Made by a program: the position numbers and the translations under genes. A stretch of DNA of 64,000 nt from Patescibacteria group bacterium (GTDB lineage: Bacteria > Patescibacteriota > Minisyncoccia > Phycocordibacterales > Phycocordibacteraceae), in the NCBI GenBank assembly GCA_018971045.1, contig JAGWVF010000005.1:10764-74763 (forward strand). The letters are read 5' to 3'. Positions 1 through 64,000 of this stretch are shown piece by piece (within the stretch, counting starts at the first letter, position 1; every line of letters begins with the position of its first letter). A model generated the notes under the pieces. The model did not search any database. It was not told the origin of the DNA and saw nothing but the letters and a program-made list of their open reading frames with translations.

Positions 1-823
1 CACGAGCCGCCAGATTCGCGAGCGCCTCGAGCGCGAACTCGAAGTGAATGTCGGATTGAAAGTCAATTTTGATAAGAGCGAGGTCTTTCACGTCTCCGGA
101 CGCGGCGAGCTGCATATCGCGGTCTTGCTCGAAAATATGCGCCGCGAGGGTTACGAACTCCAGGTCTCACAGCCGCACGTGATTACGCGCGAAGAAAACG
201 GCGTGAAGCTTGAACCGTTCGAGGAGGTGATCATTGATTCTCCTTCGGAATTTCAGGGCGCCGTTATTGAGAAGCTTGGACAGCGCGCATTCGTGCTCCA
301 GAACGTGGAACAGGAGGGCGATCACGTTCGGCTCACGCTTCACGGTCCGACGCGCGGACTTCTGGGTTACAAGAGCTCGTTCATTATCGACACCAAGGGC
401 GAGGGTATTCTTTCATCACGTTTTATCGGCTTCGAGCCGTATGCGGGCGAGATCAAAAAAAGGCAGGTCGGCTCGATGATCTCGATGGCGAACGGAAAGG
501 CGCTCGGCTTCTCGCTCTGGAATCTCCAGGATCGCGGCCAGCTCTATATCACGCCCGCGACCGAGATTTACGAAGGGATGGTGGTGGGGAATACGTCGAA
601 AGGCGAAGAGATGATGGTGAATCCGACAAAAGGGAAACAGCTTTCCAACATGCGCGCCTCCGGCTCGGACGAAGCGATTTACCTCACGCCGGCGTACGAG
701 CTCACGATTGAACGCGGGCTCGAGATCATGGCTGACGACGAGTATCTCGAGATTACGCCCGCATCAGTACGCCTTCGCAAACAGCATCTCACCGAGAACG
801 AACGCGCCAAGGCGCGCCGCTGA
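1..823 (+). CDS. typA: GTP-binding protein TypA/BipA, C-terminal portion (5' end outside window)
   Basis: The reading frame is open from the window edge (frame 2). The translation matches the BipA C-terminal domains (…GELHIAVLLENMRREGYELQVSQP… through …TENERAKARR). Confidence 0.8.
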   Translation, partial: TSRQIRERLERELEVNVGLKVNFDKSEVFHVSGRGELHIAVLLENMRREGYELQVSQPHVITREENGVKLEPFEEVIIDSPSEFQGAVIEKLGQRAFVLQNVEQEGDHVRLTLHGPTRGLLGYKSSFIIDTKGEGILSSRFIGFEPYAGEIKKRQVGSMISMANGKALGFSLWNLQDRGQLYITPATEIYEGMVVGNTSKGEEMMVNPTKGKQLSNMRASGSDEAIYLTPAYELTIERGLEIMADDEYLEITPASVRLRKQHLTENERAKARR

Positions 824-834
824 CTGCTATACTT

Positions 835-1158
835 TTGGAGCCGATGAAATCGTTTCGTTACTACTTCTTTCTCGTTCTCCATATCGTCCTCTTAATTGCG
901 TGGTATACGTCGCCTTTCTACCTTGACTGGCGGATCGTCATCCTCACCGTCGTTCTGTACCATTTCCAGCTCTACTATGCGAAAGGGTGTCTCATCACCC
1001 AGGGGCAGTTCGGGAAGCAGAACGAGGGATTCTATTACCATTACCTTACCAAGTTCGGATTTCATCCCGATAAAAAAAAGCTCTCCTTCGTGCTTGATTA
1101 TATTATTCCGGGCATGATGATTGTACTCGCGATTACGCTTCAGGTGGTACTGAAGTAG
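835..1158 (+). CDS. hypothetical small membrane protein
   Basis: 107-aa ORF with hydrophobic segments. It starts 12 nt after the typA stop. Confidence 0.45.
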   Translation: MEPMKSFRYYFFLVLHIVLLIAWYTSPFYLDWRIVILTVVLYHFQLYYAKGCLITQGQFGKQNEGFYYHYLTKFGFHPDKKKLSFVLDYIIPGMMIVLAITLQVVLK

Positions 1159-1708
1159 GCGCTGAAAAAAAGGGCTGCAACAAAGGCGGCATGCTCCAGC
1201 GGGAGAGCGGGAGCGCCCGCGCGATCGCCGGAGCATTGACGGCAGCGTACTGTTTCTCTTCCCCGATCTTCTTAAAGCCGAGCAGAGAGTAAAACCGGTC
1301 ATGTTTCGGATTGATTGAGATGCAGAGGTAATCCACGCCCAATTGTCTGGCGTACGTCAGTACGGCGGCGAAGAGAGGGGCCGCGGCAAAGGGGGAATGA
1401 CGCTCGTTTCGATCGACGGCGAACTGAACGACCTCGGCGAGCGTCTTCCCGCTCGCGCGCCACGGAGCGAGCTCGCGAGCGTAGAGGCTGTCCATCGGGA
1501 GCCCTTCCGTATCGGGCACGATTGAGAGGGTGCCGATCAGTGTTTCGTTACGAAACAGACCAAAGGTCCGCGCGCCTGGAGCGTCCAGATATTTTGAGAT
1601 CGAGTCCGTAACGCGGTACCCTTCGGCCTCGTACGCGCGCCGCACCAGATCCATCGCCGCGCGCCGCTCCCCGTCCGTCGAGAGTTGACGGCAGGGGGTC
1701 GAGGTCAT
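1133..1708 (-). CDS. GNAT-fold N-acyltransferase, OlsB / FeeM N-acyl amino acid synthase-like
   Basis: 191 aa, last gene of a four-gene overlapping operon with ACP, PPTase and a PlsC-like acyltransferase. The fold call is by pattern recognition only. Confidence 0.55.
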   Translation of the reverse strand: MTSTPCRQLSTDGERRAAMDLVRRAYEAEGYRVTDSISKYLDAPGARTFGLFRNETLIGTLSIVPDTEGLPMDSLYARELAPWRASGKTLAEVVQFAVDRNERHSPFAAAPLFAAVLTYARQLGVDYLCISINPKHDRFYSLLGFKKIGEEKQYAAVNAPAIARALPLSRWSMPPLLQPFFSAPTSVPPEA

Positions 1709-1968
1709 TGCGGAACTCTCGCCGCCGCGGTGGTGTCAGCCGCGGGGAGCGAGTGAATATAGGATAAAATATCTCCCACCGTCTCCACGCGGGCAATCTC
1801 GTCATAGGTTACGCGGCGCCCGGTCATTTGCTCAAACGCGACGAGAAGCTCGAAGAGCGCGATAGAGTCTTTCGCCAGGTCAACGAGCTTCTTTTCCGCG
1901 GTAACCTCGGCTCGAGGCACGTCGAGAGTCTTCGATACAATGCCGATGACTACGTCAGTGAGTTCCAT
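1705..1968 (-). CDS. acyl carrier protein
   Basis: 87 aa with the phosphopantetheine-attachment motif DSIALFELLVAFEQ. It overlaps both neighbours by 4 nt. Confidence 0.7.
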   Translation of the reverse strand: MELTDVVIGIVSKTLDVPRAEVTAEKKLVDLAKDSIALFELLVAFEQMTGRRVTYDEIARVETVGDILSYIHSLPAADTTAAARVPQ

Positions 1969-1971
1969 ACG

Positions 1972-2550
1972 TCAGGATAGAGTGTACCGTCCAAAAGGAG
2001 GCAAGGCAATCGCCGCCATCCAGTGCGTCGAACCAACGCGCGCGGCATAGACGGTCGCCGGCAGACGGTAGCCATGGATACAGATCGCCGATGAACCGGA
2101 CAGGATAGGAGTCAGATCAACTCGAGCCGGGTGTGTCCGTAAGCCGGTACCGATCGCTTTTATCACGGCCTCCTTCATTGACCAGAGGAGTGTGCGCCAT
2201 ATATCGCGAGATTCGAGAGAGTGCGCCTTGATCCAGTTCAGCTCGGATGGGGTGAGGAAGACATTCTCGATGCGCGGAGAGAATGACCTGATGCGCTCAA
2301 CGTCAACGCCGAGAAGACGAGACTTTGTACTCGCGAATGCGAGCGCGTACGGGTACGCATGCGAGATGGAGAGCGCGATCGGGCGCGCGCAGTCCCGTCT
2401 CACGCCGTATGGTTTTCCCGTCGTCTCGCGCTTAATCTCGACAAGGGGAGACGCGGCCGCATGCTGCAGAGCACGCCGCGCCGCCCTCCTTCCGGCGATC
2501 CTGAGCGCTTCTCTCGAGTCTTCAGTGCAGGTCGTGAGGGAGAGAATCAT
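1972..2550 (-). CDS. 4'-phosphopantetheinyl transferase (Sfp/EntD type)
   Basis: Motifs GKPY, SISHA and W-S-M-K-E-A-V-I-K-A are typical of PPTases. Confidence 0.7.
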   Translation of the reverse strand: MILSLTTCTEDSREALRIAGRRAARRALQHAAASPLVEIKRETTGKPYGVRRDCARPIALSISHAYPYALAFASTKSRLLGVDVERIRSFSPRIENVFLTPSELNWIKAHSLESRDIWRTLLWSMKEAVIKAIGTGLRTHPARVDLTPILSGSSAICIHGYRLPATVYAARVGSTHWMAAIALPPFGRYTLS

Positions 2551-3191
2551 TCTGCGAGCGGGCTGAAGAAGGTGCTCATATACTGAAGTTTTGTTTCAGC
2601 AGTGCCGCGTATGATCGGACTATAGTGTATGCGCGCGTCCGTTACGGTCTTCGGATGGATAAAGGAGTCGGTCGTGAATCCCGACAGCCGAACAAACAAT
2701 GTGGGGTAGTCGTGAGCGAAGAGCATCTTAAATCCATTGTGGAACTCTTCAGTTATCACGCCCCCCTCGACGATGCGGCCCTCAGGGAAGAGCAGTACCG
2801 TGCGCTGTTTATCGAGCAGTCCTCGGGTAAAGAGAAGTTTTTTCGCCCGTTCCATCTTGGTCTTGCCGATATCGTAGGCGCCGATGAGCCGCATCGCCCG
2901 ACCGAGGACGGGGCGGCGGGCGTAATCGGGCGTTACCGGGTAGCGCATCGGCACGGCCGTGAGCCAGTTCTGGTGTCCGAGATTATACGTAACGAGGAAA
3001 GGATCGAGCATGCTGCGATGGTTCGCGAGAACCAGCGTCCCCGGAGGGACATAGAGATCGCGAGGAATCGAGACCGTAAGGCCGATGCGGCGGGAGAGCC
3101 ACCAGTCGACCGGACAGGTCGCTATCTGCGTCGTGATGAAAAAACTGTCAAGGGCGACAGTGCCGAGACTTCTTCCGAGCTTGGCAAGCAT
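2547..3191 (-). CDS. lysophospholipid acyltransferase (PlsC/OlsA family)
   Basis: HxxxxD motif (NHRSMLD) and the FPEGR motif of glycerol-3-phosphate/lyso-lipid acyltransferases. Confidence 0.7.
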   Translation of the reverse strand: MLAKLGRSLGTVALDSFFITTQIATCPVDWWLSRRIGLTVSIPRDLYVPPGTLVLANHRSMLDPFLVTYNLGHQNWLTAVPMRYPVTPDYARRPVLGRAMRLIGAYDIGKTKMERAKKLLFTRGLLDKQRTVLLFPEGRIVEGGVITEEFHNGFKMLFAHDYPTLFVRLSGFTTDSFIHPKTVTDARIHYSPIIRGTAETKLQYMSTFFSPLAE

Positions 3192-3203
3192 ATTGGGTAC
3201 CTT

Positions 3204-4070
3204 CTAGCGTACCATGCGCGCAAGGTACCATTTCTTGATCCTCTGGATAATGTTGCGGTTTCCGCCTCGAAGGCGCGTACGGCGGAATTTACGCACAAAG
3301 GGGTCAAATTGCCACGAAACAGGGGCTGATTCGTAAGGAAGGCCGATAATGACTTTATACGCTTCGCACCCTATAAGAGCGGCGCAAGCAAGAGTTCCTA
3401 CGACGGTTGATGGCGCACGATGTCCAGTGAGATCAATGCCTTTCGGCGGGAAGTACGGATATTGAAGAAGCCGCGGAGCGACTCCGATGGCGAATCTTAT
3501 GAGTTGCTCCTGCTCTGATAAACCGTCTTTCAGATCGAAGTATTCATCGAAGCTCATTCCAGTCGGACTGAAGTTTGTCATTGAGGACCCGAATCCGACA
3601 GGCGCGGCGTTCAGCACGGGGATTCCGCGGCTACGGCATTCCCGGTACAGGAGCCGATGAATTAAAGGAGAAAAGAAATCAATGCCGTCGCAGGCGAGCG
3701 CGCAGTTTTGTAGAAATTTCTCGGCATTTTCAGGCGTGAGCGCCGAAAAGACGCGCACCTCGGCTGTCGGGTTGATGTCTTTGATCATTCGCTCCATCAC
3801 GGCCGCTTTACTCGCGCCCATCGTGCTTGTCGTCGCGCCCTGTTGGCGGTTGGTGTTCGCGACCTCAAAGGCGTCAGGGTCGGCAATCGAGAAATGCCCG
3901 ATGCCAAGCCGGGCGAGAGTGGTCGCGTAGATGCCCCCCACGCCTCCGAGTCCTGCGATAGCGACGCGGGCATTGCGGAGCTTTTCTTGGCGGTCTCGAG
4001 AAATAAGGTCGAAATTCCGATCAAACGCGCGATCGTATATCCATTCGGAAGATGATCCCACCTCGTTCAT
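3204..4070 (-). CDS. ThiF/MoeB/E1-like adenylyltransferase
   Basis: Rossmann motif VAIAGLGGVGG. Start chosen at MNEVG (4070) because the longer ORF would overlap the divergent nitroreductase gene. It lies 12 nt upstream of the acyltransferase. Confidence 0.65.
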   Translation of the reverse strand: MNEVGSSSEWIYDRAFDRNFDLISRDRQEKLRNARVAIAGLGGVGGIYATTLARLGIGHFSIADPDAFEVANTNRQQGATTSTMGASKAAVMERMIKDINPTAEVRVFSALTPENAEKFLQNCALACDGIDFFSPLIHRLLYRECRSRGIPVLNAAPVGFGSSMTNFSPTGMSFDEYFDLKDGLSEQEQLIRFAIGVAPRLLQYPYFPPKGIDLTGHRAPSTVVGTLACAALIGCEAYKVIIGLPYESAPVSWQFDPFVRKFRRTRLRGGNRNIIQRIKKWYLARMVR

Positions 4071-4130
4071 TACTGGATAGTATACCCGATTGTGGCCGCG
4101 TCGAGTGCAACTTCGTGTATAATAGCGGCA

Positions 4131-5219
4131 ATGAATGACGATCTCCGTTTTATCCTTGGAGAAGCGATCAAAGCTCCGTCGGGCGATAATAATCAGCCGT
4201 GGCGTTGGAAAGTGCAGGGGACCGTGTTGCACCTATGGGACGAATCTCCGGATGACCCTGTTTCGGCTCTCTACGGCGGGACGCATGAGCGGCGCCACTC
4301 CTCGCTGATTGTCTTTGGAGCCGCTATCGAGAATGTCGTACTGGCCGCAACCACGCGCGGCTATCGATCCGAGGTTCAGTATTTCCCCGACCCGGAGAAG
4401 CCGGATTTCATTGCTTCGATAACGTTGACAAGCGACCGAGAAGTGAATCCCGATCCGTTGGCGGCGGGCATCTCTCTTCGGACGACGAATCGCCGATCCT
4501 ATCGGCGTACCCCGCTTACTTCTCGCGAGCGGAGCGAGTTGACCCAAGCAGCCGGCGAAAGGGGATCGGTCGTGTTCATCGACGCGCCGAAGGATCTCGA
4601 CGCGCTTGCCGCTGACGCGGCAATCAATAATGAATATATTTTCTCGGTGAAAGCCGTTCATGATTATATGTTCTCGAAAATCACGTGGACCAAGGCTGAA
4701 GACAATCGCATGCGAACCGGCTTTTATTTCCCCACGCTCGCCGCTCCGCCGTTTTCGTGGGGAGCGATGCAGCTCCTCAGCCACTGGCCGCTGATGCGGG
4801 TCGGAGCGGCCATCGGCCTTCATCGCCTCATCGCTCTTGAACAACGATGGGTGTATCGGCAAGCCGGAAATTTCGGTCTCGTGACGGCCTCCGGGAACGA
4901 ACCCGAAGATTTGGTTCGTTGCGGCCGAAGCGTCGAACGCTTATGGATTATGGCGGCGCTGAACGGGCTCAGTCTCCAGCCTCTGAATGGAACGCTCCTC
5001 TTCGCCGAGAATGCGGATACTCCCGAAGGGATCGCTCTGCTGACGCCCGCCGAACGAAAACGGCTCAAGGCCGCACGGATTGATATTGCCCGCCGTTTCG
5101 GAGTTTCTCCGGACGCCATGGCCTTCCTGTTTCGGATCGGACGAGCGAAGCCGCCATCGGCGCGCACCTCGCGCCTGCCTCTTGAGAGCCGGGCGACGAT
5201 ACTGTCGAGAGAACCATAA
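4131..5219 (+). CDS. nitroreductase-family FMN oxidoreductase
   Basis: Nitroreductase signature SGDNNQPWRW. Start set at MNDDLRF, preceded by TATAAT at 4119-4124. An alternative ATG is at 4092. Confidence 0.65.
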   Translation: MNDDLRFILGEAIKAPSGDNNQPWRWKVQGTVLHLWDESPDDPVSALYGGTHERRHSSLIVFGAAIENVVLAATTRGYRSEVQYFPDPEKPDFIASITLTSDREVNPDPLAAGISLRTTNRRSYRRTPLTSRERSELTQAAGERGSVVFIDAPKDLDALAADAAINNEYIFSVKAVHDYMFSKITWTKAEDNRMRTGFYFPTLAAPPFSWGAMQLLSHWPLMRVGAAIGLHRLIALEQRWVYRQAGNFGLVTASGNEPEDLVRCGRSVERLWIMAALNGLSLQPLNGTLLFAENADTPEGIALLTPAERKRLKAARIDIARRFGVSPDAMAFLFRIGRAKPPSARTSRLPLESRATILSREP

Positions 5220-5225
5220 TTTTCT

Positions 5226-6518
5226 ATGCCTGTTTCTTTCGATCCGGCAACCTATGCGCCGAGAACGCGCCGGCGATCGTCGCTTCGCGTCGGGCTTTTT
5301 CTCGCGTCTCGGCTCACGCGGGCCAATATCGGCACCAGTCTTCTTATCGTTCTAGTGATGGTGCTTACGTATCTCAATTTAATCATGGTGAGCGGCATCA
5401 TGGTCGGCATTGTCGAGGGCCTCAATCAGGAACGCCAGACGAATTACAGCGGAGACATCATGGTGAGCAAGCTGAGCCAATACGATTCGATTCAAAATTC
5501 GCCCGATATAGAATCGTATCTCCGTTCGCTCCCCGCCGTCGCGTCTCTGTCGCCGCGATACGTCGCGGCGGGGGTGCTTGAAGCGAACTATGCTGACAAG
5601 CTTCGACCGCAGGATCTCCCGGACTCGATCACCGCGAACATCGTCGGCATCGATCCGCCTCTTGAGGATGCCACCACGCACTTCTCGCATCTCATCGTTG
5701 CCGGACAGTATCTTCAGCCAAGCGACTACGATCAGGTACTGGTGGGCACGAGTCTCCTCGCCGAGTTCAAACAATTGACGGCCATTCCCGGAGAAAATCC
5801 GCTTCCAAACACAGGAGTCGGCAGTAAGATCCGCGTTCGTATCGGCAATATCGAACGGGAAATGACCATCAAGGGCATTGTGGGGAGTAAGATGGAAGAG
5901 ATCAATTTGCGGGCGTTTATCGTCGCTCCCGAGTTGCGTTCGATCCTGGGCCGCGTCGACAATGGAGTCAATGAAATAGCCGTTACGCTCGCGCCGGGTA
6001 CGAACGTCATACCGATTGAAAATCAACTCAAGCAATCGATCGTCGGCGCGAACGCGCTTGTGCAGAACGCCGCCGAATCGCGGCCGGTATTCTTTCAAGA
6101 TTTTTCCGTTACGTTCAATCAATTAGGATCGCTCCTCGGCGGAATCGGCTTGATCGTCGCGTGCATCGTGATGTTTATTATCGTGTTTATTAACATTGTG
6201 AATCGCCGGCGATCAATCGGGATCTTGCAGGCTATCGGCATTCGCTCCCTCGGTATCGAGCTGGCCTATATCGCGCAGGCCGTCCTGTACACTCTCGCGG
6301 GATCCATGCTCGGCGTGATCCTCGTGTTCGGTTTTCTCCAGCCCTATTTCCTTAATCATCCGCTTGATTTCCCGTTCAGCAACGGCGTTCTCTCCGTTAC
6401 GCTCGCGGGTGCCGCGGCGCGGATAGTCATTCTCGCGGCCGCCATCATGATCGCCAGCTATGTGCCGGCGCGGCTCATCATGCGTCAAGAAATTGTCGAT
6501 GCGATCTTAGGTCGCTGA
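5226..6518 (+). CDS. ABC transporter permease (FtsX/MacB-like)
   Basis: 430 aa with four hydrophobic helices and a large periplasmic loop, followed directly by the ATPase gene. Confidence 0.7.
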   Translation: MPVSFDPATYAPRTRRRSSLRVGLFLASRLTRANIGTSLLIVLVMVLTYLNLIMVSGIMVGIVEGLNQERQTNYSGDIMVSKLSQYDSIQNSPDIESYLRSLPAVASLSPRYVAAGVLEANYADKLRPQDLPDSITANIVGIDPPLEDATTHFSHLIVAGQYLQPSDYDQVLVGTSLLAEFKQLTAIPGENPLPNTGVGSKIRVRIGNIEREMTIKGIVGSKMEEINLRAFIVAPELRSILGRVDNGVNEIAVTLAPGTNVIPIENQLKQSIVGANALVQNAAESRPVFFQDFSVTFNQLGSLLGGIGLIVACIVMFIIVFINIVNRRRSIGILQAIGIRSLGIELAYIAQAVLYTLAGSMLGVILVFGFLQPYFLNHPLDFPFSNGVLSVTLAGAAARIVILAAAIMIASYVPARLIMRQEIVDAILGR

Positions 6519-6523
6519 CGCCT

Positions 6524-7252
6524 ATGCTCGAAGCCCGCAATCTTAAAAAGCAGTTTCTTTCAGGAGAAGAATCGTTTGTTCTTTATGAACGGCTCGATCT
6601 CACCGTGAGAGAGGGCGAATTCGTCATTCTCACCGGCCGCTCGGGGAGCGGGAAGTCAACGCTCCTCTATCAGCTCGGGCTTCTCGATACGCCGGCCGAG
6701 GGTGATGTAATAGTCGACGGGGCGTACACGCGCGGGCTCTCGCGTACGGCGCGTACGGATCTTCGTCTCGATCATTTCGGCTACGTGTTCCAAGACTATG
6801 GTCTTATGCCGGAGCTCTCGGCGCTTGATAACGTACTCCTTACCTTTGTCATGCGCGGCGAACCCATGGCGGCGGCGCGCGAGAAAGCGACCGCCGCGCT
6901 CGATCGGGTAGGTCTTGCGGATCGCCTATCGTCCAAGCCTTCGCAATTGTCCGGCGGCCAGCAGCAGCGGGTATCGATCGCCCGAGCCATCGCCCACGCG
7001 CCTCGGTACGTGCTCGCCGACGAACCGACGGCGAATCTCGACAGCGCCAGCGCGAAACGCGTACTCGACTTATTCGGCGATATCCATCGAACGGGATCAA
7101 TCGTCATTATGGTTACGCATGAACTCGAGTCGTTGCGTCTCGCCGATCATGTCTATGAACTTCATGACGGAGTTTTGCGCGAGATGACCCGCGACGGACA
7201 ATCCCCGAACGAGAAGCCGACGGGCGTCAATCTCGACCCCCATAGTCTATAA
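6524..7252 (+). CDS. ABC transporter ATP-binding protein
   Basis: Walker A GRSGSGKST and ABC signature LSGGQQQR. Confidence 0.85.
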   Translation: MLEARNLKKQFLSGEESFVLYERLDLTVREGEFVILTGRSGSGKSTLLYQLGLLDTPAEGDVIVDGAYTRGLSRTARTDLRLDHFGYVFQDYGLMPELSALDNVLLTFVMRGEPMAAAREKATAALDRVGLADRLSSKPSQLSGGQQQRVSIARAIAHAPRYVLADEPTANLDSASAKRVLDLFGDIHRTGSIVIMVTHELESLRLADHVYELHDGVLREMTRDGQSPNEKPTGVNLDPHSL

Positions 7253-7262
7253 TGAGAAGCTA

Positions 7263-8810
7263 ATGAACCGTCTTGTTATCGCGGGCGTACTCGCAGTGAT
7301 CGTTCTTACGGGTGCGGCGGCGTATATGATTTCCGGACAGGGAAGCGAGTCGGCGCTCGCGAGTGTTCCGGTAACGTATCGAGATCTCACGGCGCGCGTG
7401 CGGATCTCGGGCACGACGGAAGCGCAGCGGTCGGTGGATCTCTCGTTTCGAAATGACGGCATCGTGGGGATCGTTCCGGTGGCCGTCGGCGATACGGTCG
7501 CGACCGGCACCCTGCTCGCGGCGCTTCAAAAGGCGATCTTGCAAGATCAGATTGACCAGGCTATGGCGGCGCTCCAAGCCCAAAAAGCCAACCTTCAGAA
7601 TCTCTTGAACGGCACGCGGCGGGACCAGGTGGCGATTACCCAAGCTCAGCTTGACAGCAGTCAGTCAGGGCTTAAAAGCGCGAATCAGGAGCTCTTGAGT
7701 TCGCTCCGAAACGCGCAGGGCACGGCCGATATCGCGGTACGCATGACGATCGATCAGTTTATTCAAAATCCTTCATTGGCGAGCTCAGTCCTCACGATTC
7801 CTGTCGTGAGCAGTGCTGTCGGGGCCTCAGTGCTCACCGAGCGTCAGCAAATTCAACCCGCGCTCGATACCTGGGCGTCCCGTCTCGCGAACCTTTCGGC
7901 GGCATCGGCCAATGATCTCGTTTCTGCGAGTCGAGACATGCACGCGTATCTCGACACGATCGCGGCGATTCTCGACGGCCTCACCCGCCTCCTCTCCTCC
8001 GGAAATTCTGAACAATTCGCCTCAAGCCAAACGGCCGTCGGCTCGGCGCGTTCCTCGATTATGTCCGTGCGGTCGGCGCTTACTTCGGCCGATCAGGGCG
8101 TCGCGAGCGCGCAGTCGGCCGTCGGCGTCGCTCAAAAACAACTGGCTCTCGATCAAGGCGGCTCGACCCAGTCCACGATTACGGCACAACGCGCCGCGGT
8201 GGCTTCGGCTCAGGCTCGGGTGAACGAGCTCGAAGACGCTCTCGGCGATCTGCGCATCCTCGCGCCCTTTAGCGGTACCGTCGCTTCTCTTACCGCGAAG
8301 GCGAGTGAAGCCGCGCGCGCGGGCATTCCGGAAGTCTCTCTCATCTCGAACGATCCGCTTAAAATCGAGGGATATGTTCCCGAATCGCATTACGCTGAAT
8401 TAGCGGTCGGACAATCCGCCTCGATTCGTTTCATCGCGTTTCCGAACGATACGTTTCAAGGGACGATCGGCCGCATCGATCCCGTTGCCGTCCTCCAGGA
8501 TCAAGTGCCGAACGTCAAGGTAACGATCTATCTCGCTTCTGCCGACGCCCGCTTGAAACCCGGACTCACCGCCACGGCGGATATTGTTACGGAACAGAAG
8601 CCCCACGCGCTCTCTGTCCCTCTCGCGGCGGTACAGGGTTTCGGCGCTTCGGCGACCGTCCTCAGAAAAGTCGCCGGCAAGGTCGAAAGCACGCCCGTAA
8701 CTCTCGGGATTCAGGACAATGACGGGTACGTCGAAATCGTATCCGGATTGTCCGAGCTCGATACGGTGCTCGTCAACGAGACGAGGCAGTACCGGATCGT
8801 GCCGAATTGA
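7263..8810 (+). CDS. HlyD-family periplasmic adaptor (membrane fusion protein)
   Basis: N-terminal TM, long Q/A-rich coiled coil, and a C-terminal beta-barrel region. Confidence 0.7.
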   Translation: MNRLVIAGVLAVIVLTGAAAYMISGQGSESALASVPVTYRDLTARVRISGTTEAQRSVDLSFRNDGIVGIVPVAVGDTVATGTLLAALQKAILQDQIDQAMAALQAQKANLQNLLNGTRRDQVAITQAQLDSSQSGLKSANQELLSSLRNAQGTADIAVRMTIDQFIQNPSLASSVLTIPVVSSAVGASVLTERQQIQPALDTWASRLANLSAASANDLVSASRDMHAYLDTIAAILDGLTRLLSSGNSEQFASSQTAVGSARSSIMSVRSALTSADQGVASAQSAVGVAQKQLALDQGGSTQSTITAQRAAVASAQARVNELEDALGDLRILAPFSGTVASLTAKASEAARAGIPEVSLISNDPLKIEGYVPESHYAELAVGQSASIRFIAFPNDTFQGTIGRIDPVAVLQDQVPNVKVTIYLASADARLKPGLTATADIVTEQKPHALSVPLAAVQGFGASATVLRKVAGKVESTPVTLGIQDNDGYVEIVSGLSELDTVLVNETRQYRIVPN

Positions 8811-8822
8811 CCCGGAAGCGCC

Positions 8823-9539
8823 ATGCCGATTCTGTGGATTCTCTTCTTTCTTCTCGCGAGCCTCGGGCTCGTTGAAACTTTCCGCTTATGGTGGTTCGTG
8901 AGCCGAGAAAAGCGCCCGCTCGAGAAATTCGAACGCCTCAATCCCGACGCCGCCGTTCATATCCTCTTTGTCGGCGACAGTACGGGGTGGGGGAATGGGA
9001 CAAGCGATCCGCGGTACTCGGTTCCGGGAAGAATCGCCGCCGATTTTCCCGCGGTTCATCTCGAGAATGAAAGCCGCGGAGGCCGGCGTTTGCGGCAGAT
9101 CGCATCGATTCTCGAGAACCGTTTGAAATCGCTCCCCGCGCCCGCTTTCGATCTGGTGGTCGTGATGGTCGGCGGCGCTGATGTGACGTACTTCACGCCC
9201 CTTTGGACCATTCCCGCTACGCTCCGCCGCGTGATCGCGCTCGCGCGCCGCTCTGGGCGAGAGGTGCTTGTCGTGAGCCCCTCGAATGCCGGGCTGGCTC
9301 CGCTCTACGCTTTTCCTCTCTCTTGGATCTATACGTGCCGCGCGCGAAAGATCAAGCGGTACTATGAGGCGGTATGCGAGGAAATGCGCGTTCCCCATAC
9401 GTCGCTCTTTGTCGAGGCGGACGATCCGGTCGTCCTCGGCGGACACTTTTCTCGAGACAAAACCCATCCGAATGACGAGGGATATCGGCTTTGGTATGAG
9501 CACTTGAAAAGCGATATCCGATCTCTCCTCAGTCGCTAG
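8823..9539 (+). CDS. SGNH/GDSL hydrolase
   Basis: GDSTGWG block and DKTHPNDEGY block. Confidence 0.7.
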   Translation: MPILWILFFLLASLGLVETFRLWWFVSREKRPLEKFERLNPDAAVHILFVGDSTGWGNGTSDPRYSVPGRIAADFPAVHLENESRGGRRLRQIASILENRLKSLPAPAFDLVVVMVGGADVTYFTPLWTIPATLRRVIALARRSGREVLVVSPSNAGLAPLYAFPLSWIYTCRARKIKRYYEAVCEEMRVPHTSLFVEADDPVVLGGHFSRDKTHPNDEGYRLWYEHLKSDIRSLLSR

Positions 9540-9544
9540 CTCTC

Positions 9545-10495
9545 ATGCCGTTTATGTCATCCGCGAACTCGTTTCTCATCCTCGTGGTAAAGTCCATCGG
9601 ATCCTTTATCGTGCTGTCCGGCGCCAACCTGTTCGATACCATCGTCTTCAGCATCAATAGTATTAAGGCGGGAGATCAATCCGCACTCCCGGCATTATTT
9701 TTCATCGGTATCGAATTCTATTTGTTCTTCTTCGTATACCGCGTTTTTCGCATGATCTGGTATTTATCGCGCGAGGTGCCGTTCTTTCGAACGGCTGATC
9801 CGTATTTTTCGGCGCCGTGGCGGGGAGGGAAACGGATATTGCTTATCGGCGACAGCACGGCGTACGGCACGGGAGCGAGCCGTCCGGAAGACACGCTTGC
9901 CGGCCGGCTCGGCCGCGATTTTCCGACAGCCGAAATCGTAAATAAGGCGATAAACGGCTCGAAGGCGAAAAGCGCGCTCGAACAGCTCCGATCGACGGAG
10001 GGGCAGTTCGATCTCATTCTGATTTGCACGGGAGGCAATGATATTTGGAGCTACACGCGGCTCGCGACGCTTGAACAACATATGGACAATCTTCTTACGG
10101 AAGCCGTCGGTCGAAGCAATCATCAAGTCGTTGTACTCTTCTATCCCAATTTCGCGACAGCGGACATCTTTCCGAACCCGCTCCATTCCATCATGACGCG
10201 GCGGTCGCAGGAAGTATTTAATCTGTTTTCTCGCGTAACGAGCGCGTTCAACGTCCCGCTCATTGACCTCTTTACGACCTTTAAATCAAGAGATTTTTTC
10301 TCGGTGCGTGTCGCTGAAGATCGCGATCAATACGTCGCCGCGGACAAAATGCATCCGAACAGCGAAGGATATCGGCTCTGGTATAACCGGATGTGGCGCG
10401 AGATGGTCGAACATCGTTTTCCCTTTGTCGCGGCGCTGAAATCTCAAAACGGGGAGAGTATTCGTATGCAGTCGCTCGTGCGCCGCGAAAATTAA
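9545..10495 (+). CDS. SGNH/GDSL hydrolase, membrane-anchored paralog
   Basis: N-terminal TM helices, then GDSTAYGTG and DKMHPNSEGYRLWY blocks. It is a tandem paralog of the preceding gene. Confidence 0.7.
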   Translation: MPFMSSANSFLILVVKSIGSFIVLSGANLFDTIVFSINSIKAGDQSALPALFFIGIEFYLFFFVYRVFRMIWYLSREVPFFRTADPYFSAPWRGGKRILLIGDSTAYGTGASRPEDTLAGRLGRDFPTAEIVNKAINGSKAKSALEQLRSTEGQFDLILICTGGNDIWSYTRLATLEQHMDNLLTEAVGRSNHQVVVLFYPNFATADIFPNPLHSIMTRRSQEVFNLFSRVTSAFNVPLIDLFTTFKSRDFFSVRVAEDRDQYVAADKMHPNSEGYRLWYNRMWREMVEHRFPFVAALKSQNGESIRMQSLVRREN

Positions 10496-10539
10496 AAGGA
10501 CCCGCATTTGTCATGGGGCCCTTTCTTCCGCGCCCTGTC

Positions 10540-10737
10540 TCACGGGCTGGCCGGATTCGATGATTGTTTCTTTAGTCGAGCAAGAAACTCCTCTTCGGGG
10601 TGGTCCGGATAGCGCGGTTGCGACTCGATGGTGCGCGTGCACGCTCTTGAACACGTCCCGCTTTCTCTATAGCGGGCATAGAATCCATCGATTGGACGCG
10701 CACACACCATACAGCGGTAGAGCAGTTTCTTCGCCAC
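10540..10737 (-). CDS. hypothetical small Cys-rich protein
   Basis: 65 aa with paired cysteines (CMVC…CSRAC). Weak. Confidence 0.2.
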   Translation of the reverse strand: MAKKLLYRCMVCARPIDGFYARYRESGTCSRACTRTIESQPRYPDHPEEEFLARLKKQSSNPASP

Positions 10738-10870
10738 CGCTTCAGAAAGAACAGGGTTCCTGTTAATTTTCTTCCCCTTTCGGTCGGTTCGTTGACGGGT
10801 TTTGACGACTATAGACAGCGCAGGGCTGTCTGTTTGTACGGTACTCGACTCTAGTGAGAACGCAAGAGAT

Positions 10871-10904
10871 AACGCACAGCCGCCCGTACGGGCGGCTGTG
10901 CGTT
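10871..10904 (-). terminator. rho-independent terminator hairpin (perfect 15-bp stem) downstream of tmRNA
   Basis: aacgcacagccgccc-gtac-gggcggctgtgcgtt. Confidence 0.5.
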
Positions 10905-10909
10905 TATTA

Positions 10910-11317
10910 GGTGGAGATGTCGGGAATCGAACCCGAGTCCGAATCTGTTCAGGAAAGCGAGTCTACGGCGCGTAGTCGGCGTTATCTTTAAAGCAGGGTG
11001 CGAGGAACGCAGACGAAACCATCCCTGCCCGATCCCTTATTTAAATGTGCCGGTCGGGAAGCCGGACATCGATTCCGCAGGAGATTCCACCCATCGGCTC
11101 GACTGCAGAAACTCGGAGCCGGCGGATGTCGCGAGGCGAGTGGCCGTTAGGCGACCGCGTGCGCGAACGCGAAATCCTTCATACTGAAGTACGGGGACTT
11201 CGCGCTTGCAAGAGTGTTCTTGGCAAGTTTGATGGCTCGGTGGATTTACGTGGCATACGAGCGTGCACGGCGCCGCACGTCTTTCAAGGTACAGACCGTC
11301 AAAGCCGGTCATCCCCG
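10910..11317 (-). ncRNA. ssrA: tmRNA (SsrA)
   Basis: - The minus-strand 5' end GGGGAUGACCGGCUUUGACGG fits the tmRNA consensus.
- The 3' end is GGUUCGAUUCCCGACAUCUCCACC.
- The acceptor stem pairs with a G3-U70 wobble.
- It lies immediately downstream of smpB. Confidence 0.7.
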
Positions 11318-11351
11318 ACAAGAGCACAAGCGCGTTCTGCGCTTATCGGGA

Positions 11352-11795
11352 CTACCGATGTTTCAATACGCGTGCGCGTTCGCGATCGGCATCGCGCTTT
11401 TTTAAATCTTCGCGGCGGTCGGCTTTTCCCTTGCCGCGAACGATCGCGATTCGCGCTTTTACGAATCTATTTTTAGTATACACCTCAAGTGGAATAATTG
11501 TCAATCCTCTCTTCGCTTCTTCCTGCGCCAAGGTCGCGATTTCTTTCTTAGTAAGGAGAAGGCGGCGCGGACGCTCGGCGTCATAACTCTTCGCGATATT
11601 CGCCGTTTGGTAGGGCGGGATGGTCATGCCCACGATATACGCCTCGCCGCCGCGCACCACGACCCGCGCGCCATCAAGCGATCCTTGCTTATTCCGCAAC
11701 GACTTCACCTCGTCGCCCATAAGCTCAAGTCCGGCTGAGAAGGTCTCGATCGGTTGGAATTTGAGCAATGCCTTCTTGTATTCGACGAGCGTCAT
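11352..11795 (-). CDS. smpB: SsrA-binding protein SmpB
   Basis: MTLVEYKKALLKFQPIETFSAGLELMGDEVKSLR… is typical SmpB. Start trimmed to 11795 to avoid overlap with divergent ftsH. Confidence 0.85.
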   Translation of the reverse strand: MTLVEYKKALLKFQPIETFSAGLELMGDEVKSLRNKQGSLDGARVVVRGGEAYIVGMTIPPYQTANIAKSYDAERPRRLLLTKKEIATLAQEEAKRGLTIIPLEVYTKNRFVKARIAIVRGKGKADRREDLKKRDADRERARVLKHR

Positions 11796-11817
11796 ACGGT
11801 GCAGTATACTCGGTTTT

Positions 11818-13788
11818 ATGACAAGCGGAGCGCCCAAGAAGCCAAAGGGACCGCCGGGTAACCGGCCGGGGAAGAAGCCCGCGCCCCGCACAGGGTGGCG
11901 CGGCCTTTTCGGCGGGCCGTCGTTCTTCGGAAATCTCGCGACCACCATTCTCATCTTTCTCTTACTGATGAGCGGCTACTCGCTCGTTATGAATACGATC
12001 AAGCCGAGTAATGAGATCCCGCTCTCGACGGTCGCGGCGGATGTCGCTCTAGGAAAGGTGAGTTCGATCTCAGTGAGCGGCGATTCGCTCGAAGTGGTCT
12101 ATGCCGACAAGACCGAGAAGACCTCCCGCAAGGATCCCTCGACCGGGCTTCCCGAGACGCTCGCGACGTACGGCGTGACGCCCGCCGAGCTTGCGAAGGT
12201 CGCGATCACCATCCAAGGACAATCAGGATTCGAGTTCTGGCTCCTCACGCTCGGGCCGATTCTGATACCGATCCTTTTTATCGCGTTTCTTTTCTGGTTT
12301 CTCTCGAGGCAGGTAAAGGGCGCGGGGATGCAGGCATTTACCTTCGGCCAATCGAAGGCGCGCATCACTGACCCGGCAGACGTGAATCAGCGCGTTACCT
12401 TCGCCGATGTCGCCGGCGCGCGCGAGGCGAAGGAGGAGCTTCTGGAGATCGTCGACTTTCTCAAGAGCCCGAAGAAGTTTCTCGATATCGGCGCCCGAAT
12501 CCCGAAGGGCATCATTCTCATGGGTGCCCCGGGGACCGGAAAGACGCTTCTCGCGCGCGCGGTCGCGGGCGAGGCGGGCGTGCCGTTCTTCTCGATCAGC
12601 GGATCCGAGTTCGTCGAGATGTTTGTCGGCGTCGGCGCCAGCCGCGTGCGCGACTTGTTCCAGATGGCGAAGAAGGCCGCTCCGGCGATTATCTTCGTTG
12701 ACGAGATCGACGCGGTCGGGCGCGTGCGCGGTACCGGCGTCGGCGGCGGCAATGACGAGCGCGAGCAGACGCTCAACCAAATCTTGGTCGAGATGGACGG
12801 CTTCGAGCCGACGGAGAAGGTGGTAGTGATGGCGGCAACCAACCGGCCGGATGTTCTCGACCCGGCGCTTCTGCGCCCCGGGCGCTTTGACCGCCGCGTG
12901 ACGATCGATCTCCCTGATCGCCGCGATCGCGAGGATATTTTGAAGATTCACGCGCGCGCGAAGCCTCTTGGCCCCGATGTCGCCCTCTCGGTCATCGCCG
13001 AGCGCACGCCCGGCTTCTCGGGCGCGGAGCTTTACTCGCTTATGAACGAAGCAGCGATTCTTGCCGCGCGCGAGAACCGCAAGGAAGTGACGCAGTACGA
13101 TCTCATTCGTTCGATTGAAAAAGTGATGCTCGGCCCCGAGCGGAAATCGCACCTGCTCAGTAAGAAAGAGAAGGAGCTCACCGCCTACCACGAGGCCGGG
13201 CACGCGCTCGTCTCCTCGATTCTTCCGAACGCCGATCCGGTGCATAAGATCTCGATCATCAGCCGCGGCCGCGCCGCCGGCTACACGCTGAAGCTTCCCT
13301 TCGAGGACCGCAAGATGCAATCCAAGAAGCAGTTTCTCGACGATATCGCGGCCACGCTCGGCGGCTACGTCGCCGAGGAGATGCTCTTCGACGACGTTAC
13401 GACCGGGCCCTCTAACGACCTGATGGTCATCACCGCGCTCGCGCGCGAGATGGTAACGCGCTACGGAATGAGCGATGTCTTGGGGCCGATCGCGTTTGGC
13501 GAGCGCCAGCTCGGCAACGAGCCGTACTCGGAGCAGGTGGCGGCGCAAATCGACGCCGAAGTCGCGCGCATCATCTCCGACGCCAAGGCGCGCGCGAAGA
13601 GCGTGCTTATCGAGCATCGCTCCGCTCTCGACGCGATCGCGAAAGAGCTCGTTGAAAAGGAGACGATCGAACGCGCCGACTTCGAGAAGCTGCTTATTGC
13701 GAACGGCATCACGCCAAAGAAACAGGACGAAGAGGGGATCGTCATCGCGCCCCTCATCGACAGCGCCACCGGGAGCGACGTTATATAA
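11818..13788 (+). CDS. ftsH: ATP-dependent zinc metalloprotease FtsH
   Basis: - AAA+ Walker A GAPGTGKT.
- Second region of homology.
- HEAGH zinc site.
- Start set at MTSGAPKK (11818). Confidence 0.9.
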
Positions 13789-14075
13789 AAATATAAAAAA
13801 TCCCCACCGGGCTACAGATATCGCGAAGCAGAGCAACGCGACGCCCATAGCCCCGTAGGGACTTTCTCTCTGACCAACCAACCAGTTTTCAAGTTACTCC
13901 CCGTCTTCGCGGGGAGGAGTGGGTGGCGAGGAGACATATATCGCTCGGCTCGCCAGCTGCTTCTCCTAACGAAATGGTCGGTCTGGACCCTATAGTTCTA
14001 TACTAGCATACCGTGTCTATTTTGTCAAGACCCCCGTAATGGCTCAAACGCTTTGACTCGAACCAAGAATCGCAG

Positions 14076-14148
14076 TGGGCGTGCCTGGACTCGAACCAGG
14101 AACCGCAGAGGTATAAGCTCTGTGCTCTAACCATTGAGCTACACGCCC
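14076..14148 (-). tRNA. tRNA-Ile (anticodon UAU)
   Basis: Perfect cloverleaf. Acceptor GGGCGTG/CACGCCC, anticodon loop CTTATAC, CCA not encoded. Confidence 0.8.
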
Positions 14149-14250
14149 TTATTTTCACATTCCTTATTTTCACTTTCCTTCGCTTGCCGTACGCTCTCTA
14201 CTCTAGCCAACTGAGCTGCGGGCGGGAACATTCGTAACTGTACCGCACGA

Positions 14251-16419
14251 CTACTCCAAATGCATCTCGGCGCTCGCCGCGCTGACGCGCGCGGCGAGCG
14301 CCGGGTGGCGTGAGAGCTCGGGATCCTCGGCGACCAGCCGCGCGGCCTCGCTTCTCGCGGCCTCGACGAGCTTCATATTCTGAAGCGCCTCCATCGCGAT
14401 GTCCGAGACGCCCCACTGGCGGCCGCCTATAAGCTCGCCGGCGCCGCGGAGCGCGAGATCGTATTCGGCGAGCTCGAAGCCGTTCTTCGCGTTTGCGAAG
14501 GCCTTCATCCTCTCGCGCGTCGTCTCGCCCATAGTTTCAGGGAGAGCGAAGCAGTAGCTCTGATGCGTCGAGCGGATCACTCGGCCGCGTAGCTGATGGA
14601 GTTGCGCTAAGCCGAAGCGCTCGGCGCCCTCGACGAGGATCACGGTCGCGTTCGGGACGTTCACTCCCACTTCAACGACTGACGTCGCGACGAGAATATC
14701 TATTGCGCCCGTCGCGAAGCTCTGCATGGTCTCCTCCTTTTCTCCCGGTGTCATCTTGCTGTGCAATACACCGATCTCTGAGTCGGGAAACACCTCTCTG
14801 GAGAGCCGCGCGGCCTCCGCCTTCACCGACTTGGCTTGGAGCGCGAGCTCTCTTGCGGGATCGGGCTCGTCAATGCGAGGGCAGATTACATAGGCTTGAT
14901 GTCTGGCGGCGAGCTCGGAGCGCACGCGCGCGTACGCCCGCTCGCGCTCTTTTGGTCCGAGGATCTCCGTCATGACGGATTTTCGTCCCGCCGGCATCTC
15001 GTCGAGAAGCGTGAGATCGAGATCACCGTAGAGCGTGAGCGCGAGCGTGCGCGGGATGGGAGTCGCGGTCATCGAGAGAAGGTGCGGAGCAATGGAGCTC
15101 TTGGTCGCGAGCCGCTGGCGATGGATCGTCCCGAAGCGATGCTGTTCGTCGATGATCGCGTAGGCGAGATATTTAAAGACGAGCGACTTCTCGACGAGCG
15201 CGTGCGTGCCGATCACGATCGGTATCTCGCCGTTCGCCACCATCTTTTTAAACGCCGCTCTCGAGAGTTTCGCCGACTCTTCGTAGCGTACGCGCGAGGG
15301 GAACTTGCGGCACTCGCTTCCGGTAATAAGCCCGATTGGAATCGGATGATCTTTAAAATACGAAACAAAGGTCGAGAAGTGCTGTTTCGCGAGGATCTCG
15401 GTCGGGCAGAGATACGCGGTCTGCAGGGTTCCCGCGATGCGGCCCTTCGGGAGCGAGGTTGCGACGAGATACGCGGTCGCGGCGGCAACGGCGGTCTTGC
15501 CGCTCCCGACGTCGCCCTCAAGAAGGCGGAGCATCGGGTGCGTCTTTTCAAAATCGCTTACGATCGCGTCGATGGCGCGCTTCTGCGCCGCTGTCGCCGG
15601 AAAAGGGAAGGAGGCGATGAAACTCGCGAGTTTCTCCCGATCGACCGAGACGGGGAGCGCCTCTTCGCGCAGGAGCGCGTTCCGCCGCCGTTGCATGACC
15701 ACCTGAAGCGCGAATACTTCTTCAAAGGCGAACCGCTTGCGCGCCGCATCCGCATCCCCGCTCTTTTGCGGCGTGTGGATGAAGACGAGCGCGGTCGAAA
15801 GCGAGGGGAGGTTATAGCGCGCGAGCATGCTTGGCGGAAGCGGATCGTCGAGCGTCTCATGCGCGCGCGCCTCGAATGCTCTCTTCAGAGCGTGGAAAAA
15901 CCAGAGCGATGAGATTCCTTGGCTTTCCGGGTACATCGGATATAAGAATCGGTCTTGCATCAAGCCCGTTCCTTGATGAAAGAGCGAACCGTGCGCTTCA
16001 TCGGGAATCGCCGAATATCGCTTAATCTCAGGATTTGCCAGATACATTTTCGCTCCCGTTCCCGCCACTCTTCCGTTCACCCGTACCGTCATCCCGTCGT
16101 GGAGCGTCTTCGCGATATACGGCTGGCTGAACCACATCATTTTTATTTTCCCCGACGCGTCTTCAAGCCACGCTTCCGCTACCGGCCGCCGGCTCTTCCA
16201 TGTTTTGCGGATATCGGGCTTGCGCACCGTTCCGTAGAGCGCGGCCTCAGCTCCCGCCGTCACTCCGGCGATCGCGGCCGGAGGCCCGGAGCTTTCGTAA
16301 CGCGAAGGAAAGTGATAGAGAAGATCGCGGATGGTGCGGATCCCGAGCTTGGTAAGCGCGCGCTTCTGATCGCTTCGTAGACGGGTAAAATGCTTCTCGA
16401 TCGCATCGGAGGCGTGCAT
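14251..16419 (-). CDS. recG: ATP-dependent DNA helicase RecG
   Basis: 722 aa. Superfamily 2 helicase motifs (DEQHRFG) with an N-terminal wedge region. Confidence 0.9.
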   Translation of the reverse strand: MHASDAIEKHFTRLRSDQKRALTKLGIRTIRDLLYHFPSRYESSGPPAAIAGVTAGAEAALYGTVRKPDIRKTWKSRRPVAEAWLEDASGKIKMMWFSQPYIAKTLHDGMTVRVNGRVAGTGAKMYLANPEIKRYSAIPDEAHGSLFHQGTGLMQDRFLYPMYPESQGISSLWFFHALKRAFEARAHETLDDPLPPSMLARYNLPSLSTALVFIHTPQKSGDADAARKRFAFEEVFALQVVMQRRRNALLREEALPVSVDREKLASFIASFPFPATAAQKRAIDAIVSDFEKTHPMLRLLEGDVGSGKTAVAAATAYLVATSLPKGRIAGTLQTAYLCPTEILAKQHFSTFVSYFKDHPIPIGLITGSECRKFPSRVRYEESAKLSRAAFKKMVANGEIPIVIGTHALVEKSLVFKYLAYAIIDEQHRFGTIHRQRLATKSSIAPHLLSMTATPIPRTLALTLYGDLDLTLLDEMPAGRKSVMTEILGPKERERAYARVRSELAARHQAYVICPRIDEPDPARELALQAKSVKAEAARLSREVFPDSEIGVLHSKMTPGEKEETMQSFATGAIDILVATSVVEVGVNVPNATVILVEGAERFGLAQLHQLRGRVIRSTHQSYCFALPETMGETTRERMKAFANAKNGFELAEYDLALRGAGELIGGRQWGVSDIAMEALQNMKLVEAARSEAARLVAEDPELSRHPALAARVSAASAEMHLE

Positions 16420-16491
16420 GCCATCCAGTATACTCGCTACGGCGCGGCCTCACCGCTTCACGAGCGGACGCGGCATGGTATAGTCGAGTCG

Positions 16492-17616
16492 ATGGATAAA
16501 AAAATAGTAACTGCCTTTATGAAGCAGGGCGCGCGGATCGAGACTCGGGCTCGCGTGCCGCTTAAAGAGAAGAAGGACTTTTCACTCTGGTACACCCCGG
16601 GCGTGGGCGCCGCTTCGACTCATCTCGCGAAACACCCAAAGGATGCGCGCAACATGTCAGTGAAGAAGAATAGCGTCGCGGTCATCTCCGACGGATCGGC
16701 GGTCCTCGGTCTTGGCAATATCGGCCCCTACGGCGCTCTCCCCGTGATGGAAGGGAAGGCGCTCATTTTCAAAAGCCGAGCCGATATCGACGCGTGGCCG
16801 ATCGTGCTCTCGACTCAGGATCCAGACGAGATCGTCCGCACCGTACAGGCGATCGCGCCGGCGTTCGGCGGAATTAATCTTGAAGATATCGCCGCTCCGC
16901 AGTGTTTCGACATCGAGAAGCGGCTCGTAGAATCTCTCGATATTCCGGTGATGCACGACGATCAGCACGGCACGGCGATCGTCGTCCTGGCCGGACTCAT
17001 GAATGCCGCGAGAGTCGTGAAGAAGGATCTGAAGAGATTAAAGATCGTCATCAGCGGCGCCGGAGCGGCCGGTACGGCGGTCGCGAAGCTGCTTCTTACC
17101 GCCGGCGCGAAAGACATCATCCTCCTCGATCGAAAGGGCGCGATCTTCAAGGGGCGCGACGGTCTTAGCGCGCACAAGGCCGAACTCGCCGAGCTCACCA
17201 ACCCTCGCGGGGAGGCTGGCGGTCTTGAGGAAGCGATGCGCGGCGCGGACGCCTTTATCGGCGTATCGGGCGGAGGCCTTCTCCATGCCGATCATATCGC
17301 TCGGATGGCGCCGAGAGCGATCGTCTTCGCCCTCGCGAACCCTGATCCGGAGATTCTGCCCGAAGCGGCGAAGAAGGCCGGCGCGGCGGTCGTCGCCACC
17401 GGACGGTCCGATTTCCCAAATCAGATTAATAACGCGCTCGTGTTCCCGGGCATCTTCCGCGGCGCGCTCGACAAGGGCGTGAAGAAGATTACGGATCCGA
17501 TGAAATTGCGCGCGGCGAAAGCTCTCGCCGCGCTCGTCGCGCGCCCGACAAAGGAGCGCATCATCCCCGACATCCTGCATCCCCGTATCGTGAAGACAGT
17601 AGCCGAAGCAATGTAG
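16492..17616 (+). CDS. NAD(P)-dependent malic enzyme
   Basis: Malic enzyme fold with the GAGAAG NAD-binding motif. Start MDKK at 16492, preceded by TATAGT. Confidence 0.8.
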   Translation: MDKKIVTAFMKQGARIETRARVPLKEKKDFSLWYTPGVGAASTHLAKHPKDARNMSVKKNSVAVISDGSAVLGLGNIGPYGALPVMEGKALIFKSRADIDAWPIVLSTQDPDEIVRTVQAIAPAFGGINLEDIAAPQCFDIEKRLVESLDIPVMHDDQHGTAIVVLAGLMNAARVVKKDLKRLKIVISGAGAAGTAVAKLLLTAGAKDIILLDRKGAIFKGRDGLSAHKAELAELTNPRGEAGGLEEAMRGADAFIGVSGGGLLHADHIARMAPRAIVFALANPDPEILPEAAKKAGAAVVATGRSDFPNQINNALVFPGIFRGALDKGVKKITDPMKLRAAKALAALVARPTKERIIPDILHPRIVKTVAEAM

Positions 17617-17678
17617 GATAATCGTCTCTTGGGGATAAGTCTCAAGAAGGGAGATAGGAGGCTGTACGCTATGGATAT

Positions 17679-19127
17679 ATGAGACCCAGACTCTTTGTTT
17701 CGTCCGTGTTTCCTCTCTTGTTTTTCTTTGCCGGATTACCCGTAGCGTTCGGGCAAACAAGCGTGTCAAGCGCGTCGAGTACGACAGCAGTGCCTGTACC
17801 TCCTCCGTGGTGGCTCTCCGGTCAAGTCGGACGCCCCGAAGGGGCCGTGAGTTGTTTTGATTATTATCGCTTCGGGAGCGTGTCCGTAAACGCGGTTATA
17901 AAGGATGCGACGGTGAAGGCGGGTGAGTCGCTTCCAGTCTCGGGCGCGATCGTAAACAACAACAGCTATCCGATAGTGGACGGCCAGCTCTACGTTAAGA
18001 TTTTCAAAAAGGATTCCCGCAGTGACGCCTCAATCCGTTTGAACGGATATCCGGTCGTCGATTTCTTTTTGGCCAAGGACAACGTATCCATCGCCTCGAA
18101 AGGAAGCACGGACCTCTCATTTTCTTGGAAAGCGCCCGAAGGCGCGTCGGGAAACTACTACATGGCCTTTTATTTCACCTCGGATTATCGATTCAATCTT
18201 CTCGGGCTCTCCTTCACCGACGACGTAACGGGGAATAAGGACGACTTCCGCGTCATCGGATCCGCAAATTCCTCCGCGCCGGTCGCTTTCGACAAGGACG
18301 CCATTACGCTGAACGGAAAGAGCTTTAATCCCGTCACCTTCCTCCCGCATTTCTCTCAAACGGACCCTGTCTCGCTTGGCGTGACGCTCGTGAATCCGAC
18401 AGACGCCTCAAAGACGGTATCAGTCTCGTACGTAACATCGAAGTGGGACGGCCTCCTAGACGAAAATCGCGTAAAGACCGACACGGTAAACGTGACGCTC
18501 GCTCCGAAAGAGCGCAAGAAACTTTCCTACGCCATTCCGACCGTCGCCACTTCCGTGACTTACACGACTGCGACGGTTACCGACGGCGACGCGAAGTCGA
18601 TTATCTTTACTCGTTTTGTTCGCGACAGTTTCCCCGATATCCGCCTCAATTTCCCCGCTGTCACAGGGTATCCGCTCATGAGCGGGACCCCCGTAACGCT
18701 CTTCTCCTGCGTTCACGCGGAGTCAATGCCGGTCGTGAACGACAATACGCTTACGCTCACGCTGAAAGACGAAAACGGCAATACGCTCCATACTTACACC
18801 TATACCGGAGACGTAACGGGCGACATGATGGGAGTGAAGGACAGCTATACGCCGGCGAAGGATCTCACCTCTTTCTCGCTTACCGCCTCGCTCGCTCACG
18901 CGGGGGCCCGGGTGGAAGAGGTAACGGTGAAGTACGCATGCACCGACATTGACCCCGCTACTTGCCCAGGATCTTCCCCCGGAGGCTTGTTCCAGCTCTC
19001 TCTCACCAGCCCTACGACCGCCTCAATCTTCATTCTCGTCATACTTCTTGTTGGGATAAGCGTACTCTTCTTTATCCGTTCGAGAAGAAAACCAAAAAAC
19101 TCCCCCTTTACTATTCCTAACGAATAA
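17679..19127 (+). CDS. secreted cell-surface protein with C-terminal membrane anchor
   Basis: Signal peptide, S/T-rich beta-rich body, and a C-terminal hydrophobic helix followed by RSRRKPK. Confidence 0.5.
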   Translation: MRPRLFVSSVFPLLFFFAGLPVAFGQTSVSSASSTTAVPVPPPWWLSGQVGRPEGAVSCFDYYRFGSVSVNAVIKDATVKAGESLPVSGAIVNNNSYPIVDGQLYVKIFKKDSRSDASIRLNGYPVVDFFLAKDNVSIASKGSTDLSFSWKAPEGASGNYYMAFYFTSDYRFNLLGLSFTDDVTGNKDDFRVIGSANSSAPVAFDKDAITLNGKSFNPVTFLPHFSQTDPVSLGVTLVNPTDASKTVSVSYVTSKWDGLLDENRVKTDTVNVTLAPKERKKLSYAIPTVATSVTYTTATVTDGDAKSIIFTRFVRDSFPDIRLNFPAVTGYPLMSGTPVTLFSCVHAESMPVVNDNTLTLTLKDENGNTLHTYTYTGDVTGDMMGVKDSYTPAKDLTSFSLTASLAHAGARVEEVTVKYACTDIDPATCPGSSPGGLFQLSLTSPTTASIFILVILLVGISVLFFIRSRRKPKNSPFTIPNE

Positions 19128-19129
19128 CA

Positions 19130-20098
19130 ATGAAGCGACTCACCCTTTCATTCTCAACCGCAACGATTACTGCAATTACCGTCATAAGTGCAGTACCACT
19201 CACTGCACTCGCCGCGTCGACGAGCTGGCCAACTGTTATAAGTAACGGTCTTGTCGCGCCGGTCTTGGGTACACAAATGACATGTTCCAACCCCGCCCCT
19301 GGTACAGGGTGGTGCGATCCAGATTCTGTGAGCTTGAAGATTAAAGAAATGTGGGTGCCCTCTACGTATTTGAGCAATAATATATCCGTATCAGTAAGCC
19401 GTTACGCGACCATAATTAACACGACAAACGGACAATCAGGCGACGCTCCCGCGATAAAAGTGGGCGACTCTATCACCTTTTCTCCTCAACAAAGCGGCAC
19501 GGATATCGTTTGGAATGGGACAGGGGGCGCTATGGACACGCCGTATGGCGTATGGGGTTCTGGAGGATCGATACCGTGCGATGCTACAACTCAAGTGAGC
19601 TACAATACCGCCGGGGGCGGGAATTACACGGCTCAGTATTGGGGTTATGCGCAACCTTATATAATACCTGGAACTCCCGTCTTAGATACGTCCGGCTCTA
19701 CGGCAAGTCTCTCTTGCACGGGTCTCACGTGTTCCGTAACGAGCCCGGGCACGATACAAGCGAGGCTCACCTGGCCGGCGACAACCGGAGCGTTTAATGC
19801 CGCATATACGAAGACAGGACAACTTAATTACTCTGCCGATAACTTGCCAAATGCAAATTGCGGGCAAACAGGAGGAATGATTGATAATACCAATACTTCT
19901 TCGTGGCTGTTAGTCGGAACGTTTTATGGAAGTACAGATAACCCAATTCCTCCACCTCCTCACCCGTCACCCTATGTCATTAATGTTCCTTCCCAATCGG
20001 TTTCATTCACCGTCAATGTCGTCGGCGTGAGAATTCAGTTCAGTCTCGTCGATTTTTTGAAAAAGCTTTTTACGAGCGCCCCGTCATTTATAGGGTAG
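19130..20098 (+). CDS. secreted hypothetical protein
   Basis: N-terminal signal peptide. G/T/S-rich. Confidence 0.45.
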   Translation: MKRLTLSFSTATITAITVISAVPLTALAASTSWPTVISNGLVAPVLGTQMTCSNPAPGTGWCDPDSVSLKIKEMWVPSTYLSNNISVSVSRYATIINTTNGQSGDAPAIKVGDSITFSPQQSGTDIVWNGTGGAMDTPYGVWGSGGSIPCDATTQVSYNTAGGGNYTAQYWGYAQPYIIPGTPVLDTSGSTASLSCTGLTCSVTSPGTIQARLTWPATTGAFNAAYTKTGQLNYSADNLPNANCGQTGGMIDNTNTSSWLLVGTFYGSTDNPIPPPPHPSPYVINVPSQSVSFTVNVVGVRIQFSLVDFLKKLFTSAPSFIG

Positions 20099-20107
20099 AC
20101 TGTAGAG

Positions 20108-20527
20108 ATGCGTAAGAAGCACGGATGGTATGAAGCGCTCGTGATGCTTCCGGATCGGCTGTACCCCTTTCAGACCGAAGTGGGAGGAAGGCTCGTGCGC
20201 GGTGTCCGATCCTATAACGCGCGGCTCGCGCGCTATGAGCGCGAGCATGGTCCCGGCCGCTATGGATACGGGCTCGAGGCCTATCGCCAGCTCTTTCACT
20301 TAACCGGTTCGATTCTCTTCCTCGCCATCGCGGCGTATCTCTCGCAGACGTTCTTTAGCTCGACGGGAGCCATTTACGTATTTCTTGCCATCGCGGTTCT
20401 CTTTATTTCCTTTCAAGAATTCTATCTTCATCGCCGCATGTACCAACAGCTCTGGAAGAAGGGAATCATCGACTGGCTCGCCTGGTGCCTCCCATTCGGC
20501 ATCTATCTTTTCTCTCACTTCCGCTAG
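20108..20527 (+). CDS. hypothetical membrane protein
   Basis: 139 aa, with three predicted TM helices in the C-terminal half. Confidence 0.4.
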   Translation: MRKKHGWYEALVMLPDRLYPFQTEVGGRLVRGVRSYNARLARYEREHGPGRYGYGLEAYRQLFHLTGSILFLAIAAYLSQTFFSSTGAIYVFLAIAVLFISFQEFYLHRRMYQQLWKKGIIDWLAWCLPFGIYLFSHFR

Positions 20528-20552
20528 AAACGTTCCGTGGTATCATTAATTT

Positions 20553-21113
20553 ATGACTACCACAACCATCGTGCTCATCGTCCTAGCCATCGCCGTGCTC
20601 TGGGTTATCTTCGTTTACAACCGCCTCGTTACCCAGGTCAACCAGGCCAAGGAGGCGTGGTCTGACATCAATGTCCAGCTGAAGCGCCGCTACGATCTTA
20701 TCCCGAATCTCGTCGAAACGGTCAAGGGATACGCCGCGCACGAATCGGCGGCCTTCGAGAACGTGACGAAGGCGCGCGCCGCGGCAATGGGCGCCGGCAG
20801 TGCCGCTCCCGCGGCGCAGGCCGCCGCCGAGAATCAGCTCTCCGGAGCCCTCAAGACGCTCTTCGCCGTCTCGGAGGCCTACCCGGATCTGAAGGCGAAT
20901 CAGAATTTCCTCCAGCTCCAGCAGGAGCTCGGCGACACCGAGGATAAGATTCAGGCCGCACGCCGCTTCTACAACACGACCGTGATGGCGCTCAATACGT
21001 CGGAACAGGTGTTTCCTGGGAGCCTCATCGCCTCGCTGTTCGGTTTCAAGCCGATGGATCTCTTCGAACTCTCCTCAGCCGCCGAGTCCGAGCCGGTCAA
21101 GGTTCAATTCTAG
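20553..21113 (+). CDS. lemA: LemA family protein
   Basis: N-terminal TM plus the WSDINVQLKRRYDLIPNLV block. Confidence 0.8.
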   Translation: MTTTTIVLIVLAIAVLWVIFVYNRLVTQVNQAKEAWSDINVQLKRRYDLIPNLVETVKGYAAHESAAFENVTKARAAAMGAGSAAPAAQAAAENQLSGALKTLFAVSEAYPDLKANQNFLQLQQELGDTEDKIQAARRFYNTTVMALNTSEQVFPGSLIASLFGFKPMDLFELSSAAESEPVKVQF

Positions 21114-21119
21114 CCGGAT

Positions 21120-21794
21120 ATGGAGTGGCCAAAGACCTTTCGGCCATCCGGTTCGTCCGGAGAACGGGAGGCGCGGGCGAATGAAGCCGAGCTCGCCAGA
21201 CGAAACGATCAGCTGGATCTCGAAAACGCTCTGCGCGACGAGCATATCAGGCTTCAAGACGAACGGCACAGTGCAGAAATAGCGGCATTCGGTTTCGACG
21301 CGCTTACGGGAGCGATGACGCTGAGGTCATTTGAAGAATCGCTTGCCGAGGAGCTCGGGCATATCCGCGGAGAGATCCCCGGCAAGCGCAGTGGGGAATC
21401 GTCGCACCAGAAGGTGGCGGTGCTCTTCATCGACCTCGACAATTTCAAACAAGCGAATGACAATTTCGGACATGCGGCCGGAGACGATGTCCTGAAGGCG
21501 GCGGCGAAGGTGTGTATGGGTTCGGTGCGCCACGAAACGGACAAAGTCGGCCGGAAGGGGGGAGATGAATTCGTCGTGATGCTCCCCGGAGCCGACCAAG
21601 AGATAGCGACGCAGGTAGCAGGCACGATTCTCGACGGTCTGCGCGCGGATCCGGTCTTAAGTCGCCATGATATTACGGCAAGTATCGGGGTAAGCACCTC
21701 GGCAGTCTCGGCCAATCTGCAGGAGCTTATGAACTCGGCTGATCAGGCGATGTATCGAGCGAAGAAAGCGGGGCGTAATCAAGTTTCCGTATGA
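21120..21794 (+). CDS. GGDEF-domain diguanylate cyclase-like protein
   Basis: RGGDEF active-site motif (KGGDEFVVML). DLDNFKQANDNFGHAAGD. Confidence 0.75.
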   Translation: MEWPKTFRPSGSSGEREARANEAELARRNDQLDLENALRDEHIRLQDERHSAEIAAFGFDALTGAMTLRSFEESLAEELGHIRGEIPGKRSGESSHQKVAVLFIDLDNFKQANDNFGHAAGDDVLKAAAKVCMGSVRHETDKVGRKGGDEFVVMLPGADQEIATQVAGTILDGLRADPVLSRHDITASIGVSTSAVSANLQELMNSADQAMYRAKKAGRNQVSV

Positions 21795-22693
21795 ATCTCT
21801 ACCAACAGCGTTCGGCGAATGTCGCGAAGACGTGGATGCTCATCGCGGGATTTCTCATCGTCGTCGCCGTCATAGGCTACGCTGTCTCGTGGTACTATCG
21901 TGACCCGCTCATCCTCTATGCCGCGATTATCGCGGCTATCGCGACGAACTTCTACGCGTACTGGGCGTCCGATACGCTGGTGCTCTCCCTGAATCGCGCG
22001 CGGCCAGCGACCCGGGAAGAATTTTTTGATTTTTATACCGTAGCCGAGAACCTCGCGATCACCGCCGGACTGCCGGTGCCGAGACTCTATGTGATCGACG
22101 ATCCGGCGCCGAACGCCTTCGCGACCGGACGCGACGAGCGCCACGCGGTCGTCTGCGCGACGACCGGACTCCTCTCGATGATGACGCGCCCCGAGCTCGA
22201 GGGCGTCATCGCTCACGAACTCTCGCATATTAAAAATCGAGACATTCTCTTGATGACGGTCGCGGTGGTGCTCGCCGGATTCGTCGCGATCGTAGCGGAT
22301 CTCTTTCTCCGCATGTCGTTTTGGGGCGGCGGCAAGCGCGACGATCGAGAGGGCGGAAACGCCATTCTCATGATTCTCGCTGTCGTCGCGATTATTCTCG
22401 CTCCGCTTGCGGCGAAGCTGATCGAGCTCGCCGTCTCGCGCCGGCGCGAGTATCTCGCGGACGCTTCCGGCGCGCTCCTTACGCGCTATCCCGAGGGGCT
22501 CGCGTCCGCGCTTCAAAAAATCGGCAATTATACCGAGCCGATGAGAAGCGCGAATCTCGCGACGGCGCACCTCTTTATCGGCGATCCGTACGGCGCAAGC
22601 AAGGATAAGAGCGGCAGTTTTATCGAAAAATTATTCTCCACCCACCCGCCCATTCCGGATCGCATCAAGGCGCTTCTGTCGCCGGCCGCGTAA
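21791..22693 (+). CDS. htpX: M48 zinc metalloprotease HtpX
   Basis: TM helices plus HELSHIKNRD (HEXXH). Confidence 0.85.
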   Translation: MNLYQQRSANVAKTWMLIAGFLIVVAVIGYAVSWYYRDPLILYAAIIAAIATNFYAYWASDTLVLSLNRARPATREEFFDFYTVAENLAITAGLPVPRLYVIDDPAPNAFATGRDERHAVVCATTGLLSMMTRPELEGVIAHELSHIKNRDILLMTVAVVLAGFVAIVADLFLRMSFWGGGKRDDREGGNAILMILAVVAIILAPLAAKLIELAVSRRREYLADASGALLTRYPEGLASALQKIGNYTEPMRSANLATAHLFIGDPYGASKDKSGSFIEKLFSTHPPIPDRIKALLSPAA

Positions 22694-22754
22694 GCGATGA
22701 AGCGTCCCGCGTCTCACTTGAGAAAAGGGCGATCATAGCGCAGTATATACCCAC

Positions 22755-22842
22755 GGAGGGTTCGCATAGCGGTCTAGTGCGCACGCTTGGAAAGCGTGTG
22801 TAGGGAAACCTACCGTGGGTTCGAATCCCACACCCTCCGCCA
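22755..22842 (+). tRNA. tRNA-Ser (anticodon GGA)
   Basis: Long variable arm, anticodon loop TTGGAAA, CCA encoded. Confidence 0.85.
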
Positions 22843-22888
22843 GATGTCCAAGTTTGAAAAGACAGCCGCCGCTTGCGGCATAGCCTAC

Positions 22889-23929
22889 TTACTCCTCGTT
22901 ATTGACGAAGGTATAAGTCGCGCGCGAGAGATCGGCGATAAATCTGCTCAGCGAGAGCTCGTCCTTCCCCTCAGTCATGATGCACAGGAGGTACGGCCGC
23001 GAAGGGTGGTAGATGATGCCGCAGTCCGAGAGCTCGATGCCGCTCGCCGTGCCGCTTGACCCGATGACGTGTTCTCCGTACTTGTGAGCGACGCGGACCG
23101 AACTCGGCACTCCCGAGACGAGCCCGTCGGTGAAAGACGCATCCGCGAGAAATTGGAGAATCTGATTGCTGTTCTCCCATGAAATGTTGTATGTTCCGTA
23201 ATACAGCGCGCGAAGGAAGTGCGAATACTCTCTCGGCGAGATCGTGTAGCCGGCCGAGTCGGTATCGTCCGGCTTTGGGATAGAAAGGCCGGTGTAAACT
23301 TCATCAAGAATCGATTGATCGATTGAAGAGAGAAGAAGATCCTTCGCCGAATTATCCGAGCTTGAGAGCATGAGCTTCAGCAAATGGGGGATGGTATAGC
23401 TTTGCCCTACCGAAAGCGCGATCGGCGGCGCGAACGGAAACGCCGCGTTGATATTCGCGAGATCTTGAGTATAGGTAAGCTTTTGCGAGAAATAATCGGG
23501 GTTGACGGCGGCCTGTTTGTAGGCCGCGAGCGCGATGACGATCTTAAGCATGCTCGCCGGATCGTATTGCTCGTTTTCATTCACCCCGATCCACGACGCA
23601 TCAGTAAGGTCGCGATAATAATATGAATACTCGACGGGTGTTCCGCCCGGCTCTTCTTTGGCAATGTTCTCGATTTGGCTCTTGAGCGGAGCGAGCTTGT
23701 CCGCGTTATACGAAGCGGGGGTCTGGATTCCGATCAGCGGCCGTATAAGAGGATACGCGCTTTTAGTCTCAAGTATGAGAGAAAAGGGAACCTCGGGAAC
23801 TAAGAGCCATTTCGCTACGCCAATACCGAGGAGGATGCCTGTGGCAGTGAGGCCGATCCCAAGCGCGAAGAGCCGCCGCGGATGCCGCGCCGCCGATAGA
23901 AACCATCCTCGGAAATGAGCGTGGAACAT
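22889..23929 (-). CDS. serine hydrolase, class A beta-lactamase/PBP-like
   Basis: N-terminal TM, SMLK (SxxK), SDN and KYG motifs. Start trimmed to MFHAHF. Confidence 0.6.
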   Translation of the reverse strand: MFHAHFRGWFLSAARHPRRLFALGIGLTATGILLGIGVAKWLLVPEVPFSLILETKSAYPLIRPLIGIQTPASYNADKLAPLKSQIENIAKEEPGGTPVEYSYYYRDLTDASWIGVNENEQYDPASMLKIVIALAAYKQAAVNPDYFSQKLTYTQDLANINAAFPFAPPIALSVGQSYTIPHLLKLMLSSSDNSAKDLLLSSIDQSILDEVYTGLSIPKPDDTDSAGYTISPREYSHFLRALYYGTYNISWENSNQILQFLADASFTDGLVSGVPSSVRVAHKYGEHVIGSSGTASGIELSDCGIIYHPSRPYLLCIMTEGKDELSLSRFIADLSRATYTFVNNEE

Positions 23930-24062
23930 ACTGCCTACAATACGATAGGGTCTTGTTTCCCGCCAGTCGTTCTGAGGCGTTCCGCTATTTGCATTGCTAC
24001 TCCCGCGAGACCGGAATAGGAAAACGCCGGACTTCACTCCGGCGTTTGTATGTCTGGCGGCG

Positions 24063-24380
24063 CTACGGCTCGGCCGTATTGTCTGTTTCGATTATGATCC
24101 GTTGCAATTCTTGTTTTGAGGGCGGTTCGACGAACTTCCGCCCGTTTATCCAGATCGTTCGTTGGCACGAAGGCGGCGGCCTGCTCGAGAGAAGCCGCGA
24201 AAGCAATTGCATGTTCGCGACAAGCATGTGGCCGTTGCAGAACCCCGGCGCGTAACGGGTGACGGTCCCGTTCTTATTCCGTTTTTCGTGCTTGTCCCGC
24301 TCCTCAGGCCATTTCTTCTGAAACTCGATTATCGTAACGCTCTCCGTAAGCGATTTTCGGCGGATATGCTCGTTAGTCAT
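24063..24380 (-). CDS. hypothetical protein
   Basis: ORF trimmed to MTNEHI. Divergent from the 24459 gene. No recognisable domain. Confidence 0.3.
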   Translation of the reverse strand: MTNEHIRRKSLTESVTIIEFQKKWPEERDKHEKRNKNGTVTRYAPGFCNGHMLVANMQLLSRLLSSRPPPSCQRTIWINGRKFVEPPSKQELQRIIIETDNTAEP

Positions 24381-24458
24381 GCGCGCTCCTGTCCGTTGAT
24401 TTCCACGCCCGCAAACCATTTTGCGGCTGAGGGCACTATACCACGGTATACTCTCTCC

Positions 24459-24932
24459 ATGCATCTTTCTCGGCAAGGGAAGCTGATACGCACCGATATT
24501 TGGCGGGAAGGGAAGTGGCTTGACCTCTGGAGCGTCGTCCATCTCCTTTCAGGCGCCTCGATCGGCTTCGCGTTCTATTTCTTGTCTCTTAACTCGGCCG
24601 TCGTAGTGACGGCCGTATTTCTCGGGCTTATCGGGTATGAAATATGGGAAAAGGCCGTACAGATCGAGGAGGTGCCGACGAATCGGATACTGGACGTGAT
24701 AGTCGGCGTACTGAGCTTTTTGCCCGTCTACTACGTCATTGCGCCGAGGCTTTCCTCGACGGCATTGATCTTGGTATTCGGATTCGTGCTCACCGCAGAC
24801 ACGGTCATGAGCGTTTTCGGCTGGATCGCTTCGCGCAAGGCAGTGGTGCTCGAGACGCGGCTTCGGGAGCGCGCGATACGCCGCCGCGCGCGCCGTCTCA
24901 AGCGAGAATCGCTCCTCCGGTCTTCGATCTAA
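24459..24932 (+). CDS. hypothetical membrane protein
   Basis: Start MHLSRQ is preceded by TATACT. Five hydrophobic helices. Confidence 0.4.
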   Translation: MHLSRQGKLIRTDIWREGKWLDLWSVVHLLSGASIGFAFYFLSLNSAVVVTAVFLGLIGYEIWEKAVQIEEVPTNRILDVIVGVLSFLPVYYVIAPRLSSTALILVFGFVLTADTVMSVFGWIASRKAVVLETRLRERAIRRRARRLKRESLLRSSI

Positions 24933-24936
24933 TGCC

Positions 24937-25410
24937 ATGGAACCATCGCCGCGCTCTCATTTCTACGCGATTGCCGCGCTTCTCGTGTTCGCGGGACTTT
25001 CTTTCTATAAGACATCATCTTTCATTTCAGGACCAATGGCGATTGCCGAGTTTGGCGGTGTGTCCTTGAATATCGAATACGCGACTACAAGCGCGGCACT
25101 CGAGCTCGGGCTCGGCGGCCGCACTCGCATCCCTGATGATTACGGGATGCTGTTCGTATTTCCGCGAGACGACAAGTATGGCTTCTGGATGAAGGACATG
25201 CTCGTACCGATCGATATATTCTGGATCAACGCTCAAGGACACGTTGTCTTTATTGCTCAAAATGTCGCGACATCGACCTACCCAAGTATTTTTTATCCGA
25301 CAATACCAGCCCGTTATGTCCTTGAAACAACCGCCGGATTCGCCCGAGTTCACGGTATTGCGACAGGAACTCCGCTTCAGTTGAAATATTTTCCAAGCGT
25401 TACGGAATGA
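24937..25410 (+). CDS. DUF192 domain protein
   Basis: N-terminal TM, GMLFVF…WMKDMLVPIDIFWI pattern. Confidence 0.65.
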   Translation: MEPSPRSHFYAIAALLVFAGLSFYKTSSFISGPMAIAEFGGVSLNIEYATTSAALELGLGGRTRIPDDYGMLFVFPRDDKYGFWMKDMLVPIDIFWINAQGHVVFIAQNVATSTYPSIFYPTIPARYVLETTAGFARVHGIATGTPLQLKYFPSVTE

Positions 25411-25505
25411 CGCTGTCCACAATAGCGTTTCGCACATCGAGGAGTACACTTTAACTCAACTACATCGTTGCACCGGATTATTCATTATCTTTCCGCCATA
25501 AAAAT

Positions 25506-27893
25506 ATGTCTAAAACCGCCAAATCCCCTCTTCATTCCAAGACCCTCGCCGTGCGCACGCCGAAAGCGGCAGAAAAAACGATTTCAAAAGAAACGCTGCG
25601 CTATCGAGAACTCATTCCGCAGGTGGAGAAGCGCGATGGACGATTGGTGGCCTTTGACTTCGACAAGATCGCGACGGCGGTGTGGAAAGCGATGAACGAG
25701 GCAGGTGAAGGGGGACAGGAAGACGCGGTCTTGATAGCGCATCAGGTAGCCGGCGAGCTCGCGCGTTTCGCCAAGAAATACAAGAGCTTCCTGCCCACCG
25801 TCGAGGGCATGCAGGACTCAGTCGAGAAATACCTTATATTGAATGATTATGTGAAGACGGCGAAAGCCTACATCCTCTATCGCGACAAGCGCGCCCAGCT
25901 GCGCGCCGCGCACGTAGATATTCCAGAGCGCGTCAAGAAGCTCGCTGAAGAGAGCAAGAAATATTTCAAAGATAATATTCTCGGCGAGTTTGTCTATCTC
26001 CGCACCTATGCGAAATGGATTCCTGAAGAAGGACGCCGGGAAACATGGGTTGAGACGGTCGATCGTTATATGAGTTTTATGCGCGAGAACTTGGGTGATA
26101 AGCTTACGCAAAAAGAATACGCCGAAGTTCAGACGGGCATCTTAAAGCAGGAAGTGATGCCGTCGATGCGGCTCATGCAGTTTTCCGGCGAGGCCGCGCG
26201 GCGCTGTAATACGTGCGCGTATAATTGCACTTTCATCGCGCCGTCGTCGCTTAAGGATTTTTCCGAAATTATGTATCTCTCGATGCAGGGCTGTGGCGTC
26301 GGTTTCGCCGTAGAAAGCCAGAATGTCGAACAGCTCCCGCAGATCAAGAAGCAGACGGGAGTAAAGCTGCCAACGCACGTCATCGGCGATTCAAAAGAAG
26401 GGTGGTGCGACGCGCTCACGCTCGGTATCGAGACGTGGTACGCCGGCAAGGATATCACGTTTGATGCCTCCCAAGTCCGGCCAGCCGGAGCGCGGCTCAA
26501 GACCATGGGCGGGAAGGCGAGCGGTCCCGAGCCGCTTCTCTCGCTCATCGCTTTTGCCCGCGATCGGATTATGGCGCGCCAGGGGCGCCGCCTGCGCGCG
26601 ATCGATGTCCACGACATCATCTGCAAGATCGGCGAGTGCGTGGTTGCGGGCGGCGTGCGCCGTACGGCGATGATCTCGCTCTCGGACCTTGACGATACTG
26701 ACATGCGCGACGCGAAGAAAGGCCAGTTCTATATGACCGATCCGCATCGTTCGGTCGCAAACAATTCCGCCGTCTACGAGGCACCGCCGACGAATGCCGA
26801 GCTGATGGACGAGTGGGTCGCGCTCATGAAGAGCGGGAGCGGCGAGCGGGGCATCTTCAATCGCGGATCGCTCGGCGTTACCTTTCCGAAGCGCCGCACC
26901 GATTATTTTAAGAAGATCGGTTTCATCGGCGAGGATGGAGTCGTCCGCGGATCGATCGGCACGAATCCGTGCGCCGAAATCATTCTTCAATCAAAGCAGT
27001 TTTGCAATCTCTCCGAAGTGATCGCCCGCGCGGCTGACACCGAAGCGTCGCTCGTGCGCAAGACGCGCCTCGCCGCCATCCTCGGCACCTATCAATCGAC
27101 GCTGACGAAGTTCAATTACATCTCGCAGGATTGGACCGATCACTGCCGCGCCGAACGCCTTCTCGGCGTTTCAGTAACGGGGCAGTGGGACTCGCCGGTT
27201 GCGCGAGAGCCCGAGGTGATGCGCAAGCTCCGCGATACCGCTGTGAAGACGAATGCCGCCTATGCGAAGCGTTTCGGAGTGGAGCCGTCGATGGCGGTTA
27301 CCGCCGTAAAACCTTCAGGCACGGTCTCGCAGACTTTTAATTGCGCCTCGGGCATTCATCCGCGCCACGCGCCTTATTACATCCGTCGCGTGCGCATCAG
27401 CGCGACCGACTCGCTCTTTAAGATGATGCGCGATCAGGGAGTGCAGTATTATCCGGAAGTGGGGCAGTCGATGGATCAGGCAAATACCTACGTCTTTGAA
27501 TTTCCGATTAAGGCGCCCGACCACTCGAAGGGGGCGCGTTTCAAGGATAATCTCTCCGCGCTTGAACAACTCGATTACTGGAAGCGGGTGAAGCTCAACT
27601 TCACCGAGCACAATCCTTCGGCGACTATCTCTGTCGGCTCGAGCGAGTGGATCGGCGTTGTCGACTGGATCCAGAAGAACTGGGATATTATCGGAGGTCT
27701 TTCGTTCCTCCCGCGTTCTGAACACGTGTACCGCCTTGCGCCGTACGAAGCGATTACCAAAGAGGAGTATGAAGAGCGTCTCGCCCGATTCCCCGAAGTG
27801 GATTATTCAAAGCTGATCGCGTACGAACGCCAGGACGAAACCGAAATGAAAAAAGAGCTTGCCTGCGCCGGAGGAACCTGCGAGATCGTTTAA
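25506..27893 (+). CDS. nrdJ: class II (adenosylcobalamin-dependent) ribonucleotide reductase NrdJ with N-terminal ATP-cone
   Basis: ATP-cone (VEKRDGRLVAFDFDKI), active-site TNPCAEI, C-terminal Cys pair CAGGTCEIV. Confidence 0.85.
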   Translation: MSKTAKSPLHSKTLAVRTPKAAEKTISKETLRYRELIPQVEKRDGRLVAFDFDKIATAVWKAMNEAGEGGQEDAVLIAHQVAGELARFAKKYKSFLPTVEGMQDSVEKYLILNDYVKTAKAYILYRDKRAQLRAAHVDIPERVKKLAEESKKYFKDNILGEFVYLRTYAKWIPEEGRRETWVETVDRYMSFMRENLGDKLTQKEYAEVQTGILKQEVMPSMRLMQFSGEAARRCNTCAYNCTFIAPSSLKDFSEIMYLSMQGCGVGFAVESQNVEQLPQIKKQTGVKLPTHVIGDSKEGWCDALTLGIETWYAGKDITFDASQVRPAGARLKTMGGKASGPEPLLSLIAFARDRIMARQGRRLRAIDVHDIICKIGECVVAGGVRRTAMISLSDLDDTDMRDAKKGQFYMTDPHRSVANNSAVYEAPPTNAELMDEWVALMKSGSGERGIFNRGSLGVTFPKRRTDYFKKIGFIGEDGVVRGSIGTNPCAEIILQSKQFCNLSEVIARAADTEASLVRKTRLAAILGTYQSTLTKFNYISQDWTDHCRAERLLGVSVTGQWDSPVAREPEVMRKLRDTAVKTNAAYAKRFGVEPSMAVTAVKPSGTVSQTFNCASGIHPRHAPYYIRRVRISATDSLFKMMRDQGVQYYPEVGQSMDQANTYVFEFPIKAPDHSKGARFKDNLSALEQLDYWKRVKLNFTEHNPSATISVGSSEWIGVVDWIQKNWDIIGGLSFLPRSEHVYRLAPYEAITKEEYEERLARFPEVDYSKLIAYERQDETEMKKELACAGGTCEIV

Positions 27894-27903
27894 GGGGCAG
27901 AGG

Positions 27904-27931
27904 AAAAGCCCGCGCGGGAGCGCGGGCTTTT
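27904..27931 (+). terminator. rho-independent terminator of nrdJ (possibly bidirectional, also 3' of rnpB)
   Basis: aaaagcccgcgc-ggga-gcgcgggctttt, a perfect 12-bp stem. Confidence 0.6.
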
Positions 27932-27939
27932 CCATCTCT

Positions 27940-28272
27940 CTGACCGGATCGGTAAGCCGAGTTCTGTCGCGGGCGATCATGTATCTTGGCCCTTCGTTGC
28001 CTCGGGGCTCGAGCGGCACTTCCCTCGATTGCTCTCGGGACACGGCCTTGCATACGGGTAAGGGTTTGTTCGTTGCAAACCTGCCTCGCGGCAGGTTTAT
28101 TCCACAAGGGAATTCCTTCACTTTCGATCGGGACGTTTCTGTAGTCACCTCTATCCTCGCGGACGACGGGCGTTACCCGCTACCTTTTTCCCGGGTCAAG
28201 CCCGGGAATATGCTCGGACTTTCCTCTCCAGCCGCGAAAGAGCGGTTGGAGCGATCGCCTGATCCGGTCCAT
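27940..28272 (-). ncRNA. rnpB: RNase P RNA (bacterial type A)
   Basis: - Minus strand contains the P4 motif GGAGAGGAAAGUCCGAGC.
- It also contains the 3' motif GACAGAACUCGGCUUACC.
- P1 pairing: GACCGGAUC with GAUCCGGUC. Confidence 0.75.
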
Positions 28273-28297
28273 GCAGAGCATATCATAATTCGGAATG

Positions 28298-28966
28298 TTA
28301 AAGAATATCCGTCTCGGCACGATATAGCCGAGCCTCTCGGAACCTCTTCTGCAGAGGAGCTATGCCCTCCACGGGCGGTATTTCCGCATCTAAGATGCCG
28401 TTTATCGGCGTCGCCCCGCCGTAATAGGCGCCGAGGCTTGAATACGGATATGCCGCCAGGTGTTCCTCAACGAACTGATGGTCAACGACATGGCCCGTTC
28501 TCCATCCGGGTTCGTATAAATCGGCCGGTATGCAGTGAATATAGCTGATGAGGTGCGGGTATTGTTTGAGAGATACATGGAAGGACTGAAATGGCTTAAG
28601 AAATAGATTTCCATGGCGTTCATACCGCGCATTAAAATAGAGCGTATACGCCGTTCCAACCTTCCGCATGAAGGTAGTGATACCTCCATCCGAGACTTCT
28701 CTCAGCGCTAAATGGAAATGGTTCGGCATGAGGCAAAAGGCGGCAATAGACACGATCCTTTTACCGCGAGGCATGCGCAATACCTCTTCGAATTTCCGAG
28801 TCCCGATATCGTTCCGCCGAAGAGGAAATTCGTCATTCGCCAGATACAGGATTTCTAGAAAACGCTGGTAATCCCGAACATCTTCAAATGCAATTCTCTT
28901 ATCAATGCTGTAATTATAGCAATGGTACCATTCACCGACCGTAAATGGAGCATCTCTCCTCATCAT
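28298..28966 (-). CDS. Y1 HUH transposase, IS200/IS605-TnpA / RayT-like
   Basis: HUH motif LMPNHFHLAL and tyrosine motif YIHCIP. The N-terminal YHCYNYSIDKRIAFEDVRDYQRFLEIL block is typical of this family. Confidence 0.7.
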   Translation of the reverse strand: MMRRDAPFTVGEWYHCYNYSIDKRIAFEDVRDYQRFLEILYLANDEFPLRRNDIGTRKFEEVLRMPRGKRIVSIAAFCLMPNHFHLALREVSDGGITTFMRKVGTAYTLYFNARYERHGNLFLKPFQSFHVSLKQYPHLISYIHCIPADLYEPGWRTGHVVDHQFVEEHLAAYPYSSLGAYYGGATPINGILDAEIPPVEGIAPLQKRFREARLYRAETDIL

Positions 28967-28991
28967 TATTTATAATTTTAAAGGTGTCACC

Positions 28992-29048
28992 TCTTGGAGT
29001 CAAGAATATATAGAGAAATATTAGGTGACACCTAGCGGAATTATGTGG
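28992..29048. repeat. inverted pair of 11-bp palindromes (AGGTGTCACCT / AGGTGACACCT) in an AT-rich region upstream of the Y1 transposase
   Basis: aaAGGTGTCACCTcttgg…attAGGTGACACCTagcgg. Confidence 0.4.
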
Positions 29049-29130
29049 ATAAACGCTTATTGACAATCGATGCACGCTATACTGACGACATTGTCAGCAA
29101 GGAATTTATATCAATCCATAACCCATAACT

Positions 29131-31521
29131 ATGCCGCCGCAATCAACAACCGTGCGCCGCAGTTCATTAGAAAATATCAGTGTCTGGACGTTGTTCGTAA
29201 CTCTCATTGCAGGCCTCATTTTCGTCATGCCTTCGGCAGTGATTGCCGCGGCAACCACGAAGACTTTCGTGCTCGGAGCCGGCGCGCTGCTTACGCTCGC
29301 GCTCTACATTCTCGCGCGCCTCTCGCGCGGCAATATTATCCTGCCGCCGATGAAGCTCGTGGCGGCGCTCTGGCTCCCAACCCTGGCGTACGGCCTTTCC
29401 GCCGCATTCGCAAACGTATCATTTAGCAATTCTCTCTGGGGTTCCGCTCTTGAAGCGGATACGTTCGGATTTATGCTTATCGCGGCGTCGCTCGGCACGC
29501 TCGCGGCATTGATAATGCGCCGCTCTGAACACTATCAGTCCTTCTTTCGCACCGGCGCCATCGTCTTTGGCGGTATCGCATTGCTCCAGACGATCATCGT
29601 GCTGATCGGACAAGTGGCGCCGAGCGCCGTCTCGCCGGCGTTCTCGATCGTCGGCTCGCTCGATGATCTTGCATATTTTATGGGACTGGGCGTTGTCGGC
29701 GCGTTGATCACTTTCCGTTTTCTCAAACTGCCGCAACGCGCGCATCGAATACTCCTCGTGAGCGGCGCGCTCGCGCTCTTCTTGCTTGCGATCGCCAATT
29801 CGACGGTCGTATGGGTGCTCGTCGCCATCGTGTCGCTCGGACTTTTTGTCGAGGCAGTGATGCAACGCGGACCGAAGTCAACGGATGCGGATCTTGAAGA
29901 TGTCGTTACTATGAATGACGCTTCACCGGAAGCGGACGAAGGCGCGCATTCGCTCGTGATGCCGCTCGCCGTTCTCGCGATTTCTCTCTTCTTCTTGATC
30001 GGCGGCACGCTCGGCGGGGCGCTCGGCCAGGCGTTCCATGTCAATCAGCTGAACGTGCGCCCGTCGTGGCAGTCGACCTTTACGGTTGTCCAGAAGACGT
30101 TTGCGACATCGCCTATCTTTGGTTCCGGACCGGATACCTTTGGAGTGCAGTGGCTCAAATACCGCGACGCTTCGCTGAACGCGACTCCGTTCTGGAATAT
30201 CGACTTTGTAAGCGGCATCGGTTTTATTCCATCGTCGTTTACCACCACGGGCATGGTTGGCGCGCTCGCGTGGATCGCGTTTCTCGCGCTTTTGATCGTG
30301 TTTGGTCTGCGCACGGTGATCCTTCGCGCTCCTGAAGACCAATTCGTTCGGTTCGCTTCGATCCTTTCGCTCGTGAGCGCGATCTATCTCTTCACCCTGG
30401 CGATCTTCGGCTTGCCGAACGCCGTGATCCTCGCGCTCGGATTCGTTTTCGCCGGACTCTTCGTCTCTACGACGCGGTTCGCCGCTCGCGGTCAACAGTG
30501 GGGAGTGATTTTCTCGCGGAGTCCGCGTCTCGGCTTCGTGATCGTCTTCTCGCTCACGATTCTGCTCCTCGCCTCGGTCGTCGCCGCGTACACGCTCGCC
30601 GAACACTATGTCGCGACGAATCAACTCGCGCGCGCGACCATGAGTTATGGTTCGGGTAATCTTGATGCGGCTGATCAGGAGACGCAGAGCGCGATCGCCT
30701 TTGCGCCGAACCCGACCGCGTATCAGGTGCAGGCGGGTATTGCGATGGCGCGATTGGGGCAAATCGTCGGTTCGTCGACCATGCCGGCGGCGAACGCGCG
30801 TCAAGCGTTCCAAGCCGCTCTCTCCGCCGGTATTAATGCCGCGCTCACGGCGACCCGGCTCAATCCGAACGATTACCGCGGCTGGATCGCACTCGGCAGT
30901 CTCTACGCGCAAGCGGTTCCGCTCGGCGTTTCGGGCGCGTATGAAAGCGCGAAAACCGCCTACCAAAAGGCCGCGGCGCTCAATCCGACCAACCCGCAGA
31001 TCCCGTACACCCTCGCACAGCTCGATATCGCCGGAAAGAATATCCAGGCGGCGCAGGACGATCTGAAAACCGCGATAACCTTGAAGCAGGATTACACCGC
31101 GGCCATCTTCCTTCTCTCGCAGCTCGAAGTGCAGGCAGGCAACGTAAAGGACGCGCTTACGTCGGCGCTTGCGGCGGCCTATTTCATGCCGAATGATCCG
31201 AACGTCCTCTTCCAGGTTGGCGTGCTCTATGCGGCGCAGAATGACTACCAGAATGCGGCGGCCGCTCTTAGCGTAGCCGTTGCGGCAAATCCGCAGTTCG
31301 CGAATGCGCGTTACTTCCTCGCCGCAGTCTATGCGAAGCTGAATGATCTCCCGAATGCGCTTACTCAGCTTCAGGCCATCGCGGCGATATCGGCGGATAA
31401 TGCGAAGGCGGTCGCGCCGCAGATCGCCGAGCTTCAGGCAGGGAAGAATCCGTTCCCGGCGAGCCTTCTCTCGATAACGTCGACCGGAACGCCGGCGGCT
31501 CCGGTTCCGTCGAAGCCGTAA
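29131..31521 (+). CDS. polytopic membrane protein, O-antigen ligase/Wzy-like with C-terminal TPR repeats
   Basis: More than 10 TM helices, then an A/L-rich TPR-like repeat region (…AYQKAAALNPTNPQ…). Confidence 0.5.
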   Translation: MPPQSTTVRRSSLENISVWTLFVTLIAGLIFVMPSAVIAAATTKTFVLGAGALLTLALYILARLSRGNIILPPMKLVAALWLPTLAYGLSAAFANVSFSNSLWGSALEADTFGFMLIAASLGTLAALIMRRSEHYQSFFRTGAIVFGGIALLQTIIVLIGQVAPSAVSPAFSIVGSLDDLAYFMGLGVVGALITFRFLKLPQRAHRILLVSGALALFLLAIANSTVVWVLVAIVSLGLFVEAVMQRGPKSTDADLEDVVTMNDASPEADEGAHSLVMPLAVLAISLFFLIGGTLGGALGQAFHVNQLNVRPSWQSTFTVVQKTFATSPIFGSGPDTFGVQWLKYRDASLNATPFWNIDFVSGIGFIPSSFTTTGMVGALAWIAFLALLIVFGLRTVILRAPEDQFVRFASILSLVSAIYLFTLAIFGLPNAVILALGFVFAGLFVSTTRFAARGQQWGVIFSRSPRLGFVIVFSLTILLLASVVAAYTLAEHYVATNQLARATMSYGSGNLDAADQETQSAIAFAPNPTAYQVQAGIAMARLGQIVGSSTMPAANARQAFQAALSAGINAALTATRLNPNDYRGWIALGSLYAQAVPLGVSGAYESAKTAYQKAAALNPTNPQIPYTLAQLDIAGKNIQAAQDDLKTAITLKQDYTAAIFLLSQLEVQAGNVKDALTSALAAAYFMPNDPNVLFQVGVLYAAQNDYQNAAAALSVAVAANPQFANARYFLAAVYAKLNDLPNALTQLQAIAAISADNAKAVAPQIAELQAGKNPFPASLLSITSTGTPAAPVPSKP

Positions 31522-31570
31522 CGCTTCGGCGTTCCTTGGAACGAATGCGAAAAAAGGATAGAATACGGCG

Positions 31571-33271
31571 ATGGTTCGGCGTATTCTTACTCGCATCGCC
31601 ACGCCCGTCCGCAGTCTCGTGATGCGGCCGATACGCAGCCTTCACCAGGCTGCGTATCTGCTTGCCGCTCTCACGCTCGCGTCTCAAGTGCTCGCGCTTC
31701 TGCGCGATCGGATTTTTGCGCACACGTTTGGCGCCGGACAGGTGCTCGATCTCTACTACGCGGCATTTCGCGTGCCGGATCTCGTTTTTGCGCTCGTGTC
31801 ATCGCTCGTGAGCGCCTATGTGCTCATTCCGCGCATTACCGGTATGGATCGCGACGCGACCCGCCGTCTTCTCTCTGAATCGGCGACGTTTCTCTTCGGC
31901 GTGGGCGGGGTTATCTGCATCGTACTCTCGATCTGGATGCCGCAATTTCTCGCGCTTCTGTATCCCAGTTTCATCGCGTCTCCGTATCAGGATGCCTTCA
32001 CGCTCTTGGCGCGCATTCTCTTGATTCAACCTATTCTGCTCGGACTCTCGGGCATACTGGCGAGCGTGACGCAAGTTCACCGTCGATTCATCATCTTCTC
32101 TCTTTCGCCGGTTCTCTACAACCTCGGCATCATTTTCGGAACGACAGTCCTCTTTCCCCGATGGGGATTGGTGGGTATCGGCATCGGCGTTGTTTTTGGC
32201 GCAGTTGCGTATCTCATGGTTCATATCCCGGTGGTGATCGGGGCGGGTGTTTTGCCGGGCGTGCGATTACCGACACTGGAACTCATGGCGCCGGTAGTGC
32301 GGAATTCCATTCCGCGCTCGCTCGCGCTCGGCGTCAATTCGATCACCATGCTTTTCTTGACGGCGATGGCTTCGCGGCTTGGAACGGGGGATATTTCCGT
32401 ATTTACTTTCGCGGGCAATCTCGAGGCCGTTCCGCTCGCGCTTATCGGCTCATCCTATGCGGTCGCCGCATTCCCCGCGCTCTCGGAAGCGTTGGCGCAG
32501 AAGAAGCATGACGAATTCGTAAAAATCCTTTCGACAAGCGCCCGGCATATCATACTGTGGTCGATCGTCGCGTTCGGGATCGTTACGGTACTGCGCGCGC
32601 ATATCGTTCGCGTCATCCTCGGCACCGGCGCATTCGACTGGAACGCCACGCGGCTGACCGCGGCCTTGCTCGCCGTATGCATGGCAGGTCTGGTCGTTGA
32701 CGCGCTGGAACTCCTTTTCTCCCGCGCGCTGTACGCCGCACAGCAATCGTGGCGGCCGCTCGCGTACCAGGTGGCGGGCGGCGTCGTTACGGTAGCTCTC
32801 GCGTTCTCATTCCTTTTATTGCCGGAGCGGGGATTCCCGGCCTTTCTCGCAAATATTTTGAAAGTGGGTGATATTCACAGCACTGCTATTCTTCTCCTCG
32901 CTCTCGCGAATATACTCGGACAATTTTTCCTCGTATTTCTTTCATTGGTGGCGCTCCGCAGGGTGGCACCCGGACTCGGAACGGCACTTCTGCGTCCATT
33001 CATTCACGGAAGCGTCGCGGCGTTCGCGGGAGGAGTTGCCGCCTATGCGACGCTTTTTCTTGAAGGCGGCATCGCCCCCCTCACCACTCTTTTATCGGTC
33101 TTTTTTCAAGGAGCCGTTGCGGGAATAGTCGGAATTGTCTTCTCGGCGGTCGCGCTCTATTTCCTCGAAAATGAAGAATTCAGAACCGTCACCAGCGCTC
33201 TCGAGAGACTGATACGATCGCGCGACGCGCGGTCGAGAGTCCTCGCGCCTTCGGCGGAAGAGCCGATATAG
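31571..33271 (+). CDS. murJ: lipid II flippase MurJ
   Basis: 14-TM MviN/MurJ family. RDRIFAHTFGAGQVLDLYYAAFRVPD. Confidence 0.8.
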   Translation: MVRRILTRIATPVRSLVMRPIRSLHQAAYLLAALTLASQVLALLRDRIFAHTFGAGQVLDLYYAAFRVPDLVFALVSSLVSAYVLIPRITGMDRDATRRLLSESATFLFGVGGVICIVLSIWMPQFLALLYPSFIASPYQDAFTLLARILLIQPILLGLSGILASVTQVHRRFIIFSLSPVLYNLGIIFGTTVLFPRWGLVGIGIGVVFGAVAYLMVHIPVVIGAGVLPGVRLPTLELMAPVVRNSIPRSLALGVNSITMLFLTAMASRLGTGDISVFTFAGNLEAVPLALIGSSYAVAAFPALSEALAQKKHDEFVKILSTSARHIILWSIVAFGIVTVLRAHIVRVILGTGAFDWNATRLTAALLAVCMAGLVVDALELLFSRALYAAQQSWRPLAYQVAGGVVTVALAFSFLLLPERGFPAFLANILKVGDIHSTAILLLALANILGQFFLVFLSLVALRRVAPGLGTALLRPFIHGSVAAFAGGVAAYATLFLEGGIAPLTTLLSVFFQGAVAGIVGIVFSAVALYFLENEEFRTVTSALERLIRSRDARSRVLAPSAEEPI

Positions 33272-33273
33272 CC

Positions 33274-35064
33274 GTGAACACGAACCGCATCCGCAATTTC
33301 TCGATTATCGCGCACGTTGACCACGGGAAGTCGACGCTGGCTGACCGATTGCTCGAGCGCACGGGAGCCATCCCCGAGCGCCTGATGCGCGACCAGGTGC
33401 TCGACCGCATGGACCTCGAGCGCGAGCGCGGCATAACGATCAAGATGCAGCCGGTACGCATGCACTATAAAGAGTATGTGCTGAATCTTATCGATACGCC
33501 GGGGCATATTGATTTTTCCTACGAAGTTTCGCGAGCGCTCCATGCGGTCGAGGGAGTGCTTCTTCTCGTCGACTCGACGCAGGGAGTTCAGGCGCAGACC
33601 TTAACGACGCTTGCCGCGGCTAAGGCGCAGGGATGCGTGATTATCCCGGTCGTTTCCAAGATTGACGCTCCCGCCGCCCGCGTGAGCGAAGTGAAAGCCG
33701 AGCTCGCGGATTTGGTGCACGGATCGCCGGAAAACGTTCTCTCCGTGTCCGGGAAGACCGGCGAGGGCATCGAGGCCTTGCTCGACGCGATCGTGGAGCG
33801 CGTGCCGCCGCCCTATGAGTCCGACGCTCGCGAACCGCGTGGCCTCATCTTCGATTTCTCGTACTCGGCGCATCGGGGCGTGGTGGTGTATCTGCGCGTT
33901 TTCGACGGGACGTTTGAGAAAGGGCAGTCGCTTGCGTTTCGGGCGGCAGGGAAGGAGTTTATCGCTCTTGAGACCGGCATCTTCACTCCCGGCGAGACCC
34001 CGGCCGAATCGCTTTCGGCAGGCGAGATCGGCTATATCGTAACCGGCATCAAGGAGCCCGGAGTCGTTGCGGTCGGCGACACGATCGGGATCGCGCGAGG
34101 CGCCCTTCCGGCATTGCCGGGCTATGCGCGGCCGCGGCCGGTCGTCTGGGCATCGGTCTATCCTGAAAGCCAGGACGATCTCCCTCTCCTGCGCAAAGCG
34201 CTCGAACGCCTGAGGCTCTCCGATTCCTCGCTCTCGTTTGAAGAGGAGTCGTCGGGCGTCTTGGGCAGGGGGTTCCGTTGCGGCTTTCTCGGCCTCTTGC
34301 ATCTTGAAATCATTACTGAGCGGTTGCGGCGCGAATTTAATCTCGCGCTCATCGTTACTATCCCGACGATCTCGTATATCGTGACGAGGCATAACGGCGC
34401 GCGCGACGTGATCTATACTCCGGCCAAATTTCCCGAGTACGGCGACATTCTCGCGATCGAGGAACCGTGGACGAGGGTTATTATCATCACCCCGCCGCAT
34501 TCGGTAAGCGCGCTCGTGCAACTGCTCTACGACCACGAGGCGAACACGCTCTCAACCGAGACGTACGGCGACGGACGCATCGAAATGACGGTTGAGATGC
34601 CGCTCCGCGAACTCATGCGCGGCTTCTTCGACAAGCTGAAGAATATTTCATCGGGATACGCCTCTTTATCTTACGAGATTCTTCCCGAACGCGAGGCGGA
34701 TGTGGTGCGTCTCGACGTGCTCGTCGCTGACGAGCCGGTCCCGGCGTTTGCGCGCGTCGTCGCGCGCCGCCGGGTCGAAGAAGAGGCCGAGAAGATGGTC
34801 GAAAAGCTTCACGGCATCCTTCCGAAACAGCTCTTCGTGACCAAGATCCAGGCGCGCGCGCTCGGCCGCATCATTTCCTCGCGGGCGCTCTCGGCGATGC
34901 GTAAAGACGTCACGGGTTACCTCTACGGCGGCGACGTCAGCCGCAAGAACAAGCTCCTTGATAAACAGAAACGCGGGAAGAAGAAGCTCCTCGAGCGCGG
35001 AAGAGGGAAGGTGAATATTCCCGAGGAGGTGTTTATGAAGATGGTTCAGTCTTCAGCCGAATAG
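33274..35064 (+). CDS. lepA: elongation factor 4 (LepA)
   Basis: G1 motif AHVDHGKST, DTPGHIDF, and the LepA C-terminal domain. Confidence 0.9.
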   Translation: MNTNRIRNFSIIAHVDHGKSTLADRLLERTGAIPERLMRDQVLDRMDLERERGITIKMQPVRMHYKEYVLNLIDTPGHIDFSYEVSRALHAVEGVLLLVDSTQGVQAQTLTTLAAAKAQGCVIIPVVSKIDAPAARVSEVKAELADLVHGSPENVLSVSGKTGEGIEALLDAIVERVPPPYESDAREPRGLIFDFSYSAHRGVVVYLRVFDGTFEKGQSLAFRAAGKEFIALETGIFTPGETPAESLSAGEIGYIVTGIKEPGVVAVGDTIGIARGALPALPGYARPRPVVWASVYPESQDDLPLLRKALERLRLSDSSLSFEEESSGVLGRGFRCGFLGLLHLEIITERLRREFNLALIVTIPTISYIVTRHNGARDVIYTPAKFPEYGDILAIEEPWTRVIIITPPHSVSALVQLLYDHEANTLSTETYGDGRIEMTVEMPLRELMRGFFDKLKNISSGYASLSYEILPEREADVVRLDVLVADEPVPAFARVVARRRVEEEAEKMVEKLHGILPKQLFVTKIQARALGRIISSRALSAMRKDVTGYLYGGDVSRKNKLLDKQKRGKKKLLERGRGKVNIPEEVFMKMVQSSAE

Positions 35065-35081
35065 AACGGTATACTGGGGGT

Positions 35082-35420
35082 ATGCGCGCGAAGCAGTGGC
35101 GAAATGGTATATTGATCGGCCTTTTGTTCATTGCGGCCTTTTGGCTCGCGACGAGCATTTGGAGTCTCGCCGACAAGGCGCTCGTGGCCGTCTCGCAGGC
35201 CGGCGAGACGAGGACGCAGTACCAATCGCTTGAAGCGCGCAAGGCGATCCTGGAAGCGAATCTCGAAGCGCTCGGCACCGAACGCGGTAAGGACGCGGCG
35301 ATTCGCACGGCCTTCGGGGTTGCGCGCCCGGGAGAAGAGGTTATCGTAGTGGTGCCGCCCGCGACGGCGGCGCCCGTGCTCGAGCCGCCGTGGTGGCAGA
35401 AGATCTTGAATTGGTTCTGA
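35082..35420 (+). CDS. septum formation initiator (FtsB/DivIC-like)
   Basis: N-terminal TM plus a coiled-coil region. Confidence 0.45.
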   Translation: MRAKQWRNGILIGLLFIAAFWLATSIWSLADKALVAVSQAGETRTQYQSLEARKAILEANLEALGTERGKDAAIRTAFGVARPGEEVIVVVPPATAAPVLEPPWWQKILNWF

Positions 35421-35424
35421 TTTT

Positions 35425-35495
35425 GCGGGATTAGTTTAGTGGCAGGACGACTGCTTCCCAAGCAGTAGGCACGAGTTCGATTCTCGTATCCCGCA
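35425..35495 (+). tRNA. tRNA-Gly (anticodon CCC)
   Basis: Acceptor GCGGGAT/ATCCCGC, anticodon loop TTCCCAA, CCA not encoded. Confidence 0.85.
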
Positions 35496-35579
35496 CAAAC
35501 AGATGCTAAGTCGAGAGACTAGGACGCGTCGCCTAAAGCACGCGACCGCGAAGCTTGTCACATTGCCTACCCGCGTCTC

Positions 35580-35798
35580 TTATTGCTCTGGGTGGAGCGC
35601 TTTTTTCACGCCCTCGACTGAAGCACGATCAATGACCTCTCCGCCACACTCGTTATGTTGGCACATGGCGAACGTCATCCTCTCGCTCCCGCGACCGGTC
35701 CCGTCATCGGGCCAGCGCTCGAACTTGTCGATCTTCCCGTAGATGGACGTCTCACTCTCATCGACGTCGCGCTGACATTTTTTACAATACAAGGACAT
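35580..35798 (-). CDS. small zinc-ribbon protein
   Basis: 72 aa with CxxC…C…C (CKKCQ…CQHNEC). Confidence 0.4.
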   Translation of the reverse strand: MSLYCKKCQRDVDESETSIYGKIDKFERWPDDGTGRGSERMTFAMCQHNECGGEVIDRASVEGVKKALHPEQ

Positions 35799-35837
35799 GG
35801 TTGAATTCTATACCGAATAAAGACTGCAAGAAACCAA

Positions 35838-35865
35838 GAAACGCCGCTAATTAGCGGCGTTTCTT
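35838..35865. terminator. hairpin terminator aagaaacgccgctaa/ttagcggcgtttctt
   Basis: Perfect 13-bp stem. It contains the stop codon of the small basic ORF. Confidence 0.45.
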
Positions 35866-35976
35866 GCTGCGGCGCTCGCGCAACGCGGCACCAGCAACGC
35901 TCCGAACGATCCGGCGCTTACCGTTTCTCAAAAGTCGGCTGGCTTCGCTTGCGACACGTTTACTTGTTTTTGCCAT
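35851..35976 (-). CDS. very basic 41-aa protein (MAKTSKRVASEASRLLRNGKRRIVRSVAGAALRERRSKKRR)
   Basis: Hand-translated. It lies between the Ubl/E1 operon and the terminator hairpin. It is absent from the ORF track because it is under 60 aa. Confidence 0.3.
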   Translation of the reverse strand: MAKTSKRVASEASRLLRNGKRRIVRSVAGAALRERRSKKRR

Positions 35977-36009
35977 AGACGTTTTGATTTAGGTTGATAA
36001 TGTTCGACG

Positions 36010-36204
36010 CTAGTGAAGGTGGAAGGTCGAAACGAAACCGCCGAGCAGCCCTACAAAGATGAGCCCGACGATAAGCGCGACGAACTTTCCGTACACGCCG
36101 CGTAGCACGTCCAACACTAATTTCCAGATTCCCATGAAAAAGAAACGGATCATTTGCCATAGGACATAGAAAATCCCAAAGACTATGTTCAAAAAGATAT
36201 TCAT
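36010..36204 (-). CDS. small two-helix membrane protein
   Basis: 64 aa. The start overlaps the E1 stop (ATGA). Confidence 0.45.
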   Translation of the reverse strand: MNIFLNIVFGIFYVLWQMIRFFFMGIWKLVLDVLRGVYGKFVALIVGLIFVGLLGGFVSTFHLH

Positions 36205-37013
36205 ACGTTCGGAAGTTTGAAGAACAAATCGCCAGCATCCTCAATCGAGTGGTGCGGGCATTCACCATCGACGACATGACCGAGAAAGTTCGAGGGTTCC
36301 ACCGTCTGCGTATTCCCGTCATATTCGAGGCACGCAACGGGACGCATGTTCCGATGCCACGGCGTCACCATCTCTACCATAAGCCCAAGAGCAGTTGAGG
36401 CGAGAACACCATTCGCCCACACCACTTGAGGGCGACCGCCAGCCGCGCCGTATTTCTTCGCCTCTTCGGCGATCGTGTACTTATTCAGGATATGCAGACA
36501 CCACAAGCAGGGTTCGCCCGGCATCGAACGCGCGACCTGGCCGGTGATCGAGAAGTGAGTTTTGTCGTCGTGCACTTCCATACCGATGTCGATGTACGGA
36601 ATGAAGAATCGGCGTGCGAATCGTTCAAGATCTGCTCGCTCTGCAAACGAATCTACGCAGCCGAAAATAACATCGCACATGCGCAGCGCATGGTCATTCT
36701 GTTGCCACTTGGTCATCATGGAAACGCACTCGGCGTTTTGTTGGAGTCCGCGAATTAGACGCTCGGCAACTTCCAGCTTTGGGGTCGCGTCGAGCGCATC
36801 TTGGGTTGTCGCTCCGATAAGACGATTGAGGTTCGTGTCTTCGACGACGTCTGGATCATACAAAATGAAATGCTGTATTCCGACATACGCCAATTGTTGA
36901 ACGACGTGGGATCCGCCGCCGCCTAGGCCGATAACGCCGACTCGGATGCGGCTAAGGACGTCCTCGCTACGAGGTCCGAGAAAACTTTGTCGTGCGTATC
37001 GTTTGCTAGTCAT
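36201..37013 (-). CDS. ThiF/MoeB/E1-like ubiquitin-like-activating enzyme
   Basis: YARQSFLG…VGVIGLGGGGSHVVQQL…DPDVVEDTNLNRL. C-terminal CLWC and CPHH zinc-type motifs. Confidence 0.75.
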   Translation of the reverse strand: MTSKRYARQSFLGPRSEDVLSRIRVGVIGLGGGGSHVVQQLAYVGIQHFILYDPDVVEDTNLNRLIGATTQDALDATPKLEVAERLIRGLQQNAECVSMMTKWQQNDHALRMCDVIFGCVDSFAERADLERFARRFFIPYIDIGMEVHDDKTHFSITGQVARSMPGEPCLWCLHILNKYTIAEEAKKYGAAGGRPQVVWANGVLASTALGLMVEMVTPWHRNMRPVACLEYDGNTQTVEPSNFLGHVVDGECPHHSIEDAGDLFFKLPNV

Positions 37014-37525
37014 GGTAGGTGGAGGAGGTCGGTCGGCATGCCGACGGCGATGATCTCTTCTATCTCTTCAGGTGCTTTATTCTCGGCGAGCCACACGCGG
37101 CCGCATGCGCGCTCATCGCTCAGTATGAGCGCACCGTGGGGCATGTGAGGTGCAGTATGGAAAAAGTCAGGAACGAAATTCCTGGTCTCTCGCGAGTCAG
37201 TGCGGCTAAAAAACGGAATTTCGTCACCCCAATGATGATGAACATGGAAGACCGAGATATCGCCTTGACCTTCGTGCAGTCCAAGACGCAGAGCGCGGAG
37301 TATCGCGTCCGGCCCTATCACTGCTCCTGCCGAAGGATCATCGAGGTACTCGTCATCGGGTATGGGTTCGTAAGCCGTCGCAAGGATCAAGAGCACGTCC
37401 TCCGTTGGTATTGCGGCGTGGCACGAAATGAACCCGACACGCTCCGATGCAAAAGGATGATCTCGGTGAAGATCGTTCAGGATCTCGTACCTCAAACGCT
37501 GCGGGATTTTGAAGATGGTTCTCAT
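37010..37525 (-). CDS. JAB/MPN (JAMM) metalloprotease-domain protein
   Basis: HVHHHWGDEIPFFSRTD (HxH…SxxD) with an upstream conserved Glu. Start at MRTIFK overlaps the upstream stop (ATGA). Confidence 0.6.
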   Translation of the reverse strand: MRTIFKIPQRLRYEILNDLHRDHPFASERVGFISCHAAIPTEDVLLILATAYEPIPDDEYLDDPSAGAVIGPDAILRALRLGLHEGQGDISVFHVHHHWGDEIPFFSRTDSRETRNFVPDFFHTAPHMPHGALILSDERACGRVWLAENKAPEEIEEIIAVGMPTDLLHLP

Positions 37526-37854
37526 ACGAAAGCGTCCAGGTGTCCATAAAGCATCTCGACCAACGTTTGCTCCTTCACAACGTCTTTCCACGAACAGGCG
37601 TGCCATGTTTGGCCGAGGAAGGGATATGCTTTCCAATTTGCGCCCTTACCTGGCACAATTCGTTCAACGAACAGTCGCGTCACATACCCCTCATGCTCTT
37701 GCGGAAGTAGTAGAGCGTTCATGGTCAACGTCGCGTCGCCCGACCTGAATCGAAGTCCGGTGAGCAGCACGAATGTGTACTGTCCTTCCGCCAGAATTTT
37801 CGCGTCATCGCAGACGTCGCGGAGGGGGACGAGTTGTGCTTCGTCGATGTTCAT
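37525..37854 (-). CDS. small partner protein, MoaE-like (MPT-synthase large-subunit-like) or E2-like
   Basis: 110 aa. TFVLLTGLRFRSGD…NALLLPQEH and PG…SWKDV resemble MoaE blocks (TFTGKVR…GD…ALTLEHY, WPGD…FWKRE). Uncertain. Confidence 0.4.
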
Positions 37855-38105
37855 GACGATCCACCACGACGCTTGTGAGATACAAACTTTTCGCCCCCGT
37901 GCACCTTCACTTCCTCGTCGTCCTTGAGCGGGAGCGTTTCCTTCCCCCTGATTTCGGCGAGCCCCTGATCTTCAGGGACGCCGAGCTCCTCCTTGAGCTT
38001 GCGCACTTTGTACGTGCCGGCGGGAATCTTCTTTTCGTGCCCGTTGATAAAAACCTCGACCTCCTTCTCTCGATGCCCGTGCTCTTCGTGTTCTTTCGCT
38101 GCCAT
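37851..38105 (-). CDS. ThiS/MoaD-like beta-grasp ubiquitin-like protein with C-terminal extension after GG
   Basis: 84 aa. VFINGHEKKIP…LKDDEEVKVHGG, then the tail EKFVSHKRRGGSS. His-rich N-terminus. The stop overlaps the next start. Confidence 0.6.
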   Translation of the reverse strand: MAAKEHEEHGHREKEVEVFINGHEKKIPAGTYKVRKLKEELGVPEDQGLAEIRGKETLPLKDDEEVKVHGGEKFVSHKRRGGSS

Positions 38106-38197
38106 ATATTATGTTGCTTCTGCTAACGGATAATGTGCGGATTTCCGCCCTTGTATTGTAAACCCATCGTGGTAACATTTCCTAGTAATCGACTATC

Positions 38198-38226
38198 CCA
38201 AAATGGTATTCACCGTTCCATTTTGG
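38198..38226. promoter_or_regulatory. perfect 9-bp inverted repeat CCAAAATGG-N11-CCATTTTGG in the divergent promoter region
   Basis: Lies between the Ubl operon (minus strand) and the XRE gene (plus strand). TATAGA is 5 nt downstream. Confidence 0.45.
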
Positions 38227-38261
38227 AAGTATAGATTACAACTTTTCCCCACACAATCTTC

Positions 38262-38633
38262 ATGGCGAAAAAGGATACTGGTACACTAGATGCGAGGGCG
38301 GCCGAAGCGGACGGCGATCTGAAAAAATATATTGGGCGTCAGATCGCCTCGATCCGGAAGGGCTCTGACCTGACGGCGCGGCAAGTTGCTGAGAAGCTGA
38401 AGGTCAAGCGGGAGACCCTGACGCAGATCGAGACGGGACGAAACAATCCGACCGCTTTGATGCTCTGGAAACTTGCATGCCTTTTTCAATGCGAAGTCTC
38501 AGATCTTTTTCCGCAAGTTCCCGAAGGTTTTGGTCTCACGACGTACACGAAATCCGACATGCGCAGAATCAAAAAGGTCGACCCCAGAGCAGTCGAGTGG
38601 GCTGGACGCATGTTCGGTGAGCCTAAGAAGTAA
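38262..38633 (+). CDS. XRE-family helix-turn-helix transcriptional regulator
   Basis: HTH LTARQVAEKLKVKRETLTQIETGRNNP. Confidence 0.75.
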   Translation: MAKKDTGTLDARAAEADGDLKKYIGRQIASIRKGSDLTARQVAEKLKVKRETLTQIETGRNNPTALMLWKLACLFQCEVSDLFPQVPEGFGLTTYTKSDMRRIKKVDPRAVEWAGRMFGEPKK

Positions 38634-38636
38634 TGT

Positions 38637-39149
38637 ATGCCTAACGATATAGAACGAAAAGCAGACGAGATACTCGATGCATCTGGCTTGCGCACGATAC
38701 CAGTTCCGATTGAGGAGATTGCGGAACACTTCAAGATGCATATTGGTCGTGCGCCGAGCAATGACTTCTCCGGTATGCTCATACGTAAAGATGGCGCTGC
38801 ACTCATCGGTGTTAACAGCACAGAGCATCCGCGCCGCCAACGCTTCACGATCGCGCACGAGATCGGACACTTTTTCCTACACCCTACAAAGAATGTTCTT
38901 GTTGATTATCGAAAGTCCTCTAAGGGTACCCACAGGACGCTCAAAGAAAAGGAGGCAGATATTTTCGCAGCTTCACTACTTATGCCAGCACGAGAATTGA
39001 CCAGAGATTTTATAAAAGTGGCTGGCGGCATACTTACAGATGAAGAGCAAAGAAAAAGCGTGGTGAGTCTTTTGGCTACTAAATATGAGGTGAGCGAAGA
39101 GGCAATGAATATTCGATTACTGGGATTGGGAATGCCAGAACGCGCGTAA
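38637..39149 (+). CDS. ImmA/IrrE-family zinc metallopeptidase
   Basis: HEIGHFFLH (HEXXH). COG2856-like. Immediately downstream of the XRE gene. Confidence 0.75.
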   Translation: MPNDIERKADEILDASGLRTIPVPIEEIAEHFKMHIGRAPSNDFSGMLIRKDGAALIGVNSTEHPRRQRFTIAHEIGHFFLHPTKNVLVDYRKSSKGTHRTLKEKEADIFAASLLMPARELTRDFIKVAGGILTDEEQRKSVVSLLATKYEVSEEAMNIRLLGLGMPERA

Positions 39150-39156
39150 GCCTCTC

Positions 39157-40476
39157 CTATTCCAAAGTCACTTTCCTATCCCTCATCACCAACCTGCTCT
39201 TGAGACACGCTAGCAGCTCCCGCTTCTCTGTAAGCGTCCCGTCGCGCAGCAAGTACTTCGCATAGCTGCGTACATCCACATCGGTATTGCGCTCCTTCGT
39301 TTTCATCCCGAGCACGCCGATGCGGAAGCGGTTGAATCGCGCGATCTCATCCTCGATCTTAGAGCGCATACCGATCTCATCCATGTCGACGGTGTCGAGC
39401 AAACCGGTTAGCTCCTCGATCAAATCTTTCTCATTGATCGGCGGATTCTTGCACTCGACACCCTTGCCGCGAGTGCACATGTAATAGACATGCCGATTGG
39501 TGCCGCCGTCCTTGAGCCGCTTGAATTTCTCGTCGGCGGTGATGCCGCTCTCGCAGTAGCCGCAGCATATCAGTTTTGTGAACGCGAATTCTTTGCTTTC
39601 TGTCTTGGGTATGTAGTGGTCTTGGATGGACGCCTGTACCCGGTCGAACAGCTCCTTGGCGATGATGGGCTGGTGCTTGCCCTGATACCAGTTGCCGCTC
39701 CCTGCCGGATACTCGAACTCGCCGTAGTAGAAAGGGTTGCGCAGGAGGAGGTAGACGTTCCCGAGGACGAGTGCTTTGCCGCTTTTCGTCTTGAAGCCGA
39801 TCTTTTTCAGCCATCGGTACACTTGCCGCCCGCTCCAGCTCTCGTTGCCGACTTTCTCGAAGATTTGCCGTACCGTGACCGACCGCTTCGGATCGATCCG
39901 CAGCTGCCCGCGCCGATCGAGGTGGTTTTCGTTGAGGTAGCCGGTCGGTGCGGGTCCCGGCCGCCAGCCCATCTCACATCGGGCCCGCAGACCGCGCTTC
40001 ACGTTGATGACTTTCTGATCGTTCTCCAGCTTCGCCTGCGATCCGAGAATCATGAGCATGAATTTCTCATTCGGGTTGTTCGTGAAGCGCTGCGAATAAG
40101 TGCGAATGTCGACGAGCTTGCCCTGGTCGATGAGATCGACGACTGCGCCAAGGTCTCCCGCGTTGCGTGAGAGCCGATCCGGCGCCCACGTGAGAATGCC
40201 GTTGAATTTGCCCTCTCGAATTTCTTTGAGCAGCTCGTTGTACACGGCACGCTGGCCGACCTCTTTGGAGGAGTGTGACTCGCGCTTGATCTCCGCGATA
40301 TGCAACCCCTCGCGCTCGGCGAGCGTCGTCATCTCCCGCACCTGCGAATCGATGGAGAGCGCCTGCTTGTCCTCTTCCTCGGTGCTCTTGCGGGCGTAAA
40401 GACAGTAGTTGACTGGTAATGGAACTGCGAGTGGTAATGGCCCAGAAACCCGATCTCTTGTGTAATGATTTCTCAT
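39157..40476 (-). CDS. large serine recombinase
   Basis: Resolvase catalytic domain (YARKSTEEE…SIDSQ), recombinase domain, and a C-terminal Cys-rich zinc ribbon (CCGYCE…C). Start trimmed to MRNHYT. Confidence 0.8.
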   Translation of the reverse strand: MRNHYTRDRVSGPLPLAVPLPVNYCLYARKSTEEEDKQALSIDSQVREMTTLAEREGLHIAEIKRESHSSKEVGQRAVYNELLKEIREGKFNGILTWAPDRLSRNAGDLGAVVDLIDQGKLVDIRTYSQRFTNNPNEKFMLMILGSQAKLENDQKVINVKRGLRARCEMGWRPGPAPTGYLNENHLDRRGQLRIDPKRSVTVRQIFEKVGNESWSGRQVYRWLKKIGFKTKSGKALVLGNVYLLLRNPFYYGEFEYPAGSGNWYQGKHQPIIAKELFDRVQASIQDHYIPKTESKEFAFTKLICCGYCESGITADEKFKRLKDGGTNRHVYYMCTRGKGVECKNPPINEKDLIEELTGLLDTVDMDEIGMRSKIEDEIARFNRFRIGVLGMKTKERNTDVDVRSYAKYLLRDGTLTEKRELLACLKSRLVMRDRKVTLE

Positions 40477-40576
40477 ATACCCCAAGGGATGACGCAACGG
40501 TCTGGGGAGTCCAGGCTCCCTCAAACTCGAGGAGTTGGTAACTCCGCTTCGCAAAACCCCGAGACTAAGTTAGGGT

Positions 40577-40798
40577 CTTGGACGGTAGACCCATTAAGAG
40601 CTATCATGTTCTATACAACTGAATATCAGTCGGCCTAAACCATAGTTTTCTATGGCATGGCCGAGAAGCCGTCCAAGGCAGAAAGCTCCTCGTCGGGAGC
40701 AACCTTGGACGGTCCCACCGGGAAACTGGTGGTGGGTGGCGCAAGCCATCGCCTGGCGGGGAGCTTTGTGTATTCCAGCCAGTAAAAACCGTCCAAGG
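40577..40798. repeat. four copies of CCGTCCAAGG in alternating orientation upstream of mod
   Basis: Copies at 40577-85 (reverse), 40669-78 (forward), 40704-13 (reverse), 40789-98 (forward, abutting the mod ATG). Confidence 0.45.
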
Positions 40799-40800
40799 TT

Positions 40801-42510
40801 ATGTCCGATATAAAACAAACCGAGCTCAACGCTCGGATCTCAGAATTAGAATCTGAGATCAAAAAATTGAAGAGTGCGAAAACCTACGGCCTCATTTGGG
40901 AAGATAAACCTGAGGACGTCATTTTGCAGTGCCGCGATAGTGTGCCGGTCCTCCGCGAGGTAAAGAATAAAAAGATTGTCGCCGATCCATCGTTACCGAC
41001 AAATCTGTTGATCGAGGGCGACAACTACCACTCACTCTCGGTCTTGAACTACACGCATCGCGGCCAATTCGACGTGATCTACGCCGACCCGCCGTATAAC
41101 ACCGGCAACAAGAGCTGGCGCTACAACAACGATTACATCGAAAAAGAGGACGAGTTTCGGCACAGCAAGTGGCTCTCGTATATCAATAAGAGGGTGCGCC
41201 TCGCCAAAAATCTTTTAAGCGATTCGGGCATTCTGATTTTCGCCATCGACGATTACGAAGCGCATACGCTTCGGCTCCTGCTCGACGAGATCATGGGCGA
41301 AGACAATCGGCTTGGCACCGTCGCCGTGGTACATAATCCGCGGGGACGGAACGACGATAGATTTTTCGCGACGCAGCACGAGTACATGCTCGTGTACGCG
41401 AAGGATAAAGATAAGGCCGTGCTCGGAAATTTCGACCTCACCGATGAAGAGCGCGGCCAGTACAAAAAGAGCGACGATATCTCATCGTATTCGGAGGCGT
41501 CGTTCATGCGTACCGGCAATAACTCCACTCCTCGGGAGCGTCCGAAACTTTTCTATCCGATTTTTTACAACCCGAAAACCCAGAAACTGTCGCTCAAAAA
41601 AGCGAAGGATTCGATTGAGCTTTTGCCGATCAACGAAGCAGGCGAAGAGAAAACGTGGCGCTGGGGCACGGCCACATTCGAGAAACTTTGCGATACGGAT
41701 CTGTTCGTCAAAACGGTAAAGGGCAAATACCGCATATTCAAGAAACGCCGCCTCACCGACGAGGCAGGAAAAAAGCCGAAATCGATTTGGTACAACCCGC
41801 GTTATGACGCCTCAACGTACGGCATCATGGTGCTTCAGGACATCTTTGGGCGAGGCAATCATTTTAACTATCCGAAGTCGTTGCTTTTGATGGAGGACAT
41901 CCTTGAGGTCACCTCGAAACCAGACTCGCTCGTTCTCGATTTCTTTGCCGGTTCGGGAACAACCGGTCACGCTGTGCTCAACCTCAATGAAAGAGACGGC
42001 GGCGCACGCCGGTTTATTCTATGTACAAACAACGAAAATAACATTTGCGAAGAAGTGACTTACGAACGAATCAAGCGCGTCGTAAAGGGCTACAAAGATC
42101 GCCGAGGCAACGCCGTCGATGGAGTGCTCGGCAATCTCGGTTACTACAAAACCGATCTCGTGAATATCGAAAAGCTGCAAACCATATCCGATACGGCCAG
42201 ACTCAAAATTACGTACCAGGCGGGCGAGATGATCGCGATCCGTGAAGACACGCTCGCAGAAAAGGAGAAAAATGAGTGGTGGCAAATATTCGAGGGGCAC
42301 GGTCGATCCACTGCTATTTATTTCAGAGAGGACAAATTGCGTCTCGGCGATCTCGTCAAAGAATTAAATGCCACTAGTAATCCTTCGACGCTCTATGTCT
42401 TCGGCTGGGGCAAGAACGACTACAAGAACGAGTACACCAGTCCGTTGATTCGCGTCGAGGATATCCCAGAGCCGATCATCGAAGTTTATAAGGAAATCAA
42501 TCGGCTCTAA
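40801..42510 (+). CDS. type III restriction-modification methyltransferase (Mod)
   Basis: DPPYNTG motif. The N-terminal LIWEDKPE…LLIEGDN block is typical of type III Mod. Confidence 0.8.
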   Translation: MSDIKQTELNARISELESEIKKLKSAKTYGLIWEDKPEDVILQCRDSVPVLREVKNKKIVADPSLPTNLLIEGDNYHSLSVLNYTHRGQFDVIYADPPYNTGNKSWRYNNDYIEKEDEFRHSKWLSYINKRVRLAKNLLSDSGILIFAIDDYEAHTLRLLLDEIMGEDNRLGTVAVVHNPRGRNDDRFFATQHEYMLVYAKDKDKAVLGNFDLTDEERGQYKKSDDISSYSEASFMRTGNNSTPRERPKLFYPIFYNPKTQKLSLKKAKDSIELLPINEAGEEKTWRWGTATFEKLCDTDLFVKTVKGKYRIFKKRRLTDEAGKKPKSIWYNPRYDASTYGIMVLQDIFGRGNHFNYPKSLLLMEDILEVTSKPDSLVLDFFAGSGTTGHAVLNLNERDGGARRFILCTNNENNICEEVTYERIKRVVKGYKDRRGNAVDGVLGNLGYYKTDLVNIEKLQTISDTARLKITYQAGEMIAIREDTLAEKEKNEWWQIFEGHGRSTAIYFREDKLRLGDLVKELNATSNPSTLYVFGWGKNDYKNEYTSPLIRVEDIPEPIIEVYKEINRL

Positions 42511-42511
42511 T

Positions 42512-44830
42512 ATGATTGCTCTCAAACCATTTCAAGAGACCGCTGTATCCAAGCTCAAGAACGAGTTTCTGTCCCTCTGGAAATCCTCGCGCATAAATAT
42601 TCCGCTGGTGTTTAAATCGCCGACTGGCTCAGGCAAGACGATCATGCTCGCGCAGTTCCTGCGCGATCTCGTCGGCGACCCACGCTTCCAGGGAAACGAT
42701 GTCGCGTTTATATGGTTCTCGTTCAGCGAGGATTCGTATCTGCAAAGCAAGAAACGGCTCTTTAGGTATTACGGCGGCGCGTCTGAACTCGATCTTCTCG
42801 ACCTCAACGATCTCACGCGCGGCAAGCTGGAAAAGAACAATGTCTTTTTTATCAATTGGCAGAAAATCAAAGGACGCTCGAAAGAGAGCCGCAAACTTCG
42901 CCGCCATAACGAGTGGGGCCATACGTTCGACAATTTCATTAATCGCTCCCATGCCGACGGCCGACAACTCGTCGTAATAATCGATGAAGAACACATCGGT
43001 TCGGATACCGATCTCGCCCTCGAGGTCGTCGAGGGGTTGATCAAGCCGCGCATTACCGTCCGCGTGTCGGCCACACCAAAATATATTCCGAATGCCGAGG
43101 AAATCTCCGACAAACGCAGCGGATTCCTGCAGGTCAAGCGTGATGAGGTGATTGAGTCTGGCCTCATCAAGGAAAAAGTCGTGTTTCAGACCGAGGAAGA
43201 TCTCGCGCGAAAAGAATTCAAGAAGATGGATCAGGACGATATCCTGCTTGAGCTCGCGTTCAAAAAGCGCCTCGGCCTCGCCAAACACTACAAGGCGTTG
43301 GACGTCGACGTTAATCCGCTTGTCTTAATCCAGCTGCCCAACGACGATCAGGCGGGCAAAGGCACCGGAACAAACAAGCAAGACATCGTCGTCGCTTTCT
43401 TGAAGCAACACGGCGTACGCAATGAGGAAATCGCAATCTGGCTGTCGCAAGAAAAAATGAATCTTGATGACATAGAGAAAAATGATTCACCAGTTTCGTT
43501 TCTTCTTTTCAAACAAGCTGCTGCGACGGGATGGGATTGTCCTCGGGCAAGCGTGCTGGTCATGTTCCGTGAGATCAAGAATCCGACCTTCGCAATCCAG
43601 ACGGTCGGCAGGATTTTGCGAATGCCGTTCGGTACCCACTTCGCGCAACCCGAACTCAACATTGGATATTTGTATACCAACTACAGGCGTGATGAAGTGC
43701 TTGCCGAGTATGCGCGATCTAAAAGCGACAATCGGCCGGCTATTAATGCAAGTTATCGAAAGCAGGACGTAACACCGGTGCGGGTGGATTCGGTATTCAT
43801 GAGTCGTACCGACTACAACGACCTCGGCGACAGTTTCCAAAGTACGTTTGAGAAAATTGCTGACGGCTATTTCGGATTGACTACAAGTCAGGGTGCAATG
43901 AACTCGCTGGAATCGAAAGGACTTGCTATCGGAGCGACTGTGACAAATGGACTCATCGTCGATGTCGAGATCGACGATTACGACAACTTTACAAACGAGC
44001 TGCTGACAGAGGGCAGCAGCCACGATCAAGAGATGTCCCAGTACGATCTTGAGCGCCTCTACAATTTGCTCTGCTTCAAGCTGATCGCAAAGCAGGTGGA
44101 TGAGAATAAGAAATTCGCACCGGAACGCTCGTGGGGCAAATTGAAAACAGCTCTAAACGTATGGCTATCAAAGTATATCGGGGATTCGCGTCACGAACTG
44201 TATACCGTTATCGTTTTTGATTTACTGAATCCCAACGGCGTACTCGCGCCGCTCATCGGTGATGCGCTCGCGGCATACCGCCCTATTCGCGAGCACGAGG
44301 TCAACAAAAAATCGGAACGTGCAAAGCGAACAGAGACCATTGAGATTCCCCGCGACTCACTTTTCTATACCGATCAGTTCAAGGAAATGAAAGTGTCGAA
44401 ATCCGCCATGACCCCCTTCTTTATCGAGAAGGACTATCAGGGAGAAGATAACGAAAAGGAATTTATCGCATTCCTTGAAGTGCACAAACGGGTTGTGTGG
44501 TGGTATAAGAACGGCGACGCCGGTAGCGAGTTTTTCTCGATCTCGTATCGCAACCCCGACGAGAATAAAGAAAAGCTTTTTTATCCCGACTGGATCGTAA
44601 AGACCAAAGATACCATTTGGGTAATCGATACGAAAAAGGGCGCGACGGCTGAACTTTCTGACACGAAGTACAAGGCCGAAGCGCTCCAGCAATGGCTCGC
44701 GACGCATAAAAATTTTCAAGGCGGCATTGCAGTTCAAGACGGTCCTAACGGCTGGAAGCTCAACAACTCTAAAACCTACTCGTATACGCAGTCGCTGAAC
44801 GGTTGGTCGCGTTTGGCAGATCTGTTTTAG
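42512..44830 (+). CDS. type III restriction endonuclease / helicase subunit (Res)
   Basis: SF2 helicase motifs (SPTGSGKT, VIIDEEH). Starts 1 nt after mod. Confidence 0.8.
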   Translation: MIALKPFQETAVSKLKNEFLSLWKSSRINIPLVFKSPTGSGKTIMLAQFLRDLVGDPRFQGNDVAFIWFSFSEDSYLQSKKRLFRYYGGASELDLLDLNDLTRGKLEKNNVFFINWQKIKGRSKESRKLRRHNEWGHTFDNFINRSHADGRQLVVIIDEEHIGSDTDLALEVVEGLIKPRITVRVSATPKYIPNAEEISDKRSGFLQVKRDEVIESGLIKEKVVFQTEEDLARKEFKKMDQDDILLELAFKKRLGLAKHYKALDVDVNPLVLIQLPNDDQAGKGTGTNKQDIVVAFLKQHGVRNEEIAIWLSQEKMNLDDIEKNDSPVSFLLFKQAAATGWDCPRASVLVMFREIKNPTFAIQTVGRILRMPFGTHFAQPELNIGYLYTNYRRDEVLAEYARSKSDNRPAINASYRKQDVTPVRVDSVFMSRTDYNDLGDSFQSTFEKIADGYFGLTTSQGAMNSLESKGLAIGATVTNGLIVDVEIDDYDNFTNELLTEGSSHDQEMSQYDLERLYNLLCFKLIAKQVDENKKFAPERSWGKLKTALNVWLSKYIGDSRHELYTVIVFDLLNPNGVLAPLIGDALAAYRPIREHEVNKKSERAKRTETIEIPRDSLFYTDQFKEMKVSKSAMTPFFIEKDYQGEDNEKEFIAFLEVHKRVVWWYKNGDAGSEFFSISYRNPDENKEKLFYPDWIVKTKDTIWVIDTKKGATAELSDTKYKAEALQQWLATHKNFQGGIAVQDGPNGWKLNNSKTYSYTQSLNGWSRLADLF

Positions 44831-44866
44831 GAGTAGGTTATTACTAATTTATTTATTTCTAACATC

Positions 44867-45586
44867 ATGAAAAAAGTTCTCCTCGTTTCCGTTCTCTCTT
44901 TAGCAATCGCCACCCCGGCCTTTGCTGCAGGCCCATACACTACTGGCCAGCAGGGATATGATGTCGGGTTTAATACTAGCTCGTTGCCGGTAGCACCATT
45001 CGGCTTCGGTGTGGTTGGTACCGACGGCGGTCGCGCGTATACACACAATCCCAACTTCGCTATCCAGTTCGCGTGGGCCAAGCAAGGCACCGATGCATCA
45101 GCTGTATACATGAACCTCAACACGGACGTCGGCAGCTACGTGCATGGCAACGTTTCGTCACCCAAAATCTGCAAGGGAGGCGACTCGCTCTGCAAAGCGT
45201 ACAACTATGGCTACAACGCCGCGGCCAGTTCCTTCGCATATGCAACGCAGCAGGGCGCAGCATCAACACTCTGGTGGCTCGACATTGAAACTGCTAACAG
45301 CTGGTCATCGAAGACCACAGTCAACGACGCAACTGTGCAAGGCGCAATCGATTACCTCAACACACAGGGCATCACGGTCGGCGTCTACGCTATCCCGAGT
45401 CAGTGGCAGCAGCTCATGGGATCAAGCTTCGTGCCAGTGCAAACCGGCGGTACTCCCAACTGGTACGCCGACGGCTATAACAGTAATTACGCGAGCGAGT
45501 GCAATGCACCGTTTATCCCAGGAAGTAGCGTCTGGCTGGTGCAGTATCTCCAGAACAGCACGACGGACAACGACTACGGATGCTAA
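44867..45586 (+). CDS. secreted protein, possible glycoside-hydrolase-like fold
   Basis: Signal peptide. LWWLDIE…GVYA pattern. Function uncertain. Confidence 0.45.
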   Translation: MKKVLLVSVLSLAIATPAFAAGPYTTGQQGYDVGFNTSSLPVAPFGFGVVGTDGGRAYTHNPNFAIQFAWAKQGTDASAVYMNLNTDVGSYVHGNVSSPKICKGGDSLCKAYNYGYNAAASSFAYATQQGAASTLWWLDIETANSWSSKTTVNDATVQGAIDYLNTQGITVGVYAIPSQWQQLMGSSFVPVQTGGTPNWYADGYNSNYASECNAPFIPGSSVWLVQYLQNSTTDNDYGC

Positions 45587-45589
45587 CCA

Positions 45590-46636
45590 TTATTCCTTCA
45601 GCCAGAACCAGAATCGGTTCCGCAATTCTTCCGCCAATTCATATGCATCCGCGTGAGACAAAACACCGAGGTACGAGCGCAAGGAGCCAGACAGGGTTTC
45701 TTCCCTAATATCCCCCTTCTTGTATGCAGATACATTTTCCCGCAGCTTGCGAAACATGCGATGCTCAGTCTTTTTTCTCAAAGCAATATGATGCGGCAGG
45801 ATAACGTAACCCAAAAAATCGATGCCTTGTCCATATGGCCGCAGAATGACTTTTCTGGGGTGAAGCTCCAGGCGGAGCCGTTGGGCCAAGAATGCACGTA
45901 TCGGTGGCAGCAAGCCTTCGAGGTACCTCTTATCGCACGATACTATTACAAAGTCGTCCGTGTACCGCGCATAATTCTTTACGCGCAGCCCGTGCTTGAT
46001 GAATTGATCGAACTCGTTCATGTAAATGTTCGCGAACAGCTGCGACGTAAGATTGCCAATGGGTATACCGCGTCGTTCAAAGAGCATAGCACTTGTCGAA
46101 AAGCTCTCAACGATTTCTCGCATGAGCCACATGGTGTCATCATCGCGGATTCTCTTCTGAAGAATCGCAAGCAATACATCGTGGTCGATCGAATCGAAGA
46201 ATTTTCGCACGTCGCACTTGAGCGCCCAACATTTCCTCGAGCCGTTCCGGCTCTCAGCTCGCAGCATGTCGGCTACGCTTTTCACACCCTTGTGCGTACC
46301 TTTCCCGATCCGGCACGAAAAGGATGTGGAAATAAAGGTGGGTTCAAAAATTGGATTCAGCACTCTGAAAATTGCGTGATGCAAGACACGATCCCTAACT
46401 ACCGCTTTATGAATGCGACGCAGCTTTGGATCGCGGATCCAAAAGCCGTAATAGCGACCGTGTTTGTACGTTTTATCGTGCAATTCGCGGCGCAATTTAA
46501 AAATTTCTTTTTCGACACGCTGTTCAAATTCGGCGACGTCGACTTTGTTCCGCTTGTCGCTTTTGAATATATCCCACGCCGCAAAAAGATTCTGTGCGGA
46601 CATTATTAGCGGAAAAATATTTTTACGTGTCTTCAT
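45590..46636 (-). CDS. reverse transcriptase of a diversity-generating retroelement
   Basis: RT motifs: LKCDVRKFFDSIDH (A), GIPIGNLTSQLFANIYMNEFD (B'), YARYTDDFVI (C). An alternative start MSAQNL is at 46603. Confidence 0.8.
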   Translation of the reverse strand: MKTRKNIFPLIMSAQNLFAAWDIFKSDKRNKVDVAEFEQRVEKEIFKLRRELHDKTYKHGRYYGFWIRDPKLRRIHKAVVRDRVLHHAIFRVLNPIFEPTFISTSFSCRIGKGTHKGVKSVADMLRAESRNGSRKCWALKCDVRKFFDSIDHDVLLAILQKRIRDDDTMWLMREIVESFSTSAMLFERRGIPIGNLTSQLFANIYMNEFDQFIKHGLRVKNYARYTDDFVIVSCDKRYLEGLLPPIRAFLAQRLRLELHPRKVILRPYGQGIDFLGYVILPHHIALRKKTEHRMFRKLRENVSAYKKGDIREETLSGSLRSYLGVLSHADAYELAEELRNRFWFWLKE

Positions 46637-46990
46637 ATGAGCATTGAAACCGACATGCCGATTTTTAAGAAAACGTATGATTTATACAAATCATTCCACC
46701 AACTGCGGGATTCAGTCCCTAAGCAGGATCGATACACGCTTTGGCAGCGCTGCGAGAATCTGCTTCTCGAAGTCTTTGAGGGCATTATGCTGGCAAGTCA
46801 GATGCCAAAATCAGATAAAGTACCCGTGTTGGAGCGCACAAGCCTCAAACTGAATTTTTTGCGCGTATTCATCCGACTCACAAAAGACGTGAAGGCCATC
46901 GACAACAAGAAATATCTTGCGATTGAAGCATCGCTCGATGAGATTGGCCGCATGCTCGGCGGTTGGATACGTTCGTCCAAAGAGCGCTGA
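46637..46990 (+). CDS. avd: Avd-like four-helix-bundle accessory protein (opposite strand to RT and TR)
   Basis: TIGR02436-like sequence (…SLDEIGRMLGGWIRS). Possible later start MPIFKK at 46655. Confidence 0.6.
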   Translation: MSIETDMPIFKKTYDLYKSFHQLRDSVPKQDRYTLWQRCENLLLEVFEGIMLASQMPKSDKVPVLERTSLKLNFLRVFIRLTKDVKAIDNKKYLAIEASLDEIGRMLGGWIRSSKER

Positions 46991-47037
46991 CGAGAAACGC
47001 CCACTGTAGTGGGCGTTCCCGGAGTGGAGAAATACTG

Positions 47038-47153
47038 CCGGGCAGAGGCGACACCCAAGTTCGAGTTCCGGTTGTCGTCCCAGTAGTTGTTGACGTTGAG
47101 CCCGTTGGCGTCGAAGTTGCCGACGTTGACACGGTTGCCGTCCGAGTCGAGAT
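47038..47153 (-). repeat. DGR template repeat (TR)
   Basis: 116 nt, near-identical to the VR. All mismatches are at TR adenines (minus strand). The 3' 22 nt are identical (IMH-like). Confidence 0.7.
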
Positions 47154-47451
47154 TATTGCCCGCTTCCGTCCATGACCCGCTCATACGCGGCACTGGATCT
47201 CGAGGTTTACCGAAGGGCTTACACCTCATTCCTATATCCTCTCAATCCTGAATTTTATTCGGGAGCAGCGTTCTTGCGAACGCACCTCCGCTGAAAACGG
47301 GCAAGAAGTTAAATCTCCTCCTCAATCGCGCGCTGCCGCAATCCGTAGACGGCGGCACTCTGGCGAGTCTCAAAGGTGAGACATCCCGCGAGGCTGAACC
47401 GTGATCCAGTCTGCATTAGCAGGATGCAATTACTCTAGCATATAAAAAAAC

Positions 47452-47488
47452 AAAGAGCCCTCGCGCTAAAAATTTTGCGCGAGGGCCC
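47452..47488 (-). terminator. rho-independent terminator of the DGR target gene
   Basis: gccctcgcgc-taaaaattttg-cgcgagggc. Followed on the minus strand by a T-run. Confidence 0.5.
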
Positions 47489-47526
47489 AAGGAATCAAGA
47501 GGAACAAGCCCTCAAGGATTCAAGGT

Positions 47527-48339
47527 TCAGAACTTCCGGGCAGAGGCGACACCCAAGGGCGAGTACCGGTAGTCGACCCAGTAGTCGTAGACGTAGAGCC
47601 CGCTGGCGTCGAAGTAGCCGACGTAGACACGGTAGCCGCCCGAGTCGAGACTGGAAGTGCGAACGTAGATGTCGTCCTCCAGCAGATAGACGTCGTTGAC
47701 GGCCTTGTAGGTCGTGAGACCCCAGGTCACCTCGGCGGCGTTTGGGACGTAGAGCGGCGATTGCACGAGAGCCCGCTGCTCTTCCCAGTTCTTGGACAGC
47801 GAGTCGTTGACCGGCTCCTTGCGGAGCGCCAGCCAGCCCAGCGCGTCGATCTTGTCGTTGCGGGAGAACTTCTCCTTGCCGTCGTCGTACCAGCCCTCGT
47901 CGTCCTGTTCCGGCCCCTTCGAGTAGAAGTAGTCGGCGTGCAGGGCGCGAATGTCGAGCATCGACATCGCCGTGGGCGGACCCGCGACGAGGAACATGCC
48001 GGCGTCGCGGATCGCTTCGAGCGTTGCCTTGTCGGGCAAGCTCTTGCCGAGCGCGATCAACTGATCCTCGGTGTACGTGAGGTCACGCGCCGTCGCGATC
48101 TGGTCGGCAGAAATGAAGTCCTTGCCGAGGATCGAACGGGCTTCGGTATAGTCCGGCAGCTTGGAAGTGAATCGGCTGATGCCGGCCACGATGTAGGCCT
48201 GGAATTCGCCACCGCGCTCGATGAGCCGTTGGATGCCGTCCTTGTCGGGGCTGACTTCCTTGAGCGCGCGATTGCTCGCATCCTCGACGAAGCGGGTGAA
48301 CTGCTTGGACTGGTCGGACGTGATCGATTGCATCGTCAT
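47527..48339 (-). CDS. DGR target protein with C-terminal C-type-lectin-like variable region
   Basis: 270 aa. C-terminus …SGGYRVYVGYFDASGLYVYDYWVDYRYSPLGVASARKF carries the VR. Confidence 0.7.
   Translation of the reverse strand: MTMQSITSDQSKQFTRFVEDASNRALKEVSPDKDGIQRLIERGGEFQAYIVAGISRFTSKLPDYTEARSILGKDFISADQIATARDLTYTEDQLIALGKSLPDKATLEAIRDAGMFLVAGPPTAMSMLDIRALHADYFYSKGPEQDDEGWYDDGKEKFSRNDKIDALGWLALRKEPVNDSLSKNWEEQRALVQSPLYVPNAAEVTWGLTTYKAVNDVYLLEDDIYVRTSSLDSGGYRVYVGYFDASGLYVYDYWVDYRYSPLGVASARKF
47536..47650 (-). repeat. DGR variable repeat (VR)
   Basis: Aligned to TR by eye. VR has Y/S/D/V/P where TR encodes N or D (AAC to TAC, AGC, GAC, etc). Confidence 0.7.
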
Positions 48340-48559
48340 CGTCGTTTCCTTTCGTTAGTTACTACCCGAAGCGCTCGGGCGGACGACTGTCTCGAAGTGA
48401 GACGAGTATTTTGAAGACCTGGGGAGATCTGCAAAGCACTCGTCTCACTATTTAAACCTTGAATTACAACGTTCTTTTCTAGGTGATACTTTATCATACT
48501 TGACCAATCTTGTCAACAAAACGCCAGCGGGGCTAATTGCCTTGGAAATGATATTTTCT

Positions 48560-49895
48560 CAACGGGCACCGCTCAGGCGTTCGCACTCCAGCGATTAAAA
48601 ACTCTAAATCTATGAAAACCAATGTATTGACCCACGAAGGATACCAGGAGCGCCTGAAGAATCTCCGTACGCCGGAGGATGCGGCGGCGTTTGCACAGGA
48701 AATGTTCGCCGCTACGCTCGCAAATCTGTCACGCACGCCAGTTGCGGAGAAAATCGAGAAAGTGGACGCTGCACCTATACCAGCCGAGGAGCAGACGGTA
48801 CGTACCACCAAGCAAGGCCGCCGTCCCACCATTGCGGAACTCGCGAGCAGACAGAACCCCGCAGCGAGCCCGTGGTACGAGGTCGCATCCAACGACAAGG
48901 AAGCGATGGTCATCTCGCTGTACGCGAAAGGCCTCACGACGCGCGACATTGCCACGTACATGAAATCGCATCATGGTGTCGAGCTTTCGCAGCCCGGCGT
49001 CTCGACGATCACCGACAAGGTATTTCCGCTCGTCAAAGAGTGGCAAACCCGTCCGCTCTCGTCTTGCTACCCAGTCATGTATCTCGATGGCATGCATTTC
49101 AAGGTGCGCGATGGAGGTAAAATCGTATCGAAAGTTGCCTACATCGCACTCGGCGTTAATCAGTACGGCATGAAAGAAGTTGTCGGAATCTGGGTCAGCG
49201 ACAGCGAATCGGCAAAATTCTGGATGGGCATTTTGAGCGACATGAAGAATCGCGGCGTGGACGACGTACTCATCGTCTGCGTCGATGGACTCAAGGGATT
49301 CCCCGATGCGATCAAGGCGATCTATCCGCAAGCCGAGGTGCAAGTCTGCATTGTGCACATGATCCGTCATACGGTCATGTTCATACCCCACAAGGATCGC
49401 GAAGCTTTCTGTAAAGATTTGCAACTCGTGTACACCGCTCCTTCGGAGGAGGCCGGGCGTGAAGCACTCAGAGAGGTCAGTGAGCGATGGGGCCAGTACA
49501 AAGCATACCTCAAAAATTGGGAGGATCGCTGGGAAGACCTCGCGCCGTTCTTTAGCTATCCGGCTGCGATCCGCCGCATGATATATACGACGAATGCGAT
49601 TGAGAATCTCAATCGGCAGTTCAGAAAAGTCACTAAGACGACTACCGTGTTCCCACACGACGAGTCGTTAATGAAACTGCTCTGGCTGGCGCAGGCCGAC
49701 ATTACCCAAGGCAAGACGCTTGCCGTGCGTAACTGGAACGAGATCATGGCACAGTTGTCGATAGCGTTTCCAGATCGCGTGCAGTTCTAGCCAGCAACCG
49801 TAATCATTAATCTACATCGCTGACGGCGCGAGCCGGACGGTGCCCTCGACAATGGCCGCATTGAGCGGCCGTTGTTCGTCTGTTGGTAAGCTCGC
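48560..49895 (+). mobile_element. IS256-family insertion sequence
   Basis: Mutator/IS256 transposase flanked by imperfect inverted repeats (TTGGAAATGATATTTTCTCAACGG versus TTAGAAATGGAAGTTTGCGAAGCG). Boundaries are approximate. Confidence 0.55.
48612..49790 (+). CDS. IS256-family (Mutator) transposase
   Basis: YLDGMHFKVRDGG…IWVSDSESAKFWMGIL…CVDGLKGF. Confidence 0.85.
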   Translation: MKTNVLTHEGYQERLKNLRTPEDAAAFAQEMFAATLANLSRTPVAEKIEKVDAAPIPAEEQTVRTTKQGRRPTIAELASRQNPAASPWYEVASNDKEAMVISLYAKGLTTRDIATYMKSHHGVELSQPGVSTITDKVFPLVKEWQTRPLSSCYPVMYLDGMHFKVRDGGKIVSKVAYIALGVNQYGMKEVVGIWVSDSESAKFWMGILSDMKNRGVDDVLIVCVDGLKGFPDAIKAIYPQAEVQVCIVHMIRHTVMFIPHKDREAFCKDLQLVYTAPSEEAGREALREVSERWGQYKAYLKNWEDRWEDLAPFFSYPAAIRRMIYTTNAIENLNRQFRKVTKTTTVFPHDESLMKLLWLAQADITQGKTLAVRNWNEIMAQLSIAFPDRVQF

Positions 49896-49930
49896 TTCGC
49901 AAACTTCCATTTCTAAGCTGGAATGGCACG

Positions 49931-50143
49931 ATGGCTATTCTCTCGCCACAGAGCGCTCGCGAACTTCGACGCATCATCAAGGAATCGACCGGTCGCGATA
50001 TCTCGCTCGGGGAGGCGTACGCCATTTGGCACTACCTCATTAAACTCCTACAGCTACTGTGGCGCATTGAGACGCGCAAAGAAGTACCTCCACCTCCGCA
50101 CCAGCTCAGCCTGTTCAGTAGGATGCCGCGCAAACGCCGCTAG
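49931..50143 (+). CDS. hypothetical small protein
   Basis: ORF trimmed to MAILSPQ. Convergent with the terminase gene. Weak. Confidence 0.2.
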   Translation: MAILSPQSARELRRIIKESTGRDISLGEAYAIWHYLIKLLQLLWRIETRKEVPPPPHQLSLFSRMPRKRR

Positions 50144-51759
50144 AATATCTTTTTCATGAGCCCTGCTGTAATGCCCTTGTGCCCACTGCGTGGCTCGATG
50201 TACGGATCATAACGGTGACTCGGTCCCTCATCGCTGATATCCACTATATACGGCGACTGGTACTCACCGCTCTTCCCGGGAGTGGGAGGTACGCTGTGTT
50301 GGCTGTGAGAAAACGGCGTGTAGCCGTCGTCAGATTTCCATACCTCGATCACAAGGAGCGAAAGCGCGTCGGCCAAGTCATCGTGGTTCTCGTGTCCGAA
50401 ACCGGTCAGCTGGGCGAGCAGCTCCTCACAGCCAGTCTCGGGAAAGAGCACCGAGCCGTTTTTGATGAGGTGGGATATCATCGCCAAGCGCGAACGCTTG
50501 TCGCCCCTTGAGGGTACGCCGATTGCCGGATACCGCTCCTTTTGGAGCATCTGCGGCAGCGCTTTCTGGTATGCATTGTCCTCGATGAACATCTTCGCCT
50601 TCAGGTTGTTGTATGCATACAGCGAGGAGAGAGCTTTCGCACGCTCAAGGGATGTCGGGAAGTCGAGCCATTCGTTGACCGGATGCGGCATGAGGTAGAT
50701 CTTCGCCTCCTCCCTCCAGCCGAAGACTCGTGCGACGACCATGGCAGTCTTGTCCGCTTTCTCGTGCTCGGCGATTGCTAAGTCCATGCCGATGAAGGAA
50801 CAACGGTACCGGTTCTGCGGGGTGAGTGCAGGCATATCTTTGTAATAGCGTATCCACTCCGGATGAATGACCCGTGTCGAGTCGGAGACGATCTCAAGCA
50901 GGTACTCCTGCCGCCACGCCATCTCGTTGGCGACACTCAATCGCAAGTCTTCGATCTTCTGTGCCGTGTCGAATTTGCCAGGCCAGAGGCACTCACCGCT
51001 TTCATTGAGGAGTGGGAACCAGCAGTACGTGCCCTTAAGCTTCTTCTCATCCATCATGCGTCGCAGCTTCATGACAAGTGCGTCTTCGTGGAGAAGGTTG
51101 CCCACGATGATGGTGCGCGTACCGATGTCGCCGAGTGGGATCACTTCGCGGGTGAACCAGTCGAAGAGCTTGGTGCGGCTCTCGTACGTCCGCGCGGACT
51201 GCATATCCTCGATGTCATCCAGTATCAGCAAGTCCGGTCGGTGCTCATGGTGCCTGATGCCGCGGATTGATTGGTCGACCGACGCAATCATGATGCGTGC
51301 GCCAGTATTTTGGAATACCAAGGACGAGATGGCCCACTCGCCGGTACTCGTATCCTCGCGAAAAGGCCCAAGGTCACTCTTAAGGAGCGTGTTGTGCTCA
51401 AGCTCGTACTTGAGGTTCGACATGTGCTGGCGTGCCTGCGCCTGGGTCTGACAGATAATTAGTACGAACTTCTTCTGTTGCACCCCGAGCGTCGCCCACA
51501 GCGAGTATGAGAATGTTACCAAAGTCGACTTGCCGGAGCCTCTGAAAGCGACAATGCATGCCAGCTTGTTGCTCTGGTCCTCGGTGATGCGAAAGATGTC
51601 TTTTTGGAATTCCGCTATTGGATAGCGGACGTAATGTGGGAAGTAGAGGTGGAAGAACATAGCATGGCTGTCCCGCGCGACTGCTTGCCGCACGAGCCGG
51701 TCTTTGGTAATTGCCTCGAACGATTCCTCGTCGAATCCTGTTGCTACTAGATTGTTCAT
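50140..51759 (-). CDS. phage terminase large subunit
   Basis: Walker A AFRGSGKST, LILDDIED, and a nuclease C-terminal half. Confidence 0.8.
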   Translation of the reverse strand: MNNLVATGFDEESFEAITKDRLVRQAVARDSHAMFFHLYFPHYVRYPIAEFQKDIFRITEDQSNKLACIVAFRGSGKSTLVTFSYSLWATLGVQQKKFVLIICQTQAQARQHMSNLKYELEHNTLLKSDLGPFREDTSTGEWAISSLVFQNTGARIMIASVDQSIRGIRHHEHRPDLLILDDIEDMQSARTYESRTKLFDWFTREVIPLGDIGTRTIIVGNLLHEDALVMKLRRMMDEKKLKGTYCWFPLLNESGECLWPGKFDTAQKIEDLRLSVANEMAWRQEYLLEIVSDSTRVIHPEWIRYYKDMPALTPQNRYRCSFIGMDLAIAEHEKADKTAMVVARVFGWREEAKIYLMPHPVNEWLDFPTSLERAKALSSLYAYNNLKAKMFIEDNAYQKALPQMLQKERYPAIGVPSRGDKRSRLAMISHLIKNGSVLFPETGCEELLAQLTGFGHENHDDLADALSLLVIEVWKSDDGYTPFSHSQHSVPPTPGKSGEYQSPYIVDISDEGPSHRYDPYIEPRSGHKGITAGLMKKIF

Positions 51760-52148
51760 ATTGATTTTTTAGTTAACTTTTCTGCTAATTCCATCGCCCT
51801 TTTAAAGTTCGCTTTCTGCTCCGGCGACATCTCCTCGATCACCTTGACCGCTCCTTCGAGTTCGATGCGCGCCTTGTACGTCGTATGGTTATGGCGCAAC
51901 CACGTTACGATCGCTGAGATGTTGCGATCCTTGATCGCTCCTATTAACTGACTTTCTGCGAGATCATTCACGAGGAGTCGCCCTTCGAGCATCGCGTCGT
52001 CGACTGCTTTCGAGAATTCCTTGCTCTCGGCCCGCCAGCGGTACAGCGTGACGCGGCTGATGTCGACCTTCTCGCACGCGATCTGAAGGATCGGCGTCTT
52101 GCGCAGCTGCTCAAGGAGCGCTTCTTTTGCTTTGTCGCTTTTCTTCAT
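51756..52148 (-). CDS. terminase small-subunit-like HTH protein
   Basis: HTH ISRVTLYRWRAESKEF. Start trimmed to MKKSDK. Confidence 0.5.
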   Translation of the reverse strand: MKKSDKAKEALLEQLRKTPILQIACEKVDISRVTLYRWRAESKEFSKAVDDAMLEGRLLVNDLAESQLIGAIKDRNISAIVTWLRHNHTTYKARIELEGAVKVIEEMSPEQKANFKRAMELAEKLTKKSI

Positions 52149-52918
52149 ACGCGCTTGGCTTTCTGCCCGGTTATCCGCTCCCACCGGCGTATCGCCGTCC
52201 TGCAATACTCGTAGTCGACCTCTACAGCGAAGCATCGGCGCTTCGTCTGTTCGCAGGCAAGGAGGGTGGTACCGCTTCCGAGGAAGCCATCGAATACCGT
52301 GTCGCCGATTTCGCTGCTGTTGAGGACGAGCCGTCGCACAAGGCCGGTGGGCTTCGTCGTGGGGTGCAGCTTGCTCTTATTCGGTCTTGGGTAGCACAGA
52401 ACCGACTTGTCCTTGGAGCGGTGGAAGTGGTGCGTGCCATACCAGCCGTAGACGATGAGTTCGTGCTGGGGCGCGTAGTCGAGGCGGCCGATGACGGACT
52501 GCTGCTTCACCCACACGAGGAGCTGTGCGATCTTGAATCCGGTGTCCGCCATGGCGTCCCTCAACGACCAGACCATTTTGTCGGCATTGAAGATATACGC
52601 ACTGTTTTTCTTGGCGAGGTACGGCAAGATGGCTGCGAGCCACGCCTTGCTGAACTGACGATACTCGTCGTCTGATTGCAGCTGGTCGTTCGCGATGTCT
52701 CTGTCCTTCGAGAGTGTGCGAAAGTTGCGTTTTGATTCTGCCACCGAAACTCCATATGGGGGATCGCTGCAGATGAGGTCAATCTTCTCTGCGCCAATGA
52801 GTTTCTTGAGGAGCTGTGGATCGCGGCAGTCGCCGTATGCGAGGCGGTGCTCGCCAAGCTGCCAGACGATGCCTGACTTAGGCGAGCTTACGTGCTTTTT
52901 TGCCGGTGAGTTTTTCAT
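52145..52918 (-). CDS. DNA methyltransferase (N6-adenine/N4-cytosine, DPPY)
   Basis: DPPYGV motif and FDGFLGSGTT SAM-binding motif. Confidence 0.8.
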   Translation of the reverse strand: MKNSPAKKHVSSPKSGIVWQLGEHRLAYGDCRDPQLLKKLIGAEKIDLICSDPPYGVSVAESKRNFRTLSKDRDIANDQLQSDDEYRQFSKAWLAAILPYLAKKNSAYIFNADKMVWSLRDAMADTGFKIAQLLVWVKQQSVIGRLDYAPQHELIVYGWYGTHHFHRSKDKSVLCYPRPNKSKLHPTTKPTGLVRRLVLNSSEIGDTVFDGFLGSGTTLLACEQTKRRCFAVEVDYEYCRTAIRRWERITGQKAKRV

Positions 52919-54140
52919 ATCGGTTTTTGATTACTGTTGCGAATATAGGGTCGACCTCACACAGAAATGCCCTGCGCTTCATTTGCTCGCACGCGACCAT
53001 GATGCTCCCAGATCCCGCCGTAAGATCCAAGACCGTATCGCCCACGCGCGTGCACCTGCGCAGTGCTTTTTCGTGTAACGTGGGCGGCTTTTGGGTCGGG
53101 TGTTCGTACTCACTCGCGGGCAAGCGTTTGACGAGCCAGATGTTGAACAAGTCGACAATTTCTTCAATAACGCGTGCACCGCTGCCAACCTCTTTGTTGA
53201 GAACGGTATTGAGATTCTTGAGCTGGTCGTTGATGTATGGAGATCCAATCGTTCCGTATACCGCGAATTCGGTCGCCTTGTTAAACGCTACCTTCGGAGT
53301 CGGCATCGCGTTGTCCTTCACCCATATGCACAGTCTTTTGGAGTCGATACCAAACTCTTGATACAGCTCCTGCAGAAGCCACACCCAGCGCTCGTCGCAC
53401 CAGAAGATATAGTGGGCATCCACTGCGCTCACCGCGATACTATTGGTGATGAGTGATTTCAGGAATGTGCGGTATTCAGTTGGCGATTTATCGTCCTTTT
53501 CGCTGCCACCATACTTTCCATTTTTGCCATCGTATCGGTATTTGATATTGAAGGGAGGGTCAACATCCACGAAATTGATTCGCGTGTCACCAACGAGTTT
53601 TCGCACTAACGCTTCGTCAGTCGCACTCGCACAGAGGAGCCGGTGATCGCCGAGCACGAGCAGATCGCCAGGTTCAACTGTCGGCTTTTTGATCTTTGCG
53701 ATTTCGGCGGCTTCGTCAAACTCATCGTCTTCGATTTCAAGCTGATCATCCCAGAGGTGCGATAAGTCATTTTCACCGAGAAGGTCGAGGAGAAGGCCTT
53801 GGTCGAATTCGCGCAACAGATTGTAGTCCCAGCTCCCGCGCAGCGCGTTGCTGGCGATAAGGTAGCGGTCGAATTCTTTTTTGGTTAGTTTTCTGTTTGG
53901 CACTCGCACGTCAATTTCACTGTCACCCATGCCCATTTCCATCAATGCTTTGTGACGGTGTGCGCCTGCGACGATGGTGCCGTCAATGTCGACCACAATG
54001 ATTTCCGCATACCCGCTCTGTTTCAGACTCCGCTTTAACTTCGAAAACTGCCGCTCGTCATTGACGTTCGGATTATCGTCGCGCGAGACAAGATCTCGCG
54101 CACGACGCTTCTCGTTGTGCCACATTAATTTTTCTGCCAT
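52878..54140 (-). CDS. ParB-like nuclease domain fused to DNA methyltransferase (DPPF)
   Basis: N-terminal ParB/Srx-like domain (IIVVDIDGTIVAGAHRHKA), DPPFNI motif, TAGSGS. Confidence 0.8.
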   Translation of the reverse strand: MAEKLMWHNEKRRARDLVSRDDNPNVNDERQFSKLKRSLKQSGYAEIIVVDIDGTIVAGAHRHKALMEMGMGDSEIDVRVPNRKLTKKEFDRYLIASNALRGSWDYNLLREFDQGLLLDLLGENDLSHLWDDQLEIEDDEFDEAAEIAKIKKPTVEPGDLLVLGDHRLLCASATDEALVRKLVGDTRINFVDVDPPFNIKYRYDGKNGKYGGSEKDDKSPTEYRTFLKSLITNSIAVSAVDAHYIFWCDERWVWLLQELYQEFGIDSKRLCIWVKDNAMPTPKVAFNKATEFAVYGTIGSPYINDQLKNLNTVLNKEVGSGARVIEEIVDLFNIWLVKRLPASEYEHPTQKPPTLHEKALRRCTRVGDTVLDLTAGSGSIMVACEQMKRRAFLCEVDPIFATVIKNRYEKLTGKKARKLA

Positions 54141-54244
54141 AATGATTAGTAATTAAGTGAATAATGCAGTGGTTGAATCTGCACTATCATCACAACAAAA
54201 AACGCAAACTTTCTACACACCCGCTTCGTCTAAAACAACGAAAA

Positions 54245-54270
54245 AACGCCCCGACTTTGGGGCGTTTTCA
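54245..54270. terminator. hairpin terminator aacgcccc-gacttt-ggggcgtt
   Basis: Perfect 8-bp stem flanked by A/T runs. Confidence 0.45.
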
Positions 54271-54289
54271 AATATTATGCACAGGGTAG

Positions 54290-55051
54290 TTAGCGGGTAG
54301 CGGGATATACACAATAAAACCTGTCGATGCAGTAACCCGAGCCGCGATTGCCTCGGATAAAATTTTCCGGTAGATGCAGGTCACCATCGATTTTTGCATT
54401 GATGGCTTGTACTAAGTTCTGCACCGCTTTCTGCGTGCATCCTAGATACTCCGCAAGGTCTGAGGTCAGCACATATTTTCTGCTCGCAAGGAGCTTTTCG
54501 ACGAGCAGGATGCGCTTGTTATCCTCTTTGTCCGAAAAAATGCATACGAAGCGGCGGCCTTGCACATGGCGATACAGCTCTTTGACTTCGCGGTCGTAGA
54601 ATAAGTCCATCCACATCTCTTGCGGAGCTTTTTGCGCGATAAGCGCGTTGAATTGGTCCTCCGGCAAGCGCATGGTCTGGTGCTCGGAGACCTCCCGTAC
54701 AGTCACGGTTTTTAGCAACTCGTTAAATTGACGAGACTCCATGCGCATCTCGCGCGGCTCATCATGACGCACAAGGACCACGCGCTCCCTGGTGGCAGGA
54801 ATGATGGCAGTTGGCATAAATTCATCCTGCGCTTTAAAGGCTATCGAGCGTGTGACACTTTCTCCGAGGATGGAGACGCGAGACATGGCAGACGCCATCT
54901 CGCTGGAAGCATTGCGGAGCGCATCACTCATAGCTGCTATTTGTTGGCCCGCTGAGTATATAGCGGGGAGGTGTGGTGCGACGGTTGCTGAAAGCCGCTT
55001 TCCGATCTCCTCAGCCTGCTGCTGGTATTGAGCTGGGATTTGCCTTTCCAT
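54290..55051 (-). CDS. hypothetical phage-associated protein with C-terminal winged-helix
   Basis: DLAEYLGCTQKAVQNLVQAINAKI. Confidence 0.4.
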   Translation of the reverse strand: MERQIPAQYQQQAEEIGKRLSATVAPHLPAIYSAGQQIAAMSDALRNASSEMASAMSRVSILGESVTRSIAFKAQDEFMPTAIIPATRERVVLVRHDEPREMRMESRQFNELLKTVTVREVSEHQTMRLPEDQFNALIAQKAPQEMWMDLFYDREVKELYRHVQGRRFVCIFSDKEDNKRILLVEKLLASRKYVLTSDLAEYLGCTQKAVQNLVQAINAKIDGDLHLPENFIRGNRGSGYCIDRFYCVYPATR

Positions 55052-55315
55052 ACCTAGCTATTTTAGCATTTTTCTTGCCACATGGAAAAATGCAACATGC
55101 TCAAAAACGCCCTTTGATGTTACATTTTATATCAATCCGATTTTCAGACCCCTGACTGGGACGCGTCAGTCTGGTAAAATGAAATCTCCCAAGAAACCCT
55201 TACGGTGCCTTACCTCACAAGGTTCCAGACTGGGGTGGGGCACCAGAAGCGCCGCCCGGCCCGTTCCGTGCTGTGGATAACTCGCCGTGGTATACTTAAC
55301 TTATAACGCATCACC

Positions 55316-55558
55316 ATGAACAAAAACATCACCATCTACAGCACGCCGACCTGCCATTTCTGCAATATGACAAAAGAATTCCTGAAGGATAAAGGCATTG
55401 GCTACACTGAGTTTAATGTCGCCCAGGACATCGAGAAACGTCAGGAGATGATACAGCGCTCCGGCCAAATGGGCGTCCCGGTCATTTTCGTCGGCGACGA
55501 GATGATTATCGGCTTTGACAAGGAGAGGCTCGAGTCCTCGCTTGGCATCGCCGCGTAA
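55316..55558 (+). CDS. glutaredoxin-like protein (NrdH type)
   Basis: CHFC (CxxC), 80 aa. Preceded by TATACT. Confidence 0.75.
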   Translation: MNKNITIYSTPTCHFCNMTKEFLKDKGIGYTEFNVAQDIEKRQEMIQRSGQMGVPVIFVGDEMIIGFDKERLESSLGIAA

Positions 55559-55560
55559 CG

Positions 55561-55634
55561 GCCCCCTTAGTTCAATGGACAGAACGGCTCACTCCTAACG
55601 AGCTGATCCAGGTTCGATTCCTGGAGAGGGCACC
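55561..55634 (+). tRNA. tRNA-Arg (anticodon CCU)
   Basis: T-arm CCAGG/CCTGG, anticodon loop CTCCTAA. Two stem mismatches. Confidence 0.7.
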
Positions 55635-55674
55635 GTGAAGCCGCCAGATCTTTGAGGTGCTAGAATAGTACGAT

Positions 55675-55962
55675 ATGGACCCGGAAATAAAACAGCAGTT
55701 GGCAGAGATACACGCTCTTGCGCGTGAGAATCACCGCCTCTTGCGGGCGGTTCGTCGCCACCAAATGCTCGACACGTGGGGGAAATATATCCTCTGGTTG
55801 CTCTTTATTGTCGGCGCAGTGGGGTGGGTGGTCACCTATCTCGAGCCGCTCGCGGCGAAGTATACTTCAGCGACCGGCACGAGCCCCTCCGGACTCTTCG
55901 GACTCCCGACTTCCGCAGATATTCAAAAGCTGATAAACTCCTATAAAGCCACGCCGCCCTAG
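55675..55962 (+). CDS. hypothetical small membrane protein
   Basis: 95 aa with one TM helix. Lies between two tRNAs. Confidence 0.4.
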   Translation: MDPEIKQQLAEIHALARENHRLLRAVRRHQMLDTWGKYILWLLFIVGAVGWVVTYLEPLAAKYTSATGTSPSGLFGLPTSADIQKLINSYKATPP

Positions 55963-55971
55963 GCGCTGTGC

Positions 55972-56044
55972 GCTTGGATAGCTCAGTTGGTAGAGCACTT
56001 CCCTGAAGAGGAAGGGGTCGTCGGTTCGAGCCCGACTCCAAGCA
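55972..56044 (+). tRNA. tRNA-Phe (anticodon GAA)
   Basis: GCTTGGATAGCTCAGTTGGTAGAGC…CTGAAGA… Perfect cloverleaf, CCA not encoded. Confidence 0.85.
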
Positions 56045-56073
56045 CTTGATTCACCCGTTCCCTTAGCTCGGGG

Positions 56074-57180
56074 ATGAGGCGGTATACTGCAGTTATTATG
56101 GTTATTCGAGAATGGGCGGCGCGATACGAGCGGTATCTCTCCGCGCTCGCGATGGCGGCTGGCTTCGTCGTCGACAACATCTTCTTTGAGCGCGTTGATC
56201 TCTGGCAGACGCAAGCCCTCCTCGCGGGGTATGCGCTTGCGTGCTTCATCGCGATTCCGGCCCAGCACTACCTCGAAACCAAAGCCGCGCGGCGAGGCAG
56301 GGTCTCGCCGCGCTCCCGCCTCTTCTTCCAGCTTACCGCGCAATTCGCGTTGGGCGGGTTCTGGAGCGCTTTTGTGATCTTTTACGGTCGCGCCGCTGTT
56401 TTTGGAGCATCGTGGCCGTTCCTCCTCTTCCTCTCTCTCATTTTCCTCGGGAGCGAGTACTTCCACCGCTATCATGCGCGACTCGTCTTCACGAGCGTGC
56501 TCTTTTTCTTCGCGCTCTACTCGTGGGCTATTTTCGAGGTACCGATTTATACGGACTCGATCGGCGTCGAGACTTTTCTTTTAAGCGGAGCGGCGGCGAT
56601 CGGCGTTTTCGCGCTCTTTACTGTCGTGCTCCGTCTCGTTGCCCACGACCGTTTCTATGAAGACGTGTGGCGAATCCGCGTGGGTGGGGTACTCGTGCTC
56701 GTCATGATGAACCTCTTTTATTTCACCAACATGCTCCCGGCGCTTCCATTGTCGGCGACGGCGGCAGGCGTGTACCACACGGTGTGGCATGTTCCCGGCG
56801 ACTATCTCGCGACGAGTGAGCGGCAACCGTGGGTCGTGGCGTATCTGGGCTTCTCTCCGACGCTCCATATCGTTTCAGGCGAGACGATCTACGCGTATAG
56901 CGCGATCTATGCGCCGACCGATCTCTCGACGACGATCGTTCACCGCTGGCAGTGGTATGACGCGCTGTCGAAAGGGTGGGTGACGAGGGCGGTTGTCTCG
57001 TACCCGATTGAGGGCGGCCGCGTAAGCGGTTACCGGGGATATAGCAATATGCGCATTGCAAACGCCGGCCAATGGAGGGTCATCGTCGAAACGACCGATG
57101 GCCGACTGCTTGACGAGCTTCCCTTCACCGCGGTGTTCGTAACGGATCCGCCGCCGCTCGAGACGATTACGCTTCGATAA
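56074..57180 (+). CDS. polytopic membrane protein with C-terminal soluble beta domain
   Basis: About 8 TM helices, then WQWYDALSKGW…RVSGYRGYSN. Confidence 0.45.
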   Translation: MRRYTAVIMVIREWAARYERYLSALAMAAGFVVDNIFFERVDLWQTQALLAGYALACFIAIPAQHYLETKAARRGRVSPRSRLFFQLTAQFALGGFWSAFVIFYGRAAVFGASWPFLLFLSLIFLGSEYFHRYHARLVFTSVLFFFALYSWAIFEVPIYTDSIGVETFLLSGAAAIGVFALFTVVLRLVAHDRFYEDVWRIRVGGVLVLVMMNLFYFTNMLPALPLSATAAGVYHTVWHVPGDYLATSERQPWVVAYLGFSPTLHIVSGETIYAYSAIYAPTDLSTTIVHRWQWYDALSKGWVTRAVVSYPIEGGRVSGYRGYSNMRIANAGQWRVIVETTDGRLLDELPFTAVFVTDPPPLETITLR

Positions 57181-57696
57181 TCAGCCTGCTTTGACTCGCA
57201 GTTTTGTCTGTTTCGCTTTATCGAGGCGCGGGAGAATGATGGTAAGAAGGCCGTCTTTGGCGCTCGCCGAAGATGCCTCGGAGTCGATTTCCTGAGGGAG
57301 AAGAATCGTGCGCGAAAAGGACCCCCAGAAGAGCTCGCGGGTAAAATAATCAGGAGTCGCCACTTGCTCGCGTTCCATGCGCGACCCGCTGATCTCGACC
57401 ATATCGCGGCTAATGGAAATGTTGAGTTCATCAGGGCGGACGCCGGCGACAAAAGCGCGGATGATGATATCGCTTGCAGTCTGGTGGACGTCGACGGGGA
57501 GCTGTCCTTCGCCGGTCTGGGTGTCGCTGCCAAAAATGCTCGGTTTACTCGGTGCGGAGGATCCGCGCGAAGCGAAGTCCTTCCGCGGCTGAGGAGTCGC
57601 AAGCATCAGGTCTTCATCGAACGGGTCAGCGCCGTTGCCGGACGCCGGAGAGCTCGAGAGTCGTTCGAAAAAAGAAGGCTTCATATTCATAGTCAA
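57181..57696 (-). CDS. Hsp20/alpha-crystallin small heat-shock protein
   Basis: Alpha-crystallin domain (LPVDVHQTASDIIIRAF…GLLTIILPR). Confidence 0.8.
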   Translation of the reverse strand: MTMNMKPSFFERLSSSPASGNGADPFDEDLMLATPQPRKDFASRGSSAPSKPSIFGSDTQTGEGQLPVDVHQTASDIIIRAFVAGVRPDELNISISRDMVEISGSRMEREQVATPDYFTRELFWGSFSRTILLPQEIDSEASSASAKDGLLTIILPRLDKAKQTKLRVKAG

Positions 57697-58427
57697 CGTG
57701 AAGAATTAGGAAGGCGACGATACTGGAAATATTTAAGTACTTCAAATGCCGCAAAGAAGATGACAGTGACCGTCCAGACAAGAAAGAATGCGGTCAGCGT
57801 GGTCGAAGCACCTTGATTGATAATAAGCTCGTTAAAGGCAGTATGCAATGCGACGGCGAGGATAAGTCCGAGCGCCGCCGCGCCGCTGCGCACGAGCGGA
57901 CCCGATCGCGAGGAAAAGGCGAGCGCGAAGCCGATTGACGCCGAAGCGACGGCGTGGAGAAGAGTCGAACCGAGAAAGCGGACGTTGTCCGTAAAGATGC
58001 CGTCAATAAATTGGCCGCTAAAGAGCGGGGAGCCCAAAAAGAGCATATTTTCCGCGGCGGCGAACCCAAGCGCTACGGTGAGCATATAAACGACGTAATC
58101 CGGCGCTTCGTCGACGGCGCCTCGCCAGAGGATAAACGCGGCGGCCATGACGTATTTCAGAACTTCCTCGATAAGCGCCCAGGACAGTATGATGTGGAAT
58201 CCGGGCCGCGAAGGGCATTTGAGAAGCGTCTCAAGCGGAAGATGGGTACAGCTCCACTGCTCTGCCGGGAGCGCGAGCGGTACTGCCGCCATGCCGGCGA
58301 CGAAAGCGAACAAGATGATTTTCTTCGGCTCAGGGTGGGCGGCGTCCTCCTTAAGAAGAAAATAAAGCCAGATAAAAGAGGGCAACAATCCGCCCAAAAA
58401 CGCGTAACCGAGAGTCGTCGGAGTCAC
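57693..58427 (-). CDS. PrsW-family intramembrane metalloprotease
   Basis: EE motif ALIEEVLKY, FAAAEN, HTAFN. Confidence 0.7.
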   Translation of the reverse strand: MTPTTLGYAFLGGLLPSFIWLYFLLKEDAAHPEPKKIILFAFVAGMAAVPLALPAEQWSCTHLPLETLLKCPSRPGFHIILSWALIEEVLKYVMAAAFILWRGAVDEAPDYVVYMLTVALGFAAAENMLFLGSPLFSGQFIDGIFTDNVRFLGSTLLHAVASASIGFALAFSSRSGPLVRSGAAALGLILAVALHTAFNELIINQGASTTLTAFFLVWTVTVIFFAAFEVLKYFQYRRLPNSSR

Positions 58428-58445
58428 GAAACTATTGTAGCAGGT

Positions 58446-60623
58446 TTATGCGGGCCACTCCGCGACCATGAGGTAAGGAGCGTCTTTGGTGGGAAGGGAC
58501 TGCCAGATCTCTTCGGTGACAAACGGCATAAAGGGATGGAGCATCTTTACCGTGCGCGTGAGGAGAGTGAGGAGGAGCGCGGCGCGAGAGGCCTTCGCGG
58601 TTTCGTCGGCACCCGCGAAGATCGGCTTCGATTCTTCAAGAATCTTGTCCGCGAGCTCGTGCCAGGTGTAGTGATAGAGCTTCTCGGCGGCAAGATAAAC
58701 GCGGAACTCCTCGATATCGGTCGTGACTTCTTTAATAAGTGCGTCGCTTTGGTCGAGAAGCTCATGCTCGCGGGCGGGTAATTGATCACGCTCCGGGCCG
58801 CTCGACCAAGTCTTAGTATCAATTACCCGCCCGCTCGCATTCGCTTGCTCGAGAATAAACCGCGCGATGTTCCAGAGCTTGTTCGCAAAGTGCTTGTAGC
58901 CTTTTACTTTATCTTCGCTGATGCGCATATCCGTGCCCGGCGTGTTGCCGACCACGAGCGCCATTCGCGCGGCGTCGGCGCCAAACTTCGCGGCTATATC
59001 GAGGGGATCGAGATTATTCCCGAGCGATTTGCTTATCTTGCGTCCCTGCGCGTCGCGCACGAGGCCGTGGAGATAGACGGTCTTGAAGGGGATGGTGCCG
59101 AGCGTAAATCCGGTCAAAAGAATCATACGCGCGATCCAGAAGAAGAGGATATCGTAACCCGTCTCAAGCAGATCGGTCGGATGATAGGTAAGGAAATCGC
59201 TCGTTTCTTCCGGCCATCCGAGCGTTGAGAAGGTCCAGAGCCCCGAGGAGAACCACGTGTCGAGCGTATCCTCGTCCTGGATCCAGCCGTCGCTCGCTGG
59301 CGCGTCGCCCACAACAATCTCCTCGCCCCTATACCACACGGGGATGCGGTGGCCGTACCAGATCTGCCGGCTGATGCACCAATCGCGCAAGTTCTGAATC
59401 CAGTGAAAGTAGGTCTTCTCGAGATACTCGGGAAGTATCCGGATGTCTCCGAATCGCACCGGTTCGATCATAATCTCCTTAAGCGTTTTCCCGCGCCCCT
59501 CGATTTTACGGTTCACGTCGACGAACCATTGCAATTTTATCTGCGGCTCGACGATGCCGCCGGTGCGTTCGGCGGTGGCGATATTGTGAGTGTACGGCTC
59601 TTCCTTAGCCACGAGATGCTTCGCGCGCAGTTTCTCGATGATGAGCGGACGCGCTTCGGCGATCTTCATTCCGGCAAACTCGCCCGCGATCGGCAAGAGC
59701 TTCCCGTACCAATCGATGATCTGCTCTTTATCAAGCTCATGGCGCTCGGCGATATCGAAGTCCTCGTGGCTGTGCCATGGCGTGATCGTCATCACGCCCG
59801 TGCCGAAGCCCATATCGATCGATTCGTCTTTAATCACGGTCGCCGTGATCGGGCCATTAATCCACTCGGCTTCGAAGGTTTGGCCGTGCGTAAATTGCCG
59901 GTAGCGCGGATCGTCTGGATGCATTACCACGTACTTATCGCCGAACTTGGTCTCGGGGCGCGCGGTGCCGATCGTGAATGGCCCGTAGGTGAGGTAGTAA
60001 AAGGTCGTTTTTTCTTCCTGGTAGATAAGTTCGTCATCGGAGATGGTCGTCTGGCCCTTCGGGTCCCAGTTCACGATGCGATGGCCGCGATAAATGAGTC
60101 CGGCGTCGTACATATCTTTGAACACTTTGCGCACGGCGCGGCTGCGCGTCTCGTCGAGCGTGAACGCCTCCCGCGACCAATCAAGCGACGCCCCCATCGT
60201 CTTCAGTTGATTAACAATCGTGTCATGGCTTCCGGCGGCAAACGCCTCGATGCGTCTCAAGAGCTCTTCGCGGCCGATGTCGTGGCGGCTTTTATTTTCT
60301 TCTTTTTTTATTTGTTTTTCGACTACCGACTGAGTGGCGATGGCGGCGTGATCGGTGCCGGGGATCCAGAGCGTCCGGAATCCGCGCATGCGCTTGAAGC
60401 GAATGAATATATCCTCGATCGCGAGCATAAGCGCGTGGCCCATATGGAGCCGTCCGGTAACGTTCGGCGGCGGCAGTACGATTGAGTAGGGCGTGGCGTC
60501 GGCCCGGGTGACGCCCTGCTTCACGCATTCGTCGGGGTTAAACAGCCCGCTTCCTTCCCATTCCGCATAGATTCGGCTCTCGGTCGCAGAAGGGTCGTAG
60601 GGCTTCAGAAACTTGTCAGGCAT
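58446..60623 (-). CDS. valS: valyl-tRNA synthetase (short form, no C-terminal coiled coil)
   Basis: PPPNVTGRLHMGHAL (HIGH) and KISKS (KMSKS). It ends directly after the anticodon-binding domain. Confidence 0.85.
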   Translation of the reverse strand: MPDKFLKPYDPSATESRIYAEWEGSGLFNPDECVKQGVTRADATPYSIVLPPPNVTGRLHMGHALMLAIEDIFIRFKRMRGFRTLWIPGTDHAAIATQSVVEKQIKKEENKSRHDIGREELLRRIEAFAAGSHDTIVNQLKTMGASLDWSREAFTLDETRSRAVRKVFKDMYDAGLIYRGHRIVNWDPKGQTTISDDELIYQEEKTTFYYLTYGPFTIGTARPETKFGDKYVVMHPDDPRYRQFTHGQTFEAEWINGPITATVIKDESIDMGFGTGVMTITPWHSHEDFDIAERHELDKEQIIDWYGKLLPIAGEFAGMKIAEARPLIIEKLRAKHLVAKEEPYTHNIATAERTGGIVEPQIKLQWFVDVNRKIEGRGKTLKEIMIEPVRFGDIRILPEYLEKTYFHWIQNLRDWCISRQIWYGHRIPVWYRGEEIVVGDAPASDGWIQDEDTLDTWFSSGLWTFSTLGWPEETSDFLTYHPTDLLETGYDILFFWIARMILLTGFTLGTIPFKTVYLHGLVRDAQGRKISKSLGNNLDPLDIAAKFGADAARMALVVGNTPGTDMRISEDKVKGYKHFANKLWNIARFILEQANASGRVIDTKTWSSGPERDQLPAREHELLDQSDALIKEVTTDIEEFRVYLAAEKLYHYTWHELADKILEESKPIFAGADETAKASRAALLLTLLTRTVKMLHPFMPFVTEEIWQSLPTKDAPYLMVAEWPA

Positions 60624-60650
60624 TGACTGAAATATAGCAAATACAAGCGG

Positions 60651-61847
60651 TTATGCGAGCGAACGATTGCCGTCCGCCGTAATGTCGGTCGCGAACTCGC
60701 GGCGGAGCGCGCGGTAATAGCCAGCAAGCGCGATCATAATCGCATTATCAGTCGTGAGCGAGGCGGCAGGAATGCGGAGCGCAACCTGCGGATAATCAGC
60801 GGCTATCTTATGAGTGAAAGTGCGGCGGATGTGCGTGTTCGCCGAAACGCCGCCGCCGATGACGAGCGTTCGCGCCCCGGTCTCTTCGAGCGCTCGTGCG
60901 GTTTTCTTCCAGAGGACATCCGTAACCGCGTCTTCGAACTCATGCGCGAGGTGCATCTTTTCAGTATCGTCGAGCGGCGGGCGGTTTTTGAGAAGATAAA
61001 GCACGGCTGTCTTGAGGCCGGCGAAGGAGAAGTCGCAAGTCAATGAATCAATCATCGGTCGCGGCAACGTAATCTTGGACATCGGATGTCCTAGTTCAGA
61101 AACTAGGACATCCGATGTCCTAACTTGTTCGGCGAGGCGCGAGATCTCGGGACCGCCCGGATAGGGGAGGTCGAGCATGCGCGCAACCTTATCAAACGCC
61201 TCGCCGACCGCGTCGTCGCGCGTTTGTCCGATGAGCTCGTAGTCGAGCCATTTTTTCATGAGCACGAGCTCGGTATGGCCGCCGGAGATGAGAAGGGCGA
61301 TCACCGGCATTTGGACGCCGCGAATCAGGAGCGATTCCTCATCGCCCTTTTCTGCGAGCGCGGCCATCACGTGGCCTTCCATATGGTTCACCGCGACGAG
61401 CGGCTTCTGCCACAAGAGCGCGAGCGCTTTCGCGAAATTGATGCCGACCCAGAGCGCGGGTTCGAGGCCGGGACCCGCGGTTACCGCGATTACGTCGATT
61501 GGCGGCGTCTCACATTCGCTTACGAATTCAAAAAAAGCTTCGGCGAGCGAGTGTTCGCGCGACAAGATCGCGGCGATCTCGCTGCGTATTTCTTCGGGGA
61601 TGGATCGAGTATCTTCACGCAGGAGTTCTGCCTCCTCAAGCGCGGCTTCAAGGAGAGGAACGAGGTTCTTCGCGTGTTCGCGCTTCGCAAGCGCCGGGAA
61701 GACGCCTCCGTATTCCGCATGAAGAGCGACTTGCGAGAGGAGCGTATTGCCGAGTACGGTGAATCGGGCATCCGTCTCATTTCCCGCACATTCGAGAATC
61801 GCGATCGCGGTTTCGTCGCAAGAAGTCTCGATGGAGAGTATCTTCAT
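60651..61847 (-). CDS. tsaD: tRNA N6-adenosine threonylcarbamoyltransferase TsaD
   Basis: MKILSIETSCDETAIAI start. Kae1/TsaD motifs. It carries a palindromic in-frame insertion. Confidence 0.85.
   Translation of the reverse strand: MKILSIETSCDETAIAILECAGNETDARFTVLGNTLLSQVALHAEYGGVFPALAKREHAKNLVPLLEAALEEAELLREDTRSIPEEIRSEIAAILSREHSLAEAFFEFVSECETPPIDVIAVTAGPGLEPALWVGINFAKALALLWQKPLVAVNHMEGHVMAALAEKGDEESLLIRGVQMPVIALLISGGHTELVLMKKWLDYELIGQTRDDAVGEAFDKVARMLDLPYPGGPEISRLAEQVRTSDVLVSELGHPMSKITLPRPMIDSLTCDFSFAGLKTAVLYLLKNRPPLDDTEKMHLAHEFEDAVTDVLWKKTARALEETGARTLVIGGGVSANTHIRRTFTHKIAADYPQVALRIPAASLTTDNAIMIALAGYYRALRREFATDITADGNRSLA
61077..61120. repeat. 44-bp perfect palindrome (20-bp arms) inside tsaD
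   Basis: ggacatcggatgtcctagtt-caga-aactaggacatccgatgtcc. The palindrome encodes TSDVLVSELGHPMS in frame. Confidence 0.8.
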
Positions 61848-61849
61848 AA

Positions 61850-62737
61850 TTACGGCGTCTCTTCGCGTTTCTTCTCGATAGGCGTCCACGGGATGGGCTC
61901 TCCGTAGCGGATTTCGAAGCCGGCGGCGGCAGGATGGCCGTTGCCTCCGTATTTACGCGCAAGAGCGGCGACGTCGACGCTTTTGTCGCTTCGGAGCGAG
62001 ACGCGCAACCCCCCAGCCTCCGCGGAGATAATGATCGCAAGGGGCGGTTTCAGCTTCGCGAGCCGGTTTCCGATATCGCTCGTGAACTCGCCTGAAGCGC
62101 CAGCCAGATAACATTCGTATCCCTCAAATGAGACGATCTCGGCGTGGTGGATGCCGTGAACCACGACGTGTTCATGGTATTGAGCGAACAGCATTCCTGT
62201 TTCAACAATGCGTTTTCGTTCAACGGGGTCGTCTATGTCGGCGATAAATCCGCTCCACTTCTCGACATTCTTGAGATCAAAAGAAGCGAAAGAATCGGTG
62301 AGCGTGTACACGTACGCGAGTATGTTCCGAGCGTCAGGCAAGGCGAAGCGGTATAAATCTCCGTCTTCCACGTACGTGAGAAGCGCGGGGACAGGAACCT
62401 GCGGATGAAAATACGTCCACGCGATGACCGCGCCGGAGTGCGACGTGTCGAAGACTCCCGGGAACGCGGTCGCGACGTCGCGAACGCCTTCGTGGTGGTC
62501 GAGGATCGTTACCGACTTCGCGCGTTCCGCGATCCGATCCATTATTATTTTCGGATAGCAGAAGTCGATAAAGAAGAGATCCTTTCCATCGAGATGGTTG
62601 GGAATCGGCTTCCCGTATTTTAAAGGAATATATTCCGCCGTGTCGCCGAACTTCTTCCACGCGGCATACGCGCCGCCGAACCCGTCGGGGCAACCGCCAT
62701 GATAGAGCACGGCTATCTGGGGATGAGCTTCATGCAT
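61850..62737 (-). CDS. DHH-family phosphoesterase (NrnA-like)
   Basis: DHH motif ILDHHE. The GGxxDG-like motif HGGCPDGFG. Confidence 0.7.
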   Translation of the reverse strand: MHEAHPQIAVLYHGGCPDGFGGAYAAWKKFGDTAEYIPLKYGKPIPNHLDGKDLFFIDFCYPKIIMDRIAERAKSVTILDHHEGVRDVATAFPGVFDTSHSGAVIAWTYFHPQVPVPALLTYVEDGDLYRFALPDARNILAYVYTLTDSFASFDLKNVEKWSGFIADIDDPVERKRIVETGMLFAQYHEHVVVHGIHHAEIVSFEGYECYLAGASGEFTSDIGNRLAKLKPPLAIIISAEAGGLRVSLRSDKSVDVAALARKYGGNGHPAAAGFEIRYGEPIPWTPIEKKREETP

Positions 62738-62754
62738 ACCGCTAGTGTATCCGG

Positions 62755-63624
62755 TCAGCGCATAAAACGCACATACATTCCCGATGGGATGACGCGTTCG
62801 TTCGTTGATTCTTTAATGTACAGCTCGCCGCATTCGCCGGCTGTCTCGCCGAAGACACTCTCGATCGCCTGCGCGAACGAGCGCGGCGCATAGCCGGCCG
62901 CATAGCCGTTCGCGAGAAAAAAAGATCCCGGCTGATCATTGAAAATCTTTTTAAGTATGTCCAATAACGGAGTGAAATCCGTTTCGATTTTCCACACTTC
63001 GCCCTTAGCGCCGCGGCCAAAGGCGGGCGGATCGAGGATGATGCCGTCGTACGCGACGCCGCGGCGCGCTTCGCGCTTCGCGAACGCGAACGCGTCATCG
63101 AGTATCCAGCGGATCGCGTCCTCGCTCACTCCCGTGAGTTCGGCATTCTCGCGGGCCCAATCAAGCGACTGTCTCGAGGCGTCGACGTGCGTAATGAACG
63201 CGCCTTTCTGCGCCGCAATGATCGAGGCGATGCCGGTGTAGCCGAAGAGATTAAGCACCTGGGGCACGCGGGAGGTCGTTCGACCGAGGTGCTCCGAGAG
63301 CCACTGCCAATTCGGCGCCTGCTCCGGAAAGACGCCGGTATGCTTGAAGCCGGTGAGGCGTGCGACGAAGCGGATATCGTTCCATGAGAGCCGCCACGAC
63401 GCCGGTACTGACGGTTTTCTCTCCCACGCGCCTTTTGCGCCCTCGAAGGAAAAGCGGGCATGCGCCGACTCCCAGAGATCGGGGTGCCGCTTTTTCCACA
63501 GGGCCTGCGTCTCGGGACGCGCCACGATGACAGCGCCGAAGCGCTCGAGCTTCTCCCCACTGCCCGAATCAAGGAGTTCGTAATCGCTCCACGGGAGAGA
63601 GGTGAGATGCCGGTCGAATATCAT
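62755..63624 (-). CDS. class I SAM-dependent RNA methyltransferase (RlmI/RlmK-like)
   Basis: FGYTG SAM motif, ILDPPAF. Confidence 0.6.
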   Translation of the reverse strand: MIFDRHLTSLPWSDYELLDSGSGEKLERFGAVIVARPETQALWKKRHPDLWESAHARFSFEGAKGAWERKPSVPASWRLSWNDIRFVARLTGFKHTGVFPEQAPNWQWLSEHLGRTTSRVPQVLNLFGYTGIASIIAAQKGAFITHVDASRQSLDWARENAELTGVSEDAIRWILDDAFAFAKREARRGVAYDGIILDPPAFGRGAKGEVWKIETDFTPLLDILKKIFNDQPGSFFLANGYAAGYAPRSFAQAIESVFGETAGECGELYIKESTNERVIPSGMYVRFMR

Positions 63625-64000
63625 GGCTGTGAACGGCTCTCCTCACGCAGAGCCTCCGGATGCTTGTGCGACCATTCGTAAAAGACGACCGCCGCCGAGA
63701 CGGCGGCATTTAAGGACTCGGTGCGCGGATGCATCGGGATTGAAAGAGTAGCGTCGCAGTTCTCCATCGTCTTGTCCCGGATACCGGAGCCCTCATTCCC
63801 GATGATGAACGCCGCAGGCGCATCGAACGCATCGCTCCCGAGAACGAGAGTTCCTTTCATCGAGAGGCCGTAGATCCAAAAGCCTTTTTCCTTGAGCGCG
63901 GCGAGAGTCGCATTCACGTTGCCGATTGTCACGAGCGGAATGCGAAAGGCCATTCCCGAAGAGGCCTTTACCACAGCGCCGGTGATCGGCGCTTGGTGGC
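63621..64000 (-). CDS. SpoU/TrmH-family RNA 2'-O-methyltransferase, C-terminal part (start beyond window)
   Basis: IPMHPRTESLNAAVSAAVVFYE knot motif. The ORF runs off the window edge. Confidence 0.65.
   Translation of the reverse strand, partial: HQAPITGAVVKASSGMAFRIPLVTIGNVNATLAALKEKGFWIYGLSMKGTLVLGSDAFDAPAAFIIGNEGSGIRDKTMENCDATLSIPMHPRTESLNAAVSAAVVFYEWSHKHPEALREESRSQP

Follow-up and report, generated by a model that had tools for sequence, protein, structure and literature searches.

Organization of the locus and its repeat pair

The locus comprises a target gene, a pair of repeats, an avd gene, and a reverse transcriptase gene, bordered by a gene for a secreted protein on one side and a transposase gene on the other. 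Coordinates refer to the window, by which we mean the whole stretch of 64,000 nucleotides analyzed.

44867-45586, (+): signal-peptide (secreted) protein, abutting the 3' end of the RT gene
45590-46636, (-): DGR reverse transcriptase (RT), 348 aa, RVT_1 E = 1.3e-21; fingertips DPKLRRI at aa 69-75, motif A at aa 139-151, IGNLTSQ at aa 193-199, catalytic YTDD at aa 225-228
46634-46639: CATATG junction, RT and avd start codons (CAT/ATG) directly adjacent with zero intergenic bases
46637-46990, (+): avd, 117 aa, opposite to TR, RT, and target; NCBIfam DivGenRetAVD, Pfam bAvd
47038-47153, (-): template repeat (TR), non-coding, 116 nt, with 27 adenines and 10 AAC codons in the VR frame
47527-48339, (-): target gene, 270 aa, with an N-terminal helical part and a C-terminal C-type-lectin/FGE-like domain
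47536-47651, (-): variable repeat (VR), the last 39 codons of the target before R-K-F-stop
47536-47557, (-): IMH-like 3' end of the VR, GC-rich, 22 nt, identical in the TR: CTTGGGTGTCGCCTCTGCCCGG
48612-49790: Mutator/IS256-family transposase, 272 nt upstream of the target start codon

The TR and VR align without gaps at an offset of exactly 498 nt, with 102 of 116 positions identical, and are the sole long direct repeat between positions 35000 and 57000. A first-pass annotation of this DNA had read the pair as a template repeat matching the 3' end of a target gene, with every mismatch on a template adenine, and had proposed that the two be aligned and the substitutions tabulated. The tabulation bears this out: all 14 mismatches replace a TR adenine (9 to T, 3 to G, and 2 to C), and none of the 89 non-adenine TR positions differs from the VR, a distribution with a probability of 5e-11 if 14 mismatches fell by chance on the 27 adenines among 116 positions (hypergeometric). 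Every one of them lies at codon position 1 or 2. The aligned peptides, ..GNFDANGLNVNNYW.. in the TR and ..GYFDASGLYVYDYW.. in the VR, had been quoted correctly. The same bias is seen at the protein level, as across 107 target homologues the codons containing TR adenines have an entropy of 2.63 bits compared to 0.82 bits for the other VR codons (Mann-Whitney P = 1e-5). No second VR was found in the window by blastn (word size 7) or by a regular expression treating adenines as wildcards and allowing 12 substitutions.

At the 3' end of the pair, the identity of the last 22 nt was likewise confirmed, and the first base beyond this block is C in the TR (47037) and A in the VR (47535). A non-adenine difference of the same kind, VR A against TR C, was counted at least once in each of four relatives (L005-L008), its position there being unmapped. 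The GC-rich block followed by the C/A divergence fits the pattern of an IMH in the VR and a differing IMH* in the TR, a pair that sets the direction of transfer in DGRs; the role would hold here on the model of the Bordetella phage DGR.

Reverse transcriptase, Avd, and target protein

As the first-pass annotation had proposed, a DGR-type RT gene lies downstream of the TR on the same strand. Its best PDB match, with residues 2-335 aligned at E = 2.1e-44, is 8ub7, the bRT of a Bordetella phage DGR described in a cryo-EM preprint (bioRxiv 10.1101/2023.10.23.563531). DGR RTs carry [I/V/L]GxxxSQ in place of QGxxxSP (PMC7826257), and the protein has this signature as IGNLTSQ; it also has counterparts of bRT R74 and I181, residues that promote adenine mutagenesis. 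An exact-protein look-up of the RT returned no record. The RT does match other models, those of the group II intron RT (group_II_RT_mat, 148.9 bits), Drt, and retrons, which might suggest that the TR is a partial duplication of the target 3' end, i.e., a pseudogene fragment, lying by chance beside an unrelated group II intron, retron, or defence RT. These scores are nonetheless far below the curated cut-offs (300 bits for group_II_RT_mat, 200-550 bits for Drt2-5, and 235 bits for the retron model, with AbiA/Abi models also far under theirs), and an RT of 348 aa is too short to hold a maturase or endonuclease domain as well. Together with the match to bRT as the best solved relative, the adenine-only mismatch pattern, and the recurrence of the repeat, avd, and RT layout in dozens of loci, this refutes chance duplication, to which we assign a negligible probability.

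The gene between the TR and RT, annotated earlier as Avd-like and on the opposite strand, scores above the cut-offs of both NCBIfam DivGenRetAVD, an equivalog model (88.4 bits, cut-off 80), and Pfam bAvd (E = 5.5e-17, 62.7 bits, cut-off 40). Between the TR and the avd stop codon lie 43-47 nt, and between the TR and the RT start approximately 400 nt. The start codons of RT and avd do stand back-to-back, as had been noted, although the palindrome said to surround them, AAAAATATTTTT, lies instead within the RT gene at 46613-46624, 10-21 nt into the coding sequence (RT codons 5-8, K-N-I-F). We considered this palindrome as a conserved regulatory element and rejected it, as relatives carry other AT-rich sequences at that site. 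Counting start-codon distances only where the RT N-terminus aligns (56 related loci), the avd start codon lying farthest upstream is directly adjacent to the RT ATG in 12 loci (13 counting this window), shares bases with it (CATG) in 6, and is 2-15 nt away in most of the rest. With no intergenic base between the two start codons, each promoter would have to sit within the other gene, so that RT and avd would be expressed from promoters embedded in each other's coding sequence.

The structure predicted for the C-terminal domain of the target (pLDDT 93) is a C-type-lectin/FGE fold with matches to TvpA, Mtd, and TaqVP, DGR variable proteins of solved structure, and the VR falls within this fold in the model, in agreement with the C-type-lectin variable region suggested earlier. 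Sequence identity with TvpA of Treponema denticola (2y3c) and TaqVP of Thermus aquaticus (5vf4) is only 10-18%. Foldseek searches against PDB and viral models gave only weak matches (E >= 0.06), to FGE/C-type-lectin families and jumbo-phage virion proteins; the N-terminal helical part had no match in these searches and no structural counterpart in TvpA or TaqVP. Neither a signal peptide nor a transmembrane segment is predicted, and the target is apparently cytoplasmic, unlike TvpA, which is a lipoprotein. The GC3 of the target gene is extreme; in nearly every locus it is the most GC3-rich gene, regardless of genome GC.

Altogether, each component named in the first-pass annotation is present and passes an independent test, i.e., of the RT, Avd, adenine specificity, and fold, and its interpretation of the locus as a DGR is supported.

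RNA elements and transcription

Three elements on the minus strand bear on how the cassette may be transcribed:

46994-47019, (-): post-TR stem-loop (stem of 11 bp, UACA tetraloop), 18 nt past the TR and just ahead of the avd stop codon
47252-47280, (-): sigma-70-like promoter match TTCGCA-17-TAAAAT, 9/12 to consensus, about 100 nt upstream of the TR
47455-47488, (-): GC-rich 12-bp hairpin followed by a U-run (tail CUUUGUUUUUUU), 39 nt past the target stop

The hairpin past the target stop looks like an intrinsic terminator of the target gene and is a candidate counterpart of the inverted repeat found downstream of the IMH in other DGRs; the 101-nt segment containing it folds at -36.5 kcal/mol (z = -4.0). 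The promoter match at 47252-47280 is a candidate for the TR RNA promoter, and another consensus match, at 48516-48488 between the transposase and target genes, is a candidate target promoter, such matches occurring at background frequency, with their number in the region not above the shuffled expectation.

An Avd-binding stem-loop of about 9 bp, often with a tetraloop, has been described directly downstream of the TR, with a putative form in 207 of 278 Avd-containing DGRs, CPR included (Handa et al., bioRxiv 10.1101/2023.10.23.563531). The stem-loop at 46994-47019 matches this published element and is a putative Avd-binding stem-loop. Per-sequence folding finds a hairpin at this site in 37 of 38 non-redundant related loci, with differing stem sequences; for 17 loci, RNAalifold yielded no consensus structure past the TR, since stems that differ in sequence are not alignable by MAFFT. 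In 25 of 37 relatives the hairpin leads into a T-run on the TR-sense strand, compared to 1 of 37 for the avd-sense strand, and this strand confinement suggests a discrete, terminated TR RNA. The stem-loop may thus also terminate the TR transcript, and as the hairpin is terminator-like on the TR-sense strand in most relatives, the RT and TR probably do not simply share one transcript. Another arrangement would be a single long minus-strand transcript through TR, antisense avd, and RT, like the TR-brt RNA of the Bordetella phage, with the post-TR hairpin serving only for protein binding and antisense transcription regulating avd. Such a transcript would accommodate the zero intergenic distance, which leaves no space for an RT promoter outside avd, as well as the weak post-TR U-run in this window (2 T in 9, weaker than in most relatives) and the requirement of Bordetella DGR RNA for sequence well downstream of the TR. 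Since the TR-sense-specific T-run after the hairpin in those 25 relatives is an intrinsic terminator signature, we regard the single transcript as possible but doubtful, and favor a terminated TR RNA.

No cPRT-stop-like long-range duplex, which in DGR RNA pairs sequences upstream and downstream of the TR (bioRxiv 10.1101/2023.10.23.563531), was supported in a single-sequence fold of 46930-47250(-), nor did this putative whole TR RNA fold better than shuffled sequences (z = -0.3). An Rfam search of 45500-48700 at E <= 1 gave no match.

Related loci, genomic setting, and proposed mechanism

CPR bacteria are enriched in DGRs. The first-pass annotation implied that the inverted avd was a novelty, but the order TR-(avd)-RT with avd reversed had already been described as architecture B3 and recorded in 90% of CPR DGRs (Wu et al. 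2018, PMC5758913), and DGR clade 2 is confined to Patescibacteria and has targets without recognizable domains (Roux et al. 2021, PMC8144416). The present locus has the B3 arrangement in an uncultured Patescibacteria host, and of 81 related loci, 77 carry an inverted avd directly upstream of the RT. TR/VR pairs with an adenine bias turned up in 44 related loci, and the inverted avd accompanies them in 41; in 38 of these, the order is VR, a gap of 260-517 nt, TR, a gap of mostly 2-82 nt, and the avd stop. With known CPR DGRs of B3/clade 2, the locus shares the host phylum, the order of target, TR, reversed avd, and RT, a target without a transmembrane segment or known domain, and a TR rich in AAC, its adenines falling at codon positions 1 and 2; there is no substantive difference. 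It is a genuine and ordinary CPR-type DGR: targets without domains, a reversed avd, and a stem-loop past the TR are each on record in earlier publications. The accounts of CPR DGRs in PMC5758913 and PMC8144416 do not name this MAG or the 270-aa target family, and make no mention of abutting or overlapping start codons or of very high target GC3. The three loci with a target homologue from the genome-contig scan (L002-L004) show neither RT nor avd nor TR within 3.5-6 kb, indicating that some family members lack an adjoining cassette.

With the Bordetella phage BPP-1 DGR (mtd-avd-TR-brt; structures 8ub7-8ube), the locus shares an RT homologous over its full length, with IGxxxSQ and the R74/I181 equivalents, an Avd homologue, a VR on a C-type-lectin fold located C-terminally, a GC-rich IMH-like end, and a stem-loop just past the TR. 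Unlike in BPP-1, avd is inverted and lies between TR and RT, so that no avd 3' end precedes the TR, and the stem-loop follows the TR at a distance of only 18 nt. The target is small and probably cytoplasmic, whereas that of BPP-1 is the phage tail-fibre tip, and the host element has terminase and integrase genes with no capsid or tail genes in view.

That element may be a conserved integrative island of approximately 16 kb, with a serine integrase, terS, terL, ParB-methyltransferases, and a restriction-type helicase, and no capsid genes. No direct repeats marking its ends were found, and it looks rearranged relative to L006/L007. The secreted protein had been placed beside the target; it flanks the RT instead, and the neighbour of the target is the transposase. 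In L033, the closest RT relative, a 90%-identical transposase gene lies just upstream of the VR-bearing region, and the transposase gene may therefore be part of the element.

We conclude, with a probability of roughly 0.93, that the locus is a complete and intact Patescibacteria/CPR-type DGR with the B3 architecture of Wu et al. (2018), in clade 2 of Roux et al. (2021). For its transcription units, priming, and retrohoming, we infer a course whose steps are modelled on the Bordetella phage DGR. Minus-strand transcription from within the 373 nt that part the target gene from the TR would yield a short non-coding TR RNA, and the stem-loop just past the TR would bind Avd. The RT-Avd complex would then prime in cis on the TR RNA and copy the TR into cDNA, the RT copying C, G, and U faithfully and inserting random nucleotides opposite adenines. 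This cDNA would replace the VR at the target 3' end, with the GC-rich 22-nt IMH-like block setting the 3' boundary. As many as 17 codons on the C-type-lectin fold, 10 being AAC, would thereby be recoded, with scaffold residues unchanged.

By the same analogy, mutagenic retrohoming may be taking place at this locus at present. The DGR might instead be an inactive relic, its cassette no longer working and its VR a fixed allele, for instance since the arrival of the transposase gene. The sole other copy of the target on record (L001, SRR32006838, a 958-nt contig) is identical to the window, and the VRs of L006 and L007, near-identical relatives from two samples, are also identical; the transposase gene so close upstream of the target and the rearranged appearance of the island point in the same direction. 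Against a relic, the RT is full length with its catalytic motifs, avd is full length, the candidate target promoter is still present, and the transposase gene may belong to the element, as its counterpart in L033 suggests. Moreover, a long-dead element should have gathered ordinary substitutions, of which there are 0 among the 89 non-adenine positions. We consider a relic unlikely and hold to an intact DGR.

A broader proposal joins several of these observations. The cassette would be cargo of a capsid-less integrative island. Its target, which has a lectin fold, no signal sequence, and a very strong codon bias, might then be no surface adhesin but an abundant intracellular hypervariable binder, e.g., one that senses invading phage or host-cell proteins. 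The RT and avd promoters, located in each other's first codons, would be mutually exclusive. As a whole this proposal is quite improbable; if it were true, such promoters would gate the frequency of mutagenesis. Across the clade, abutting or overlapping RT and avd starts would force overlapping divergent promoters; this, the confinement of the post-TR U-run to the TR-sense strand, and the GC3-rich target gene may be of interest to DGR specialists. The value of the locus is as a clean and intact example of a CPR-type DGR, with one target, one TR, and zero non-adenine noise between TR and VR.

Adenine-restricted differences between the repeats

The first-pass annotation had read the stretch listed below as a diversity-generating retroelement (DGR) with an inverted avd (accessory variability determinant) gene, in which a non-coding template repeat (TR) and a variable repeat (VR) differ at template adenines only.

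45590-46636, minus strand: reverse transcriptase (RT), 348-aa ORF, Pfam RVT_1
46637-46990, plus strand: avd, 117-aa ORF, NCBIfam 'diversity-generating retroelement protein Avd' and Pfam bAvd
46994-47019, minus strand: post-TR stem-loop, 11-bp stem with a tetraloop, 18 nt past the TR
47038-47153: TR
47455-47488, minus strand: 12-bp GC-rich hairpin with a U-run, 39 nt past the target stop codon
47527-48339, minus strand: target, 270-aa ORF with the VR at its 3' end
47536-47651: VR

In an ungapped comparison, the two repeats were offset by exactly 498 nt and shared 102 of their 116 bases. The 14 mismatches all fell on TR adenines, where the VR carries T (9), G (3) or C (2), and no mismatch was seen at the 89 TR positions occupied by C, G or T; as the TR has 27 adenines, the probability that 14 random mismatches would all land on them is P = 5e-11. 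The computed alignment bears out the earlier claim of adenine-only mismatches, and the repeat coordinates and peptides quoted with it were correct. Every mismatch occupies codon position 1 or 2 in the target reading frame, and the TR contains ten AAC codons. The 3'-terminal 22 nt are identical, and the first base beyond them differs, with C on the TR side against A on the VR side. TR and VR form the sole long direct repeat within 35000-57000, and no further VR-like copy was found in the whole window, including when adenines were treated as wildcards.

It is unlikely that the DGR was recently silenced or is a relic; the lack of any non-adenine difference between the repeats, together with the intact RT, avd and TR, speaks against a long-dead element. 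The sole further record of the target carries the same DNA sequence. Likewise, the VRs do not differ between the related loci L006 and L007, the only near-identical pair of relatives, which come from two samples and agree at 99.994% over 17.9 kb. By analogy with the Bordetella system, a working DGR at this site would have the TR RNA bind RT-Avd via its stem-loop, cDNA synthesis would be primed in cis, adenines would be miscopied, and the cDNA would take the place of the VR as far as the IMH-like block at its 3' end.

RT, Avd and their arrangement among relatives

By far the closest solved structure to the RT was 8ub7 (E = 2.1e-44), one of the chains in the bRT-Avd-RNA complex of the Bordetella phage DGR, with RT residues 2 to 335 aligning to residues 3 to 316 of that chain; because the alignment already includes residue 2, the annotated ATG at 46636 is the true RT start. 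The RT contains YTDD and, at aa 193-199, IGNLTSQ, the DGR form of a motif for which group II intron and retroviral enzymes have QGxxxSP (PMC7826257), as well as equivalents of bRT R74 and I181, both of which have been shown to promote mutagenesis at adenines (PMC7826257). Scored as a group II intron maturase, retron, Drt2-5 or AbiA, the protein fell far under the curated cut-offs. Avd scored 88.4 bits against its NCBIfam family (cut-off 80).

Relatives were gathered via the target, and via the RT in metagenomes and IMG/VR, yielding 93 related loci with an RT match, or 94 sequences including the window as a control. In 77 of the 81 loci with at least 450 nt upstream of RT, avd lies directly upstream on the opposite strand, the four exceptions being three viral RTs of distant relationship (33-34%) and a match that was only partial. 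TR/VR pairs with an adenine bias could be recognised at 44 related loci. In 41 of these avd is inverted as well, and the order VR, 260-517 nt, TR, mostly 2-82 nt, avd stop codon was found in 38 of the 41. Architecture B3 of Wu et al. (2018, PMC5758913) is TR-(avd)-RT, with parentheses denoting the reverse strand, and DGR clade 2 is confined to Patescibacteria, its targets typically showing neither transmembrane domains nor any others that can be recognised (Roux et al. 2021, PMC8144416). The inverted avd, initially singled out as a remarkable trait, is thus not unusual but the published norm for this lineage.

Start codons were compared in the 56 related loci with an alignable RT N-terminus, taking the most upstream avd start codon. 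The RT and avd starts abut (CAT/ATG) in 12 of these, or 13 with the window, overlap as CATG in 6, and are 2-15 nt apart in most others; the abutment is a feature of the clade. The palindrome proposed to surround these back-to-back starts did not hold up, as AAAAATATTTTT sits at 46613-46624, within the RT coding sequence and across codons 5-8, and is not retained as a palindrome among relatives.

A hairpin was present at the post-TR position in 37 of 38 non-redundant relatives with unrelated stem sequences, so pairing is preserved even as the sequence changes. A T-run follows on the TR-sense strand in 25 of the 37 and on the avd-sense strand in 1. Since Handa et al. (bioRxiv 10.1101/2023.10.23.563531) describe the stem-loop, the element itself is not new. 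That it is oriented like a terminator suggests that the TR RNA is short and discrete; in the window, the U-run is weak. In more distant relatives, the stem-loop overlaps the avd stop codon or 3' coding end. The hairpin at 47455-47488 is read as the target's putative terminator and may be the counterpart of the inverted repeat that a third of DGRs carry downstream of the IMH. Sequences resembling promoters precede both the TR (47280-47252) and the target (48516-48488); these are consensus matches no more frequent than background. No Rfam family matched, and folding around the TR lent no support to a long-range duplex.

A candidate integrative element

The window is chromosomal, evident by FtsH, LepA, RecG, a tmRNA gene and five tRNAs, and the DGR lies within a block of about 16 kb (39157-55051).

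10910-11316, minus strand: tmRNA gene, tag peptide AKSPYFSMKDFAFAHAVA
tRNAs: Ile(tat), Ser(gga), Gly(ccc), Arg(cct), Phe(gaa)
39157-40554: large serine integrase
40801-44830: methyltransferase and ResIII helicase
44867-45586: signal-peptide protein, between the helicase and the DGR
48612-49790, plus strand: Mutator/IS256-family transposase
50140-52235: terminase large and small subunits (terL, terS)
52145-54140: two ParB/methyltransferase genes
54290-55051: HTH protein

In L006, L007, L008 and other related loci, the DGR is flanked by homologues of the integrase, methyltransferase, helicase, terS/terL and ParB-methyltransferase genes, so the cassette is apparently carried by an integrative element that is conserved. 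Such homologues were likewise seen around the DGRs of L034, L035 and L072. The block contains no capsid, portal or tail genes, and no att-like direct repeats were found flanking it. The transposase gene is divergent from the target, 272 nt off its start codon; because L033, the locus with the most similar RT (78% identity), carries a transposase gene of 90% identity (L033 1-1068) just upstream of its VR-bearing region, the gene may be part of the element rather than a random insertion. Elsewhere in the window, a 222-aa ORF (28298-28966, minus strand) has a weak IS200-like Y1 transposase match and a low GC3 (0.53).

The target family and its codon bias

The target matched no Pfam, NCBIfam or PHROG family, and no hydrophobic segment was found in it. 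Its homologues in public data number at least 265 and are about 260-270 aa long, among them a 100% match, a hypothetical protein of 'Patescibacteria group bacterium', and others from Vogelbacteria, Pacebacteria, Saccharibacteria and Kaiserbacteria genomes. An AlphaFold2 model built from a 107-sequence alignment reached a pLDDT of 93.3; no match was found for the N-terminal helical part.

Across 107 homologues, mean entropy was 2.63 bits at the 17 VR codons with a TR adenine at position 1 or 2, compared to 0.82 bits at the other 22 VR codons (P = 1e-5) and 1.14 bits in the rest of the protein (P = 2e-7), and the scaffold YVRTSSLDSxGxRVxVGxFDAxGLxVxxxWxxxRxxxLGxSSARKF is otherwise almost invariant. 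With variation concentrated where the template has adenines, the whole family looks like a family of DGR targets. Three homologues of 66-80% identity (L002 6001-6804, L003 3490-4296, L004 6001-6621), from two genomes of Saccharibacteria and one of Kaiserbacteria, lack an RT, avd or TR in the surrounding 3.5-6 kb and may be remote targets or remnants of lost cassettes. The window has one target; some relatives have two in tandem per single TR (L006 5664-6422 and 7218-8027; L008 1-216 and 493-1305), both VRs differing from the TR with adenine bias.

The target also has the highest GC3 (0.87; A3 0.05, T3 0.08) among the 39 long ORFs of the window (median 0.67), evenly along the whole gene, against 0.57 for both RT and avd. 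In 37 of 37 relatives, as in the window, the 700-nt stretch that ends at the VR exceeds RT in GC content, the mean gap being 17 points. No local ORF surpasses the target in GC3 at 17 of 19 loci, and this extends to genomes with 31-45% GC; in one of the two exceptions, the wrong ORF was apparently picked (L005, 316 aa versus the called 269-aa target). Wu et al. (PMC5758913) discuss GC only for the whole cassette versus the host. Because the housekeeping gene FtsH ranks second in the window (0.80), codon adaptation to high expression is a reasonable guess for the target.

Altogether, the TR/VR, RT, Avd and target-family evidence supports the DGR interpretation, and the element belongs to a well-described kind of DGR. 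What remains for specialists is modest: the overlapping divergent start sites, an Avd-binding stem-loop that resembles a terminator, and the target's codon bias.

Follow-up and report, generated by a model that had tools for sequence, protein, structure and literature searches.

A translated palindrome in the tsaD gene of a Patescibacteria bacterium is very probably a REP/REPIN-type doublet of a RAYT-associated repeat family

Most work on REP/REPIN repeats and the RAYT enzymes linked with them concerns Proteobacteria, in which such repeats are by definition extragenic. Selfish palindromes that are translated are known classically from Rickettsia, where RPE-1 is about 100-150 bp long and the shorter RPE-4 and RPE-6 are CGTC-tagged and lack a dedicated transposase. 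Patescibacteria (candidate phyla radiation) have gene-dense genomes of ~1 Mb and odd insertions in conserved genes. The description of the Rickettsia palindromic elements (RPEs) reportedly goes back to Ogata et al. in 2000.

Systems in which REP units or REPINs occur together with RAYT (TnpA-REP) have been described in E. coli and Pseudomonas (PMC3116915, PMC3333891, PMC3479197, PMC5581495). Intragenic REPs of the GTAG/CGTC type have also been documented, among others in Opitutus terrae, in Rickettsia conorii and in recB of Xanthomonas, and more than half of them were dimers encoding 20-30 aa (Di Nocera et al. 2013, PMC3733652). The phyla covered by that survey were Proteobacteria, Cyanobacteria, Chloroflexi and PVC; Patescibacteria were not among them. 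RPEs are mentioned in the same paper and in PMC1779305. A further related phenomenon is quasi-palindrome template-switch mutagenesis, by which imperfect inverted repeats become perfect and arm identity is extended (PMC7202029, PMC3820800). A literature search for RAYT, REPIN or REP in Patescibacteria, CPR or Parcubacteria returned no relevant report.

A palindrome within the essential gene tsaD was analysed in a 64-kb stretch of Patescibacteria DNA, referred to below as the window. The features of the locus are as follows.

60651..61847, minus strand: tsaD coding sequence of 398 aa, host of the element (ATG at 61847, stop included; from the ORF listing)
61077..61120, no strand assigned: perfect palindrome of 44 bp (20+4+20), a REPIN-like doublet of two inverted putative REP units
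61101..61125, minus strand: putative REP unit 1 (5' in the mRNA), AGTTA-GGACATCGGATGTCC-TAGTT, read as VRTSDVLV
61106..61120, no strand assigned: core mini-palindrome of unit 1, 15 nt, GGACATC-C-GATGTCC
61097..61100, no strand assigned: spacer of 4 nt, CAGA on the plus strand and UCUG in the mRNA, apical loop of the predicted doublet hairpin
61072..61096, minus strand: putative REP unit 2, AACTA-GGACATCCGATGTCC-AAGAT, read in a different frame as (E)LGHPMSK(I)
61077..61091, no strand assigned: core mini-palindrome of unit 2, 15 nt, GGACATC-G-GATGTCC

The sequence from 61077 to 61120 is ggacatcggatgtcctagtt-caga-aactaggacatccgatgtcc, in which arms of 20 nt are 100% complementary around a spacer of 4 nt. 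Each arm contains a 7+1+7 mini-palindrome, GGACATC-S-GATGTCC. Both the perfect 44-bp palindrome and the near-palindromic nature of its arms, as given in a preliminary description of this DNA, were thus reproduced. The 44-bp segment had also been taken as an in-frame element; the palindrome does lie in frame, but the unit of the repeat is not the 44-bp segment, since the two units measure 25 bp each (61072-61096 and 61101-61125). These inverted units can pair with each other to form one long hairpin. Unit 1 carries a TTAG variant of the tag at its 5' end and a CTAG variant at its 3' end, and its outer arm differs from the canonical unit, described below, at 3 positions. In unit 2, the 3' tag is CAAG in place of CTAG; the TAG stop of that frame is thereby lost and the element is translated. 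The outer half-arms of the two units have diverged from each other. When the arm or the 15-mer core was searched for across the 64-kb window with up to 3 mismatches allowed, the tsaD site was the only one found.

Multiple displacement amplification (MDA) or mis-assembly can create palindromes, and the source of the sequence is probably a metagenome-assembled genome (MAG). However, the palindrome DNA was identical in 3 independent read-set assemblies, which rules out an assembly artefact, and homologous palindromes were present in dozens of other assemblies. The arm found no match in any of 100 dinucleotide-preserving shuffles, so that chance does not account for it. The reading frame was preserved and the protein model was confident. 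An origin as a palindromic chimera or by chance is therefore vanishingly improbable.

The host gene is intact. Its product scored 347.6 bits against the TsaD equivalog TIGR03723 (cut-off 296.1), was 100% identical to a protein on record (P0001, 398 aa), matched solved TsaD structures with E = 1e-70, and had the HMEGH motif along with the remaining invariant residues. The in-frame translation of the region is RLAEQVRTSDVLVSELGHPMSKITLPRPM, within which the element encodes VRTSDVLVSELGHPMSK. In the alignment with solved TsaD structures, the segment tsdvlvselghpm faced a 13-residue gap, and the stretch from PGGP to PRPM comprised 36 residues in comparison with 28 in palindrome-free Patescibacteria orthologues. 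The AlphaFold model had a mean pLDDT of 92.4. The segment encoded by the element was its sole low-confidence stretch: for residues 241-260, the pLDDT was 72 and 68, whereas the blocks on either side reached at least 88. The element therefore occupies a tolerant loop, which precedes the LPRPM motif, as had been suggested in the preliminary description. Among the 120 closest orthologue clusters, this loop varied in length from 28 to 59 aa, and 22 of them contained the REP peptide. VRTSDVL(V/T) is the only stop-free reading of the unit, the other two frames being interrupted by stops. The insert in TsaD is probably neutral, and a role of the element in t6A synthesis is improbable.

The distribution of the repeat was studied in other Patescibacteria genomes. 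The exact 20-nt arm was found at 30 loci, when about one was expected by chance; individual MAGs of relatives, such as JAGWYL01 and CAIWUA01, harbored 2-5 of these exact-arm loci. Alignment of the loci revealed a shared palindromic unit of 25-29 bp, (A)AACTA-GGACATC-S-GATGTCC-TAGTT(T), in which one central base separates two perfect arms of 12-14 nt. In roughly 40% of the loci sampled (about 12 of 30), the copy was intragenic and in frame, as it is in the window. The in-frame copies were located in genes for an Aminotran_5 protein, TrmD, TGT (Tgt), DnaG, the ATP synthase gamma subunit (AtpG), MnmA, a hydrolase and a SAM methyltransferase. Outside the window, such copies were always read as TRTSDVLV, and the insert was bridged by a single Pfam domain match. 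Other copies were found in intergenic DNA and beside a transposase gene. A doublet design with a palindromic spacer was also observed in the methyltransferase gene neighbouring tsaD at four loci (L041, L048, L050 and L059).

The tag of the unit was canonically CTAG; it was TTAG in L033, L075 and L111-L116 and GTAG in L074 and L071, the first two forms being commoner than GTAG. Owing to the symmetry of the unit, both arms carry it. Sequences flanking the copies were inverted-complementary and did not form direct repeats. A miniature element (MITE) of a DDE insertion sequence was rejected as a candidate, since no direct target-site duplication was seen and the linked gene encodes a Y1 and not a DDE enzyme. 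A scan of viral contigs returned no match to the arm; thus, there was no sign of a phage vector.

These data bear on the proposal, made in the preliminary description, that the element is an in-frame palindromic insertion of the RPE type. Dispersal of the arm through related genomes and its in-frame occurrence in several further housekeeping genes supported the general idea, and peptide-sharing orthologues of TsaD kept the palindromic DNA. The resemblance to RPEs is functional: in both cases, selfish palindromic DNA lies in frame in essential coding genes, is translated and occupies positions compatible with the fold. Membership in the Rickettsia family was rejected, as the unit is a 25-bp NTAG-tagged sequence that forms a 44-bp doublet in a Patescibacteria host; it has no sequence relation to RPEs, which belong to another phylum. 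The proposal could instead be sharpened to a REP/REPIN element of a RAYT system on the basis of the transposase gene described next.

The transposase gene flanked by the repeat is known from genomes other than that of the window. In L008 and L022, inverted copies ~690 bp apart bracketed an ORF of 215-217 aa, and in the seven loci L111-L117, inverted copies were located on both flanks of the Y1/HUH transposase gene; in L011, one flank was visible before the end of the contig. In L111-L117, the repeat co-varied with the transposase protein, having either TTAG/CTAA tags or a GGACAC-N3-GTGTCC core. The flanked ORF matched Pfam Y1_Tnp at 35.8 bits (cut-off 23). Its best NCBIfam family was REP_Tyr_transpos, with scores of 41.5 and 33.1 bits that are under the equivalog cut-off of 80. 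The HUH motif (NHYH; H69-x-H71) and the YIHxNP tyrosine (Y129) were invariant. A sequence-only search of the PDB with this RAYT produced no match, and a profile search of the PDB produced only ISDra2 TnpA, marginally (E = 0.45). In the Foldseek search, the top match was 4ER8_A (E = 2e-5, target TM-score 0.67), ahead of the TnpA proteins of IS608 and ISDra2; 4ER8 is the structure of the E. coli RAYT in complex with a REP hairpin. The gene was located between SMC and RNase R genes in L022, L111 and L113-L115, and in L117 the neighbourhood differed on one side. In the relatives, the repeat family is thus associated with a putatively single-copy RAYT (a Y1 HUH nuclease).

Neither the cognate SMC-RAYT-RNase R locus nor SMC itself was found within the 64-kb window. 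A RAYT-like gene at 28298-28966 was considered and rejected as the cognate enzyme, since its product is 36% identical, its flanking motif is different and it is a distant paralogue. Because the window contains no gene for the cognate transposase and the RAYT-like gene in it is only 36% identical, mobility of the tsaD copy in this genome is putative.

Taken together, these findings make it very probable that the tsaD palindrome is a REP/REPIN-type element that consists of two inverted hairpin units of 25-29 bp, belongs to a RAYT-associated family and is translated in frame. It shares with REP/REPIN systems short hairpin-forming palindromic units, which also pair up as inverted neighbours across a short spacer to give a longer hairpin. 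Further points in common are the inverted units around a Y1 HUH transposase gene, the synteny of this gene in several loci, as would be expected for a vertically inherited RAYT, the tetranucleotide ending in TAG at the foot of the hairpin and 4ER8 as the closest fold to that of the protein. The differences are also clear. The Patescibacteria units are perfect two-fold palindromes that carry the tag on each arm, mostly CTAG or TTAG and in some cases GTAG, and their outer arms vary in sequence while remaining complementary. The family is low-copy, with copy numbers in relatives far below those of classical REP families, which was counted against the REP reading, and a large share of its copies lies in frame within genes. 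The tsaD copy does not have the extragenic location of REPs. Finally, the host is a member of the Patescibacteria, and the protein of ~215 aa is under the NCBIfam cut-off for RAYT.

The tsaD orthologues of other Patescibacteria were compared at the same loop, which had a single unit, a pair of units, a perfect palindrome from another family or, in some orthologues, none. The doublet was present at the orthologous position in the same 84-nt frame at 8 loci, with TsaD proteins 68-78% identical. In all 8 orthologues with a doublet, unit 2 had a 3' tag with neither TAG nor TAA (CAAG, CACG, CACA, CGAA or CAAC). The core columns of the aligned orthologues were invariant except for the central base and, for unit 1, one substituted position in L078 and, for unit 2, a variant core in L040. 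In L031, the same doublet architecture was accompanied by a compensatory T/A swap. Pairing was also restored by a synonymous CTA to CTT change. Degraded versions of the element, e.g., RELGGSTSKF, were found in other orthologues.

The doublet at the orthologous position in the same frame at these 8 loci could reflect a single ancient insertion that is inherited vertically and now drifts neutrally as coding sequence, the perfect arms being a leftover. The degraded versions and the presence of only one copy in the window are also consistent with this. However, nucleotide identity in the loop was 0.68-0.95 as compared with 0.63-0.74 elsewhere in tsaD and 0.40-0.56 at synonymous third positions; the 15-nt cores were almost invariant; arm changes were compensated, also at a synonymous site; and the site was occupied by unrelated palindrome families in branches that interleave in the tree. 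A single ancient insertion followed by neutral drift is thus very unlikely. The neighbour-joining tree of TsaD was nearly star-like at ~75% identity, so that vertical descent and repeated insertion are not separable on it. No transposition event and no presence/absence polymorphism between close strains was seen; the nearest TsaD cluster was 78% identical. Palindrome-free loops were only 1 aa shorter than singlet-bearing loops, which indicates that acquisition was not a simple insertion. Overall, the comparison of orthologous sequences points to the tsaD site as a site of recurrent landing and turnover of palindromes.

The pairing was also assessed by covariation. For the structure with two singlet hairpins, 7 pairs were changed on both sides and the covariation score was reached in 0 of 500 shuffles, whereas for the doublet-level hairpin alone covariation was weak: 4 pairs had changes on both sides, and the score was attained in 17 of the 500 shuffles. 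The two-singlet structure appears to fit the covariation better than the doublet hairpin, neither test being strong with 8 related sequences.

Folding of the region was predicted at -42.8 kcal/mol for the 84-nt RNA (z = -8.7 in comparison with shuffled sequences) and at -26.2 kcal/mol for DNA (z = -8.2). A very stable 20-bp stem, predicted in the mRNA, could make the hairpin a cis-acting element of tsaD or its operon, either as an mRNA structure tuning translation or decay (e.g., an RNase III site) or as the symmetric operator of a dimeric DNA-binding protein, that is kept for regulation. Such a role would agree with the recurrence of palindromes with compensatory changes at this site in many orthologues and with conservation of the loop DNA above that of synonymous sites. 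However, the unit is also known from unrelated places, namely other genes, intergenic DNA and the flanks of the transposase gene, while at the tsaD site some orthologues have unrelated palindromes or none. Compensatory change of the arm sequence is incompatible with a sequence-specific operator, which was therefore rejected; for a protein-binding or cruciform site, also envisaged in the preliminary description, no specific support was obtained. Mismatches in the companion tsaD palindrome were of the GU type in 19 cases and of the AC type in 14; these counts do not discriminate RNA from DNA, and the missing preference for G-U argues against selection at the RNA level. An intrinsic transcription terminator was rejected because the mRNA 3' of the stem, AAGAUUACGUUGCC, has no U-tract and the stem is in the middle of the coding sequence. 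In view of these data, a regulatory role in cis is very unlikely.

The REP/REPIN-type interpretation suggests the following mechanism. By analogy with the E. coli RAYT and with IS200/IS605, the unit would fold as a single-stranded DNA hairpin, which the RAYT would recognise and cut at the NTAG foot, and the unit would then be pasted elsewhere. In gene-dense genomes, many copies would fall in coding sequence, and they would persist only if the frame was kept and the loop tolerated any sequence. In tsaD, the stop codon of the second unit would have been mutated away, allowing translation as VRTSDVLVSELGHPMSK.

The perfect complementarity of the arms is most likely kept at the DNA level, selection on the peptide being a less likely cause. 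Such upkeep could come about through re-insertion, through conversion from the repeat pool, or through quasi-palindrome correction templated by the hairpin as the DNA replicates. A DNA-level process of the last kind would yield compensatory changes without selection and would make the arms grow outward into the flanks, which would result in outer arms that are variable yet complementary. Quasi-palindrome correction is a mutational mechanism and not an element family, and its action at tsaD is suggested by the sequence patterns described above.

A broader proposal is put forward tentatively. In Patescibacteria, REP/REPIN-like palindromes might be a systematic and ongoing source of lineage-specific protein insertions, recolonising permissive loops of essential genes, with families replacing each other and with a hairpin-templated process at the DNA level keeping the arms Watson-Crick paired. 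If this is true, elements of the tsaD type differ from classical extragenic REPs and may use an undescribed mechanism of insertion or extension. The new point here is the occurrence in Patescibacteria of an intragenic, RPE-like kind of REP/REPIN that was already known. If general, it would explain in concrete mechanistic terms some of the lineage-specific protein insertions in this group and provide a natural series of orthologous loops for the study of palindrome upkeep in coding DNA. It would also call for caution among annotators and in structure prediction, where such loops would have to be treated as repeat-derived and not as functional motifs.

The closest parallel is with the intragenic GTAG/CGTC REPs, for which singlets and dimers likewise lie in frame in housekeeping genes, including those of DNA and RNA metabolism, and different REPs are found at about the same site of orthologous genes, in their case recB. 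The Patescibacteria case differs from it in the turnover of multiple families at one tsaD site, with compensatory evolution of the arms, and in the several palindrome-bearing sites within tsaD alone: up to four such sites were found in this gene and one in the neighbouring methyltransferase gene.

The palindrome at 61077-61120 of the window, ggacatcggatgtcctagtt-caga-aactaggacatccgatgtcc, was found to have 20-nt arms with 100% complementarity and a 4-nt spacer, and each arm contained the 7+1+7 mini-palindrome GGACATC-S-GATGTCC. When the window was shuffled 100 times with dinucleotides preserved, no arm match arose. The predicted folding energy of the 84-nt surroundings was -42.8 kcal/mol (z = -8.7) for RNA and -26.2 kcal/mol (z = -8.2) for DNA. 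The host ORF was identified as tsaD by TIGR03723 (347.6 bits; cut-off 296.1) and by comparison of its product with solved TsaD structures (E = 1e-70); the product was 100% identical to a recorded 398-aa protein. The element region was translated in frame as RLAEQVRTSDVLVSELGHPMSKITLPRPM, and its DNA was the same in three independent read-set assemblies. Therefore, the preliminary description of a perfect palindrome with 20-nt, themselves near-palindromic arms, lying inside tsaD with the frame kept, was confirmed. The element is of REPIN design, i.e., an inverted pair of REP units (short palindromic hairpin repeats) forming a single long hairpin; the outer half-arms of each unit contained three mismatches.

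60651-61847, minus strand: tsaD ORF containing the palindrome 61077-61120
61072-61096 and 61101-61125: REP units of the tsaD element, inverted to each other, with the common spacer CAGA

Further copies of the arm, the existence of which had been left to a search, were sought in one genome per prokaryotic species (596 Gb). The exact 20-mer was present at 30 loci, compared with approximately 1 expected by chance. All 30 were from MAGs of Patescibacteria, carrying the labels Adlerbacteria, Nomurabacteria, Paceibacterota, Minisyncoccia or 'Saccharibacteria', and several matches occurred in the same MAG. According to the oriented alignment of copies, the usual unit was one palindrome, (A)AACTA-GGACATC-S-GATGTCC-TAGTT(T), whose arms are perfect over 12-14 nt. 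TsaD was the host three times (L001, L014 and L025; L numbers denote loci in other genomes). At eight loci of other Patescibacteria (L009, L010, L013, L015, L017, L018, L021 and L030), the unit lay in frame, read as TRTSDVLV, in ORFs for a class V aminotransferase (IscS-like), TrmD, Tgt, DnaG, an alpha/beta hydrolase, the C-terminus of ATP synthase alpha, ATP synthase gamma and MnmA. A REP unit was also located within a SAM methyltransferase (L082). Pfam domain matches in the host proteins spanned the insert as single matches. Every in-frame copy was read as (T/V)RTSDVL(V/T), because the other two frames of the unit meet TAG or TAA in the tag, as was shown on the window element. With related copies in frame in other genes, the earlier interpretation of an RPE-like (Rickettsia palindromic element-like) in-frame insertion was upheld.

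In the doublet, i.e., two units at one site, the unit centres were spaced 29 nt apart, and unit 2 therefore fell into a stop-containing frame. The 3' tag of window unit 2 was CAAG rather than CTAG, giving ...TCC AAG (S K) in place of TCC TAG. The corresponding tag was CAAG, CACG, CACA, CGAA or CAAC in all eight doublet orthologues and TAG or TAA in none. At the level of sequence, these stop-free tags are direct evidence that the tsaD element is translated.

The repeat was linked to a REP-associated tyrosine transposase (RAYT, a Y1 HUH enzyme). In L008 and L022, an ORF of approximately 217 aa was located between two inverted unit copies approximately 690 bp apart. This type of ORF matched Pfam Y1_Tnp at 35.8 bits (cut-off 23), and its best NCBIfam family was REP-associated tyrosine transposase (41.5 bits, below the 80 bits set for an equivalog). 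At E <= 1e-20, over 2,200 relatives were found, and the source names among the relatives listed were all of Patescibacteria type. Neither the HUH motif (N-H-Y-H) nor the YIHxNP tyrosine varied. Among PDB folds, the AlphaFold model (mean pLDDT 82) was closest to 4ER8 (E = 2e-5), a structure of the E. coli RAYT in complex with a REP hairpin; IS608 and ISDra2 TnpA came next. Four further proteins of the family were placed on contigs (L111-L117), where each gene had inverted units on both sides and the unit co-varied with the protein:

L111-L114: RAYT-flanking unit AAGTTAGGACATCsGATGTCCTAACTT
L115 and L116: RAYT-flanking unit AAAGTTAGGACAC-N3-GTGTCCTAACTTT
L117: RAYT-flanking unit AAACTAGGACACGCCGTGTCCTAGTTT

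The 3' flanking REP overlapped the called end of the RAYT gene (L111-L116 and L022). Many of the contigs that carry RAYT relatives were only approximately 1 kb in length, as would be expected if assemblies broke at the flanking repeats. Most located cognate RAYT genes, i.e., those flanked by the tsaD-type repeat, lay between SMC (upstream) and RNase R (downstream); a conserved neighbourhood has been described for vertically inherited, single-copy RAYTs (PMC5581495). The SMC-RAYT-RNase R locus was absent from the 64-kb window. A distant RAYT-like gene in the window had 36% identity to the cognate RAYT, and the palindrome preceding it was unlike the tsaD element.

28298-28966, minus strand: distant RAYT-like gene, 222 aa, Y1_Tnp 25.8 bits, HUH motif NHFH
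28982-28992 and 29023-29033: two copies of the 11-nt palindrome AGGTGWCACCT, preceding the RAYT-like gene
27937-28270: RNase P RNA, adjoining the RAYT-like gene

AGGTGWCACCT was also observed within tsaD of L025, L043, L102 and L108, at a third insert site (approximately aa 165-175).

The tsaD element works like the REP/REPIN of a RAYT system and agreed with it in most of the membership tests run. The likeness comprises the unit size and hairpin, the REPIN design, the REPtron arrangement in relatives, the HUH and Tyr motifs and a predicted RAYT-like fold. In contrast to classical REPs, the element is intragenic, its unit is perfectly symmetric with NTAG on both arms (CTAG/TTAG being commoner than GTAG), copies are few, and the protein falls under the NCBIfam cut-off. 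Intragenic REPs of the GTAG and CGTC types are reported from Opitutus terrae, Rickettsia conorii among other hosts; dimers encoding 20-30 aa made up more than half, and in two Xanthomonas species different REPs occupied much the same site in recB (PMC3733652). The hosts of GTAG repeats in that survey were Proteobacteria, Cyanobacteria, Chloroflexi and PVC (PMC3733652). An incomplete literature search returned no paper linking REP, REPIN or RAYT with Patescibacteria, a result that amounts to no more than absence of evidence. The classic analogue in function is the RPEs of Rickettsia, but the element lies outside the RPE families. The element is concluded to be a REPIN-like doublet that is translated within tsaD and comes from a Patescibacteria REP-RAYT family; no new mechanism is involved. 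The mechanistic steps are inferred by analogy, any mobility of the element in this genome is hypothetical, and the cognate RAYT lies beyond the window.

The element sits in the TsaD stretch PGGP...PRPM (the loop), a hypervariable site that is permissive to inserts. In line with the insertion expected from the preliminary description, 13 residues of the window TsaD lay opposite a gap in the alignment to solved TsaDs. Loop length spanned 28-59 residues within the 120 closest TsaD clusters (68-78% identity), 22 of which had the REP peptide, 15 of them in the doublet form. In the AlphaFold model of the window TsaD (mean pLDDT 92.4), the minimum was at residues 241-260 (72 and 68, versus at least 88 in adjoining blocks), which fits a flexible loop. 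When 84 loci were compared at the DNA level, long perfect palindromes were frequent at the loop in orthologues of approximately 67% identity or more, and none was found in the more distant ones (66% identity or less, 28-residue loops). Singlets (one unit) of the GGACATC family occurred in L025 (15+1+15), L033 and L075, and doublets in the window, L031, L037, L040, L074 and L078. Palindromes of other, unrelated families included GGATTTCCGAAACCCCACATC-A-GATGTGGGGTTTCGGAAATCC (21+1+21), CAAGGTTGAACCTT...AAGGTTCAACCTTG, a 19+1+19 and a 23+5+23. A longer insert, encoding ...RK.SGRPEGG.PRTFSQ..., was observed in the tsaD loops of L060 and L068 and in the methyltransferase loops of L063, L068 and L101. 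The palindrome scan detected no perfect arm of at least 7 nt in it, and it may belong to a further mobile family whose arms are imperfect or whose loop is larger.

The tsaD palindrome is maintained and is no decaying relic. Eight doublets were aligned without gaps over 84 nt. The window had CTAGTT/AACTAG and L031 had CAAGTT/AACTTG, with both arms altered, and the intermediate altered on one side occurred in L037. Pairing with the frame-imposed CAAG was restored in L031, L037 and L040 by a synonymous change from CTA to CTT (Leu). For the two-singlet structure, 86% of cells paired and seven pairs were altered on both sides; the covariation score was 0.165 versus 0.083 in shuffles, and none of 500 shuffles was as high. 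The doublet hairpin gave a weaker signal (four pairs altered on both sides; 17 of 500 shuffles as high). As they rest on eight related sequences, these tests are no more than suggestive. A stronger result came from the comparison of identities: pairwise nucleotide identity was 0.68-0.95 in the loop (0.95 for the window and L037), versus 0.63-0.74 in the rest of the essential gene tsaD and 0.40-0.56 at synonymous third positions. Therefore, the protein loop that is hypervariable in the clade is encoded, wherever the DNA is REP-derived, by sequence conserved beyond the neutral expectation. Taken with the different families at one site and a near star-like TsaD tree, this points to re-acquisition on repeated occasions, to conversion from the pool of repeats in the genome or to a constraint acting on the DNA. 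In the loops of L001 and L014, the units were not inverted but repeated directly over 22 bp (AGGACATCCGATGTCCAC[G/A]TTC, two copies); this arrangement suggests that the two units can be converted by each other in either orientation. Mismatches in the companion tsaD palindrome described below (19 GU-type versus 14 AC-type) gave no sign of RNA-specific selection. A DNA-level process is preferred, in which hairpin-templated template switching would act atop RAYT-driven turnover. Template switching at hairpins perfects quasi-palindromes and extends arm identity (PMC7202029, PMC3820800).

Past the conserved AAA/TTT, the flanks of 29 non-redundant singlet copies were copy-specific yet mutually complementary. 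Their summed perfect extension was 141 nt versus 86.9 +/- 4.5 in shuffles (maximum 107), a significant excess, and seven copies were extended by at least 7 nt, compared with 0.4 expected. In individual singlets, the palindrome reached up to 12 nt past the 21-nt core; in the TrmD copy, it was 45 bp and perfect, encoding KAFKTRTSDVLVLKA. The outer stem was different in each of the five copies of MAG JAGWYL01 (L002, L010, L013, L017 and L027). Direct target-site duplication was rejected as the source of the outer arms, since the flanks were complementary and not direct repeats, and so was a common master sequence. Complementary flanks could result either from insertion into the centres of small existing hairpins or from outward arm growth by templated copying after insertion. 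The tsaD loops were 29 residues long with a singlet and 36 with a doublet, versus a baseline of 28, and these net changes are not those of simple insertion. What goes beyond the ordinary is that a large share of the copies lies in frame within essential genes, that several palindrome families have used the same loops recurrently, that perfect arms are kept at the DNA level and that the variable flanks are complementary.

Palindromes were also found at other sites:

61565-61590: second, conserved tsaD palindrome (the companion palindrome), codons approximately 87-97, in an N-terminal insert of approximately 36 aa that solved TsaDs do not have
62755-63624, minus strand: SAM methyltransferase gene, two genes upstream of tsaD, with a palindrome hotspot at 63270-63300
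10871-10904: perfect palindrome, 17+0+17, directly 3' of the tmRNA gene (10909-11316, minus strand)
35835-35866: perfect palindrome, 16+0+16
14268-14303: perfect palindrome, 15+6+15

The second tsaD site was also present in L040 (3260-3292) and at over 20 further loci. Many orthologues had a perfect 16+1+16 there, CGCGCGCCAAAATTTC-T-GAAATTTTGGCGCGCG, with compensatory variants such as CGCCAAGATTTC/GAAATCTTGGCG and CGACAAAATTGC/GCAATTTTGTCG; the window copy was degraded to a 7-bp stem (AGATCGC-c-GCGATCT on the coding strand). AlphaFold predicted confident helices at this site. At a fourth tsaD position, near the 3' end, GGACAC-N3-GTGTCC was observed in L046 (4064-4086), L061 (4091-4113), L075 (1010-1034), L037 (2382) and L078 (3003). 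The same core flanked the RAYT genes in L115-L117. Since the net length at this position was almost unchanged relative to solved TsaDs, repeat-like sequence may sometimes substitute for coding sequence rather than add to it.

The methyltransferase hotspot, between FPEQ..W.W and VLNLFGYTG, was compared in L041, L048, L050, L059, L071 and L082. Orthologues with perfect REPIN-like doublets of 43-51 bp had 43-44 aa there (e.g., AGGACATCGGAAGTCC-TACATCAGATGTA-GGACTTCCGATGTCCT), against a baseline of 29-31 aa; the window had 33 aa (HLGRTTSRV) and only a 5+2+5 remnant. The palindromes at 10871-10904, 35835-35866 and 14268-14303 are candidate terminators with no sequence relation to the tsaD element. 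One further RNA was detected by Rfam:

40632-40750, plus strand: LOOT RNA, 86.6 bits (gathering score 46.4)

The scan of the window also detected RNase P RNA, tmRNA and five tRNAs.
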